Shown piece after piece: positions 1 to 64,000 of a stretch of DNA of 64,000 bases. Made by a program: the position numbers and the translations under genes. Position 1 is the stretch's first letter. Each line of letters begins with the position of its first letter. Under the pieces are notes generated by a model. It did not search any database, had not been told where the DNA came from, and saw only the letters and a program-made list of their open reading frames with translations. The DNA lies in assembly GCA_030390025.1 (NCBI GenBank), contig JASTWF010000180.1, positions 248,001 through 312,000 on the forward strand, given 5' to 3'. Source of the stretch: Squalus acanthias (Eukaryota).

Positions 1-451
1 TATCACAGCGGGTCAGACACTGACTCGTGACTACATTCCTGTGCGCGCAGACCCCGAGCAGAATCCACATCAAACTCATATAAAACCGTTCACATCGAAT
101 ACTGATTCCGTCTGATTATTGTATTAGCTGTGTGAGGTCAGCATTGGCTGCTGTTTATTTGTGTATCTCTGGGAACTCGCCAGTCCCATTGAGAATAAAC
201 ACACCTGCGGTACTGGATCATGTTATATCGATGCACCGCTGCTTCGGATATAACGCACGGCAAGCGGACAAATAATGATTGGTTTAAAATATCAGTCTAC
301 AGTCTGGACAGAGATAGGTCGGGTGTGGAAGTTCCCAATAATTCTAATAAAGTTAATAAACTATTCTCAATATTAAAGACACTTACACATATAACGTGAA
401 TAATCTTTTATATTCGCAGGTTCCAGGAGGTCACATTCAGGATAAAATTAG

Positions 452-1848
452 AACATAAGAAATAGAAGCAGTAGTAGGTCTTTTGGACTTCGAACCTGCT
501 TCGCCATTCAACAATATCATGGCTGATCTTCTATCTCAACTCTATCATCCCGCACTATCCCCATATCCATTAATTCCCTTCGTTCCCCAAAATTTATCGA
601 CCTCTGTTTTGAATATTCTCAATGACTTAGCATCCACAGCTGTCTGGGGTAGAGAAGTCCAAAGATTCACAACCCTTTGAGTTAAGAAATTTCTCCTCAT
701 CTCAGTCCTAAATGTCCTACCGCTTATTCTGTGACTGTGAGCCCGTGTTCTAGATTCCCCAACCAGGGGAAACATTTTCACAGCATTAACCCTGTCATGC
801 CCCTTTAGCATTTTATACGTTTAAATTAGATCACCTCACATTCTTCTAAACTCTAAGGAATATAGGCCAGTCTACTCAATTTCTCCTTATAGGGCAATTC
901 CCTCAAACCACGAACCAGTCTAATGAACCTTCAGTGCACTCCCTCTAAGGCAAGTATGTCTTTCCGTAGGTAACGAGATCAAAACTGTACGTAGTACTCC
1001 AGGTGTGGCCTCACCAATGCCCTGCATAATTGTACTAAGACTTCTTTACTCTTACAATCAAATCCCTTTGTAACAAAAGCTAACATACCATTTGCTTTCC
1101 CAATTGCTTGCTGTACCTAAGTGTTACCTTTCCGTGATTCATGTACAAGGACACCCAGTGCAAAGATTTGCTAGCCTCTCAAAATTCAAAAAAAATATTC
1201 TGCTTTTTTGTTTTCCCTGCCAAAGTGGATAACTTCACACTTCCCCACGTTGTATTCCATTTCCATTTCTAGCCCACTCAGTCAACCGGTCTCTACCTCT
1301 CTGCAGCCTCTTTGCGTCCTCCTCACAGCTTACTTTCCCGCCTAACTTTGTATCATCAGCAAACTTGGATACGTTACACTCAGTCCCTTCATCTAAGTCA
1401 TTAATATAGATTGTAAGTAGCTGAGGCCAAAGCACTGATCCTTGCGGTACTCCGCTAGTTACAGCCTGCCAACCTGAAAAAGTATCGTTTATTCCTACTC
1501 TGTTTTCTGTACGTTAACCAATCCTCAATCCATGCTAGTGTATTATCCCCAATCCCATGAGTCCTTATTTTATGTAATAACCTCTTGTGTGGCACCATAT
1601 CGAATGCTTTCTGAAAATCCAAATACAGTACATCCACTGGTTTCCCCTTATCCATCATACTAGTTACATCTTCAGAAAACTCTAACAGATTTATCAAATG
1701 CGATTTCCCTTTCATAAATCCATGTTGACTTTGCCTAATCATATTATGATTTTGTAAGTGCCCTAATAATAGTTTCTAGAACTTTTCCCACTACTGATGT
1801 CAGGCTAACTGGCCAACAGTTCCCCGTTTTTTCTCTTCTTCCTTTCTT
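452..1848 (-). mobile_element. CR1-type LINE, 5'-truncated and degenerate (RT region and 3' tail)
   Basis: Minus-strand ORF fragments with QHGFMKGKS, YLDFQKAFD.VPH, KFADDTKLGG and RNFLTQRVVNLW; AACATAAGA-type tail at the left end. Confidence 0.9.
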
Positions 1849-2768
1849 AAATAGCCGATGAACAAACATTAATCGACTAATAATCTGTAGGACAGACGTG
1901 GAGCAGTCTATGCACCAGACAAGATAGTCAGAAGACTGTGACTGTAACTGCTGACTGTGCCGATACACATAATGTGCAGCGCCGCTTGTTTCAAGGTGCA
2001 GGTTAGTGTGACATTACTTTTCTCCTCAAACGTCATTTCAGGAACCGGCTGTTCCACTGTCTCTTGGTTACTCCATTCTGACATAAAACAATAGTAATAG
2101 TGATTATGATCACCATCATCACTTGACTAATAATAACAGCTGTGTTGTAGCAGTCAGGAGGAGAATGGGTTTTCAGTGGGAAGTACATACTGAGAAGTGA
2201 TATAATGATGAGGAGCGGTGCGAGAAGGTTCCGCATGATGGTACCTGAGTTTGTAACTCTGCAGTCCGGAAAATCATCTGTCGGAGCAGAAATACAGATC
2301 CCTGCCCCAATGCACTGCTGGTCCAACCAATGCCAAACAGGAAACAGCGGCAGCAATCTCTCCAATAACACAGGGCAGGAAAGGCGGGTCAGAGCGAGAG
2401 CAGCGAACGGAAGCTGTGGGTCGGACTTGCGCTGACATAAAATTGATCGAATTCAAGGCTCTTTTAAGGCCAGAAAGTGCGGGGCGCCGCTCAGCTGCAC
2501 TCGGAGCTGATGGAGCGGAAAGGGTGATGGTTGGGTCTCGAGAAGTCTGTGGACAAACTGTTCCTGTTCACTCAGCAAGTGACTGGTAATAAATAGAGGT
2601 GGAGGGAAATGAAGGGATTGCACAGCTTCAGAAATAATGACGGAGATTAATCAGCTCTAATCTAGAGTTTTGAGACGCCATATCTGGCACACGTCTTTTT
2701 TAATATGTGGCCAGTAAACCTTAAATCCACTCAATGACCTTATTCTAAATCGGATTGAACAAAATCCG

Positions 2769-2860
2769 CCAGCAGAGGGCGCCAAACTCAAGCATGATAA
2801 TTAGAAAGCCGCGTGATGCAAACTTCAAAGTCAATAACGATCGAAGTCTGAGTGACGTCA
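2769..2860 (+). promoter_or_regulatory. Putative V1 promoter: CTCF-like site (CCAGCAGAGGGCGC, 2769-2782) and CRE decamer (AGTGACGTCA, 2851-2860)
   Basis: Close motif matches 115-205 bp upstream of the leader ATG at 2974; CRE decamers are known TCR V promoter elements. Confidence 0.6.
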
Positions 2861-3013
2861 CAATGGGGCCGGCCCCTGCAGTGTGCGGGTGGAACAATGA
2901 GCTGAACAGGCCCCTGGTTACATCTCTCCTTTTCAATCTCTGCCTCATTCCATTCAAAGAGATTTAATCAGCCATGTTTCTCATAATACTGGCGGCTGTG
3001 ATGTACATTAAGT

Positions 3014-4555
3014 ACATAAGAACATAAGTACAAGCAGGAATAAGCCACTTGGCCCCACGAGCCTGCTTCGCCATTCAATAAGATCATGGCTGATCTTGTG
3101 CTCAAAGCCACTTCCCCGCCCGCTTCATAGAAACATAGAATCTAGGAGCAGGAGTAGGCCATTCGGCCCGTCGAGCCTGCTCTACCATTCAATACGATCA
3201 TGGCTGATCATCCAAATCCAGTACCCTGTCCCTGCTTTAATCCCCACAGTACACATATCCCACCCTACCCCCGTAACCCCACGTATTTAATTCCCCCTAA
3301 CATATCCCATCCTATCCCCATAACCCCACATATTTAATCCCCCCCCTAACACTAAGGGTCAATTTATCATAGCCAAATCAACCTAACCCGCACATTTTTG
3401 GACTGTGGGAGGAAACCGGAGCACCCGGAGGAAACCCACGCAGACACGGGGAGAAGGTGCAAACTCCACACAGACAGTCACCCGAGGTCAGTATCGAACC
3501 CGGGTCTCTGGCTCTGGTGCTAACCACTATGCCACCGTGTTGCTTCCTATAACCCTTCACTCCATTATCTTGCAAAAATTTGTCTATCTCCACCTTAAAT
3601 GTATTTAATGATCGAGCCGCCACAGCGCTCTGGGGCAGAGAATTTTCCACAGATTTACGACCCTCTGAGAGAAGAAATTCCTCCTCATTTCAGTTCTAAA
3701 AGGGCGACCCTTTATTGTAAAACTGTGCCCGCGCGTTCTAGATTTTCCCGTGAGGGGAAACATCCTCTCTGCATCTACTTTGTCGTGCCTCCTCAGTATC
3801 TTAAATGTTTCAATACGATCACCTCTCATTCTTCTAAATTCCAATGAGCATAGGCCCAGCCTGCTCAACCTTTCCTCATAAGTCAACTCCCTGATCTCGG
3901 GAATTAACGTAGCGAACCGTCTCTGAACTGCCTCCAATGCAAGTATATCCTTACTTAAATAAGGAGACCAAAACTATACGCAGTACTCAAGGTGTGGTCT
4001 CACCAATACCCTGTACAGTTGTAGCAGGACTTCCCTGCATTTATACTCCAACTCCTTTGAAATAAAGGTCAACATTCCATTTGCCTTTTTGATTACTTGC
4101 TGTACCTGCATGCTAACTTTTTGTGTTTCATGCACAAGGACCCCCAGGTCCCTCTGAACTGTAGCATTTTGTAATCTCTCTCCATTTAAATAATAATTTG
4201 CTTTTTTATTTTTCCTGCCAAAGTGAATAATCTCGCACATTCCCACATTATACTCCATCTGCCAAATGTTTTCCCACTCACTTAGCCTGCCTATATCCCT
4301 TTGCAGGTTCTTTGAGTCATCTGCACAACTTGCTTTCCCACCCATCTTTGTATCATCCGCAAACTTGGCTACATTACACTCGGTCCGTTCATCCAAGTCA
4401 TTAATGTAGATTGTAAATAGTTGAGGCCCCAGCACTGATCCCTGTGGCACCCCACTAGTTACCGTTTGCCAACTGGAAAATGATCCATTTATCCTGACTC
4501 TCTGCTTTCTGTTAGTTAGCCAATTCTCTATACATGATAATATATTACCCCCAAT
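3014..4555 (-). mobile_element. CR1 LINE fragment inside the V1 intron, carrying a nested SINE
   Basis: PQGSVLGPQLFTIYINDLD..KFADDTK..RPHLEYCV ORF (3974-4450) and 3' ORF (3605-3937). Confidence 0.9.
3127..3545 (-). mobile_element. HE1-like V-SINE (tRNA-derived, elasmobranch type)
   Basis: V-domain sequence GGGAGGAAACCGGAGCACCCGGAGGAAACCCACGCAGACACGGGGAGAA, tRNA-like B box, LINE-like tail at 3127-3250. Confidence 0.75.
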
Positions 4556-5029
4556 TACTGGATTATATTTAAAAAACAGAGGTCAGAAGACTGATGCAAA
4601 GTGTTTGTGCAAGGAACCAGAAATATCCATATGAAGGACAGTTGGGTACATGGGCGGCCACACACACTCACACAGATAGACGCAAGTTTAAATCGATCCT
4701 GATCAACCTCCTGTTCTTCTGTTCCCCTATCTTCTCAGGCGGACTATGTGCAGATCACTCACTCAGTCTCCGGTGACAATTGCCGTGTCAGCAGGATGTT
4801 TAGTGCAGTTAGATTGCGAATATACAACCCTGGATATTGACAGCACGCAATGGTACCGACATAACCCGGCACAGCCTCCATCCGGATAATTAACAAAGTA
4901 GCAGTACTGATCGGAGTCGAAATCGCAGGACAATATCCGGCAGCTATTGACAAGTCTAGAATGTAAGGTTACCTCAATATAAGCGGCCTGAGTTTGGGAG
5001 ACGGGGCGGTCTATTACTGTGCATTGAGG

Positions 5030-5068
5030 CACCGCGTCAGATAAAAGCAAAGGCCCCGTACACAAACC
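5030..5068 (+). other. 23-RSS of V1
   Basis: CACCGCG + 23 bp + ACACAAACC. Confidence 0.9.
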
Positions 5069-5382
5069 TCAGCAAGAATTTACAGCTCCATTGGGTCTGG
5101 ATGGAAACAGTTAGCCGGCCTTTGGTGAGCTGCCATCGGGTTAGCGAGTCATCAGTCACACTCTTTTCACCAATAACCTGCTGATGGTCTGTATCTCAAA
5201 CGGGAATATTGACTCAAATTCAAACAGCCTGCGTGAGACGAGGTTACAGGGAACACCTTCAACCGGCCATTGTTTACAACTATTTTCCAATATTACAAGC
5301 GTAACTTTACATCCTCTTATTTCTTTCTGTTGTTCAATTTTTCCATATAATTATCTCTCATATACATATGCATCTCTTCACT

Positions 5383-5419
5383 TCACCTGACGAAGGAGCA
5401 GCGCTCCGAAAGCTTGTGA
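5383..5419 (+). ncRNA. Minimal type I hammerhead ribozyme in a solo Penelope pLTR fragment (~5370-5507)
   Basis: TCAC-CTGACGA-A-GGAGC-AGC-GCTCC-GAAA-GCTT-GTGA: core, stem II, stem I (TCAC/GTGA), palindromic stem III; same sequence ends the Penelope element at 42986. Confidence 0.75.
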
Positions 5420-5507
5420 TTTCAAATAAATCTGTTGGACTGTAACCTGGTGTTGTGCGACTTCTCACATTTGTCCACCCCAGTCCAACACCGGCATCTC
5501 CACATCA

Positions 5508-5575
5508 TACATATATATATATATATATATATCTGTGTGTGTGTGTGTGTGTGTGTGTGATTGAGAGAGATAGAG
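5508..5575. repeat. (AT)n/(GT)n/(GA)n microsatellite
   Basis: Direct reading. Confidence 0.9.
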
Positions 5576-6305
5576 ACAACCACACAGAGCGCGCACACAC
5601 GCACAACACTCTGAGCAATTTTCGAGGACCAAACGGCTGCATTATCTCTCTGTACATGGTTGCAAATCTTCTGTAGGACACAGCCTTCCTTTCTAAATAG
5701 TGACTCACAAAAAGAATGGATATTTAGCTGAAACGGAGAAATGTAGAAGGCTATAGGGAAACAGCAGTGCAGTGGCACAAAACAAAGACACGATGGGCCG
5801 AATGGCCTCCTTCTTTGTTGTATGATTTCAGGAATGAGTAGAGAACTAAAGTTAAAGAGACACTTGGAGGCGACTTTGACCCAGGAGAACGGTCATCGTG
5901 TAGTTTCAGGCTCTGACCACTTGGTGGCTCCGTGGAGCGAAGTTCTGTCGTCTCGCGCTCGCTATTTGCTGTTTAACATCATATTGAGTCTCTTCGCGCT
6001 CTCTGAATGAACCTTAAAGAAGTTAAGTTGTTCAAAAATAACCAGTTTCTGATTCCATAGAAACACCGACCAGAGGAATCTACATTGAAACATTTCGGAT
6101 GTTGCTGCACACACAGTGATCAAAACAATTCTCCCCGCTCGCTGATGGTGTGACAATGTCACAAACGGATGTGACATAGTTACAGAGTCACTTCCCTTTC
6201 TATGCCTGTCACGGGGTTCAATAGTTCAGCCTGCTTCGGTACTGGTGACAGTTTTTGCCACAGTAGTGAAGGGGTCGATGCTCATATTGTGACCCAAGGA
6301 CAGCG

Positions 6306-6723
6306 ATGTGCTTTCCTGGTTGTTTCAGCGTGGTGTTGGCGCTCTCTGTTCTGTGTAAGTACATGTGGAATCCGAGCAGAAAAGACAAAAATAGGCCCGG
6401 TTAGTGGGTCGGATATTTGTAAATGTTCAATTTATCTTCCAGCCAACAGCATCAAGACCGGGACGGTGAGGGAAGGAGAAACGGTGACGCTGAATTGTAG
6501 TTTTACAACAACATATACAAACCCTTAGCTTTTCTGGTACCGGCAACTTCCCGGTCTGGCCCCAGTAAACGTGTTGTTTATCAACAAATACAACATGTTT
6601 CCCAGCCGAATTCGCCAAGGACACTTTCACAGCAGAGCTGAGCGCAGAGGAGAGCGCGGTTCGGCTGAGAGTTTCTGGGGCGGCGCTGTCAGACGGCGCC
6701 GTGTATTACTGCGCTCTGAGACC
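6306..6723 (+). pseudogene. TRAV/DV: TCR alpha/delta-type V segment V2, pseudogene
   Basis: Leader 6306-6354 (MCFPGCFSVVLALSVL, GTAAGT donor). V exon from 6443: EGETVTLNCSF..NP*LFWYRQLPG..; TAG at 6526-6528 and a frameshift near 6607, then EFAKDTFTAEL...LSDGAVYYCALR. Confidence 0.9.
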
Positions 6724-6762
6724 CACAGTTGCACAACTCTGTGCCAGTCCTGTACAAAAACT
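6724..6762 (+). other. 23-RSS of V2
   Basis: CACAGTT + 23 bp + ACAAAAACT. Confidence 0.92.
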
Positions 6763-7699
6763 GCAGCACACCGCTTGTACATACAACAGTGTGTGGCAGG
6801 AATACCCGCCTGTGATGATCTGATTAGGACACTTACTGTCAGGACATATTATCCCCACAGGACAGCTCCCAACAGCTCTGAATAGAGGAATAGGGTTTTA
6901 GATTTCATTCACTCTATAATGAGTGGTGAACAGGAGGAAACCCGCGCAGATTTAATAGGCCAACGGAGCGTGTAATGTGTGTTCAATTTCAAGTTTCCCT
7001 CTTCACTGCCGCTGTATTTTTTTCATTTTCACACCCCTTAAACCAGCACAGAAGTGTGAAGCTTGGCTTAGGTTTGGGTTTATGTTCAATGGGCTCTAAA
7101 CCGTCCCTTTTTGAGCGTTTGTTTAATTTTTGTTGATGTCCGCCGGCTCATTCATTTCATTCTTCTGTAACATACTACACTGAACTATCCAACCGTCGGG
7201 TATATTCCCTCTGCTCGCTACTTCTAGTGACATAGTGAACGCATTCTAACAGAATGAATGACGATTCTACTAAACTAGCGATCAGACGAGATTTCCCGCT
7301 GTGTTTGGGATGTCGCTAACACAGGGAGACCAGAGAACATCCTTCCCCTTGTTTGTCCCCAGCAGAAGGTTAATAAATACCGATCTCCTGTCAACCACCT
7401 CAGCCTGATTACTGACAGTGAGTGAAACAAACTGAAAATCTTCATCTACATTCAAATAGTTTTGTCACTTTGAAACTACTTTCCTCAGAGATCAAACTGT
7501 CTCTCAGGTCAATTAGAAGTCACGCTGTCTCTTGTGTCAATTGGAGAGCAAACTGTCTCGGGTCAGTTAGCGATCAAGATGTCTCTCAGAACAATTATAA
7601 ATTCAGCTGTCTCTTTTTATTATTATTTCTCGTTCTAATCAGCAGAATGTAACGTTAGTGGATGACTCAGCTCTCTGCAATAAACACATACTTGTGGTT

Positions 7700-7885
7700 A
7701 AGGGTAATGACGTCAGACCAGACCCAGCCGGCGCTCTCAGCTCTTTCTGATTGAAGTTCTGCAGGAAGTGACGTCAGACCAGCCCCATCCCGTGCTCTCA
7801 GTTTTTCTGATTGATGTTCTGCAGGAAATGAGGTCAAACCAGCCCCAGCCGGCGCTCTCGGCTTTATCGATTTGACGTTCTGCAA
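7700..7885 (+). promoter_or_regulatory. V3 promoter built from three ~60-bp tandem units with CRE and ETS-like motifs
   Basis: TGACGTCA at 7708 and 7769, TGAGGTCA at 7829; CAGGAAGTG/CAGGAAATG overlapping the second and third; directly upstream of the ATG at 7930. Confidence 0.65.
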
Positions 7886-7929
7886 GTTTCTGAGACACGA
7901 AAAGTCGCTCGAATTACAAAGCAGCAACC

Positions 7930-8994
7930 ATGCAGCTCTCCTTTCTCGCTCTGGTCTGGCTGACGTTGATTTTCGGTAAGAAGTTTTTAACTTCTGAAAG
8001 GGTTTCATTTCCCGAGGGATACAACTGAAAACCAGAGAAGCTGTGTTAGCCTTTGGTTAGACAATACTTGTACCGTGAACACGTCTGGTCTCCATGTTAT
8101 AAAAAATAAATAGCGGCACTGGAGAAGGTTCAAGAAAATTACAAGGATGATACAAGAACTGAGAAATTATAACTATCAGCAAAGACTAAGCAAGCTGGGG
8201 CTCTTTTCTTTAGAAAAGAGAAGGCTGAGAGGTAACCTGATAGAGATCTTTAAAATTATAAAGGGATTGATAGGATAGACGTAGAGAATATGTTTTCACT
8301 TGTGGGGAATTCCAAAACTAGGGGCTAGAAATATAAGATAATCACAAAAAATCCAATAGCGAATTTTGGAGAAACATCTTTACTCAGAGAGTGGTGAGAA
8401 TGTGGAACTCGTTACCACAGGGGGTGGTTGAGACGAATAGCAAAGATACATTTAAGGGGAGGCTGGATAAGAACATGAGGCAGAAAGGAGCAGAAAGATA
8501 TGCTGATAGCGTTAGATGAGGGGTGGGTGGGAGTATACACACGGACAGAGAACAGTTGGCCGAATGACCTATTTGTGTGCAGTAAATTCTATTGAATTTT
8601 ATGTAAAACTCGCTGCGCATTTTCACCGTTAGTTGGTTCAGTTTGACCCTTTAATCGATGATTTCCGCTTTCTTTAACCGTGTGTTCCAGATCTGAGCGA
8701 TGGAGATTCTGTTACTCAGCGGGAGCCCTCGCTCACACAGACAGAGGGAGAAGATGCCACTTTAACCTGCACCTATTCCGCCGATGGTTATTACTTATTC
8801 TGGTACCGCCAATACCCAGGCAGACAGCCCGAGTTTGCAGTCCGGAGGTACACGGACGGCGGTTATGAATATCAGGCGGATTTCGCTCAAGTCCGGTTTT
8901 ATGATGAAGTCCAGCGGTCAGAGAAGTTGTACCAATTGACCATCTCGGGTCTGCGGCTGACTGACACCGCGGTGTATTACTGTGCACTGAGGCT
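7930..8994 (+). CDS. TRAV/DV: TCR alpha/delta-type V segment V3, apparently functional (exons 7930-7975 and 8691-8994)
   Basis: Leader MQLSFLALVWLTLIF + GTAAG; acceptor at 8689-8690; open exon DLSDGDSVTQREPSLTQTEGEDATLTCTYSADGYYLFWYRQYPGRQPEFAVRRYTDGGYEYQADFAQVRFYDEVQRSEKLYQLTISGLRLTDTAVYYCALR; consensus heptamer. Confidence 0.93.
8075..8605 (+). mobile_element. CR1 3' fragment in the V3 intron
   Basis: Degenerate match to the CR1 3' end seen elsewhere in the window (TTTACTCAGAGAGTGGTGAGAATGTGGAACTC). Confidence 0.8.
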
Positions 8995-9033
8995 CACAGT
9001 GATGGGAACGAGCTAAAGCCTCGTACAATAACT
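8995..9033 (+). other. 23-RSS of V3
   Basis: CACAGTG + 23 bp + ACAATAACT. Confidence 0.95.
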
Positions 9034-9589
9034 GCCGCAGGTTTCTGGGTCACAGCTGCTGTCTGTTGTGGGCTGTTTATCACAGCGGGTCAGACACTGT
9101 CTCCTGAATACATTCCTGTGCGCGCAGACCCCGATCAGAATCCACATAAAACTCATACCAAACCGTTCACATCGAATACTGATTCCGTCTGATGATTGCA
9201 TTAATTGTGTGAGGGCAGAAATGGCTGCTGTTTATTTGTGTATCTCAGGGAACTCGCCAGTCCCATTGAGAATAAACACACCTGCATTTGTATATATCGA
9301 TCATATATTTATTATTACTAAAAGTAAATATATATTAGAATTAACAGCAGATGATCTAATCATAAATATAGGGTCCAGCTCAGCCTCGCCCCTGATCGCT
9401 ATATCCTTGTAGAGAATACGTCTCGCCTTCACACTGAGGACACCCTCCATCATACCGTGTGCCACTACCAGCATGTTCAGTGGGATAAAATTAGAAAGAG
9501 TCTAGCGCTACCACATCTGGAAGAACAGCTTAGATCAAAGCTCTGCAACCCTGTCATATCCAGTCCTGAATGGTGGTGAAAAATTAAAC

Positions 9590-11100
9590 AATTTCCCCAT
9601 AGCCCTGCAAATGTCACCTTTCCAAGTACATATCCCTTTTGAAAGTGACTATTGAATCTGCCTCCACCACAGTTTCACAGAGTAAATTCCAGATCATAAC
9701 AACTCGTTGTGATAAAAAAAATTCTCGTCTCCCACATCGTTCTCCTTATTTATTCTATTAAAACCCCTCATAATTTGAACACCTGTACTAAACCTTCACT
9801 TAATGTTTTGTGTTGTAAGGAAAACAACCTCAGCTTCTCCAATCTCTCCACCTGACTGAAATCCCTCATCCCTGATGTCATTATGTTAAATACGCACCAC
9901 TCAAGTGCCAGACAATGACCAGCACCAAGTTAGAGTCCAAACCACCTCCACTTCAGATTCAATGGCATTTCCATCTCCGAATCAGCCACCATGAACATCT
10001 AACGGGTCGCCATTGATGACAAACTCAACTGGAACAACCACTTAAATGTAGGTGTTACCAGAGCAGGTCAGAGGCTGGGTATTCTGTGGTGAGTGGCTCA
10101 CCTCCTGACTGACCAAAGCCTGTCCGCCACCTATAAGACACAAGTCAAGAGTGTGAAGTAATACTCTCTGTAGACATACCTAACACAAAGGAAGATGGTT
10201 GTGGTTGTTGGCGGTCAATCATCTCAGCCCCAGGACATCGCTGCAGGAGTTCCTCGGGGGAGTGTCCTAGTCCCAAGTATCTTCAGCTGCTTCATCAATG
10301 CAACAAGACCTGGACGACGTTCAGGCTTGTGCTAATAAGTGGCAGGTAACATTCGCGCCATACAAATGCCACACAATGACTATCTCCAACAAGCGAGCGT
10401 CTAACCACCGCCCCTTGACTGTCAACGGCATTACCATCGCCGAATCCCCCGCCATCAACATTCTGGAATCACCATTGATCAGAAACTTAACTGGATCAGC
10501 CACATAACTACTGTAGCAACAAGAACAGGTCAGAGGCTAGTGTCTCACCTTCTGACTTCCCAAAGTCTTTCCAACATCTACAAGGCAAAAGTCAGGAGTG
10601 TGATGGAATACTCTCCACTTGCCTGGATGAGTGCAGCTGCAACAACACACAAGAAGCTCGACACCATCCAGGACAAAGCAGCCCGCTTGCTTGGCACCCC
10701 ATCCACCTACCTTAAAGATTCACTCCCTCCATCACCAGCGCACTGTGGCTGCAGTGTGTACCATCTGCCAGATGCACTGCAGCAACTCTCCAAGGCTTCT
10801 TCGGCAGCACCTCTCAAACCTGTACGATCTAGAAGGACAAGGGCAGGAGGCGCATGGGAACAACATCACCTGCATGTTCCCCTGCAAGTCACACACCATC
10901 CTGACTTGGAAACAAATCACCTTTCCTTCATCGTCGCTGGGTCAAAATCCTGGAACTCCCTCCCTAACAGCACTGTGGGAGTACCTTCTCCACTAGGACT
11001 GCATCAGTTCCAGAAGGCGGCTCACCACCACCTTCTCAAGGGCAATTAGGGATGGGCAATAAATGCTGGCCTTGCCAGCGACATCTCAGGAACGAATAAA
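9590..11100 (+). mobile_element. LINE fragments: short minus-strand CR1 piece, then two pieces of a second (L2/CR1-group) LINE family
   Basis: MEYSPLAWMSAA..KKLDTIQDKAARL ORF and 3' end CACCACCTTCTCAAGGGCAATTAGGGATGGGCAATAAATGCTGGCC, which recurs at 36580, 40048 and 57466. Confidence 0.8.
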
Positions 11101-11859
11101 GACAGAGGGAGGACAGATGGGTAAGACCCTAATAATTCTAATAATTTTATTGAACTTTTCTCAATATTAATGACACTTACACATATTAAACCTAAGTATC
11201 TACAATAAAAGTAGGTTCTAACACGTCATAATCTGGACAAGATTAGAACCTGCTGAACAGACATTAATGGAACAATAAAGTGTAGGAATGCACAAGATGC
11301 GTTCTAGGCTCCGGGCCAGATAGTCAGGAGAACAACTGAATACAAACGACTGAAAAAGTATTAGAAAAGGTGAGATAATGAGGTACTAACCGTGAAAAGA
11401 AGAATCGACAAAGAATAGATAACATCGTGCAGACTCACTAAAGAGAATTGTAACATTTACAAGGTGACCTCATGCGTTAACGTGTTACATATTAATCAAA
11501 AATAACCAGAACGTGTTGACACGTTATCATCACGTTAGCAACACGTTATTAAAACTATCGAAGGTACGACACACAAAAGCTAAGGGGAATTTCAACTTCT
11601 AGCATTGACCACTCTAGTAATATTAAAACTAAAATCTTCGAACTTTCCCTGGTGAGTCCTCCCTTCACCATCTGTCTGTACCAGTAATCGCATGGTCACT
11701 GTAGGTAGTGACACGTGCAATATGAATGAAAACCTTAATTCAGACGTTTCAGAGTTTCCTAGTTTATGAGCTTGTTCAACGGGTTCTGGATACGGACTAT
11801 ACTGTAAAAACCCAAATGCATATTTGGCCTATTATGGGGCAAAAACCTCATACTTTCCA

Positions 11860-12260
11860 CTTACCGAATGGATGCAGCTGCAGCAACACTCAAGAATTCA
11901 GGTGCCCAGAATTAGACGTAATACTTTGGCTGGGGTCTAACAAATGCTTTACTGAAGTTTAACTTAACTTCCTTCCTTTTGTACTCTATGCCTCGATTTC
12001 TAAAGCAAAGGAATTTGTTTGCCTTTTTAAGAGCCATCTCAGCTTGTCCTGCCACTCTCAAAATGTTGTGCACGTGCATCCCCAGGGCACTCTGTTCCTG
12101 CACCCGCTTTAAAATTGTACCAATTAGTTTAATTTGCTTCTCCTCGTGCTTCCTTCCAAAATGCATCACTTCACCCCACTTCACTGCTGTTAAATTGCAA
12201 CATGTGACACCTGACACCGAATGGCCTACTCCTGCTCCTATATTCTATGTTTCCTATCTT
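11860..12260 (-). mobile_element. CR1 fragment
   Basis: EVMHFGRK...RGIEYK...VRPQPKYYV. Confidence 0.8.
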
Positions 12261-13689
12261 CTATGTTTATGCCTGCATTTTTGATCGTGGGGATCAGCAA
12301 AGATTCCCCCTCCCTCTTTTTCCGGCAGCTATGCATCGTCACAATCTCTCCCCACCACGCGCTATGAACCATTCCCTTATACTGTTAATCTTAAAGCAAC
12401 TGCGACTGAAGTTTTTGGTCGTTTTGTAATGTTACCGTTTGAAAAATAATATCTTATATATTGAATTCTGGAATGAAGGACATACTCATGGAGACAGGAC
12501 TGAAACCCGGATGAGGTGGTTCCCCCGTGGCACTAACTACCCTACACATGTGATTAATTTCAGCATAGTGGAATGGCGCCTCCTGTTAGTTTCAGTCTGC
12601 TGGTAATCTAACGGGTTCAGCAGATATTTGGTGAAGGAGCTCATATTTCCCTCCGAGAAATTGCCAACATAGTAGTCTGATGACGGTAAGATAATTATCT
12701 TGAAGTGACAATATATCGGTTTGAATATAGAGGAAGATGTTCAGTATAATTCACTCACTCTCACTGAGACTGAGGTGGTTGACGAGGGGTCGGGTTTGAT
12801 TGACCATCTGCTGGGGACACACAAGTGAAAGTCTTCCTCTGGTCTCTCTGTGGAAATATCGTCTGAAAACCGTTATAACGAAATCGTAAGCTTATTCTTT
12901 TGGAATGCCTTCACCGGTTGGTTAGAAATAGCAACCAGAGGAAATCTATCGCACACAGCGGAAAGTTCAGTGTAACCACGAAACGTACATGACAATGAAG
13001 TTCATGCTCTCGCTGAGCCGTCACACACCGGCAGAGAAACAACAATCACTCAGTGTGACAGAGTCGGGTCCATTAAATAAAGCCCCAAACCTCAGCAAAG
13101 CTGAAGCTTTCCTCACATCAGAGGCTCCCACTGAGTGACTGATTCCACCTTGAGATACTTCAAGCTGTGGCTCAAAAGGGCTTCAGGTGACCCAGGACCA
13201 TCATTTAAATCTCCCTTCAATATATGGCGGATGAATTGGAGAATGCGTCACATTTCCAGGCTCTGACACACAATCAGTGGGTCCCGCGAAAGCTCAATAG
13301 AAAATATCGGAGGAAAAACAATCCTTAACATTAAAAACTGTTACCAATTGTCACAGTACAACACCAGTGTGAATTAGTAAACTTTAGCAGAACAGAGTTT
13401 GCCACTAAGTAGTGCAAAGTGCAGTGCACTATTGCTCACCTTTAGTCTTGTCCCTCAATCCCAGTTCATCTCTGGGTGATTGTTCCAAGATTCCCCCCAT
13501 CCTTTCAACACATATTTTACCGACATAATACCAGATCAATTTGAAATTGCACGCAGCTGCTGATAGCTGTTAAAAGACTAAACACATGCTTCCAAACAAA
13601 CATTATTGCATCCCCCACCCACGCTAATATACATCCTTGTGTATGTTACTATCTATCTTTCTACCTACCAACTGCCTATGTATCTATAT

Positions 13690-15670
13690 AACAGAGAAAT
13701 GTTATAGTACAGTAAGAACAGAGCAGGGCCTCGTTTGTTATTGACAGAATCAGGGTCTAATGCAGTAATCGAAGAAGCGGGGTCTAGTGTAATATAAAAA
13801 CAGACATGGTCCAGTGCATTTTTAAATGGATACTATCCTGGTGTAAAATAAACAGAGACAAGGCCTAGTGTCCTATAAATTGTGTAATATAAAGAGAAAC
13901 AGGTATCAGTGCAATATATACAGAGACATGGTCAAGTGCACTAATAACTGAAACAGGGTCTATTGTAATATAAAGAGAGACAAGATCTAGTGCAGTAATA
14001 ACTGAGATAGGTCCGATTGTAATATAAACAGAAACATGGTCTAGTGTAATATAAACAGAGATATGGTCTAGTGCAGTAATGGGTTGAGACGGGGCCAACT
14101 GTAATACAATCAGAAACATGTTCTAGTTTTTTTTCATTCGTTCATGGGATGTGGGCGTCGCTGGCAAAGCCGGAATTTATTGCCCATCACTAATTGCACT
14201 TCAGAAGATGGTGAGCCACCTTCTTCAACCGCAGAGGGCAGTTAAGAGTCAACCACGTTGCTGTGAGTCTGGAGTCACATATAGGCCAAACCAGGTAAGG
14301 ACGACACATTTCCTTCCCTAAAGGATATTAGTGAACCAGATGGGTTCTGGATTAGCTAGTCCAGTAGCATAAACACAATGCTACCGTACCCGCTGAAGTC
14401 TAGTACAGTAATAGGTTGAGACAGGCCCTAATGTAATACAAGCAGATACATGGTCTTGTGCAGTGATGACTGAGAGAGGGAAGTGTAATATAAAGAGTGC
14501 TATAGTCCAGTGCAATAATAACTGAGAGAGGGCCTACTGTAATATAAACAGAGTCAGGGTCCCGTGTACTTTAAACAGAAACATGGGCCCAAAAATTCAT
14601 CCCGGTGCGCGAGAGTACGCACTGCGTACTCTCGCGTATTCCCTCTGCAATTGCCGGTTTTCTGCATGCCCTGCGCATGCGCTGAAAACCGGCAATTGCT
14701 CTTTTGAAAAGGGCGGTTCCTCGGTGCATCGCGTGCGCGCTACAGGCTGCGCGCACGCTGTGCACTTCATGCTTTGGACGCGCAGGTAAGTACTGAAGAT
14801 TTTAGAAATGTAAAAAGGAGTAGTAAGACCCACTTTTAACAAGGTAAGTAGTGAATTAAGTATTTTTTTGAATTTTTTTTTACAGGTATATCTTTTTTAG
14901 AGACTTTAAAGACAGGTAAGTTTATTTTTATAACTTTTTAAAAGATTTAAAAAATTTTCAATAATTTAATTTTTTATTTAAAATGTTTAATTTATTTAAC
15001 TATACTTATTTTATTAATGTGATGTTTTTTTTTTTAAATTTAATTGAGGTTTAGCTGTTATTTTGGGGGGGTGTAACATTCATAGATTTCACTGCACGTC
15101 TGTGAAACTTATGAATGGAAGATGGTGTGCTGCCAATGGCTCTAACTGAGTCACGTGATCCCACAGCTCGCACGAATTCACTACGCCGGTGGGATACGCA
15201 AGCACTGCCCGGCTGATGTCTGGAACATCAAGTTCGTGCGAGCTGGATCTGAAAAAGCACAAGCGAGGTGAGAGTTCGCAGGGAAGGCTTACCCCCGCGG
15301 GAACAGAGCGAGATCAATTTCTGGGCCATGGTCTAGTGTGATAATAACTGAGACAGGGTCTAGTGTAATATAAACAGAGAAAGGGTCTAGTGTACTATAA
15401 ACAGAGACAGGGTCTATTTTAATATAAACAGAGGCAGGGTCTAGTGTGATAATAACTGAGACAGGGTCCTGTGTAATAAAAACAGAGAAGAGGGTCTAGT
15501 GTATTAATAACAGAGACAGGGGCTAGTGTAATATAATGAGTGACATGGACTAGTGAATTAAAAACTGAGTCAGGGGATGGTGTAATTTAAACAGAAACAT
15601 GATCTAGCGCAATATATGCAGGGACATAGTGTAGTGCAGTAATAAATTAGACCGGGTCTAGTGTAATATA
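13690..15670. repeat. ~27-bp minisatellite (GTCTAGTGTAATATAAACAGAGACAGG), interrupted by a LINE 3' fragment (14130-14390) and a MITE
   Basis: Direct tandem reading; also present in the duplicate at ~61270-62575. Confidence 0.85.
14586..15327. mobile_element. 742-bp non-autonomous DNA transposon (MITE), Harbinger-like
   Basis: Imperfect TIRs GGCCCAAAAATTCATCCCG / CGAGATCAATTTCTGGGCC, 3-bp TSD ATG; empty site ACATGGTCTA in the duplicate at ~62171. Confidence 0.85.
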
Positions 15671-15674
15671 AAAC

Positions 15675-17215
15675 AAATCCAGAAATAATGGGGAACCACG
15701 GGTCTAGTGAGAATCAGGAACTTAAAGAAATTATTATTAGTAGTACTGGAGAAATTAATGGGACTAAAAGCCAACAAATCCCGTGGACCTGACGCCCGAT
15801 ATCCTAGGTTTTTAAAAGTGGTGCCTGCAGAGACAGTGGTTGCATTGGTTTTGATCTTCCAGAATTCCCTATATTCTAGAACGGTCCATGTGGATTGCAA
15901 GGTAGCAAATATAACCCCGCTATTCAAGAAAGGAGTGAGACAGAAAACAGGGAACAATAGACCAGATAGCTTGACATCAGTAGTCAGGAAAATGATAGAA
16001 TCTATTATTAGGGACGTGGTAACATGGCACTTAGAAAATCATAATATGATTGGGCAGAGTCAACACGGATTTATGAAAGGGAAATCGGGTTTGACAAATC
16101 TAATAGATTTGTTTGAGGTTGTAGCTAGCAGGGTAAATAAGTGGCTGTAGTGTATTTCGATTTTCAGAAGGCATTCTATACAGTGCGACACTGGAGGTTA
16201 TTATCCAAAATTAGGGGTCATGGGATTGGGGGTAATATATTAGCATAGATTGCGGATTGGTTAACGGACAGAAAACAGAGTAGGAATAAACGGGTCATTT
16301 TCGGGCTGGCAGGCTGTAACTAGTGGGGTACCGCAAGGATCAGTGCTTGGCCTCATCTATTTACAATCTACATCAATGCCTTAGATGAGGGGACTAAGTG
16401 TAATGTATCCAAGTTTGCTGATGATGCAAAGGTACGTAGGAGAGGAAGTTGTGAGGAGGATGCAAAGAGGCTGCAAAGGGATACAGACAGATTAAATAAT
16501 GGGCAATAGCATGGCAGATGGAATGCAAACTAGAGAAATGTGAAGTTATCCACCTTTGTAGGAAAAATAGAAAAGCAGAATATGTTTTATACATTGAGAG
16601 ATTGGGAAATGTTGGTGTTCAGAGGGATCTGGCTGTCCCTGTACACGAATCACTAAAAGTTAACATGCAGGTATAGCAAGCAATTAGGAAAGCACATGGT
16701 ATGTTAGCCTTTATTAAAAAGGGATTGAAGTATAAGAGTAAATAAGTCTTACTGCAATTATATAGGGCCTTGGTGAGACCACACCGGGAGTACAGTTTTG
16801 GTCTCCTTAACTACGGAAGTATATACTTGCCTTAGAGGAAGTACAACGAAGGTTCACCAGACTAATTCCTTGGATGGGGGGATTGTCCTTGAAGAAGGAT
16901 TGAGAAAATTAGGCCTATATTCCCTAGAATGTAGAAGAATGAGAGGTGATCTCATTGAAGCATATAACATTCTTACAGGGCTTGACAGGGTCGATGCAGG
17001 GAGGATGTTTCCCCTGGCTGGGGAATCAAGAATCAGGGGTCACAGTCTCAGAATAAGGGGTCGGCCATTTAGGACTGAGATGAGGAGAAATTTCTTCACT
17101 CAACGGGTTGTTAATCTTTGTAATTCTCTACCCCAGAGGGTTATGGATGCTCAGTCGTTGAGTATATTCAAAACAGAGATCGATAGATTTTTGGATATTA
17201 AGGGAATCAAGGGTT
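15675..17215 (+). mobile_element. CR1 LINE fragment (RT), degenerate
   Basis: KSRGPD..YPRFLK, ANITPLFKKG, QHGFMKGKS, RNFFTQRVVNL. Confidence 0.9.
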
Positions 17216-17267
17216 TATCACCTGCAGGCTGAAGTGTTCCGTAACACTAGGTACAGAAGTGCCTGCA

Positions 17268-17705
17268 AAGGCAAAATACTGCGGTTGCTGGAAATCTGAA
17301 ATATAAACAGAAAATGCTGGAAATACTCCGCTGGTCAGGCAGCACCTGTGGCGAGAGAAGCAGAGTTAATGTTTCAGTTCGAAGACCTTTGGTCAGAGCT
17401 TGAAAATGTCACCGATCTTACAGGTTTTAAGCAAGTACAGAGGCAGGGAAAGTGGGGGTGGGGAGGAAGGAACAAAAGGGAAGGTCTGTGATAGGGCTGA
17501 ATGCAGGTGTGATTAAATAACAAAAGGGATGATGGTGTAAGGCGAAAGGAGGATGTTAATGGGACAAGTAAAAAAAATAAAAGATGAGTCTAGAGGAGGT
17601 GTAAATGGATGCAGCAGAATTATTACCAGCATCTGCTGTCCTTAAAAATGGGAGCAGTGGCTTTGATCTGAAATTGTTGAACTCAGTGTTGAGTCCGGAA
17701 GGTTT
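17268..17705 (-). mobile_element. Penelope-like 3' fragment (second family) with a decayed hammerhead at ~17364-17400
   Basis: Minus strand encodes PSGLNTEFNNFR, followed by CTGACCA-AAGGTC-TTC-GAACT-GAAA-CATT-AACT and the same tail as 33493 and 38103. Confidence 0.6.
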
Positions 17706-18344
17706 ACAAAGCGCCTTATCGAAACCGAACTGCACCTTTGTTTCTACTGTTCGCTTTTACTGCCACCTTGTGGCCAAAGACTACCATTGCACCTAATGTG
17801 AAAATGGCGATGCCAGTAACTGTTTCTGATATTAATATATCAAGAAACAGCTTATATTGATGTACCACCTCATCACCTTCTCCGGGAGGTCCCAAAGGAG
17901 TTAAAATGCAACTAATTGCAGATGTACGAGGCCTATCTGCGCGCAGAAAGATCAGCAATAGAGCAAAGTGGCTCGATTTCTGTTAATGTATTTCTGTTGA
18001 ACTTGGTTGAAGGGAGGAATGTTGACCGGTACACTGTGTGGGGCCCTGGGAGCTTTAATGTCCAACTCAGCTGACAGGGGTTCGTGGGGCGGGGGGGGGG
18101 GGGGGGGGGGGGGGTTGGGAATAGGTTATTGGTTCATGATATTACCTGAAAGATAGGGCCTTTTCAGTACTGCACCGATTGGAATCCTCGTTAATAAGCT
18201 CGGGTTCATAAGATGAAGTGGAATCCACAAGATACTGATTCTGAAACCAGATTCAATTCACTTTAGCCAAGATGCTCCTAAAATGCGAAATGGGTTCAGG
18301 TGACATTTTGAATCTACTGTGTGAAAATAATACCGGTAATATCG

Positions 18345-18760
18345 TTACCAAAAAGAAGGCAGAGGGGTGACCTAATAGATGTCCATAAAATTATGAACGG
18401 TTTTGATAGAGTGGATACAGAGAGAATGTTTCCACTTGTGGGGAAGAGCATAACTAGAGGCCATCAACATAAGATAGTCACCAAGAAATCCAAAAGGGAA
18501 TTCAGAATAAACCTCTTTATCCAAAGAGTGGTGAGAATGTGGAACTCACTACCACAGGGAGCAGTTGAAGTGAATAGTGTAGATGCATTTAAGGGGAGGC
18601 TGGGCAAACAAATGAGGGAGAAGGAAATAGAGGATTATGCTGATAGATTTAGATGAGGAAAGACGGGAGCAAGCTCGAGTGGAGCATATACCCCGGCATG
18701 GACTGGTTGGGCCGAAAGACCTATTTCTGTGCCGTATATCCGATATAATCCTATGTAAAC
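18345..18760 (+). mobile_element. CR1 3' end
   Basis: RGDLIDVHKIMNGFDRVDTERMFPL...QRVVRMWNSLP; near-identical to 47755-48150. Confidence 0.88.
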
Positions 18761-18829
18761 CATTAAGTATACATATACTAATATCACAAATAGCAACTTC
18801 AAGAGTACAATTACAAAACTTGTGATTAG

Positions 18830-19700
18830 TGCAATTTCTGCAGAACCTCCGCCCGCTGAAATCCCTTAAAAATCTTATGCCTGGTAAAAGCAGGCGAAAG
18901 GGATGCTTTTACAAGTATAAGAGTTTAAAAAGTTAAAAATGTTTTTAACTTATTTATAATTGTTAAATACTTTTTAAAAAGGTAAGTTCATTTTTAGTCC
19001 GGTAAAACTTTTATTTTTTCCCCAAAATTACATTTTTGTTTAAAATATTTAATTTAATGTAATTTTAGCTAATTTTATAAACGTGATTTGTTTTTAAATT
19101 TATTTAATGTTTTGTTCTGTTTTTGGAATAATCTCCATTCATATTTTTGACAGGTCTAAGCTCTTACGCCGGGTTGAAACTTGCTGCAATGAGCGCAGGG
19201 CGCATGAAACAGTCCACATTTCACATGCGTTTGCGTGACGAACAGTCGGCCATTTCGCTGTGACGTGCGGCGGTCATGTTTGTGTGACGTACAGCCGGCC
19301 ATGTTTTTGGGACGTGCCGTCGGCCATGTTTGTATGACGTACTGGTGGCCATGATTGGTCCACGTACTGTCGCCCATGTTTGTGTGACGTCTCGTCAGGT
19401 GAACCTATGTTTATTTTAATAAAACATCATGGTTGAAATAAAACATGACTTCAATTTCCACCAAAGAAGCCTTCTCACTTTCTAAATAAAAATAAGAGAA
19501 TTTACTGCCGTCATAAAGCTGCAGACAGCGACGATTAAAACCGGTCGCGAGTTGCGCATATGCGAAAAGAGCTCCCGAAGTGCAGCGCGGCCGAGATCCA
19601 CATCGGGGCATTTGTGTGCCGCTTAGCATTGTGGGAATCTCTGTCCTTCAATCATTGACAGGGTGTAATGCAACTGAAACACTTTTGCCAATTTAGTCCA
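18830..19700. mobile_element. Probable MITE-like element with AT-rich core and an internal ~25-bp tandem repeat (19245-19395)
   Basis: GC-rich/AT-rich architecture resembles 14586-15327; termini not clearly resolved. Confidence 0.4.
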
Positions 19701-20454
19701 GCCTCCTGAGGGGCTCCTGCCACACGGACCGAGCGCTCCGTATAGACTAATAGAACTTGGTCAGATTTATCCCAGGTAATCTAATGCACGGAAGTTAAAT
19801 GATGCGGCCAGAGACCAGAACAGCAAGAACAGAAAAAGAGTTCAGAAATCTCTCTATTTTCCCCGCAGGTCTGCCGAAACATTCAACTATGTTTCTCTTT
19901 CATGTTCTCTCCCATTCGGTTGTGTGTTTCCAACTCCTCTGTTTCCAAGTTTGGAAAGTTGCATCTATCTTTCCGTGGAGCTAAAAGAAAGTAATGTGTC
20001 AGAAAATTTTCCCAAGACCACAACTCATTAAATATCCGGTTTTGAAGGAATACACGGGATGAAATAACAAACACAGGAGGAATATGGGAACCAGATCCTG
20101 TCCTATTAACGAAGCGACCAGCAGGAAGTTCCTGGCGCTGTCAGCAAACCTCTTTCTCGGAGCTGATCGGAACATCGATCCATAACTTTAAGGGAAAACA
20201 GCTGATCAGAAGCAGAAAGGACAGCTTAACCGATCGATTCATTCTGCGATAGATCTTTCGGGCCGATTGGATTCTGCAGTTTGTTTTCTCAGCCGCTCCT
20301 GGAAGCAGTTGGGTGACAGTTTGATCAGAGGTTAATTTGGTTTCCTCTCGGTGTGTGTTTGAGCGCCTGACAGCGCGCTGCACATTGTGGCTGCATCTGC
20401 CCGCGATTCCACACAACCCCAACAGACAGGAGCTCCGCCCTACCGTCCAATGGC

Positions 20455-20493
20455 AGTTTTTGTACAGGGCTGAGACTGCTTTCCATCATTGTG
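20455..20493 (-). other. 23-RSS of V4
   Basis: Minus strand CACAATG + 23 bp + ACAAAAACT. Confidence 0.95.
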
Positions 20494-20963
20494 TGTCCCA
20501 GAGAGAATGCGCAGTAATACACGGCAGCGTCAGTCAGCTGCAGCCCGGAGATGGTTAAACTGGTGAATTTAGTCGAGGTCTTGAGCTCTACAGCGAAACG
20601 GGTTTTCGCAAAATCTGCTTTATCTTCAACACCGCTCGAGTATTTGTTCAGTATAAACTCGGGCTGTGTGTCTGGGTGTTGCCGGTACCAGTATAAATAA
20701 TAGCCGCTCTGTGTAGTATCATAGGTACAGTTTAAAGTCACCGCTTCTCCTTCTGTCTTAACTGCTGAGGACAGCGGCTGAGTGACAGAATCTCCAAGAC
20801 TCAGATCTGAAAAACATGTTCAAACAGAAAAAGATCAGACCGGCGGGTGTTTCAAATTCAGATTCAAACCATGTTAGAAATGAGAGAAAAGATGAGATGT
20901 GTTTGGTCCACAATTACCTGTCAGAAATGCCCCCCACACAGCCCAGATGCTGAGTAGCCGCAT
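20494..20963 (-). CDS. TRAV/DV: TCR alpha/delta-type V segment V4, apparently functional, inverted (exons 20963-20918 and 20806-20494)
   Basis: Leader MRLLSIWAVWGAFLT + GTAATT; open exon DLSLGDSVTQPLSSAVKTEGEAVTLNCTYDTTQSGYYLYWYRQHPDTQPEFILNKYSSGVEDKADFAKTRFAVELKTSTKFTSLTISGLQLTDAAVYYCAFSLG. Confidence 0.95.
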
Positions 20964-21748
20964 TGCCGCTGTCCGCTCTGTAAAAGGGGGGTTGGTTATT
21001 TGAAGACACCCGTTCTAAGCCCCGCCCTCAATAATCTGCTGTCGTGTCTCAGGATGCTCTCACCTCACTTCCTGGTGTCCCCAGTCGTGCTGTGAGACCG
21101 GTAGGTGGTGAGCTGGCTGCCAGTAAAAGGAAACACCCCGAACTGGGCCACAGTCAGTGTCCTTATAGGGGATGGGTTAGAGGCCATGTGTGGGAACGAA
21201 ACCCTTGTCTGATAATTGTAACCGGGAAGCTCAGGGATTGTTAATGGTGACAGAAAACATTCCAGCATTAGTGGGACATTCTGAAGGGCAATGGACTTTG
21301 GGGGAACTTTGTGCTTAGGGATTGTTTTAAAGAACACAATCACTAACTTGTGAAATCAGTTCAATGTGTATAAACTGTCTCTGGCCCAGCAACATACACT
21401 GATGAATAAAACTCTCTGTACAGGCCGCGATAAAAGGGTCCGGGAAACTGACATGGGAGATGTGCAAAGGGCTGCACAATATTGCAGGCAGGCACAGAAT
21501 GTGCATCAAAAGACAAAAGGGGAGTTAAGGCGCCACAGATGGATGTAGTGAACCACACATGCTGTTGCTGAGAATTTTCTTTTTTTTGCCCTTTTAGGAA
21601 TCTCCCTGCGATTCTCGCAGTGGGGGCTGAATTCTTGATTCTGTTTATCGGTGTGAAGGAGCCCTCTGGTGAGCACTAACTGGAACTCTCAGTGTGGGTT
21701 TTTGTGCGGGATCCGCCATATCTCTGCAGCAGTGTGGGGTCAATGGAG

Positions 21749-24700
21749 CACCTTTATCTCTCTCCCTCTGTTCGTGTCTCTCTGTATCACTGTGCTCAGT
21801 CACACCTTTATCTCTCTCCCTCTATTGGTGTCTCTGTATCGCTGTGCTCAGTCACACCTTTATCTCTCTCCCTCTGTTGGTGTGTCTCTCTTTATCACTG
21901 TACTCAGTCACACCTTTATCTCTCTCTCTCTGTTGGTGTCTCTTTGTATCACTGTGCTCAGTCACACCTTTATCTCTCTCCCTCTGTTGGTGTGTCTCTC
22001 TGTATCACTGTACTCAGTCACACCTTTATCTCTCTCCCTCTGTTGTTGTCTCTCTGTATCACTGTACTCAGTCACACCTTTATCTCTCTCCCTCTGTTGG
22101 TGTCTCTCTTTATCACTCTGCTCAGTCACACCTTTATCTCTCTCCCTCTGTTGGTGTCTCTCTGTATCACTGTACTCAGTCACACCTTTATCTCTCTCCC
22201 TCTGTTGGTGTCTCTCTTTATCACTCTGCTCAGTCACACCTTTATCTCTCTCCCTCTGTTGGTGTCTCTCTGTATCACTGTGCTCAGTCACACCTTTATC
22301 TGCTTTCCTCTGTTGGTGTCTCTGTATCACTGTACTCAGTCACACCTTTATCTCCTTTCCTCTGTTGGTGTCTCTGTATCACTGTGCTCAGTCACAGATT
22401 TATCACTCTCTCTCTGTTGGTGTCTCTCTGTATCAATGTACTCAGTCACACCTTTATCTCTCTCTCTCTCTCTGTTGGTGTCTCTCGGTATCACTGTACT
22501 CAGTCACATCTTTATCTCTCTCCCTCTGTTGGTGTCTCTCTGTATCACAGTGCTCAGTCACACCATTATCTCTCTCCCTCTGTTGGTGTCTCTGCATCAC
22601 TGTACTCAGTCACACCTTTATCTCACACCTTTATCTCTCTCCCTCTGTTGGTGTCTCTCTGTATCACTGTGCTCCGTCACACCTTTATTTCTCTCCCTCT
22701 GTTGGTGTCTCTGTATCACTGTGCTCAGTCACACCTTTATCTCTCTCCCTCTGTTGGTGTCTCTCTGTATCACTGTACTCAGTCACACCTTTATCTCTCT
22801 CCCTCTGTTGGTGTCTCTGTATCACTGTGCTCAGTCGCACCTTTATCTCTCTCCCTCTGTTGGTGTCTCTGTATCACTGTGCTCAGTCGCACCTTTATCT
22901 CTCTCCCTCTGTTGGTGTCTCTCTGTATCACAGTGCACAGTCACACCATTATCTCTCTCCTTCTGTTGGTGTCTCTGTATCACTGTGCTCAGTCACACCT
23001 TTATCGCTCTCCCTCTGTTGGTGTCTCTGTATCACTGTGCTCAGTCATACCTTTATCTCTCTCCCTCTGTTGGTTTCTCTGTATCGCTGTGCTCAGTCAC
23101 ACCTTTATCTCTCTCCCTCTGTTGTTGTCTCTCTGTATCACTGTGCTCAGTCGCACCTTTATCTCTCTCTCTCTGTTGGTGTCTCTCTGTATCACTGTGC
23201 TCAGTCGCACCTTTATCTCTCTCCCTCTGTTGGTGTCTCTCCGTATCACTGTACTCAGTCACACCTTTATCTCTCTCCCTCTGTTGGTGTCTCTCCGTAT
23301 CACTGTACTCAGTCACACCTTTATCTCTCTCCCTCTGTTGGTGTCTCTCTGTATCACTGTTTTCAGTCACACCTTTATCTCTCTCCCTCTGTTGGTGTCT
23401 CTTTGTATCACTGTGCTCAGTCACACCTTTATCTCTCTGCCTCTGTTGGTGTCTCTCTGTATCATTGTAATCAGTCATGCCTTCATCTCGCGCGCTCTAT
23501 TGATGTCTCTCTGTATCACTGTGCTCAGTCACACCTTTATCTCTCTCCCTTTGTTGGTGTCTCTCTTATCACTGTACTCAGTCACACCTTTAACTCTCTC
23601 TCTCTCTGTTGGTTTCTCTCTGTATCACTGAACTCAGTCACACCTTTATCTCTCTCCCTCTGTTGGTGTCTCCGTATCACTGTACTCAGTCACACCTTTA
23701 TCTCTCTCCCTCTGTTGGTGTCTCTCTGTATCACTGAACTCAGTCACACCTTTATCTCTCTCCCTCTGTTGGTGTCTCTCTCTATCACTGTACTCAGTCA
23801 CACCTTTATCTCTCTCCCTCTGTTGGTGTCTCTCTGTAGCACTGTGCTCATTCACACCTTTATCTCTCTCCCTCTGTTGGTGTCTTTCTGTATCACTGTG
23901 CTCAGTTTCACCTTTATCTCTCTCCCTCTGTTGGTGTCACTCTGTAGCACTGTGCTCAATCACACCTTTATCTCACTCCCTCTGTTGGTGTCTCGCTGTA
24001 TCACTGTGCTCAGTCGCACCTTTATCTCTCTCCCTTTGTTGGTGTCTCTCTTATCACTGTACTCAATCACACCTTTAACTCTCTCTCTCTCTGTTGGTGT
24101 CTCTCTGTATCACTGTGCTCAGTCACACCTTTATCTCTCTCCCTCTGTTGGTGTCTCTCTGTATCACTGTACTCAGTCACACCTTTATCTCTCTCTCTCT
24201 GTTGGTGTCTCTCTGCATCACTGTGCTCAGTCACACATTTACTCTCTCCCTCTGTTGGTGTCTCTGTATCACTGTATTCAGTCACACTTTTATCTCACAC
24301 CTTTATGTCTCTCCCTCTGTTGGTGTCTCTCTGTATCACTGTGCTCAGTCACACCTTTATCTCTCTCCCTCTGTTGGTGTCTCTCTTATCACTGTACTCA
24401 ATCACACCTTTAACTCTCTCTCTCTCTGTTGGTGTCTCTCTGTATCACTGTGCTCAGTCACACCTTTATCTCTCTCCCTCTGTTGGTGTCTCTCTGTATC
24501 ACTGTGCTCAGTCACACCTTTATCTCTCTCCCTCTGTTGGTGTCTATCTGTATCACAGTGCTCAGTCACACCATAATCTCTCTCCATCTGTTGGTGTCTC
24601 TGTATCACTGTGCTCAGTCACACCTTTATCTCTCTCCCTCTGTTGGTGTCTCTCTGTATCACTGTACTCAGTCACACCTTTATCTCTCTCCCTCTGTTGG

Positions 24701-27700
24701 TGTCTCTGTATCACTGTACTCAGTCACACCTTTATCTCTCTCCCTCTATTGGTGTCTCTCTGTATCACAGTGCTCAGTCACACCATTATCTCTCTCCCTC
24801 TGTTGGTGTCTCTGTATCACTGTACTCAGTCACACCTTTATCTCTCTCCCTCTATTGGTGTCTCTCTGTATCACAGTGCTCCGTCACACCTTTATCTCTC
24901 TCCCTCTGTTGGTGTCTCTCTGTATCACTGTGCTCAGTCACACCTTTATCTCTCTCCCTCTGTTGGTGTCTATCTGTATCACAGTGCTCAGTCACACCAT
25001 TATCTCTCTCCATCTGTTGGTGTCTCTGTATCACTGTGCTCAGTCACACCTTTATCTCTCTCCCTCTGTTGGTGTCACTCTGTATCACTGTACTCAGTCA
25101 CACCTTTATCTCTCTCCCTCTGTTGGTGTCTCTGTATCACTGTGCTCAGTCACACCTTTATCTCTCTCCCTCTATTGGTGTCTCTCTGTATCACTGTGCT
25201 CAGTCACACCATTATCTCTCTCCCTCTGTTGGTGTCTCTGTATCACTGTACTCAGTCACACCTTTATCTCTCTCCCTCTATTGGTGTATCTCTGTATCAC
25301 AGTGCTCAGTCACACCATTATCTCTCTCCCTCTGTTGGTGTCTCTGTATCACTGTACTCAGTCACACCTTTATCTCTCTCCCTCTGTTGGTGTCTCTCTG
25401 TATCACTGTGCTCCGTCACACCTTTATCTCTCTCCCTCTGTTGGTGTCTCTGTATCACTGTGCTCAGTCACACCTTTATCTCTCTGCCTCTGTTGGTGTC
25501 TCTCTGTATCACTGTACTCAGTCACACCTTTATCTCTCTCCCTCTGTTGTTGCCTCTCTGTATCACTGTGCTCAGTCACACCTTTATCTCTCTCCCTCTG
25601 TTGGTGTCACTGTATCACTGTTTTCAGTCACACCTTTATCGCTCTCCCTCTGTTGGTGTCTCTGTATCGCTGTGCTCAGTCACACGTTATCGCTCTCGCT
25701 CTGTTGGTGTGTCTTTGTATCACTGTGCTCAGTCACACCTTTATCTCTCTCCCTCTGTTGGTATCTCTCTGTATCACTGTGCTCAGTCACACCTTTATCT
25801 CTCTCCCTCTGTTGGTATCTCTCTGTATCACTGTACTCAGTCACACCGTTATCTCTCTCCCTTTGTTGGTGTCTCTCTTATCACTGTACTCAGTCACAGT
25901 TTAACTCTCTCTCTCTCTGTTGGTGTCTCTCTGTATCACTGTGCTCAGTCACACCTTTATCTCTCTCCCTCTGTTGGTGTCTCTCTGTAGCACTGTGCTC
26001 ATTCACACCTTTATCTCTCTCCCTCTGTTGGTGTCTCTCTGTATCACTGTGCTCATTCACACCTTTATCTCTCTCCCTCTGTTGGTGTCTCTCTGTATCA
26101 CTGTGCTCAGTCTCACCTTTATCTCTCTCCCTCTGTTGGTGTCACTCTGTAGCACTGTGCTCAATCACACCTTTATCTCACTCCTTCTGTTGGTGTCTCT
26201 CTGTATCACTGTAATCAGTCATGCCTTCATCTCGCGCGCTCTATTGATGTCTCTCTGTATCACTGTACTCAATCACACCTTTATCTCTCTCCCTCTGTTG
26301 GTGTCTCTCTGTATCACTGTGCTCAATCACACCTTTATCTCTCTCCCTCTGTTGGTGTCTCTCTGTATCACTGTGCTCAGTCACACCTTTATCTCTCTCT
26401 CTCTGTTGCTGTCTCTCTGTATCACTGTGGTCAGTCACACCTTTATCTCACTCCCTCTGTTGGTGTCTCACTGTATCACTGTGCTCAGTCACACCATTAT
26501 CTCTCTCCCTCTGTTGGTGTCTCTGTATCACTTTGCTCAGTCACACCTTTATCTCTCTCCCTCTGTTGGTGTCTCTCTGTATCACTGTGCTCCTTCACTC
26601 CTTTATCTCTCTCCCTCTGTTGGTTTCTCTCTGTATCACTGTGTTCAGTCACACCTTTATCTCTCTCTCTCTCTGTTGGTGTCTCTGGAGCACTGTGCAC
26701 AGTCGCACCTTTATCTCTCTCCCTCTGTCGCTGTCTCTCTGTATCACTGTGGTCAGTCACACCTTTATCTCTCTCCCTCTGTTGGTGTCTCTCTGTATCA
26801 CTGTGCTCAGTCACACCTTTATCTCTCTCCCTCTGTTGGTGTCTATCTGTATCACTGTGGTCAGTCACACCTTTATCTCTCTCCATCTGTTGGTGTCTCT
26901 CTGTATCACTGTAATCAGTCATGCCTTCATCTCGCGCGCTCTATTGATGTCTCTCTGTATCACTGTACTCAATCACACCTTTATCTCTCTCCCTCTGTTG
27001 GTGTCTCTCTGTATCACTGTGCTCAATCACACCTTTATCTCTCTCCCTCTGTTGGTGTCTCTCTGTATCACTGTGCTCAGTCACACCTTTATCTCTCTCT
27101 CTCTGTTGCTGTCTCTCTGTATCACTGTGGTCAGTCACACCTTTATCTCACTCCCTCTGTTGGTGTCTCACTGTATCACTGTGCTCAGTCACACCATTAT
27201 CTCTCTCCCTCTGTTGGTGTCTCTGTATCACTTTGCTCAGTCACACCTTTATCTCTCTCCCTCTGTTGGTGTCTCTCTGTATCACTGTGCTCCTTCACTC
27301 CTTTATCTCTCTCCCTCTGTTGGTTTCTCTCTGTATCACTGTGTTCAGTCACACCTTTATCTCTCTCTCTCTCTGTTGGTGTCTCTGGAGCACTGTGCAC
27401 AGTCACACCTTTATCTCTCTCCCTCTGTTGGTGTCTCTCTGTATCACTGTGCTCAGTCACACCTTTATCTCTCTCCCTCTGTTGGTGTCTATCTGTATCA
27501 CTGTGGTCAGTCACACCTTTATCTCTCTCCATCTGTTGGTGTCTCTGTATCACTGTATTCAGTCACTCCTTTATCTCTCTCTCTCTGTTGGTGTCTCTGT
27601 ATCGCTGTGCTCAGTCACACCTTTATCTCTCTCCCTCTGTTGGTGTCTATCTGTATCACTGTGCTCAGTCACACCTTTATCTCTCTCCCTCTGTTGCTGT

Positions 27701-29640
27701 CTCTCTGTATCACTGTGGTCAGTCACACCTTTATCTCTCTCCATCTGTTGGTGTCTCTGTATCACTGTATTCAGTCACACCTTTATCTCACACCTTTATC
27801 TCTCTCCCTCTGTTGGTGTCTCTCTGTATCACTGTACTCAGTCACACCTTTATCTCTCTCCCTCTGTTGGTGCCTCTCTGTATCACTGTGCTCAGTCACA
27901 CCTTTATCTCTCTCCCTCTGTTGGTGTCTCTGTATCACTGTTTTCAGTCACACCTTTATCGCTCTCCCTCTGTTGGTGTCTCTGTATCGCTGTGCTCAGT
28001 CACACGTTATCGCTCTCGCTCTGTTGGTGTCTCTTTGTATCACTGTGCTCAGTCACACATTTATCTCTCTCCCTCTGTTGGTGTCTCTCTGTATCACTGT
28101 GCTCAGTCACACCTTTATCTCTCTCCCTCTGTTGGTGTCTCTGTATCACTGTGCTCAGTCACACCTTTATCTCTCTCTCTCTGTTGGTGTCTCTGTATCA
28201 CTGTGCTCAGTCACACCTTTATCTCACTCCCTCTGTTGGTGTCTCTCTGTATCACTGTGCTCAGTCACACCATTATCTCTCTCCCTTTGTTGGTGTCTCT
28301 CTTATCACTGTACTCAGTCACACCTTTAACTCTCTCTCTCTCTGTTGGTGTCTCTCTGTATCACTGTGCTCAGTCACACCTTTATCTCTCTCCCTTTGTT
28401 GGTGTCTCTCTTATCACTGTACTCAGTCACACCTTTAACTCTCTCTCTCTCTGTTGGTGTCTCTCTGTATCACTGTGCTCAGTCACACCTTTATCTCTCT
28501 CCCTCTGTTGGTGTCTCTCTCTATCACTGTACTCAGTCACATCTTTATCTCTCTCCCTCTTTTGGTGTCTCTCTGTACCACTGTGCTCATTCACACCTTT
28601 ATCTCTCTCTCTCTGTTGGTGTCTCTCTGTATCACTGTGCTCAGTCGCACCTTTATCTCTCTCCCTCTGTTGGTGTCTCTCTGTATCACCGTGCTCAGTC
28701 ACACATTTATCTCTCTCCCTTTGTTGGTGTCTCTCTTATCACTGTACTCAATCACACCTTTAACTCTCTCTCTCTCCCTCTGTTGGTGTCTCTCTGTATC
28801 ACTGTACTCAATCACACCTTTAACTCTCTCTCTCTCTCTCTGTTGGTGTCTTTCTGTATCACTGTGCTCAGTCACACCTTTATCTCTCTCCCTCTGTTGG
28901 TGTCTCTCTGTATCACTGTGCTCAGTCTCACCTTTATCTCTCTCCCTCTGTTGGTGTCACTCTGTAGCACTGTGCTCAGTCACAGCTTTATCTTTCTCCC
29001 TCTGTTGGTGTCTCTCTGTATCACTGTGCTCAGTAGCACCTTTATCTCTCTCCCTCTGTTGGTGTCACTCTGTAGCACTGTGCTCAATCACACCTTTATC
29101 TCTCTCCCTCTGTTGTTGTCTCTCTGTATCACTGTGCTCAGTCTCACCTTCATCTCACTCCCTCTGTTGGTGTCTCTGTATCAGTGTGCTCAATCACACC
29201 TTTATCTTACTCCCTCTGTTGGTGTCTCTGTATCACTGTGCTCAGTCACACCTTTATCTTTCTCCCTCTGTTGGTGTCTCTCTGTATCACTGTGCTGAGT
29301 CATACCTTTATCTCTCTCCCTCTGTTGGTGTCTCTCTGTATCACTGTGCTCCTTCACTCCTTTATCTCTCTCCCTCTGTTGGTTTCTGTCTGTATCACTG
29401 TGCTCAGTCACACCTTTATCTCTCTCTCTCTCTGTTGGTGTCTCTGTATCACTGTGCACAGTCACACGTTTAGTTCTCTCCCTCTGTGTGTCTCTCTGTA
29501 TCACTGTGCTCAGTCACAGCTTTATCTCTCTCCCTCTGTTGGTGTCTCTCTGTATCACTGTGCTCAGTCACACCTTTATCTGTCTCCCTCTGTTGGTGTG
29601 TCTTTGCATTACTGTACTCAGTCATAGCTTCATCTGTCTG
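21749..29640. repeat. ~7.9 kb minisatellite, 54-bp unit (52-bp variants), about 145 copies
   Basis: Unit CACCTTTATCTCTCTCCCTCTGTTGGTGTCTCTCTGTATCACTGTGCTCAGTCA; internal 700-bp higher-order duplication (26241/26941). Confidence 0.98.
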
Positions 29641-30544
29641 CCACTGTTCTGTGTATCTCTTTATCAATCAGACTATCCCCAAATCATGTCCTCTAGAAGT
29701 GCCAGTGATATTCTGAAATGTTACATTCCCGTATTTAATATCCACCTGGATATAGTGACATTATCCTATAGATCTAACTACCAATTCAATGTGGAAAATT
29801 ACATTAACCACTTGGGCATAAAAATAACTGACGCAAGTAAGGACATCATACAAAGTAATAAAATGGCAGCAGTTTTCGTAATAATAACAACAGCAATAAT
29901 AACAATATTAATAACAAAAACTTACAGCAATAGTAATAATAATCTAGTGTAAGCATGCAGCAATGTTCGCTCATACATTGAGAATTCATGTTTCGCAGAC
30001 TGGCTTCCAGTTCTCTCCTGTTGCCAATAGATGGCGCTCCAGCACCGTGTTTGAGTTTCCACTGCTCCATATCGTGGGTTTGGCATTTGTTACGCGGGTC
30101 GGCGATTCCTCTCAATGAAACTGCGCATGTTCATCACACCATTGCATGTTGGTCCCTTCCTGTACGTCAGACCAACGAGGGATGGGCTTTCTGACTCGGC
30201 TCGGAGACGGTATGAAAACTGTGGGTTTCTTCTTTAAACTTGTTGTTCATTCCCAGCACACAGAGCCGGAGATTCAGGAACAGCTCGGCCCATCGGTGAT
30301 CTCCGGGACACCGCTCTGTGCAAATGAACTCGATCGCTGAAAAATAATTAAGCCCAGCTCTGAGGTACTGTCACCCTGAGCAGTTAGGGCTGCAGTCTCC
30401 TGCATACAGTGTCTGTGACAGGTGACACGACGTTGCGATACACACAGGTACAGGAGTGTAGTGTTTATGGGAGTAGAGTAGCAACGCTGATCTAACGAGT
30501 TTTCATCCCACGTTGGCAAGTTAGAACGTTGAGTTCAATGAATC

Positions 30545-31000
30545 AGATAAGACTTGCATTTATATAGCAACTTTCACGACCTCAGGTCGTCCTAAATCGC
30601 TTTACAGCCACTTTTTGAAGTATAGTTACTGTTGTAATGCAGGAAATTCGACAGCCAAAATGTGCACAGCAAGATCCCAGAAACAGCAATGTTCTAATGA
30701 CCAGATAATCTGGTTTAGTGATGTTGATTGAGGGATAAATATTGCCTCCAGCGAGACCTCTCCTCCTCTTCTTCGAAATAGTGGCCGTGCGATCTGTTCC
30801 GTCTACATTGAGGGGGCAGAGCGGGCCTGGGCTCAACGCCCCATCTGAAGGATGGCACCTCCGACAGTGCAGCACCCACTCAGTACTGCATTGGAGTGCC
30901 AGCTTAGCATTTTTGTGCTGAAGTCTCTGGAGTGGAACACCACAAGTGAACTCACAAACATTCTGACTCAGAGGCGAGGGTGCTACCCGCTGAGCCACGG
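30545..31000 (-). mobile_element. DeuSINE-like SINE (SacSINE1/AmnSINE group)
   Basis: AAGACTTGCATTTATATAGC..TTTCACGACCTCAGG.. tail and tRNA-like head; related pieces at ~17990-18280, 49720-49825 and 55635-55915. Confidence 0.65.
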
Positions 31001-31059
31001 CTGATACTGACATTTTGGGGAGGTGGGGTGGGGGGGGGATCTGAGAGCACTAAGGTAGT

Positions 31060-34000
31060 GTAGGAGTCCCCTGAGCCCAAACTGCTCACCAACCAGTATT
31101 CGGTGCTGAGTGGGGGCGATGTTTCCTCTGGGGAGTGCAGCCAGAGCAAGTCCACAGCACCATGGAAGGCTCATCTGCACAGAGGAGGTGGGGTGGGGGT
31201 GGGAGGGGGGGTGCTGGCTAAGAGGAGAGGGAGAGCAATAGTGATAGGGGATTCAATAGTTAGGGGAGCAGACAGCCGTTTCTGCGGCCGCAGACGTGAC
31301 TCCACGATGCTATGTTACCTCCCTGGTTCCAGGGTCAAGGTTGTCACTGAACGGCTACAGGGAATTCTGCGAGGGGGAGGGTGAACAGCCAGAGGTCGTG
31401 GTCCATATCGGTACCAACGACATAGGTAGAAAGAGGGATGAGGTCCTGTAGGCAGAGTTTAGGGAGCTAGGAAAGAGGTTAAAAAGCAGGACCTCAAAGG
31501 TAGTAATCTCAGGATTACCCCAGTAACAGGCGCTAGTGAGTACAGGCATAGGAAGATGGAGCAAATGAAAGCGTGGCTGCAGATATGGTGTAGGAGGGAA
31601 GGCTTCAGATTCATGAGGATTTGGAACCGTTTCTGGGGGAGATGGGACCTCTATAAGCCAGATGGTTTGCACCTCAACGGGAACGGGATCAATATCCTCG
31701 CGGGAGGGTTTGCTAGTGCTGTTGGGGAGGGTTTAAACTAGTTTGGCAGGGGGATGGGAACCTAAGAGTAGAGTCAGTAGGGAGGGAAGTCAAACTGGAA
31801 TTGGAAAACAAAAAACGTAGAAAGTAACTTGGAAGGACAGAGGAATCAAGGGCTAGATAGTAGTCAACAAGGAGGTTTGCTTGTACTAAATGGTATATAC
31901 TTCAATGCAAGGAGCATAGCGAATAAGGCAGATGAGCTGAGGGCACAAGTAGATACTTGGGACTATGATATTATAGCTATTACAGAGACGTGGCTGAAAG
32001 AGGGGCAGGTATGGCAGCTCAACATCCCTGGTTACAGGATTTTCAGACGTGATAGAGAGGGAGGTAAAAAGGGAGGGGGTCGCGGTATTGATTAAATAAA
32101 CTATTACAGCTGATATGTTGGAGGGATCATCAAACGAGGCCATATGGGTCGAATTCAAAAACAAAAAAGGGGCGATCACACTGCTGGGAGTGTACTACAG
32201 ACCCCCAAACAGTGAGAGGAAGATAGAAGAGCAAATATGTCGACACATTTCTGAGAAGTGCAAAAACTTCAGGGGAGTAATAGTAAGGGATTTCAGCTAC
32301 CCCAATATTAACTGGGATAAAATTCGTGTGAAGGGTATAGAGGGTGCAGAATTCCTAAAATGCATCCAGGAGAACTTTTTTTAGCCAGTATGTAGCAAGC
32401 CCAACAAGAGAGGGGGCGGTTCTGGACTTAGTTTTGTGAATGAAGCTGGGCAGGTAGAAGGCTTATCAGTGGGGAACCATTTTGGTGCTAGAGACCATAA
32501 TTCAGTTGGAAGTAAGGTAGTTATGGAAAAGGACAAGGATAGACCGGGAATAAAAATTCTAAAATGGGGAAAAGCAAATTTTGCTAAGCTCAGAGGGGAT
32601 TTAGCCACAGTGGACTGGAAACAGCTACTTGAAGGTTAATCAGTGTCAGAGCAGTGGGAGGCATTCAAGGAGGAGATCCGGCGGGTTCAGAACAAATATG
32701 TGCCCTTAAAGAAAAAAGGTGGGACTAACAAATCTAGAGCCCCCTGGATGTCTAGTGACATACAGGGTACGATAAATAAAAAAGGGAGGCGTATGACAGA
32801 TACCGAGGGCTAAATACTCCAGAATCTTTAGAGCAGTGCAGAAAGTGCAGGGGTGCAATTAAAAAGGATATTAGGAAAGCAAAGAGAGAGCATGAAAAAT
32901 TCTTGGCAAGAAAAATCAAGGAAAACCCAAAGATGTTTTATAAATATATTAAGAGGAAGAGGATAACTAAAGAAAGGGTAGGACCTATTAGAGATCATGA
33001 GGGTAATCTGTGTCTGGAGGCGGGAGACGTCGGTAGGGTTCTTAATGAATACTTTGCGTCTGTTTTCACAAAGGAGAGGGGCGAAACAGACATTGCTATC
33101 AGGGAGGAGGAAAGTGAAATATTAGATGAAATAAACATAGTCAGAGAGGAAGTATTAAGGGCTTTAGCAGCTGCAGAAGTGGATAAATCCCCAGCCGCGG
33201 ATGAAACGTATCCCAGGCTGTTAAGCGAAGCACAAGAGGAAATAGCAGAGGCCCTGACCATCATTTTCAAATCATCTCTGGCTTCAGGTGTGGTGCCGGA
33301 GGGCTGGAGGACTGCTAATGTGGTACCCTTGTTTAAAAAGGGAGGTAAGGATAGACCGAGTAATTACAGGCCACTCAGCCGAACCTCGGTGGTGGGTAAA
33401 TTATTGGAAAGAATTCTGAAGGACAGGATAAATCTTCATTTAGAAAGATACGGATTAATCAAGGATAGTCAACACGGATTTGTTAAGGAAAGTGACCTGA
33501 CGAAAGGTCTTCGACCTGAAACGTTAACGCTGTTTCTCTCTCCACGGATGCTGCCTGGCCTGCTGAGTTTTTTCCAGCGTTTTCTGTTGTTATTTCGGAT
33601 TTCCATCACCCGCAGTATTTTGCTATTATGTTATTTGTTAAGGGAAGGTCGTGTCTGACAAACTTGATTGAATTTTTTGAGGAGGTAACAAGGAGGGTAG
33701 CAGAAGATAGTGCGTTTGATGTAGTGTATATGAACTTTAGCAAGGCTTTTGATAAGGTTTCACATGGCTGACTGGTCACGAAGTTAAAAGCCCGTGGGAT
33801 CCAGGGCAAAGTGTCAAGTTGGATCCAAAACTGGCTCGGAGGCAGGAAGCAGAGGGTAATGGTTGATGGGTGGTTTTGTGATTGGAATGCTGTTTCCAGT
33901 GGGGTTCCGCAGGGCTCAGTACTGGGTTCCTGCTTTTTGTGGTATATATCAATGATCTAGACTTGAATATAGGGGGTATGATTAAGAAGTTTGCAGACGA

Positions 34001-34915
34001 TACTAAAATCGGCTGTGTGGTTGATACTGAAGAAGGAAGCTGTAGACTGAAGGAAGATATCAATAAATTGATCAAATGGGCGGAACAATGGCAAATGGAA
34101 TTCAATCCGGAGAAATGCGAGGCAATGCATTTGGGGAGGGATAACAAGGAAAGGAAATACACATTAATTGGTAGCACACTGAGTAGTGTAGAGGAACAAA
34201 GGGACCTTGGAGTGCATGTCCACAGATCCCTGAAGATAGCAGGACAGGTAGAAAAGGTGGTTAAGAAGGCATACGGAATGCTTGCCTTTATTAGCCGTAG
34301 CATAGAATACAAGAGCAGGGGGGTTATGCTTCAAATGTATAAAACACTAGTTAGGCCCCTGCTAGAGTACTGCGTGCAGTTCTGGTCACCACATTACAGG
34401 AAGGATGCGATTGCACTAGAGAGGGTACAGAGGAGATTTACACGGATGTTGCCGGGAGTAGAGAATCTTAGCTATGAGGAAAGACTGGATAGGCTGGGTT
34501 TGTTTTCCTTGGAACAGAGGAGGCTGAGGGGAGACCTTATTAAGGTGTATAAAATTATGAGGGGCATAGATAAAGTGGATAGAAAGGACCTATTTCCCTT
34601 AGCAGAGGGGTCAAAAACCAGGGAGCACAGATTTAAAGTAATTGGTGGAATGTTTAGAGGGGATTTGAGGGAAAATGTCTTCACCCAGAGGGTTGTGGGG
34701 GTCTGGAACTCACTGCCTGAAAGGGTGGTAGAGGCAGAAACCCTCACCACATTTAAAAAGTACTTGGATGTGCACTTGGGATGCTCTAACCTGCAGGGCT
34801 ACGGACCAAGAGCTGGGAAGTGGGATTTGGCTGGATAGCTCTTTGTTGACCGGCGCGGACACGATGGGACGAAATGTCCTGCTTCCGTGCTGTAACTTTC
34901 TATGAATTCTATGAC
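31060..34915 (+). mobile_element. Near full-length CR1 LINE: ORF1 SGNH esterase, ORF2 APE endonuclease + RT, inactivated by stops and frameshifts
   Basis: ORF1 VIGDSIVRG, HIGTND, DGLHLN; ORF2 YFNARSIANKADEL, ITETWL, YYRPPN, KFADDTK, RPLLEYCVQFWSP; (TTCTATGA)n tail. Confidence 0.95.
33493..33632 (+). mobile_element. Penelope-derived hammerhead-bearing insert inside CR1 ORF2
   Basis: CTGACGA-A-AGGTC-TTC-GACCT-GAAA-CGTT-AAC; flanked by duplicated ATTTGTTAAGG (33478 and 33633), splitting QHGFVKG/RSCLTN. Confidence 0.8.
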
Positions 34916-35075
34916 TAAGTTTAACTAACATCGTGCATAACAAGCCACGAGACTTTGCCTTTAAGTTTGTGGTTGGGCGGAAGCGTAACGACTGCACTTC
35001 CTCTTCGGGGATGTTCCTCGCTACAAAGTCGAGCGCCGCCGCTTATTTCATGGCCAGAACCCCTTGAATTATAAC

Positions 35076-35891
35076 ATGAGGATCGAGATCCGAATAAGGT
35101 TAATCCTCTTCAATCTGCCAATATTCTTCTCAGGTGGGTTACACTTTAGATTTTTGCAGATTAACTTTCAAGTAATCCCTTTACACCTCCTTATTTAGTT
35201 GTTGGACTTTGACGAGGGAAACAACCCGTCAGTAGCTTTAGTAATGGGAAAGCAAAACTAGGGGTCATAAATATAAGATAGTCACAAATAAATCCATTGA
35301 GGAATTCAGAAGAAACCTCTTTAGTGAGAGAATGTTTAGAATGTGGAACTCGCTACCACATGGAGTGGTTGAGGCGAATAGCGCAGATGTCCTTCAGGGG
35401 AAGGTTGATAACTGCACGAGGGAGAAAGGAATAGCCGGCTATGTTGATAGTGTGTATAATTAAATTGGGAGCCTAAACACCAGTATAGACCTGTTGGGCG
35501 GAATGGCCAGTATCTGCGCTGTAAAATGCAATGTGATTCTATGTAGCTAAACGCACGTACTGTTGTTTATTCCCATCCTTTGGCCCCTGGGTTTGATTAT
35601 ATGTCGCAGATGTCCCAGCCAAAGACGAGATATCCCAGTCTCCGCCGACGCTGGTCGCTATGGAAGGGTCCTCGATAACAATGAACTGCAGCACCAGCAT
35701 TCTGCTCAGCTTCACGCAATGGTACCGGCGCTACCCCGGCCGCAATCCGCAACTGGTGGCGACCGCGCTGGACGGCGATGTCAAGCCGGGGAGAATTTGG
35801 GCGACTCTGAATCGAGCCCAGAAGTACAGCGGTCTGACCGTCGGAGAGGTCGCGACAACGGACGCCGCCACCTACTTGTGTGCGGTGATCG
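35076..35891 (+). CDS. TRAV/DV: TCR alpha-like V segment V5, apparently functional (exons 35076-35133 and 35610-35891)
   Basis: Leader MRIEIRIRLILFNLPIFFS + GTGGGT; open exon DVPAKDEISQSPPTLVAMEGSSITMNCSTSILLSFTQWYRRYPGRNPQLVATALDGDVKPGRIWATLNRAQKYSGLTVGEVATTDAATYLCAVI; CR1 fragment in the intron. Confidence 0.88.
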
Positions 35892-35930
35892 CACCGTGTT
35901 GCAATCCAACGAGGGGCCAGTACAAAAACC
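35892..35930 (+). other. 23-RSS of V5
   Basis: CACCGTG + 23 bp + ACAAAAACC. Confidence 0.95.
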
Positions 35931-36259
35931 GGGGCAGACAAGGGCAATACCGACTGCTTACCGATCTCAACTCAAACGACTTCACAACCACAACATGCCC
36001 TGTCTGTAAAACACACTGACGGTGAACTGGGAGGCGGATGGCTGGAGTTCCTGTGTGTAGGGACATTGTAAAGCGATTAACGTGTAATTAATTAACCATG
36101 TCAATACCCATATTGACTGGAGTAATTCTGTCCCCTACATGGAGGGACCAATATTCTATTATCTCAATGGCGCTGATGTAGATTAATCTATCTTTTTTTG
36201 TTCATGGCCCACTTTCATTCCCTTCCGTGTAATTTTTGTTTCAATATCAATTTTGAAAG

Positions 36260-36915
36260 AGCGGTCCAATTAGGACCACTCCCCTGCTCTTACCCTAGCC
36301 CTGAAAAATGTTATAAGTACAGATCCAACTCCCTTTTGAAAGTTACTATTGAGTTTGCCTCCTCCACCCTCAAAGTCAGTGCATCCCAGATCATAACAGC
36401 TCGCTGCTTTAAAAGAAAATCTGCTCGTCTCCCCTCTGGTTCAATGCCAATTTTCTCAAGTGTGTCTCCTCTGGTTACCGACCCTTCTGCCAATGGAAAC
36501 CGTTGCTCCTTCTTTACTCTACGATCAAAAACCCCTCACATATTTGCGTTTGTCACTCAGGGAACGTTTATTCTTAAACATTCACCACCGGCGCACCGTG
36601 GCTGCAGTGTGTACCATCTACAAGATGCACTGCAGCAACTCGCCAAGGCTTCTTGGACAGCACCTCCCAAACCCGCGACCTCTACCACCTAGAAAGACAA
36701 GGGCAGCAGGCGCAGGGGAACACCTGCACCTCCAAGTGCCGTCCCTTCATCGTCGCTGGGGCAAAATCCTGGAACTCCCTCCCTAACACCACTGTGGGTA
36801 TACCTTGATCACACGGCAGGGCAGCGGTTCCAGAAGAAGACGTCTTCAGGGCAATTAGAGACGGGCAATTACTACCGGCCTTGCCTGCGACGCCCACATC
36901 CCGATAATCGATTAA
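36260..36915. mobile_element. CR1 fragment (-) followed by a 3' fragment of the second LINE family (+)
   Basis: KQRAVMIWDAL..FKRELD on minus; TVAAVCTIYKMHCSNSPRLL on plus. Confidence 0.8.
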
Positions 36916-37025
36916 GACAATGCGATCACGCTTTTGATGTGCGCGAGATTGTCTCTCCGCCTGTTGGGATTTATTATTCACGGTGTCTCCACTTTATCTG
37001 GCTGTTTTTCCTCTGTGTCCTTTAG

Positions 37026-37332
37026 ACAACGTTCCTGGATCGATCACTCACCAGCCAAAGGCAGAGGTGAACGTTCAAGAGGGAGAGATCGCGACCATAA
37101 CCTGCTCCTATACAGGGGGGAGGAGCGTTTGCCTATACTGGTACCGGGAGGGCCGGTCCGAGGGGCCGGAGTATATCCTCATCCGCTGTACCGACGGGTT
37201 CAGCGACAATGCGGCGTTTGCAAGGCAGCGCTTCAGCTCATCTTTGGCCAAAACATACAAAGCCGTCAGTTTAACGGTTTCACAGGTGACAGCTGCGGAT
37301 TCCAGGAAGTACTTCTGTGTTTTAACACCGCA
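37026..37332 (+). CDS. TRAV/DV: TCR delta/alpha-type V exon V6 with two non-canonical cysteines; leader uncertain
   Basis: Acceptor at 37024-37025; open exon DNVPGSITHQPKAEVNVQEGEIATITCSYTGGRSVCLYWYREGRSEGPEYILIRCTDGFSDNAAFARQRFSSSLAKTYKAVSLTVSQVTAADSRKYFCVLTP; candidate leader 36937-36982 would need a 43-nt intron. Confidence 0.88.
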
Positions 37333-37371
37333 CACAGCGGTGTACTCAGGGCAAGAGCCTATACATAAACT
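37333..37371 (+). other. 23-RSS of V6
   Basis: CACAGCG + 23 bp + ACATAAACT. Confidence 0.92.
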
Positions 37372-37457
37372 ACAGGTGCTCCGGAACGGGGAGAGACTGT
37401 GGCAGTAAACTTTCGGCATCATTGTATTTCATGGTGCAATGTCACCGTGTAGTCCGA

Positions 37458-38619
37458 NNNNNNNNNNNNNNNNNNNNNNNNNNNNNNNNNNNNNNNNNNN
37501 NNNNNNNNNNNNNNNNNNNNNNNNNNNNNNNNNNNNNNNNNNNNNNNNNNNNNNNNNNNNNNNNNNNNNNNNNNNNNNNNNNNNNNNNNNNNNNNNNNNN
37601 NNNNNNNNNNNNNNNNNNNNNNNNNNNNNNNNNNNNNNNNNNNNNNNNNNNNNNNNNNNNNNNNNNNNNNNNNNNNNNNNNNNNNNNNNNNNNNNNNNCA
37701 GACCGACAGACGAATAGATGATAGAGAGACAGACAGAGCAAGAGGCAGAGGGACAGATGGAGAGATGCATATAGATAAATAGACGGACAGACAACCAAAC
37801 AGATAGACAGACNNNNNNNNNNNNNNNNNNNNNNNNNNNNNNNNNNNNNNNNNNNNNNNNNNNNNNNNNNNNNNNNNNNNNNNNNNNNNNNNNNNNNNNN
37901 NNNNNNNNNNNNNNNNNNNNNNNNNNNNNNNNNNNNNNNNNNNNNNNNNNNNNNNNNNNNNNNNNNNNNNNNNNNNNNNNNNNNNNNNNNNNNNNNNNNG
38001 CATCCGTGGAGAGAGAAAGAGAGTTAACGTTTCAGGTCGATGACCTTTCATCAAAACTGGGAAGAGCCGGAAATCAAATCTATTTGATTTCCGGCTCTTC
38101 CCAGTTCTGATGAAAGGTCATCGACCTGAAACGTTAACTCTCTTTCTCTCTCCACGGATGCTGCCTGGCCTGCTTAGTTTTTCCAGCGTTTTCTGTTGTT
38201 ATTTCGGATTTCCAGCATCCGCAGTATTTTGCTATCGTAGATAGATAGATAGACGGACTGATATATAGATAGACAGATAGACAGATAGATAGATAGACAG
38301 ATAGATAGTCGGATAGATAGATAGATAGACAGACAGACAGATAAATAGCCAGATNNNNNNNNNNNNNNNNNNNNNNNNNNNNNNNNNNNNNNNNNNNNNN
38401 NNNNNNNNNNNNNNNNNNNNNNNNNNNNNNNNNNNNNNNNNNNNNNNNNNNNNNNNNNNNNNNNNNNNNNNNNNNNNNNNNNNNNNNNNNNNNNNNNNNN
38501 NNNNNNNNNNNNNNNNNNNNNNNNNNNNNNNNNNNNNNNNNNNNNNNNNNNNNNNNNNNNNNNNNNNNNNNNNNNNNNNNNNNNNNNNNNNNNNNNNNNN
38601 NNNNNNNNNNNNNNNNNNN
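37458..38619. other. Three N runs (37458-37698, 37813-37999, 38355-38619) interleaved with GATA/GACA microsatellite
   Basis: Direct reading. Confidence 0.98.
38103..38139 (+). ncRNA. Minimal hammerhead ribozyme in the right arm of a 162-bp inverted repeat (38000-38161)
   Basis: AGTT-CTGATGA-A-AGGTC-ATC-GACCT-GAAA-CGTT-AACT: intact core, stem I AGTT/AACT, stem II, palindromic AACGTT. Confidence 0.8.
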
Positions 38620-39307
38620 ACCGGATGATATCCACCAATTAGAAGTATCTGGCCAATAAACTGAACGAATACATGTCGAAAGTGCGTTGGTTACAGGTGG
38701 AAGCGAATTGTTATTCCCCGATTCAACTGAATGAAATGACCTCACTTGGAACCGGGTGTCCACTGTAATCGATCAATTGAAGGAGTGGGGCATTAAAAGG
38801 GGAGGTTTGTGACAAGACTGAAAACAATGCTGCCAGCTCATGTTTGTCTTCAGCTTCCAATCCCCTCACTGCCTCGCAGCTCCCTAGCTCCGTTATCTGC
38901 TCAGCCTGGCATACACGGATCCAGTTCATGGTTCGCCAGCAGCGGCCCGCGCTCTTTGCTTTCCAGCACGTTGTTCCTTCAGGCATCTTACTCCGGATCT
39001 TTGGAACTCCAGCCCCGCTGGTCCTTCTTGTTTGCCGCCTCACACCCTGGCGTCATATACCTAACGATTCTTTATAAATTGGTTCTTTCGTTGCACAAAA
39101 CCAATCGATGCAATGTCGCCTGTTATTGGGTACAGCGACCAAAAGCACAAATATTGTCCTAAGATCTTCTCCGGTAGATGCGCCCACATGATCATTAGGC
39201 GACGCTGGGTGATTTGCAACGTTCAATATTTTAGTGAAAAAATGCGATTTTAGATTTCCTGTGAAATAATATTAGTTGAACATTTTTCCGCTGTGTTTAT
39301 ATTAGCG

Positions 39308-39492
39308 GAGATGCCGGTGTTGGACTGGGGTGGACAAAAATGAGAAGTCGCACAACACCAGGTTATAGTCCAACAGTTTTATTTAAAACAGCGTGTTCCC
39401 TCACTGTACCTGAAGAAGGAGCGGAGCTCCGAAAGCTCGTAATTTTAAATAAAACTGTTGGACTATAACCTGGTGTTGTGCGACTTCTCATT
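39308..39492. mobile_element. Penelope pLTR insertion with inverted structure and hammerhead (39407-39441)
   Basis: Inverted arms; 12-bp TSD TTTATATTAGCG (39296-39307 and 39493-39504); TAC-CTGAAGA-A-GGAGC-GGA-GCTCC-GAAA-GCTC-GTA. Confidence 0.8.
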
Positions 39493-40047
39493 TTTATATT
39501 AGCGATAAGAGTTAATATGGACCAGAGGAAATGTCACTTAATTATCGCCACATGGAATTCAAGTAAAACACCGATTATGTGAGTCTATAAAATGCTGCTT
39601 GTGGAATCAGAGTATGAGTGGATAAAGGCAGGTATCACATTATTTGGTAAAATAGTTTCCCCATCACTACTTTGTATAACATGTATGCAGAATTGAATTG
39701 AGACACATTTGCAAAACACGCAGTACCGAGGTTTCGACCTGCAGGTGGCGCTGTTGCCCAAGGATTTATTTCGTGTCAACAAGCACTTCAAGGGGCCGGG
39801 CCATGTGTCGATTTCCGAGCCAACATCCAACGGAGTTACATTACAAACACGTATAAGACATCAAATTGCAACGCGTTCTTCAATTTCACGCTGGTTTTCT
39901 TCTGGTTCTTTCACTTATTATTGTCATTGTTATTACCATTGTCGTTGTCATTGTTATTTTTGCCTGTAACTGTGGAGAAACTTATATTCAATGGGAACAA
40001 CACCCGATTCACATCACTGCTACTCTGAATTTTAGACACTTACGAAC

Positions 40048-40785
40048 GAGAGTCTAACCACTGCCCCATGTCATTCAACGACAATACCATCGCCGAATCC
40101 CCCACCATCAACATCCTAGGGGTCACCATTGACCAGAAACTTAACTGGACCAGCCACATAAATACTGTGGCAACAAGAGCAGGTCAGAGGCTGGGTATTC
40201 TGCGGCGAGTGTCTCACCTCCTGACTCCCCAAAGCCTTTCCACCATCTAAAAGGCACAAGTCAGGAATGTGATGGAATACTCTCCACTTGTCTGGATGAG
40301 TGCAGCTCCAACAACACTCAAGAAGCTCGACACCATCCAGGACAAAGCAGCCCGCTTGATTGGCACCCCATCCATCACCTTAAGCATTCACTCCCTCAAC
40401 CACCGGCGTACCGTGGCTGCAGTGTCTACCATCTACAAGATGCACTGCAGCAACTCGCCAAGGCTTCTTCGGCAGCATCTCCCAAACCCGCCACCTCTTC
40501 CACCTAGAAGGACAAGTGCAGGAGGCGCGTGGGAACACCACCACCTCCAAGTTCCCCTCCAAGTCACACACCAACCTGACTTAGAAGTATATCGCCGATC
40601 CTTCATCGTCGCTGGGTCAAAATCCGGGATCTCCCTACCTAACAGCACTGTGGGAGGACCTTCACCACACGGACTGCAGCGGGTCAAGAAGGCGGCTCAC
40701 CACCACCTTCTCAAGGGCAATTAGGGATGGGCAATAAATACTGGCCTTGCCAGCGACGCTCACATCCCAGAAACGAATAAAACAA
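40048..40785 (+). mobile_element. 3' fragment of the second LINE family
   Basis: INILGVTIDQKLNW..., MEYSPLVWMSAAPTTLKKLDTIQ. Confidence 0.85.
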
Positions 40786-41048
40786 ATCATACATCCCCTT
40801 TTCAATGCAGAACGAAAGACACTCAGAAAGTAACACGCTTGGTAAATTAGATTCACTGAATGCTGCGTCAGTCTATTGGCAATCGCCGCCGGTAATCAGA
40901 GTCCAATTCATCTCAGTTTGTGGGGCCCTGAACCAGGGCCGCAGTTATCCGGATTTTCCTGAAGTGCTGGTGTATTTACTCCATCTTCTCAAAGCAGGGA
41001 AGTAGATGGCGAGGTAGAGGATACTCAAGGAGTACGGAAGCCATTTCA

Positions 41049-42650
41049 TTGACAGTTGCAGCGTTAAAATCCCTCCGAAATCTCTGCACTCCTCCAATTC
41101 TGGCCTCCTGCGCATCCCTGATTATAATTAGAACCCTGTGTGAGAACCTCTCTGGATACGTCGAGGGCATTCTGAAACCCATCGTACAGGGAACCCCCAG
41201 CTTCTGTCGCGACACTACAGACTTCTTACAGAAACTCAGCACCCACGGACCAGTTGAACCAGGAACACTCCTTGCCACGATGGACGTATCGGCACTCTAC
41301 ACCAGTATCCCCCACGATGACGGCATCGCTGCAACAGCCTCAGTACTCAACATCAACAACAGCCAATCTCCAGACGCCATCCTACAACTCATCCGCTTCA
41401 TCCTTGACCACAATGTCTTCACCTTCGACAACCATTTTTTTACCCAAACACACGGAACAGCCATGGGGACCAAATTCGCACCCCAATACGCCAACATCTT
41501 CATGCACAAGTTCGAGCAAGACTTCTTCGCTGCACAGGACCTCCAGCCAACGCTGTATACCAGATACATCGACGACATTTTCTTCCTTTGGACCCATGGC
41601 GAAGGATCACTGAAAAGACTACACGATAACATAAACATGTTCCATCCCACCATCAAACTCACCATGGACTACTCCTCAGAATCAGTCTCATTCCTGGACA
41701 CACGAATCTCCATCAAAGACGGACACCTCAGCACTTCACTCTACCGCAAGCCCACGGACAACCTCACGATGCTCCACTTCTCCAGCTTCCACCCTAACCA
41801 TGTTAAAGAAGCCATCCCCTATGGACAAGCCCTGCGAATACACAGGATCTGCTCAGACGAGGAGGAACGCGATGGACACCTACGGACGCTGAAAAACGCC
41901 CTCGTAAGAACGGGATATGACGCTCGACTCATCGATCGACAGTTCCGACGGGCCACAGCGAAAAATCGCATAGACCTCCTCAGAAGGCAAACACGGGACA
42001 CAACCAACAGGGTACCCTATGTCGTCCAGTACTTCCCCGGAGCGGAGAAACTACGCCATGTTCTTCGCAGCCTTCAACATGTCATCGATGACGACAAACA
42101 CCTCGCTAAGGCCATCCCCACGCCTCCACTACTTGCCTTCAAACAGCCGCCTAACCTCAGAAGTACCATCGTTCGCAGCAAATTACCCAGCTTTCAGGAT
42201 AACAGGGACCACGACACCACACAACCCTGCCATGGCAAACTCTGCAAGACATGCCAGATCATCAACACAGATACCACCATCACACGTGAGGACACTACCC
42301 ACCAGGTACATGGTACATACTCATGTGACTCGGCCAACGTTGTCTACCTCATACGTTGCAGGAAAGAATGCACCGCGGCATGGTACATCGGCGAGACCAT
42401 GCAGACACTGAGACAACGTATGAACGAGCACCGCGCAACAATCGCCAGGCAGGATTGTTACCTCCCAGTCGGGGAACACTTCAGCAGTCAAGGACATTCA
42501 GCCTCGGATCTGCGGGTAAGCATTCTCCAAGGCAACCTTAGAAACACACGACAACGCAAAATCATCGAGCAGAAACTGATAGCCAAGTTCCGCACTCATG
42601 AAGACGGTCTCAATCGGGATCTTGGGTTTATGTCACGATACATGACGTGA
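41049..42650 (+). CDS. Penelope RT + GIY-YIG endonuclease ORF (uninterrupted; first ~28 codons are probably flanking read-through)
   Basis: 533-aa ORF with the motifs above and no internal stops. Confidence 0.85.
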   Translation: MTVAALKSLRNLCTPPILASCASLIIIRTLCENLSGYVEGILKPIVQGTPSFCRDTTDFLQKLSTHGPVEPGTLLATMDVSALYTSIPHDDGIAATASVLNINNSQSPDAILQLIRFILDHNVFTFDNHFFTQTHGTAMGTKFAPQYANIFMHKFEQDFFAAQDLQPTLYTRYIDDIFFLWTHGEGSLKRLHDNINMFHPTIKLTMDYSSESVSFLDTRISIKDGHLSTSLYRKPTDNLTMLHFSSFHPNHVKEAIPYGQALRIHRICSDEEERDGHLRTLKNALVRTGYDARLIDRQFRRATAKNRIDLLRRQTRDTTNRVPYVVQYFPGAEKLRHVLRSLQHVIDDDKHLAKAIPTPPLLAFKQPPNLRSTIVRSKLPSFQDNRDHDTTQPCHGKLCKTCQIINTDTTITREDTTHQVHGTYSCDSANVVYLIRCRKECTAAWYIGETMQTLRQRMNEHRATIARQDCYLPVGEHFSSQGHSASDLRVSILQGNLRNTRQRKIIEQKLIAKFRTHEDGLNRDLGFMSRYMT

Positions 42651-43075
42651 TCCGGACTCGAGTCGTCGTTAGCTTGTTCACAGATGTGATTCCCAGTAAA
42701 AAAAGTAAAAAAAATTTCCCAGTAAAAAAGTAAAAAAATGTTAAAGCTTTTCGTTTTACATACAGACGGCAGCTTTTGACACGTTAGAACCCCTGTGACT
42801 ACACCTCATTGTCTCAGTTGTATCTTGCTATGTCTTTGATGTGGTACCTTCCTGGCTGACTTAATTAACTTTATCACACCTCGGCAGATAGTCAGGATGA
42901 TTTAATTTATTGGTCTGCAATTGTAAAGTACACATTCTTTGTTTTCCATCTATATATGCTTTGGAGATTCTGTATCTAATTTACTTCACCTGAGGAAGGA
43001 GCAAATCGATAGCTCCGAAAGCTTGTGATTTCAAATAAAACTGTTGGACTATAACCTGGTGTTGTGCGACCTCTC
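41130..43075 (+). mobile_element. Penelope-like retroelement, 5'-truncated, with 3' pLTR and hammerhead (42986-43028)
   Basis: RT motifs TMDVSALYTSIPH, GTAMGTKFAP.YAN, RYIDDIF, FLD; GIY-YIG nuclease VVYLIRC..C..WYIGET..LRQRMNEH. Confidence 0.95.
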
Positions 43076-43304
43076 AATTTTATAATTAGTACACCATTGG
43101 TGTCAGTGCCTTCACCTGCCTGGGCCCTAAGCTCTGGAATTCATTCCCTAAACCTCTCCACCTCTTTACCTCGTTATCCTCCTTTAAGACGCTCCTTAAA
43201 AACTATCTCTCTGATCAAACATTTGGTCACCTGCACTAATATCTTCTCAAATATTTTCAAATTTCGGTTGATCATCGCTCCTGTGAAGCGTCCGGCGGCG
43301 TTTT

Positions 43305-44200
43305 CATAGTCATAGTGTCATAGAGTCGTAACAGCACAGAAGGAGGCCATTCGGCTCATCGAGTCCGTGCCGGCTCTCTGTAGAGCAATCTAGTCAGTCC
43401 CATTCCCCCGCTCTATCCCCGTAGCCCTGCAAGTTAATTTCCCCCAAGTGCCTATCCAGTCTCCCCTTGAAAACATTGAGTGTCTCCGCTTCCACCACTT
43501 CCCTCGCCAGCAAGTTCCAGGTCCTCACCACTCGCTGCGTAAAAAAGTTTTTCCTCACATCCCCCCCTGTACCTCTTGCCCAAAACCTTAAATCTGTGTC
43601 CCCTAGTCCTTGTCCCATCAACTGGTGGGAACAGCCTTTCCCCGTCTAGCCTATCCAAACCCGAAATAATATTGTACACCTCTATCAAATCACCCCTCAA
43701 CCGCCTTTGCTCTAATGAATCAAATCCTGCTTCTCCAACCTGTCCTTGTATCTAAGATCCCCCATCCCCGGAACCATTCTGGTAAATCTCCTCTTCACCC
43801 TCTCAAGGGCCTTCACATTCTTCCTATAAAGTGTGGTGACCGGAGCTGGACGCAATACTCCAGTTGTGGCCTAACCAACGCTTTATAAAGTTTCAGTATA
43901 ACTTTTCTACTTTTGTACTCAATACCTCTAATTATGAAGCCCAAGATCCCGTATGCTTTGCGAACCACTATCTCAATATGTCCTGCCACCTTCAGGTACC
44001 TATGCACATTAACTCCCAGGTCCCTCTGTCCCTGCACACTCTTTAAAACTGTGCCATTAAGCGTATATTGCCTCTCCTTGTTCCTTCTGCCAAAATGCAT
44101 CACCTCACACTTCTCTGTATTAAATTCCATCTGCCACTTGTCTGCCTATTCTGCTAGCCTTTCTGTTGCAGTCCATTGGTATCATCCTCACTGTTTGCCA
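43305..44200 (-). mobile_element. CR1 3' fragment
   Basis: MEFNTEKCEVMHFGR..RPQLEYCVQ; RGDLIEVYNI; (CTATGA)n tail. Confidence 0.9.
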
Positions 44201-44809
44201 CACGTTGAAGGTGCTATATAAATTGTTGTTGACTGGAGAGGTTGCGGAACGAATGTAAACCTGCGTGAGAATGGCGGAAGGTGCAAAGAGATCATTCCTG
44301 GGGTAGGAAGTGGCGAAGCTCGGCGGGATTGGAAAGTGGGATGGAGGGGAGAGAGTAACGCTTAGGAAGGAAGAGGATACTGAGAGATCGGCCTTTCTGC
44401 TGTTGAACACAAAGTACTGCGTTCTGTGTAAGTGTGGTTTCGCGAGAAAAAACGAACACAAAAGATAATTCTGCTGATGTTTATACCTTTTCATTAAAGC
44501 AGCCAGGTGAATAAACCTCTCCATATTGCATTAGATTCTCATAGTTTTCTAAATATAATGGGGCCTATTATTGCCTTTGTGCTGTCACAAACATAACGTA
44601 TTCGCGTTTTTTTAATTAAACTTGCTGACTGCTTCCTTAGATATCCGCAGACAGAAAATCTTGCCAAACATTTTAATATATCTTTACAGTTAGCGACCAA
44701 AGTATTGCTTACTCCATTTCTCAGACAGCTAACTCGTAAGTGGAAATACCAATGACGTCAGGTGACAACATTGCATGTCACACCTTCAGACTGGGTCAGG
44801 AATACATAA

Positions 44810-46050
44810 ACCCCTCCCCTCTTTACCACTCCCCTCTTTACCACTCCCCTCTCACCCACTCTCCTCTCCGCTCCTCCCCTTCCCTTCCACAACACTCTCC
44901 TCCCTTCCACTCCCCTCTCACCCACACTCATCCCTTCCCCTCTCCACCTTTCCACTCTATTCCACTCCCCTCTCACCCACTCTCTTCTCTTCTCCTCTCC
45001 ACCCCTCCACTCCCTTCCACTCCCCTCTCTTCCACTCCCCTCTCACCCACACTCCTCTCCTCTCCACCCCTCCACTCTCTTCCACACCCCTCTCAACCAC
45101 ACTCATCTCCTCCTCTCTCCTCTCCACCCCTTCCCTCCCATCCCCTTCCCTTCCCACTCACCCACATTCATCCACTCTACTCTTCACCCCTCGTCCCCTA
45201 CCCTTTCTTCCACTCCCCTCTCACCCACACTCACTCCTCTCCACCTCTTCCATCCCCTTCCCTGCCATCCTCTTCCACTCCCCTCTGAACCACGCTCCTC
45301 TCCTCTCTTATCCACCCCTCCACTCTCTTCTACTCCACTCTCACACACACTCATCTCCTCCCCTCTCCTCTCCACCCCTCTCATCCCCTTCCCTCCCATC
45401 TCCTTCCCTTCCCACTCATCCACTCTCCTCACCTCCTCTCTTCTCTCCACTCCACTCCTCCCCTTCCCTGCCCTCTCACCCACTCTTGTCCCCTCTAAAC
45501 TCCTCCCCTTCCCGCCTTTCCACTCCCCTCTCACCCATACTCCACTCCATCTCTTCCATCCCCTTCCCCTTCCCTCCCCTCTCATGCACACTACTCTCCT
45601 CTCCACCTCTCTCGTCCCCTCAACTCCCTCGCCTCCCCACCACTCTCCTCTCCTTCACACCAATTTCCTAGCATCTCATTTCCTCCCTTCTCCATCCCTC
45701 CCTTTCCCTCCAATCTGTTCCCCATCACTCGCATACCCTCCCCTCCGCACCCTCCCCCTCATTAACCCCCATCTCCTCTCCTATCACACCACCCCTCCCT
45801 AAACCTCCCAATTCACTTCCCTTGTCTCTAATGTACATCAATCCACCCGCTTTCCATTCCCTCTCCTCTACTCCCCATTGCTTCCCATCCCTTCTCCGTC
45901 CTCTCCGCCCCTCCCCTCTCAATTACTCCCCCTCTCCTCTCCTCCATTCCCCTCACCTTCCAATCCCCTCTCCTTTCCTCCCCTCCCACCCCTTCCCCAC
46001 CCACCCTCCCACTTCTTGTCCTCCCCCTTCCACTCCCATCCCGTCCCCAC
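44810..46050. repeat. 1.2 kb polypyrimidine/polypurine low-complexity tract
   Basis: Almost G-free plus strand built from CCACTCCCCTCTCACCCAC-like units. Confidence 0.95.
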
Positions 46051-46583
46051 TACTCGTTACAATTGAACCTCGGGTTCCCTGCATGGAATCATAATCCGTA
46101 AATCACGGGTTTATTGCTCCTGTTATGATATAATCATTAAATAGACTTCGCGTCTCTCCACACTTACTGCATTACTTCATCATTTCCCACAATTCTGACA
46201 AAGTTCCCGGTCCGCGTATTGTTACATTTGTAAATACGATTAGGCTACGAGTGACTCGGTTAGATTTGCATTTGGGCATCGTAGACGCGGAGTAACACGA
46301 TCACCGCAGGAGATGTCCAAAGGAACGGTGCGAGTAAATAGCAGTCGGAATCTTCCGGCGATGTTTAAGACGTGGGGGGCGGATCGCGAACGGATGGAAG
46401 CTGAAATGTGACGTTTCGACCATCAGTAAACGGGGAGGTTTTGCTTTTCGGCAGCACACAAGAGGTAGATGAGTCATGTGTCCGGGGAAGGGGTGGGGAC
46501 CTGTCTTGTATTAGGGCTCAATGTAACAGGTTAATCTCGTCGCGGTGTCAGTGTCGTGCCTCTGGCTTACTGCAACGATATAC

Positions 46584-47007
46584 ATAGCGGTACAACTGAA
46601 CCTATTACCAGCGATTGCGCTATTATTGACATGTAGGTGTTTAGAAGGGTCAGGATCAGTGACAGGGACTGCGTGATTCAGTGTTTTCCGCGTATAAATA
46701 TTTTAATCTGTTCACAGGCCGGTGCGAAGCAGAGCAAGTGCGACAGTCTCCCACGGTAGAAACGCTTCAGGTCGGAGATTCTGTGCAGATGGATTGCCGC
46801 TATGAGTCCTCGACCTACTATACCATGCACTGGTACAAGCAACGATATTGTGAAGCTCCGGAGTGGATCAGTCAAAGAACAACGTCAGGCCGAAAGACCA
46901 CGGGTCGGTTTGAATTGGAGCTTGTCACTGCAGACCAGAGCGGCAAGCTGACCATTCAAAGCGTGGAGTTGGCGGACGCCGCCGTATATTACTGTGCAAT
47001 GGATCGG
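46584..47007 (+). pseudogene. TRAV/DV: TCR V segment V7: open V exon (46718-47007), but the leader begins with ATA (ORF/pseudogene)
   Basis: Leader 46584-46632 (I)AVQLNLLPAIALLLT + GTAGGT, no in-frame ATG after the TAA at 46524; exon RCEAEQVRQSPTVETLQVGDSVQMDCRYESSTYYTMHWYKQRYCEAPEWISQRTTSGRKTTGRFELELVTADQSGKLTIQSVELADAAVYYCAMDR. Confidence 0.85.
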
Positions 47008-47046
47008 CACACTGATAGGAAGTGGCGCCATCGCTGTACAAAAACC
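47008..47046 (+). other. 23-RSS of V7
   Basis: CACACTG + 23 bp + ACAAAAACC. Confidence 0.93.
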
Positions 47047-47104
47047 CTCCCTTTCTGCTACTAGACACGAAGCAGTTTGCAACCTAGAAGGAAGGCATTC
47101 TACC

Positions 47105-48150
47105 TGGGGAAGGTGCAGAGAAGATTTGCAAGGATGATACCAGAAATGCGAGGTTACACATATCAGGAAAGGATGAACAAGCAGGGTCTCCTTTTTGTTG
47201 AAAAAATGAAGGCTGACGAGTGACCTAATAGAGGTCTTTAAAATTATAAAGAATACTGGCTAAATTTGCGGATGACACCAAATTGGGGGGGGTGTAGTTA
47301 ATACAGAGGAGGACTGCAACAAATTTCAGGAAGACATTAATAAACTTGCAGAATGGGCACATAATTGTCAAATGAAATCCAACACAGATAAATGTCAGGT
47401 ATTACATTTTGGTAGGAAGAAGAGTGAGGTCTCAGTACTTGGAGGGTGCGAGTCTAGCTGGGGTAGAGGAGCAAAGGAATCTCGGAGTACAAATACACAA
47501 ATCACTAAAAGTAGCGACACAGTTTAACAAGGCCATAAAAATCAAACCAGGTACTATGGTTCATTTCTAGAGTGATAGAATTGAAAAGTAATGAAGTTAT
47601 GCTAAACCTGTATCGAAACTTTTTTAGACCACACTTGGAGTACTGCGTACAGTTCTGGTCGCCATATTATAAAAAGGACACAGAGGCACTGGAGAGGGTC
47701 CAGAGAAGATTTACAAGGATGATACCAGAAATCCGAGGGTATAACTATCAAGAAAGGTGACCTAATCGAGGTCTTTAAAATTATGAAAAATTTTGATAGA
47801 GTGGATACAGAGAGAATGTTTCCACTTGTGGGGAAGAGCATAACTAGAAGCCATCGATATAAGACAGTCACCAAGAAATCCAATAGGGAATTCAGAAGAA
47901 ACTTCTTTACCCAGAGAGTGGTGAGTATGTGGAACTCGCTGCCCCAGGGAGTGGTTGAAGCGAATAGTATAGATGCATTTAAGGGGAGGCTAGACAAGCA
48001 TATAAGTGAAAAGGGAATAGAGGGTTATGCTGATAGATTTAGATGAGGAAGGACGGGAGGAGGCTCGAGTGGAGCATAAACTCCGGCATGGACTGATTGG
48101 GCGGAATGGCCTCTTTCTGTGCCGTATATCCGATATAATCCTATGTAATC
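47105..48150 (+). mobile_element. Rearranged CR1 3' fragments
   Basis: KFADDTK, RPHLEYCVQFWSP, RNFFTQRVVSMWNSLP. Confidence 0.88.
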
Positions 48151-49978
48151 CTGTGCCGATGTGTCTGTGCCGCTCTTTGTTGATGGAAGCCAACGCAGCG
48201 CTCTTTCCCCGCAGCCCTGTACCTACCTCTGCATGAAAGATTGATGCACTTATCTCTTCAACATGCGATGATGTTGCAATCTCTCTCTGTAGCACAGAAT
48301 TCCATGCTCTAATAATGATCTGCCGCCAAGACATTTCCCCAGAGCAATCGTGCACTATGCAACAGGCAAGATAAATATATATATATGCATATTAATATTT
48401 GTTGTGTCGTACTCTACATGCAACACACAGCCCTGCCGTCACACATGCCGTTCCTCGCTTGCTTCCCTCGGTTCGTTTACTTAAGCACGGACTGCAAATA
48501 TCTGAGACTTAAATTGAAACGCAGCTCGCTACGCACGGGGGTAACGAGATATTTATCCTCACGTATGATCAATAAACAAGTGATAATTCTAGCGCAGCGA
48601 GCCAAGAGAGCACTAAATAGGTTTACCTCTACGCCAGTCCGGGAACCACTTTGAAGCGGGGTTAGTGTTGGATTACTGTAGCAAAAAGAGTCGGCACGGA
48701 TACAATGGGCTGCACGGCCGACTCCCGCTCCTATGTTCCTCGATACATTGGCCGAATGGCCGCCGGCTTTGTTTAAAACCGTTACGGATCTCTGGTAATC
48801 CTGCGGAAGGGGTACTGCTGGTCCTTGATCAGGTGAAACCGCACAATCAAAGCGGCACGCCGCAAGGATAACCTTCCTGCTACTTGTCCAGCTAGGACCC
48901 CCGTAGACCTGTCGTCCGTTGGCATGTGGAGTAAGATGGGACAAATGCTGGTCTGGCCCCGAGAGGAAAACCTCTCCACACGCATTAGAACGCTGTACTT
49001 CAGATGCGGGCCTTACCAAAGCTCTATACACCTTTCATTCCACCCCTTCTTATTCCAGTCCGCGTCAGAGAGAGGCATACGGTGCATTAGCCTTAAAATT
49101 GCTTGTTTGTAAATGCTCACTGGCTTTTAGTGATTTGTCTACTTGGACTACTCTTTGCTCCTGCATAGTTTCCTGGTTTCTCGTCCATTAGAAACTATTT
49201 CCTTATGTCTTTCTTGGATCCAAAACGGATGGCCTCAGACTCCCCCGCATGGAACTCCATTTGCCACACTGTCTTGCCCACTCACTGAATCTGTCTATGT
49301 CCCTTTGTCACTTCCTGCTCGAATCTGCGCTACTTACTGTGCCTCCCTGATCCCCGTAGACTCGCAAGCCAACCCACGAAGGAGTTCAGCGGTCCTGTGC
49401 CGGTCAATCAGCAGGACTGCTACCCTTGCTGCCCGCAGGTATTCTGTACGATTTTGCCTGCAGCCGGAGCCTAAAACCAGTTGGCCCAATTCCAGCCCTG
49501 CCGATTCTTACCTAGAGTAATCCCAAATCTAATCCCAAGGGCCCTGCTCCTTCCCCATCAATCGTAATCTTCCTCTGCTTCAAATCGTTAACCACTTTAG
49601 TTTAAGAGATGAAATGACCTCAGCCTCAATAATTCCCGTGGCAAAGCATTGCATTTAAAAAAAAACTTCATAAACTTGAAAAAATCACGCATTTCGGAGC
49701 AATCCTAATGTTTCCCAACGTCACACCAGTGACTACACGTCAAAAGTACTTCATTGGCTGTAAAGCGCTTTGGGACGTCCTGAGGTCGTCAAAGACGCTG
49801 CAGTAAAAAACCCGACGTCCTTCCTTTGAATCCAACAGCAACGTACTCACGTGACCGAGAATTAGTTTTTAGCTTTAGTTCTAGGTTTGGTGCATTCAAT
49901 TCGTGTTCGGCTGGTGTTGGTCTGCGCACCTTGGCCTCGTGAATAACTTGATCTATCAGGACCTACCGCGCCCTGCAG

Positions 49979-50395
49979 ATGAACGTGTTACCCGTCATTG
50001 TGCTTCTGCTAGCATGTAGGTCCAGGAACGGTGGCAAAATAACCTGGCGGCTTTTCCAATTCGCGTTGCTCCCGGAGTTTTAAACAGCTGGATTTTTTTT
50101 CCCCGGTCGATGTCTCTCCGATCAGGTCCGCCAGTCCCCCGATTGGAAAACCGTTTAGGCTGGAGATTCGGTGCCGGTGGACTGCAGCTATGACACCTCC
50201 AACTTCAATACCATCCTGTGGTACAGGCAGAAAAACAGCCAGGGACCGGAGAGGATAATAAGAAAAAGGTCTGATGGCAAAGAGAGCCGAGGCCGCTTTG
50301 AATCGGATCTTTCCACGGCGGACAAACGCGGACAATTTACCGTTACCAGCACAGACATTTCGGATACCGCAGTGTATTACTGTGCGATGGAGCCG
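49979..50395 (+). pseudogene. TRAV/DV: TCR V segment V8, pseudogene, same family as V7
   Basis: Leader 49979-50015 MNVLPVIVLLLA + GTAGGT; acceptor reads CG at 50104-50105; in-frame TAG at 50156-50158; ..DCSYDTSNFNTILWYRQ..GRFESDL..DTAVYYCAMEP. Confidence 0.9.
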
Positions 50396-50434
50396 CACCC
50401 TGACAGGAAACGCGGCAGTCACTGTTCAAAAACC
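50396..50434 (+). other. Degenerate 23-RSS of V8
   Basis: CACCCTG + 23 bp + TCAAAAACC. Confidence 0.85.
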
Positions 50435-50519
50435 TCGCTCCACTTTAAAATCCTGTAAAGTGTGGTGCTGACATCCGCATTTCTTTCAACTGCAGAAAAA
50501 ATGCCGGTTCATGTTCCTA

Positions 50520-51885
50520 TGCCCCTAGATAAAATAGGCTGAATGGCCGACTCCTGTTCCTAGATACAATGGGCTGACTCGCCGACTCCTGTTCCTCGAT
50601 ACAATGGGCTGACTGGCCGAATCATGTTCCTAGATACAATGGCCTGAATGGCCTGTTCCTGTTCCTAGATACAAAAGGTTGACTGGCCGAATCCTGTTCC
50701 TACATACAATGGCCTGAATGGCCTGTTCCTGTTACTAGATACAATAGGCTGACTGGCCGACTCCTGTTCCTAGATACAATGGGCTGACTGGCCGACTCCT
50801 GTTCCTAGATACAATGGGCTGACTAGCCGACTCCTGTTCCTCGATACAATGGGCTGACTGGCCGAATCTTGTTGCCAGATACAATGGGCTGAATGGCCGA
50901 CTCCTGTTCCAAGATACAATGGGCTGACTGGCCGACTCCTGTTCCTTGATACAATGGGCTGACTGGCCGACTCCTGTTCCTAGATACAATGAGCTGACTG
51001 GCCGACTCCTGTTCCCACATACAATGGCCTGAATGGCCTGTTCCTGTTCCTAGATACAATGGGCTGACTGGCCGATTCCTGTTCCTACATACAATGGCCT
51101 GAATGGCCTGTTCCTGTTCCTAGATACAATGGGCTGACTGGCCGACTCCTGTTCCTAGATACAATGGCCTGAATGCCTGTTATTGTTCCTAGATACAATA
51201 GGTTGACTGGCCGACTCATGTTCCTAGATACAATGGGCTGACTGGCCGATTCCTGTTCCTAGATACAATGGGCTGACAGGCCGATTCCTGTTCCTAGATA
51301 CAATGGGCTGACTGGCCCATTCCTGTTCCTAGATACAATGGGCTGACTGGCCGACTCCTGTTCCTAGATACAATGGGCTGACTGGCCGATTCCTGTTCCT
51401 AGATACAATGGGCTGACTGGCCGACTCCTGTTCCTACATACAATGGCCTGAATGGCCTGTTCCTGTTCCTAGATACAATGGGCTGACTCGCCGATTCCTG
51501 TTCCTACATACAATGGCCTGAATGACCTGTTCCAGTTCCTAGATACAATAGGCTGACTGGCCGACTGCTGTTCCTAGATACAATGGCCTGAATGGCCTGT
51601 TCCTGTTCCTAGATACAATAGGTTGACTGGCCGACTCCTGTTCATAGATACAATGGGCTGAATGGCCGATTCCTGTTCCTCGATACAATGGACTGACTGG
51701 CCGACTGCTGTTCCCAGATACAATGGCCTGAATGGCCTGTTCATGTTCCTAGATACAATGAGCAGAAGCGCCGACTCCTGTGCCTATGTTCCTAGATACA
51801 ATGGGGTGAATAGCCGAATGCAATTCTTATGCTCCTAGATACAGTGGGCTGAATGGCCGAGTCCTGTTCCCATGTTCCTAGAAAC
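50520..51885. repeat. 35-bp minisatellite (CCTAGATACAATGGGCTGACTGGCCGACTCCTGTT), about 38 copies
   Basis: Direct tandem reading. Confidence 0.95.
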
Positions 51886-53690
51886 AATGAGGGAAAAATG
51901 TACTTGACCTCGTCCTCACCAATCTGCCTGTCGCAGATGCATCTGTCCATGACAGTATTGGTTGTAGTGACCACCGCACAGTCATCGTGGAGTCGAAGTC
52001 ACGCCTTCACACTGAGGACACCCTCCATCGTTTTGTGTGGCACTACCACTGTGCTAAATGGGTTGGATTCAGAACAGATCTAGCAGATCAAAACTGGTCA
52101 TCCATGAGGCGCCGTGGGCCATCAGCAGCAGCAGAATTATATTCCATCACAATCTGTAACCTCATGGCCCGGCATATCCCTCACTCTAGCATTACCATCA
52201 AGCCAGGAGACCAACCCTGGTTCAAGAAGGAGTGTAGAAGAGCATGCCAGGAGCAGCACCAGGCGTACCTAAAAATAAATGAGGTGTAAATCTGGGGAAG
52301 TTGCAACACAGGACACATGCATGCTAACAGCGGAAGCAGCTTGGTATAGACAGGGCTAAGCGATCCACAATCAACGGATCAGATCAAAGCTCTGCAGTCC
52401 TGCAACATCCAGTCGTGAATAGTGGTGGACAATTGAACAACTAACGGGAGGAGGAGGTTCCATTAATATCCTCAGCCTCAATGATGGTGGAGCCCAGCAT
52501 GCGAGTGCAAAACATAAGACTTAAGCGTTTGCAACAGTCATCAGCCAGAAGTGCCGAGTGGATGATCCATATCAACCTAGTCCCGAGGTCCCCACCATCA
52601 CAGAAGCCAGTCTTCAGCCAATTCGATTCACTCCACGTGATATCAAGAACCGGCTGTGCGCACTGGATACAGCAAAAGCTATTGGCCCCGACAACATCCG
52701 GGCTGTCGAGCTGAAGACTTCTGCTCCAGAACTAGCCGCACCTCGAGCCAAGCTGCTCCATTGCAGCTACCACACTGGCATCTACCGAAAAGTGAAAAAT
52801 TGCTCAGGTATGTCCTATCCACAAAAAGCAGGACAAATCCAATCCAGCCAATTGCCGCCCCATCAGCCTACTCTCAATCATCAGCAAAGTGATGGAAGGT
52901 GTCACCGACTTTGCTATCAAGTGGCACGTACTCACAAATAACCTGTTCATCGGTGCTCAGTTTGGGTTCCGCCAGGACCACTCGGCTCCATACCTCATTA
53001 CAGCCTTGGTATAAAAATGAACAAAAGAGTTGAATTCTAGAGGTGAGGTGAGAGCGACTGTCCTTGATATCAAGGTAGCATTTGACCGAGGGTGGCATCA
53101 AGGAGCCCTCGTAAAATTGAAGTAAATGCGAATCAGGGGGAAAATTCTGCACTGGCTGTATTCATATCTAGCACAATGAAAGATGGTTGTGGTTGTCAGA
53201 GGCCAATCATCGCAACCCCAAGACATCGATGTAAGAGACCCTCAAGGCAGTGTCCGAGGCCCAATCATCTTCAGCTGCTTCATCAATGATCTTCCCGCCA
53301 ACATAAGGTCAGAAGTGGGGATGTTCGCTGATGACTGTACAGTGTTCAGTTCCATTCTCAACTCCTCCGATAATGAAGCAGTCCGTGCCCACATGCAGCA
53401 AGACTTGGAAAGCATTCAAGCTTGGGCTGATAAATGGCAAGTAACATTCGCGACACACAAGTGTCAGGTAATGACTATCTCCAACAGGACAAAGTCTAGC
53501 CACCTCCCCATGACATTCAACGCCATTATCATCGTCGTATCCCCACCATCAACATACTGGGAGTCACCATTGAACAGAAACTTAAAAGAACAAAGCAGTC
53601 CGATTGGCACTCCATCCAACACCTTAAACATTCACTCCCTTCACTACCGGTGCACCGTGCCTGCAGTGTGTACCATCTACAAGATGCACT
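51885..53690 (+). mobile_element. Second LINE family, long degenerate ORF2 fragment
   Basis: KPGDQPWF, AKAIGPDNI, PQGSVRGPIIFSCFINDLP, MFADDCT. Confidence 0.88.
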
Positions 53691-56600
53691 AAGAACATAA
53701 GAACATAAGGAATAGGAGCAGGAGTAGGCCATTCGGCTGATCTTCTGCCTCAACTCCATTCACCGGCACTATCGCCATATCATTGATGCCCTTACTAGTC
53801 AGAAATCTATCGACTTCTGTTTTGAATATATCCAATGACTGAGCCTCCACTGCCCTCTCGGGTGGAGAATTCCATAGATTCACCACCATCTGTGTGAAGA
53901 AATTTCTTCTCATCTCAGTCCTGAATGGCCTACCCTTTATCTTGAGGCTATGGCCCCTGGTTCTAGACTCCCCAGCCAAGGGAAACATTCTCCCAGCATC
54001 CACCCTATCAAGCCCTGTAATAATTTTGCATGCTTCAATGAGATAGCCTCTCACTCTTCTGAATTCAAGAGAATACAGGCCTAGTTTACTCAATCTCTTC
54101 TCATACGACAGTCCCGCCATCCCAGGAATCAATCTCGTGAATCTTCGTTGCACTCCCTCTATGGCAAGTATATCCATCCTTAGGTAAGGAGACCAAAATT
54201 GTACACAGTACCCCAGGTGTGGTCTCACCAAGGCCCTATATAATTGGAGTAAGACTTCTTTACTCCTGTATTCAGATCCTCTTGTAATGAAGGCCAGCAT
54301 ACCATTTGCCTTCCTAATGGCTTGCTGCACCTGCACATTCACTTTTAGTTACTCATGTACAAGGACACCCAGGACCCTTTGAGGATCTGCATTCCCCAAT
54401 CTTTCACCATTTAGGAAATACTCTGCCTTTCTGTTTTTTCTACCAAAGTGGATAGCTTCACATTTATCCACATTATATTCCATCTGCCATGTTCTCGCCC
54501 ACTCACTGAGCCTGTCGCGATCCCCTTGAAGCCCCTTCTCATCCTCTTCACAACTGGGGACACTGCCACCTAGTTTTGTATCATCAGCAAATTTGGAAAT
54601 GTTACAATTAGTCCCCTCATCCAAATCATTCATATAGATTGTGAATAGCTGGGGCCCAAGCACCGATCCTTCCGGTACCCCATTAGTCACAGCCTGCCAT
54701 CCTGTGTATGTCCTCTTGAAGTCTATCACTATCCTCCTCACTTTTCAGTATACTTCCAAGTTTTGTGTCATGTGCAAATTTTAAAATTATGCCCTGTACA
54801 CCCAAGTCTAAGTCATTACTATATATCAAGAAAAACAGTGGTCCGTGTACCGACCCCTGGGGAACACCACAGTGTAGCTTCCTCCAGTCCGATAAATACC
54901 CGTTCACCACTTCTATGTTTTCTGTCACTTAGCCAATTTCGTATCCATGCTGCCATTGTCCCTTTTATTTTATGTGGCACTTTATCAAACTCCTTTTGGA
55001 AGTCCATGTACACCACATCAACCGTATTGCCCTCATCAACACTCTCTGTTAGCTCATCAAAAAACTCAATCCAGTTGATCATCATCCTACTTTCATTCCC
55101 ATCATCTTTTATATATTCCAATATATATAATTTCTTAATTATCACATCTTTGCTCTCTCAAATCGTGCACTCAAATGATTCCCTGTGTCAGGCTTATAAG
55201 TATGTAATCGACAAAACCGTCATTTGACACACGATCCAGGATTTCTGCCTGTGATATGACCAATCACAATTAAAAACAGAGATCGTGGTTGCATACAGGA
55301 ACCGGAATGGATTCGCCCGCTGAGTGATCAAACCAATCAGAATTCAGAAAAAGAAAGGTGGGCCACCGGCTCATTTGCAGGAACAAGTGAGGCCAATGTT
55401 ACAATGAAAGTTTAATTGAGAAAGTTGAGTGTTGATGAAAAAAACATTGGTTGCTTCTCATAGTCATTCAGTCTCCAAGTCCAATGTGCGTGTAATTATT
55501 CAATATGGATTCAGTCACGTAACGGATACCATTTGCAGCATTTAATGCATTGATCAATAGTGGATTTAAAAGGGGTTCAGTTCGCTCTTACATCAGCACT
55601 TTTCACTGTTTATCGAACCGTTGCCCTAAAGCAAAGAAAGACTCACATTTATATAGCGCCGTTACCTCGGTATATTCTAAAGCGCTTTTCAGCCAATGAA
55701 GTACTTTTTTGAAGAGTACTCACTCCTGTAATGTGAGAAATGCGGCAGCCAATTGCCGCACAGCAGGATCCACAAACAGCAATGTCATCAATTGTTTTCA
55801 GGTGTTGGTTAAGGGATAAATATTGCCCAGGATCCTAGAGAACACCCTTGCTCTTCTTCCAATAGCGCCATGATATAATTACGCCAAAACGAGAGGACAG
55901 ACGGGGCCTCGGTTAAAGAACATCAGAACATAAGAAATGGGAGCAAGAGTAGGCCATTCGGCCCTTCGATCCCGCTCCGCCATTCAATGAGATCATGGCT
56001 GATCTTCTGCCTCAACTCCATTTCCGGCCCTATCGCCATATCCCTTGATGCCCTTACTAGTCAGAAATCTATCGACTTCTGTTTTGAATAGACCCAATGA
56101 CTGAGCCTCCACAGCCCTCTGGTAGAGAATTCCAAAGATTCACCATCCTCTGTGTGAAGAAATTTCTTCTCAGCTCAGTCCTGAATGACCTACCCTTCAT
56201 CGTGAGGCAGTGGCCCCTGGTTCTAGACTGCCCAGATAAGGGAAACATTCTCCCAGCATCCACCCTATCAAGCCCTGTAATAATTTTGTATGCTTCAATG
56301 AGATCCCCTCTCATTCTTCTGAATTCAAGAGAATACAGGCCTAGTTTACTCAATCTCTTTTCATACGACAGTCCTGCCATCCCAGGAATCAATCTCGTGA
56401 ACCTTCGCTGCACTCCCTCTATGGCAAGTATATCCTTCCTTAGGTAAGGAGACCAAAATTGTACACAGTACTCTAGGTGTGGTCTCACCAAGGCCCTATA
56501 TAATTGGAGTAAGATTTCTTTACTCCTGTACTCAAATCCTCTTGTAATGAAGGCCAGCATACCATTTACCTTCCTAATGGCTTGCTGCACCAGCACATTC

Positions 56601-58380
56601 ACTTTTAGTTACTCATGTACAAGGACACCCAGGACCCTTTGAGCATCTGCATTCCCCAATCTTTCACCATTTAGGAAACACTCTGCCTTTCTGTTTTTTT
56701 GTCCAAAGTGGATAACTTCACATTTAACCACATTATATTCCATCTGCCATGGTCTCGCCCACTCACTGAGCCTGTCAAGATCCCCTTGAAGCCTTTTCAC
56801 ATGCTCTTCGCAACTGACACTGCCACTTAGCTTTGTGTCATCAGCAAATTTGGAAAGGTTACTTTTAGTCCCCTCATCCAAATCATTGAGATAGATTGTG
56901 AATAGCTGGGGCCCAAGCATCGATCCTTGCGGTACCCCACTAGTCACAACCTGCCATCCTGAAAAAGACCCGTTTATTCCTACTCGTTGTTTTCTGTCTG
57001 TTAACCAATTCTCAATCCATGCTAATATATTACCCCCAGTTCCATGTGCCCTAATTTTGTTCACCAACCTCTTGTGTGGGACCTCATCGAAGGCCTTCTG
57101 AAAATCCAAATACACCACATCTACCGGTTCCCCTTTGTCTACTCCAATAGTTACATCCTCAAAGAACTCCAATAGGTTTGCCAAACAGGATTTCCCTTTC
57201 ATAAATTCATGTTGACTCTGCCCAATCTTACTATTAGTTTCTAAGTGCCCAGTTATTGCATCCTTTGTATTAGATTCCAGAATTTTCCCAACTACTGATG
57301 TGAGGCTAACAGGTCTGTAGTTTACCGTTTTCTGTCTCCCTCCTTTCTTAAATAGCGGGGTTACATTTGCTATCCTCCAATCTGCAGGAACCGTTCCAGA
57401 ATCTATAGAATTTTGGAAGATGACAACCAATGCGTCCACTATTCCAATGGCCACCTCTTTCAAAACACTGCGGCAACTCGCCAAGGCTTCTTCGGCAGCA
57501 CCTCCCAAACCCGCGACCTCTATCACCTAGAAGGAAAAGTGCAGCAGGTGCATGGGAACACCACCACCTCCAATTTCCCTTGCTAGTCACACTCCGTCCT
57601 GACTTGGAAATATATCGCCGGTCCTTCATCATCGCTGGGTCAAAATCCTGGAACTCCCTCTGTAAGAGCGCTAAGGGGCTGCCTTCACCACACGGACTAG
57701 AGTTGTTCAAATAAGGTGGCTCACCACCACCTTCTCAAGGGCATTTAAGTGTGGGAATAAATGCTGGCATTGCTAGCGACGCCAACATCCCAGGAATGAA
57801 TAACAAACAAATACAATATCTACAACACAGAAGGATGTCATTTGGCCCTTCGTGCCTGGGCTCTTACAAAGAGATTTCCAATTTCGTCCGGCACCCCAGC
57901 CTTTTCCCCATAACCCTGCAAATTAGTCCTCTTCAAGTACATGTCCAGTTGCCTTTTGAAATTTCCCATAGAATCTGAAACTACTAGCCTTTCAGGTAGT
58001 GCGTTCCAGATCTTAACAATCTTCTGATTGAAACCATTTTACCACATTTCCCCTCCAGTTATTTGCAAATTATTTTAAATCGATGATATTTGAACCAACT
58101 TGCCAAGAGGAAACACTTTGTCCCTACTTGCTCTATCAAAACCCCTCATAATTTTGAAAACCACTGTTTGGTCTCCCTTCTCTGCTCTAAGAAGAACAAT
58201 CGCAGCTTCTACAATCTCTCCACATAACTGAAATCCCTCATCCATTGTATCATCCTGCTAAACGTTCGCTGTACCGTCTCCAAGGCCTTGACATCCTTCG
58301 TAAAGTGTGATGCCCAGAATTGTACACAAATCTCCAATTGAGGCATAACCAGTGATATATAAAGGTTACGCGTGACTTCA
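53690..58380 (-). mobile_element. Cluster of minus-strand CR1 fragments (53690-55080, 55917-57465, 57820-58380) with a SINE and a plus-strand LINE tail between them
   Basis: RT ORFs 53689-54741 and 56069-57526 are closely related copies. Confidence 0.88.
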
Positions 58381-58777
58381 TTGATCGGCAGAGAGATAGA
58401 ATCAAACGCAGATAGATGGATTCAATAAAAGTTTGACAATTCGAGAAAACAGTAGTCAGTGGGGAAACTATACCTGGAGAAAGTATTATGTAGTTTATGC
58501 TTTCTGATTTTAAAAGTGTATAATCTGTTTTGTTGCGCTAGTTGGTTTTTAAAATCCTTTACACAGTGTCAATGAAACACTGCAACGTATATTCGACATA
58601 CACGTGCATGATTCCGATAATGTATGTCCGCTTCTCGTTATTTGATAACAGGTTATCACAAACAAGCGATGGGTGGTCAGAGAATCCATTATGTGGCGCT
58701 ATCACCATATAAATGCGTGTGCAAAAATAAACACCAGCCAAAATGGAATCACCATATGACCATTTCAATGGGAAAGG

Positions 58778-59040
58778 TTGGTGTCTCTCTTTATTGCTGT
58801 AATCAGTTTCACCTTTATCTCTCTCCCTCTTTTGGAGTCTCTCAGTATCACTCACTGTGCTCAGTCAAACCTTTATCTCTCTCCCTCTGTTGGTGTCTCT
58901 CTGTATCACTGTGCTCAGTCACACCCTTATCTCTCTCCCTCTGTTGGTGTCTCTCTGTATCACTGTGCTCAGTCACACCCTTATCTCTCTCCCTCTGTTG
59001 GTGTCTCTCTGTATCACTGTACTCAGTCACACCTTTATCG
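58778..59040. repeat. Short array (~5 units) of the 54-bp minisatellite
   Basis: Same unit as 21749-29640; abuts the duplication breakpoint. Confidence 0.95.
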
Positions 59041-62000
59041 ACAAAGAATAGATAACATCGTGCAGACTCACTAAAGAGAATTGTGACATTTACAAGGTGA
59101 CCTCATGCGTTAACGTGTTACATATTAATCAAAAATAACCAGAACGTGTTGACACGTTATCATCACGTTAGCAACACGTTATTAAAACTATCGAAGGTTC
59201 GACACACAAAAGCTAAGGGGAATTTCAACTTCTAGCATTGACCACTCTAGTAATATTAAAACTAAAATCTTCGAACTTTTCCTGGTGAGCCCTCCCTTCA
59301 CCATCTGTCTGTACCAGTAATCGCATGGTCACTGTAGGTAGTGACACGTGCAATATGAATGAAAACCTTAATTCAGACGTTTCAGAGTTTCCTAGTTTAT
59401 GAGCTTGTTCAACGGGTTCTGGATACGAACTATACTGTAAAAACCCAAATGCATATTTGGCCTATTATGGGGCAAAAACCTCATATTTTCCACTTACCGA
59501 ATGGATGCAGCTGCAGCAACACTCAAGAAGTCAGGTGCCCAGAATTGGACGTAATACTTTGGCTGGGGTCTAACAAATGCTTTACTGAAGTTTAACTTAA
59601 CTTCCTTCCTTTTGTACTCTATGCCTCGATTTATAAAGCAAAGGAATTTGTTTGCCTTTTTAAGAGCCATCTCAGCTTGTCCTGCCACTCTCAAAATGTT
59701 GTGCACGTGCATCCCCAGGACACTCTGTTCCTGCACCCGCTTTAAAATTGTACCAATTAGTTTAATTTGCTTCTCCTCGTGCTTCCTTCCAAAATGCATC
59801 ACTTCACCCCACTTCACTGCTGTTAAATTGCAACATGTGACACCTGACACCGAATGGCCTACTCCTGCTCCTATATTCTATGTTCCCTAACTTCTATGTT
59901 TATGCCTGCATTTGTGATCGTGGGGATCAGCAAAAATTCCCCCTCCCTCTTTTTCCGGCAGCTATGCATCGTCACAATCTCTCCCCACCACGCGCTATGA
60001 ACCATTCCCTTATACTGTTAATCTTAAAGCAACTGCGACTGAAGTTTTTGGTCGTTTTGTAATGTTACCGTTTGAAAAAAAATATCTTATATATTGAATT
60101 CTGGAATGAAGGACATACTCATGGAGACAGGACTGAAACCCGGATGAGGTGGTTCCCCCGTGGCACTAACTACCCTACCCATGTGATTAATTTCAGCATA
60201 GTGGAATGGCGCCTCCTGTTAGTTTCAGTCTGCTGGTAATCTAACGGGTTCAGCAGATATTTGGTGAAGGAGCTCATATTTCCCTCCGAGAAATTGCCAA
60301 CATAGTAGTCTGATGACGGTAAGATAATTATCTTGAAGTGACAATATATCGGTTTGAATATAGAGGAAGATGTTCAGTATAATTCACTCACTCTCACTGA
60401 GACTGAGGTGGTTGACGAGGGGTCGGGTTTGATTGACCATCTGCTGGGGACACACAAGTGAAAGTCTTCCTCTAGTCTCTCTGTGGAAATATCGTCTGAA
60501 AACCGTTATAACGAAATCGTAAGCTTATTCTTTTGGAATGCCTTCACCGGTTGGTTAGAAATAGCAACCAGAGGAAATCTATCGCACACAGCGGAAAGTT
60601 CAGTGTAACCACGAAACGTACATGACAATGAAGTTCATGCTCTCGCTGAGCCGTCACACACCGGCAGAGAAACAACAATCACTCAGTGTGACAGAGTCGG
60701 TTCCATTAAATAAAGCCCCAAACCTCAGCAAAGCTGAAGCTTTCCTCACATCAGAGGCTCCCACTGAGTGACTGATTCCACCTTCAGATACTTCAAGCTC
60801 CCTTCAATATATGGCGGGTGAATTGAAGAATGCGTCACAGTTCCAGGCTCTGACACACAATCAGTGGGTCCCGCGAAAGCTCAATAGAAAATATCGGAGG
60901 AAAAACAATCCTTAACATTAAAAACTGTTAGCAATTGTCACAGTACAACACCAGTGTGAATTAGTAAACTTTAGCACAACAGAGTTTGCCACTAAGTAGT
61001 GCAAAGTGCAGTGCACTATTGCTCACCTTTAGTCCTGTCCCTCAATCCCAGTTCATCTCTGGGTGATTGTTCCAAGATTCTCCCCATCCTTTCAACACAT
61101 ATTTTACCGACATAATACCAGATCAATTTGAAATTGCACGCAGCTCCTGATAGCTGTTAAAAGACTAAACACATGCTTCCAAACAAACATTATTGCATCC
61201 CCCACCCACGCTAATATACATCCTTGTGTATGTTACTATCTATCTTTCTACCTACCAACTGCCTATGTATCTATATAACAGAGAAATGTTATAGTACAGT
61301 AAGAACAGAGCAGGGCCTAGTTTGATATTGACAGAATCAGGGTCTAATGCAGTAATCGAAGAAACGGGGTCTAGTGTAATATAAAAACAGACATGGTCCA
61401 GTGCATTTTTAAATGGATACTATCCTGGTGTAAAATAAACAGAGACAAGGCCTAGTGTCCTATAAACTGTGTAATATAAAGAGAAACAGGTATCAGTGCA
61501 ATATATACAGAGACATGGTCAAGTGCACTAATAACTGAAACAGGGTCTATTGTAATATAAAGAGAGACAAGATCTAGTGCAGTAATAACTGAGATAGGTC
61601 CGATTGTAATATAAACAGAAACATGGTCTAGTGTAATATAAACAGAAATATGGTCTAGTGCAGTAATGGGTTGAGACGGGGCCAACTGTAATACAATCAG
61701 AAACAGGTTCTAGTTTTTTTTTCATTCGTTCATGGGATGTGGGCGTCGCTGGCAAAGCCGGAATTTATTGCCAATCACTAATTGCCCTTCAGAAGATGGT
61801 GGTGAGCCACCTTCTTCAACCGCAGAGGGCAGTTAAGAGTCAACCACGTTGCTGTGAGTCTGGAGTCACAGATAGGCCAAACCAGGTAAGGACGACACAT
61901 TTCCTCCCTAAAGGATATTAGTGAACCAGATGTGTTCTGGATTAGCTAGTCAAGTAGCATAAACACAATGCTACCGTACCCGCTGAAGTCTAGTACAGTA

Positions 62001-64000
62001 ATAGGTTGAGACAGGTCCTAATGTAATACAAGCAGATACACGGTCTTGTGCAGTGATGACTGAGAGAGGGAAGTGTAATATAAAGAGTGCTATAGTCCAG
62101 TGCAATAATAACTGAGAGAGGGCCTACTGTAATATAAACAGATTCCGGGTTCCGTGTAATATAAACAGATACATGGTCTAGTGTGATAATAACTGAGACA
62201 GGGTCTAGTGTAATATAAACAGAGAAAGGGTCTAGTGTAATATAAACAGAGACAGGGTCTAGTGTGATAATAACTGAGACAGGGTCCTGTGTAATACAAA
62301 CAGAGACAGGGTCTATTGTAATATAAACAGAGGCAGGGTCTAGTGTGATAATAACTGAGACAGGGTCCTGTGTAATACAAACAGAGAGAGGGTCTAGTGT
62401 ATTAATAACAGAGACAGGGGCTAGTGTAACATAATGAGTGACATGGACTAGTGAATTAAAAACTGAGTCAGGGGATGGTGTAATTTAAACAGAAACATGA
62501 TCTAGCGCAATATATGCAGGGACATAGTGTAGTGCAGTAATAAATTAGACCGGGTCTAGTGTAACATAAAACAAATCCAGAAATAATGGGGAACCACGGG
62601 TCTAGTGAGAATCAGGAACTTAAAGAAATTATTATTAGTAAATAAATAGTACTGGAGAAATTAATGGGACTAAAAGCCAACAAATCCCGTGGACCTGACG
62701 CCCGACATCCTAGGTTTTTAAAAGTGGTGCCTGCAGAGACAGTGGTTGCATTGGTTTTGATCTTCCAGAATTCCTTATATTCTAGAACGGTCCATGTGGA
62801 TTGCAAGATAGCAAATATAACCCCGTATTCAAGAAAGGAGTGAGACAGAAAACAGGGAACAATAGACCAGATAGCTTGACATCAGTAGTCAGGAAAATGA
62901 TAGAATCTATTATTAGGGACGTGGTAACATGGCACTTAGAAAATCATAATATGATTGAGCAGAGTCAACACGGATTTATGAAAGGGAAATCGGGTTTGAC
63001 AAATCTAATAGATTTGTTTGAAGTTGTAGCTAGCAGGGTAAATAAGTGGTTGTAGTGTATTTCGATTTTCAGAAGGCATTCTATACAGTGCGACACTGGA
63101 GGTTATTACCCAAAATTAGGGGTCATGGGATTGGGGGTAATATATTAGCATAAATTGAGGATTGGTTAACGGACCGAAAACAAAGTAGGAATAAACGGGT
63201 CATTTTCGGGCTGGCAGGCTGTAACTAGTGGGTTACCGCAAGGATCAGTGCTTAGGCCTCAGCTATTTACAATCCATATCAATGCCTTAGATGAGGAGAC
63301 CGAGTGTAATGTATCCAAGTTTGCTGATGATGCAAAGGTACGTAGGAGAGGAAGTTGTGAGGAGGATGCAAAGAGGCTGCAAAGGGATACAGACAGGTTA
63401 AATAATGGGCAATAGCATGGCAGATGGAATGTAAACTGGAGAAATGTGAAGTTATCCACTTTTGTAGGAAAAATAGAAAAGCAGAATATCTTTTATACAT
63501 GGAGAGATTGGGAAATGTTGGTGTTCAGAGGGATCTATCTGGCTGTCCCTGTACACGAATCACTAAAAGTTAACATGCAGGTATAGCAAGCAATTAGGAA
63601 AGCACATGGTATGTTAGCCTTTATTAAAAAGGGATTGAAGTATAAGAGTAAATAAGTCTTACTGCAATTATATAGGGCCTTGGTGAGACCACACCGGGAG
63701 TACAGTTTTGGTCTCCTTAACTACGGAAGTATATACTTGCCTTAGAGGAAGTACAACGAAGGTTCACCAGACTAATTCCTTGGATGGGGGGATTGTCCTT
63801 GAAGAAGGATTGAGAAAATTAGGCCTATATTCCCTAGAATGTAGAAGAATGAGAGGTGATCTCATTGAAGCATATAACATTCTTACAGGGCTTGACAGGG
63901 TCGATGCAGGGAGGATGTTTCCCCTGGCTGGGGAATCAAGAATCAGGGGTCACAGTCTCAGAATAAGGGGTCGGCCATTTAGGACTGAGATGAGGAGAAA
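59037..64000 (+). repeat. Segmental duplication, copy 2 (runs off the window end; includes CR1 at 62575-64000)
   Basis: Collinear with 11404-17090, lacking the MITE and a ~45-bp segment near 13170-13210. Confidence 0.95.

Follow-up and report, generated by a model that had tools for sequence, protein, structure and literature searches.

The 7.9-kb repeat array in the window (the whole 64-kb stretch of DNA that was analysed) is best explained, with slightly more confidence than doubt, as a passenger minisatellite composed of heptamer-only cryptic RAG sites, whose heptamer was historically tied to a V-type 23-RSS located at the end of the array. The site is termed heptamer-only because the repeat unit displays a good heptamer and spacer start in the absence of a working nonamer. 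Since the repeat holds only half of a RAG signal, the array is probably a passenger. As judged from its letters, the unit would be at most a rare off-target of RAG, and neither a 12-RSS nor a selected decoy; we infer a low RAG activity as well as the history of the array outlined below.

Anatomy of the array and its locus

The array is situated in an elasmobranch TCR alpha/delta-type V cluster. The eight V segments in the window all possess 23-RSSs, in agreement with the earlier note, which had placed the array among 23-RSS V segments. V4 is a TCR alpha/delta-type V with 67% identity to a Chiloscyllium punctatum protein. The features are arranged as follows.

4730–5068, plus strand: V1 pseudogene (frameshift and stop), 23-RSS at 5030
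6406–6762, plus strand: V2 pseudogene (stop and frameshift), 23-RSS at 6724
8683–9033, plus strand: V3, open exon, 23-RSS at 8995
20454–20963, minus strand: V4 with leader, intact V exon and 23-RSS, heptamer at 20493
21697–21736, minus strand: orphan RSS with CACACTG, 24-bp spacer and perfect ACAAAAACC (9/9), no V exon
21737–21748, minus strand: 12 bp of non-repeat DNA separating the orphan heptamer from the intact array
21749–29666, minus strand: main minisatellite, 146 units with a modal length of 54 bp, a minus-strand heptamer-like site in every unit
22255–22282, minus strand: core of an example modal unit, CACAGTG, ATACAGAGAGAC, pseudo-nonamer ACCAACAGA (5/9)
26186–27405, no strand assigned: 700-bp higher-order duplication within the main array, 519 bp of it exact
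35602–35930, plus strand: V5, open exon, 23-RSS at 35892
37024–37371, plus strand: V6, open exon, 23-RSS at 37333
46710–47046, plus strand: V7, open exon, 23-RSS at 47008
50098–50434, plus strand: V8, in-frame stop near the exon start, 23-RSS at 50396
58777–59039, minus strand: second array of the main-array unit, in about 5 copies, of which 2 contain the exact 28-mer

Tandem-repeat analysis of the 64-kb window yielded a period of 54, 146.8 copies and 86% matches for the main array (21749–29666, minus strand). The 7.9-kb minisatellite described earlier is therefore real, but its end had been set at 29640, 26 bp short of 29666. The head-to-tail arrangement of units of some tens of bases, with variants interspersed, is that of a minisatellite (VNTR). 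Among the 145 complete units 110 are distinct, with a mean identity to the modal unit of 94.8%, and both edges align as decayed units running into unique flanks, the decay at the right edge being similar in degree. The 146 copies are a single amplified event, not 146 observations. On the coding side of each heptamer lies the next repeat unit, and no J or D coding segment is flanked. The second array is cut where a 3.2-kb duplication starts; its flanks lack homology to those of the main array and no RSS adjoins it. This second array, as well as the four right-hand V segments and the orphan RSS at the left edge, had escaped the earlier note.

The long ORFs over the main array result simply from the lack of stops in the repeat, and no structured RNA was matched by Rfam over 19000–33000. 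Neither a diverged dimer structure of the modal unit (261–834 of 1,000 shuffles equally good) nor kinship to six other repeat regions of the window (77–367 of 400 as good) is significant. Insertion of the main array into a V exon was rejected, as no exon remnant is present at either side. Further searches are uninformative about sharks: no relatives of the main-array translations were found among 6,837 and 7,999 candidates, another search with the translated array gave six weak matches, of which the four inspected were unrelated low-complexity repeats, and when prokaryotic genomes were scanned for exact copies of the unit and of the left flank, 0 loci emerged.

Heptamer, spacer and nonamer of the unit

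The 28-mer quoted in the earlier note is present exactly at 22282–22255 of the minus strand. CACAGTG is found in 82 of the 146 units and a CAC start in 96; in 65 units CACAGTG and the pseudo-nonamer are 12 bp apart, and the exact 28-mer occurs in 30. Among 166,404 dinucleotide shuffles of the unit, CACAGTG alone arises in 13,354 (8.0%). The 13-base match to heptamer plus ATACAG is unusual, because just 23 of the 166,404 shuffles reproduce it. The printed human 12-RSS consensus is identical to the unit in its first 14 bases and in 19 of 28 overall (PMC5203794), which bears out the earlier statement that the consensus 12-spacer starts with ATACAG. Moreover, CACAGTGAT ranks among the most active heptamer-spacer starts (PMC9723617).

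In contrast to heptamer and spacer start, the pseudo-nonamer matches at chance level. At the composition of the array strand, a match of at least 5/9 has a probability of 0.116, and it is reached at 6 of the 54 offsets of the unit; in the modal unit, 10-bp spacing gives 6/9 versus 5/9 at 12 bp. A perfect heptamer, a spacer of exactly 12 bp and a 5/9 nonamer, as described earlier, do occur in the example unit. However, since 5/9 is at chance level and 10-bp spacing matches better, there is no real nonamer that could define a "spacer of exactly 12", although the pseudo-nonamer is located at spacing 11 or 12 in 107 of the 146 units. It is mismatched at positions 3, 6 and 8, which are invariant in the eight local RSSs (8/8), and at position 9, which is C or T in all eight; the consensus A at position 6 occurs in 1 of 145 units. 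In a nonamer screen performed in a mouse 23-RSS context, not that of a shark 12-RSS, the pseudo-nonamer is not among the 1,000 best predicted of 262,144 nonamers, and it lacks the purine-A/T-purine (RWR) motif at positions 4–6 at spacings 10–14; C at position 6 alone is compatible with membership of the top 1,000 (PMC12711392). The columns of the pseudo-nonamer vary by 2.1%, compared to 4.6% elsewhere in the unit.

Scored with a local heptamer and nonamer matrix, the modal unit reaches 9.2 bits, versus 17.7–22.9 bits for the eight true RSSs (leave-one-out). This is nonetheless above background, as 7 of 1,823 CAC sites outside score as high at 12 bp. The window contains no credible 12-RSS, the top 12-bp score of 13.1 bits belonging to an array unit itself. 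Alternative registers were rejected: as a 23-RSS the unit shows 2 to 4 of 9 nonamer matches at 21–25 bp, and its plus-strand CACs show 0–2 of 9. Thus, of the proposed cryptic 12-RSS, heptamer and spacer start stand, whereas the nonamer fails. A poor cryptic nonamer need not abolish activity entirely: that of LMO2 still yielded 1% of signal joints (PMC9723617).

The first C of CAC is substituted in 46 of 145 units, more often than any other of the 54 positions, and spacer bases are deleted in 43 of 145. CAC and spacer length are hence the most variable features of the unit, the opposite of the conservation that marks a 12-RSS. With CAC least conserved, there is no sign of selection on the unit, and the suggestion of a RAG decoy or landing array finds no support; rare off-target cutting may still occur.

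The orphan RSS and the origin of the array

The heptamer of the orphan RSS, which is that of V7, lies 58 bp from the preceding array heptamer, and together with the first nine spacer bases it aligns as the decayed last unit of the main array (13/16). Outside the arrays, no site matches the unit better than these 16 bases (3 sites tie at this level). The spacer of 24 bp fits the tolerance of 23 ± 1 (PMC212687), and the nonamer is one of three perfect ones in the window, the others belonging to V5 and V7. Although outside the training set, the orphan RSS scores 23.5 bits, above the leave-one-out values of all eight true RSSs; it ranks third of 15,102 CAC-by-spacer combinations with the local matrix, and none of 200 simulated 55-kb windows reached its score. 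Against a Markov background, a nonamer as good at any of six spacings has a probability of about 1e-4. The 12 bp between orphan heptamer and intact array may represent a V 3' remnant, a decayed unit or a junction insert.

As the end unit is at the same time a complete RSS, a V-type 23-RSS, and not a 12-RSS, probably gave rise to the repeat or recombined with it. The earlier idea of an amplified relic of a real RSS thus gains support from the array edge, but the relic is of the V type. Two routes appear about equally likely. Tandem duplication of a stretch spanning the heptamer of that 23-RSS and nine spacer bases could have left the nonamer in one copy; alternatively, a pre-existing repeat could have recombined with that 23-RSS via shared bases, with loss of the V exon. 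Later slippage and unequal exchange would have expanded the array, made it more homogeneous and given rise to the copy at the second site.

Several observations stand against this link, which was noticed after the fact and at one site. Neither tblastn nor a DNA profile built from the eight V exons detected a V exon beside the orphan RSS or near either array end, the second array has different flanks and no RSS, and the orphan spacer measures 24 bp, not 23. A derivation of the unit from a V 3' coding end was rejected, its resemblance to the V3 end not being significant (190 of 3,000 shuffles upstream, 481 of 3,000 combined), and the spacer of V7 matches the unit nearly as well as that of the orphan (7/12 versus 8/12).

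The possible, though clearly less probable, alternative is coincidence: a shark minisatellite of the ordinary CA/GA-rich kind, without function or relation to any RSS and with a compositional heptamer, would end in a decayed unit mistaken for an orphan heptamer, and the nonamer 24 bp away would be due to chance or to an unrelated element. The frequency of the heptamer among shuffles and the similarly decayed right edge are in line with this, as are the second array, which lies at a distance of 29 kb between unrelated flanks, the presence in the window of further minisatellites (25, 27, 28 and 35 bp) and a unit body without V homology; some elasmobranch genomes are reported to be rich in tandem repeats (10.1101/2025.06.08.657570). 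However, coincidence requires two independent rarities, the 13-base consensus match and a perfect end-unit nonamer at an allowed spacing, and the unit has neither significant kinship to the other minisatellites of the window nor significant internal dimer structure.

Other readings and comparison with known systems

A working cryptic 12-RSS array under selection, which would pair with neighbouring V 23-RSSs and serve as decoy or landing pad or produce joins that delete Vs, is very unlikely. The geometry is as claimed earlier, the array being convergent with V1–V3 and in the same orientation as V4, and the units with a perfect heptamer at 12 bp combine it with a near-optimal spacer start. In addition, cryptic signals of the mouse gamma-satellite are reported to recombine and to be cut in cells (PMC2193808), and sequence scores were an unreliable guide to which cryptic sites recombine in mouse thymocytes (10.64898/2026.09.01.748595). 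Against such a function stand the variability of CAC and spacer length and the fact that V1 and V2 are pseudogenes. Furthermore, in the mouse cryptic sites are used by scanning RAG only if they are convergent with the RSS of the recombination centre (10.1101/2020.06.30.181222), whereas the array would be oriented like J itself if J lies to the right, as the plus-strand position of seven of the eight Vs suggests; diffusional joining, according to a mouse study, requires strong RSSs (PMC11153149).

Even less likely is a derivation of the unit from a genuine J or D 12-RSS that was amplified and later lost its nonamer by decay. Such a relic would account for the consensus-like first 14 bases (19/28 overall) and for a residual 5/9 at the right distance. 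Yet 5/9 is at chance level, the best 12-bp score in the window is that of an array unit, and the sole real RSS attached has a 24-bp spacer. Just as improbable is a germline RAG signal joint at the left junction, in which cleavage at the heptamer of the 23-RSS was followed by joining to one of the plus-strand CACs of the array, with excision of the V exon and addition of 12 G-rich bases (21737–21748). A plus-strand CAC does form the very start of the intact array, at 12 bases from the orphan heptamer, the V exon is missing, and RAG-like germline joining has been reported for shark Ig genes (PMC2193156). However, a CAC junction is common by chance, since the unit has three plus-strand CACs per 54 bp; these CACs are poor in nonamer matches, and why the region of the orphan heptamer resembles the unit (13/16) would be left unexplained. 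Least probable is an assembly artefact affecting array length or left junction, for although three N gaps at 37.4–38.6 kb indicate a scaffolded assembly and one 519-bp internal duplication is exact, most units are distinct and both edges decay into unique flanks.

The closest known system for a passenger array of heptamer-only sites is the mouse gamma-satellite, reported in 2003 to contain cryptic RAG targets (Cowell et al. 2003, PMC2193808). Like the shark array, it is described as an amplified tandem unit with CAC-led, RSS-like sites, the hallmark that the main array shares. The reported signals of its 234-bp unit are, however, 23-type with near-threshold RIC scores, and activities of 0.6%, 0.02% and undetectable are given for the three sites tested (PMC2193808). 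The shark unit is of 54 bp, lies in a TCR V cluster, lacks a nonamer and has an orphan RSS as end unit. Cryptic RSSs in mouse TCR beta (10.64898/2026.09.01.748595) and Igh (10.1101/2020.06.30.181222) are likewise V-region CAC sites and low-frequency RAG off-targets, but single-copy and convergent with the recombination-centre RSS, whereas the array is tandem and probably J-like in orientation. With a bona fide J or D 12-RSS the unit shares the heptamer and the first seven spacer bases of the printed consensus; it differs in lacking a nonamer, a coding segment and a conserved CAC.

The cryptic RSSs of Ig kappa inactivation and VH replacement are incomplete signals that pair with a real RSS and delete or replace segments. 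They are single and conserved in position, whereas nothing indicates conservation of the array.

As a passenger the array matters little, satellites with cryptic RAG sites having been known since 2003. It would be a long shot to propose that a minisatellite born from a TCR V 23-RSS heptamer forms, with its 146 copies, a dense RAG target within the V cluster, whose weak sites jointly attract V-to-array joins at a measurable rate, be it in thymocytes or in germ cells; such joins would delete or invert V segments and contribute to the remodelling of the shark TCR locus. Should its link to the orphan signal prove true, the array represents an instance in which the seeding of a minisatellite by a V(D)J signal, or its fusion to one, can be traced; our literature search found no other. 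The array would then also offer a natural experiment on the number of nonamer-less heptamers that an antigen-receptor locus can bear, and on whether many copies compensate for a missing nonamer. With an ordinary VNTR the array shares the short unit, 95% homogeneity, AG-slippage length variants, higher-order duplication, decayed edges and a nearby second copy; what sets it apart is an end unit that doubles as a complete RSS.

V segments and tandem repeats of the window

The window, from a cartilaginous fish, is a cluster of V segments in which eight V exons (V1 to V8) each end in a 23-RSS and a 54-bp repeat unit forms two arrays:

5030, plus strand, 23-RSS of V1
6724, plus strand, 23-RSS of V2
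8995, plus strand, 23-RSS of V3
20493, minus strand, 23-RSS of V4
35892, plus strand, 23-RSS of V5
37333, plus strand, 23-RSS of V6
47008, plus strand, 23-RSS of V7
50396, plus strand, 23-RSS of V8
21749-29666, main array, period 54
58777-59039, second array, about 5 units, flanks unrelated to those of the main array

V1, V2 and V8 are broken. The best protein matches of V4 stem from Chiloscyllium punctatum and Callorhinchus milii (57-67% among the top named ones), rearranged receptor chains found among these matches are similar to its leader and exon, and its solved relatives include TCR alpha and delta chains as well as many antibody fragments; we infer that this is a TCR alpha/delta-type cluster. 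V4 (20454-20963) is inverted relative to the seven other segments, yet its exon is open and both a leader and a good RSS are present, which suggests that inversional joining is tolerated at the locus. A ninth, truncated V (1990-2240, minus strand) comprises a leader-like exon and the initial part of a V exon, reaching as far as the first cysteine; it lacks an RSS and is cut off beside a LINE fragment.

Among 146 units of the main array, the minus-strand heptamer reads CACAGTG in 82, TACAGTG in 38 and other variants in 26, and lies 12 bp (100 units), 10 bp (37), 11 bp (7) or 14 bp (2) from the pseudo-nonamer, the nine bases in nonamer position. A perfect heptamer at 12 bp is found in 65/146 units, and the 28-mer quoted in the earlier note is matched by 30/146. 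On average the units are 94.8% identical to the modal one. The 145 complete units comprise 110 distinct sequences, and the array contains one higher-order duplication of 700 bp.

A segmental duplication, in two blocks of about 97% identity, relates 11404-17090 to 59037-64000, one copy starting exactly at the cut point of the second array and not at a heptamer border. Further minisatellites, a 35-bp unit in 36 copies (50524-51889, starting about 90 bp past the RSS of V8) and a 27-bp family within the duplicated blocks (13882-15672 and 61469-62570), do not resemble the 54-bp unit significantly. Amid TAGA repeats directly past V6 (37458-38619) are three N gaps, of 241, 187 and 265 bases. On the plus strand, 40932-42650 holds a 572-aa open frame resembling a reverse transcriptase whose end is of GIY-YIG type, which we take to be Penelope-like.

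The repeat unit compared with a 12-RSS

The unit had been described as a cryptic 12-RSS, a claim which holds for the heptamer and the start of the spacer and fails at the nonamer. As noted earlier, the published 12-spacer consensus starts alike: the human consensus printed in PMC5203794 shares the first 14 bases of the unit. Of the AT-spacer heptamers tabulated from SARP-seq (PMC9723617), CACAGTGAT takes second place. The heptamer is cheap at the unit's composition (13,354/166,404 shuffles), the 13-base match is not (23/166,404). Judged by its sequence, the first half of the unit is good as a 12-RSS and the second half fails.

The pseudo-nonamer ACCAACAGA matches the nonamer at 5/9 positions, which has a probability of 0.116 on the A-rich strand; 6 of 54 offsets within the unit attain it. 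Mismatched are positions 3, 6 and 8, invariant in 8/8 local RSSs, and position 9. Table S2 of PMC12711392, which gives the top 1,000 of 262,144 nonamers by predicted quality, does not include ACCAACAGA; that screen was done with a mouse 23-RSS, not with a shark 12-RSS. Counting against failure of the nonamer, sequences changed once, at position 6, 8 or 9, remain in that top 1,000; the two double changes looked up fall outside (4/6 terms were present). With a local matrix trained on the window's eight 23-RSSs, which is not RIC, the modal unit reaches 9.2 bits versus 17.7-22.9 for true signals (leave-one-out), yet only 7/1,823 CAC sites elsewhere are as good at 12 bp. On sequence grounds, the unit shares the heptamer half of the 12-RSS family and is to be placed outside it, since its nonamer fails, its heptamer flanks no J or D coding segment, and CAC and spacer length are not conserved.

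A single unit (28585, minus strand; 6/9) carries A at the sixth position of the nonamer; its 12-bp score, 13.1 bits, is the best of the window.

The orphan RSS and the origin of the array

Absent from the earlier account is an orphan RSS at 21736-21697, 13 bases left of the array and on its strand (minus), in which CACACTG is followed, after 24 bp of spacer, by a perfect ACAAAAACC. Although excluded from training, it scores 23.5 bits in the local, non-RIC matrix, third of 15,102 combinations and a score attained in 0/200 simulated windows. No adjoining V exon was found. This stretch also aligns as a decayed end copy of the array: it lies 58 bp from the preceding heptamer, 13/16 bases are identical, a match that no site outside the arrays exceeds, and its spacer agrees with the unit at 8/12 positions (0.8% of shuffles ungapped, 117/3,000 gapped). 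Being a full RSS that also aligns as the last unit, the site is both at once.

The weights given to the following readings are judgements and were not computed. On balance, the array is probably a passenger historically tied to the orphan 23-RSS, for which two routes are the simplest causal accounts. A V-type heptamer with about nine spacer bases may have been tandemly duplicated, the nonamer being kept in the original copy alone; this would account for the 14-base match and not for the unit body, in which no V homology was found. Alternatively, a pre-existing repeat may have recombined with an RSS via shared bases, with deletion of the V exon; this would account for the absent V exon and the RSS-free second array, and leaves the 14-base match to chance. 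Pure coincidence is unlikely, though the strongest rival: were the orphan no more than an end unit, its nonamer would be a coincidence of about 1e-4.

A selected decoy is highly improbable, and the proposed RAG decoy or landing array was not borne out. No other position among the 54 varies as much as the first C of CAC, which differs in 46/145 units (34% of distinct units); 43/145 units carry spacer deletions and A at nonamer position 6 occurs in 1/145. Variability in the pseudo-nonamer columns is 2.1% versus 4.6% for the rest, the retained state being non-consensus. Since the units are not independent, these figures rank positions and do not test selection; the pattern gives no apparent sign of selection for RAG recognition. 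There is little to recommend the left junction as a germline signal joint (compare PMC2193156, on RAG-like germline joining reported in Ig genes of sharks), and equally little a J/D relic, given that no credible 12-RSS was found within the 64-kb window; an artefact is the least probable.

Possible use of the array by RAG

The array faces V1-V3 deletionally and is inversional to V4, as had been stated correctly; V5-V8 are divergent relative to it. RAG in mouse scans from the recombination centre, using convergent cryptic sites only (10.1101/2020.06.30.181222), and diffusional joining free of orientation requires strong RSSs (PMC11153149). Should J be located on the right, the array would have the orientation and spacer class of J, and V-to-array joins would, by analogy with mammalian data, require RAG loaded on a V signal.

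Rare RAG cutting of array units is plausible by analogy. The poor nonamer of LMO2 still yields 1% of joints (PMC9723617), mouse gamma-satellite units show both recombination and cutting in cells (PMC2193808), and scores are poor predictors of cryptic use in thymocytes (10.64898/2026.09.01.748595); related literature includes PMC212687, PMC12205992, PMC12227049, PMC5931798 and 10.1101/2025.06.08.657570. If active at all, the unit would be akin to a known kind, the satellite-borne cryptic RAG site, of which mouse gamma-satellite is an example. In the literature surveyed, which takes in few subscription papers, no shark locus was described as having a minisatellite connected with an RSS.

A tandem block of CTCF-like matches could impede loop extrusion: 100 units resemble what we take to be the CTCF-type consensus at 2 mismatches, a weak likeness with a chance expectation of 22 per window. 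The same presumed motif is matched at:

2769-2781, exact, upstream of the truncated V
30024-30036, 1 mismatch, right of the array
21660-21672, 2 mismatches, 25 bp past the orphan nonamer
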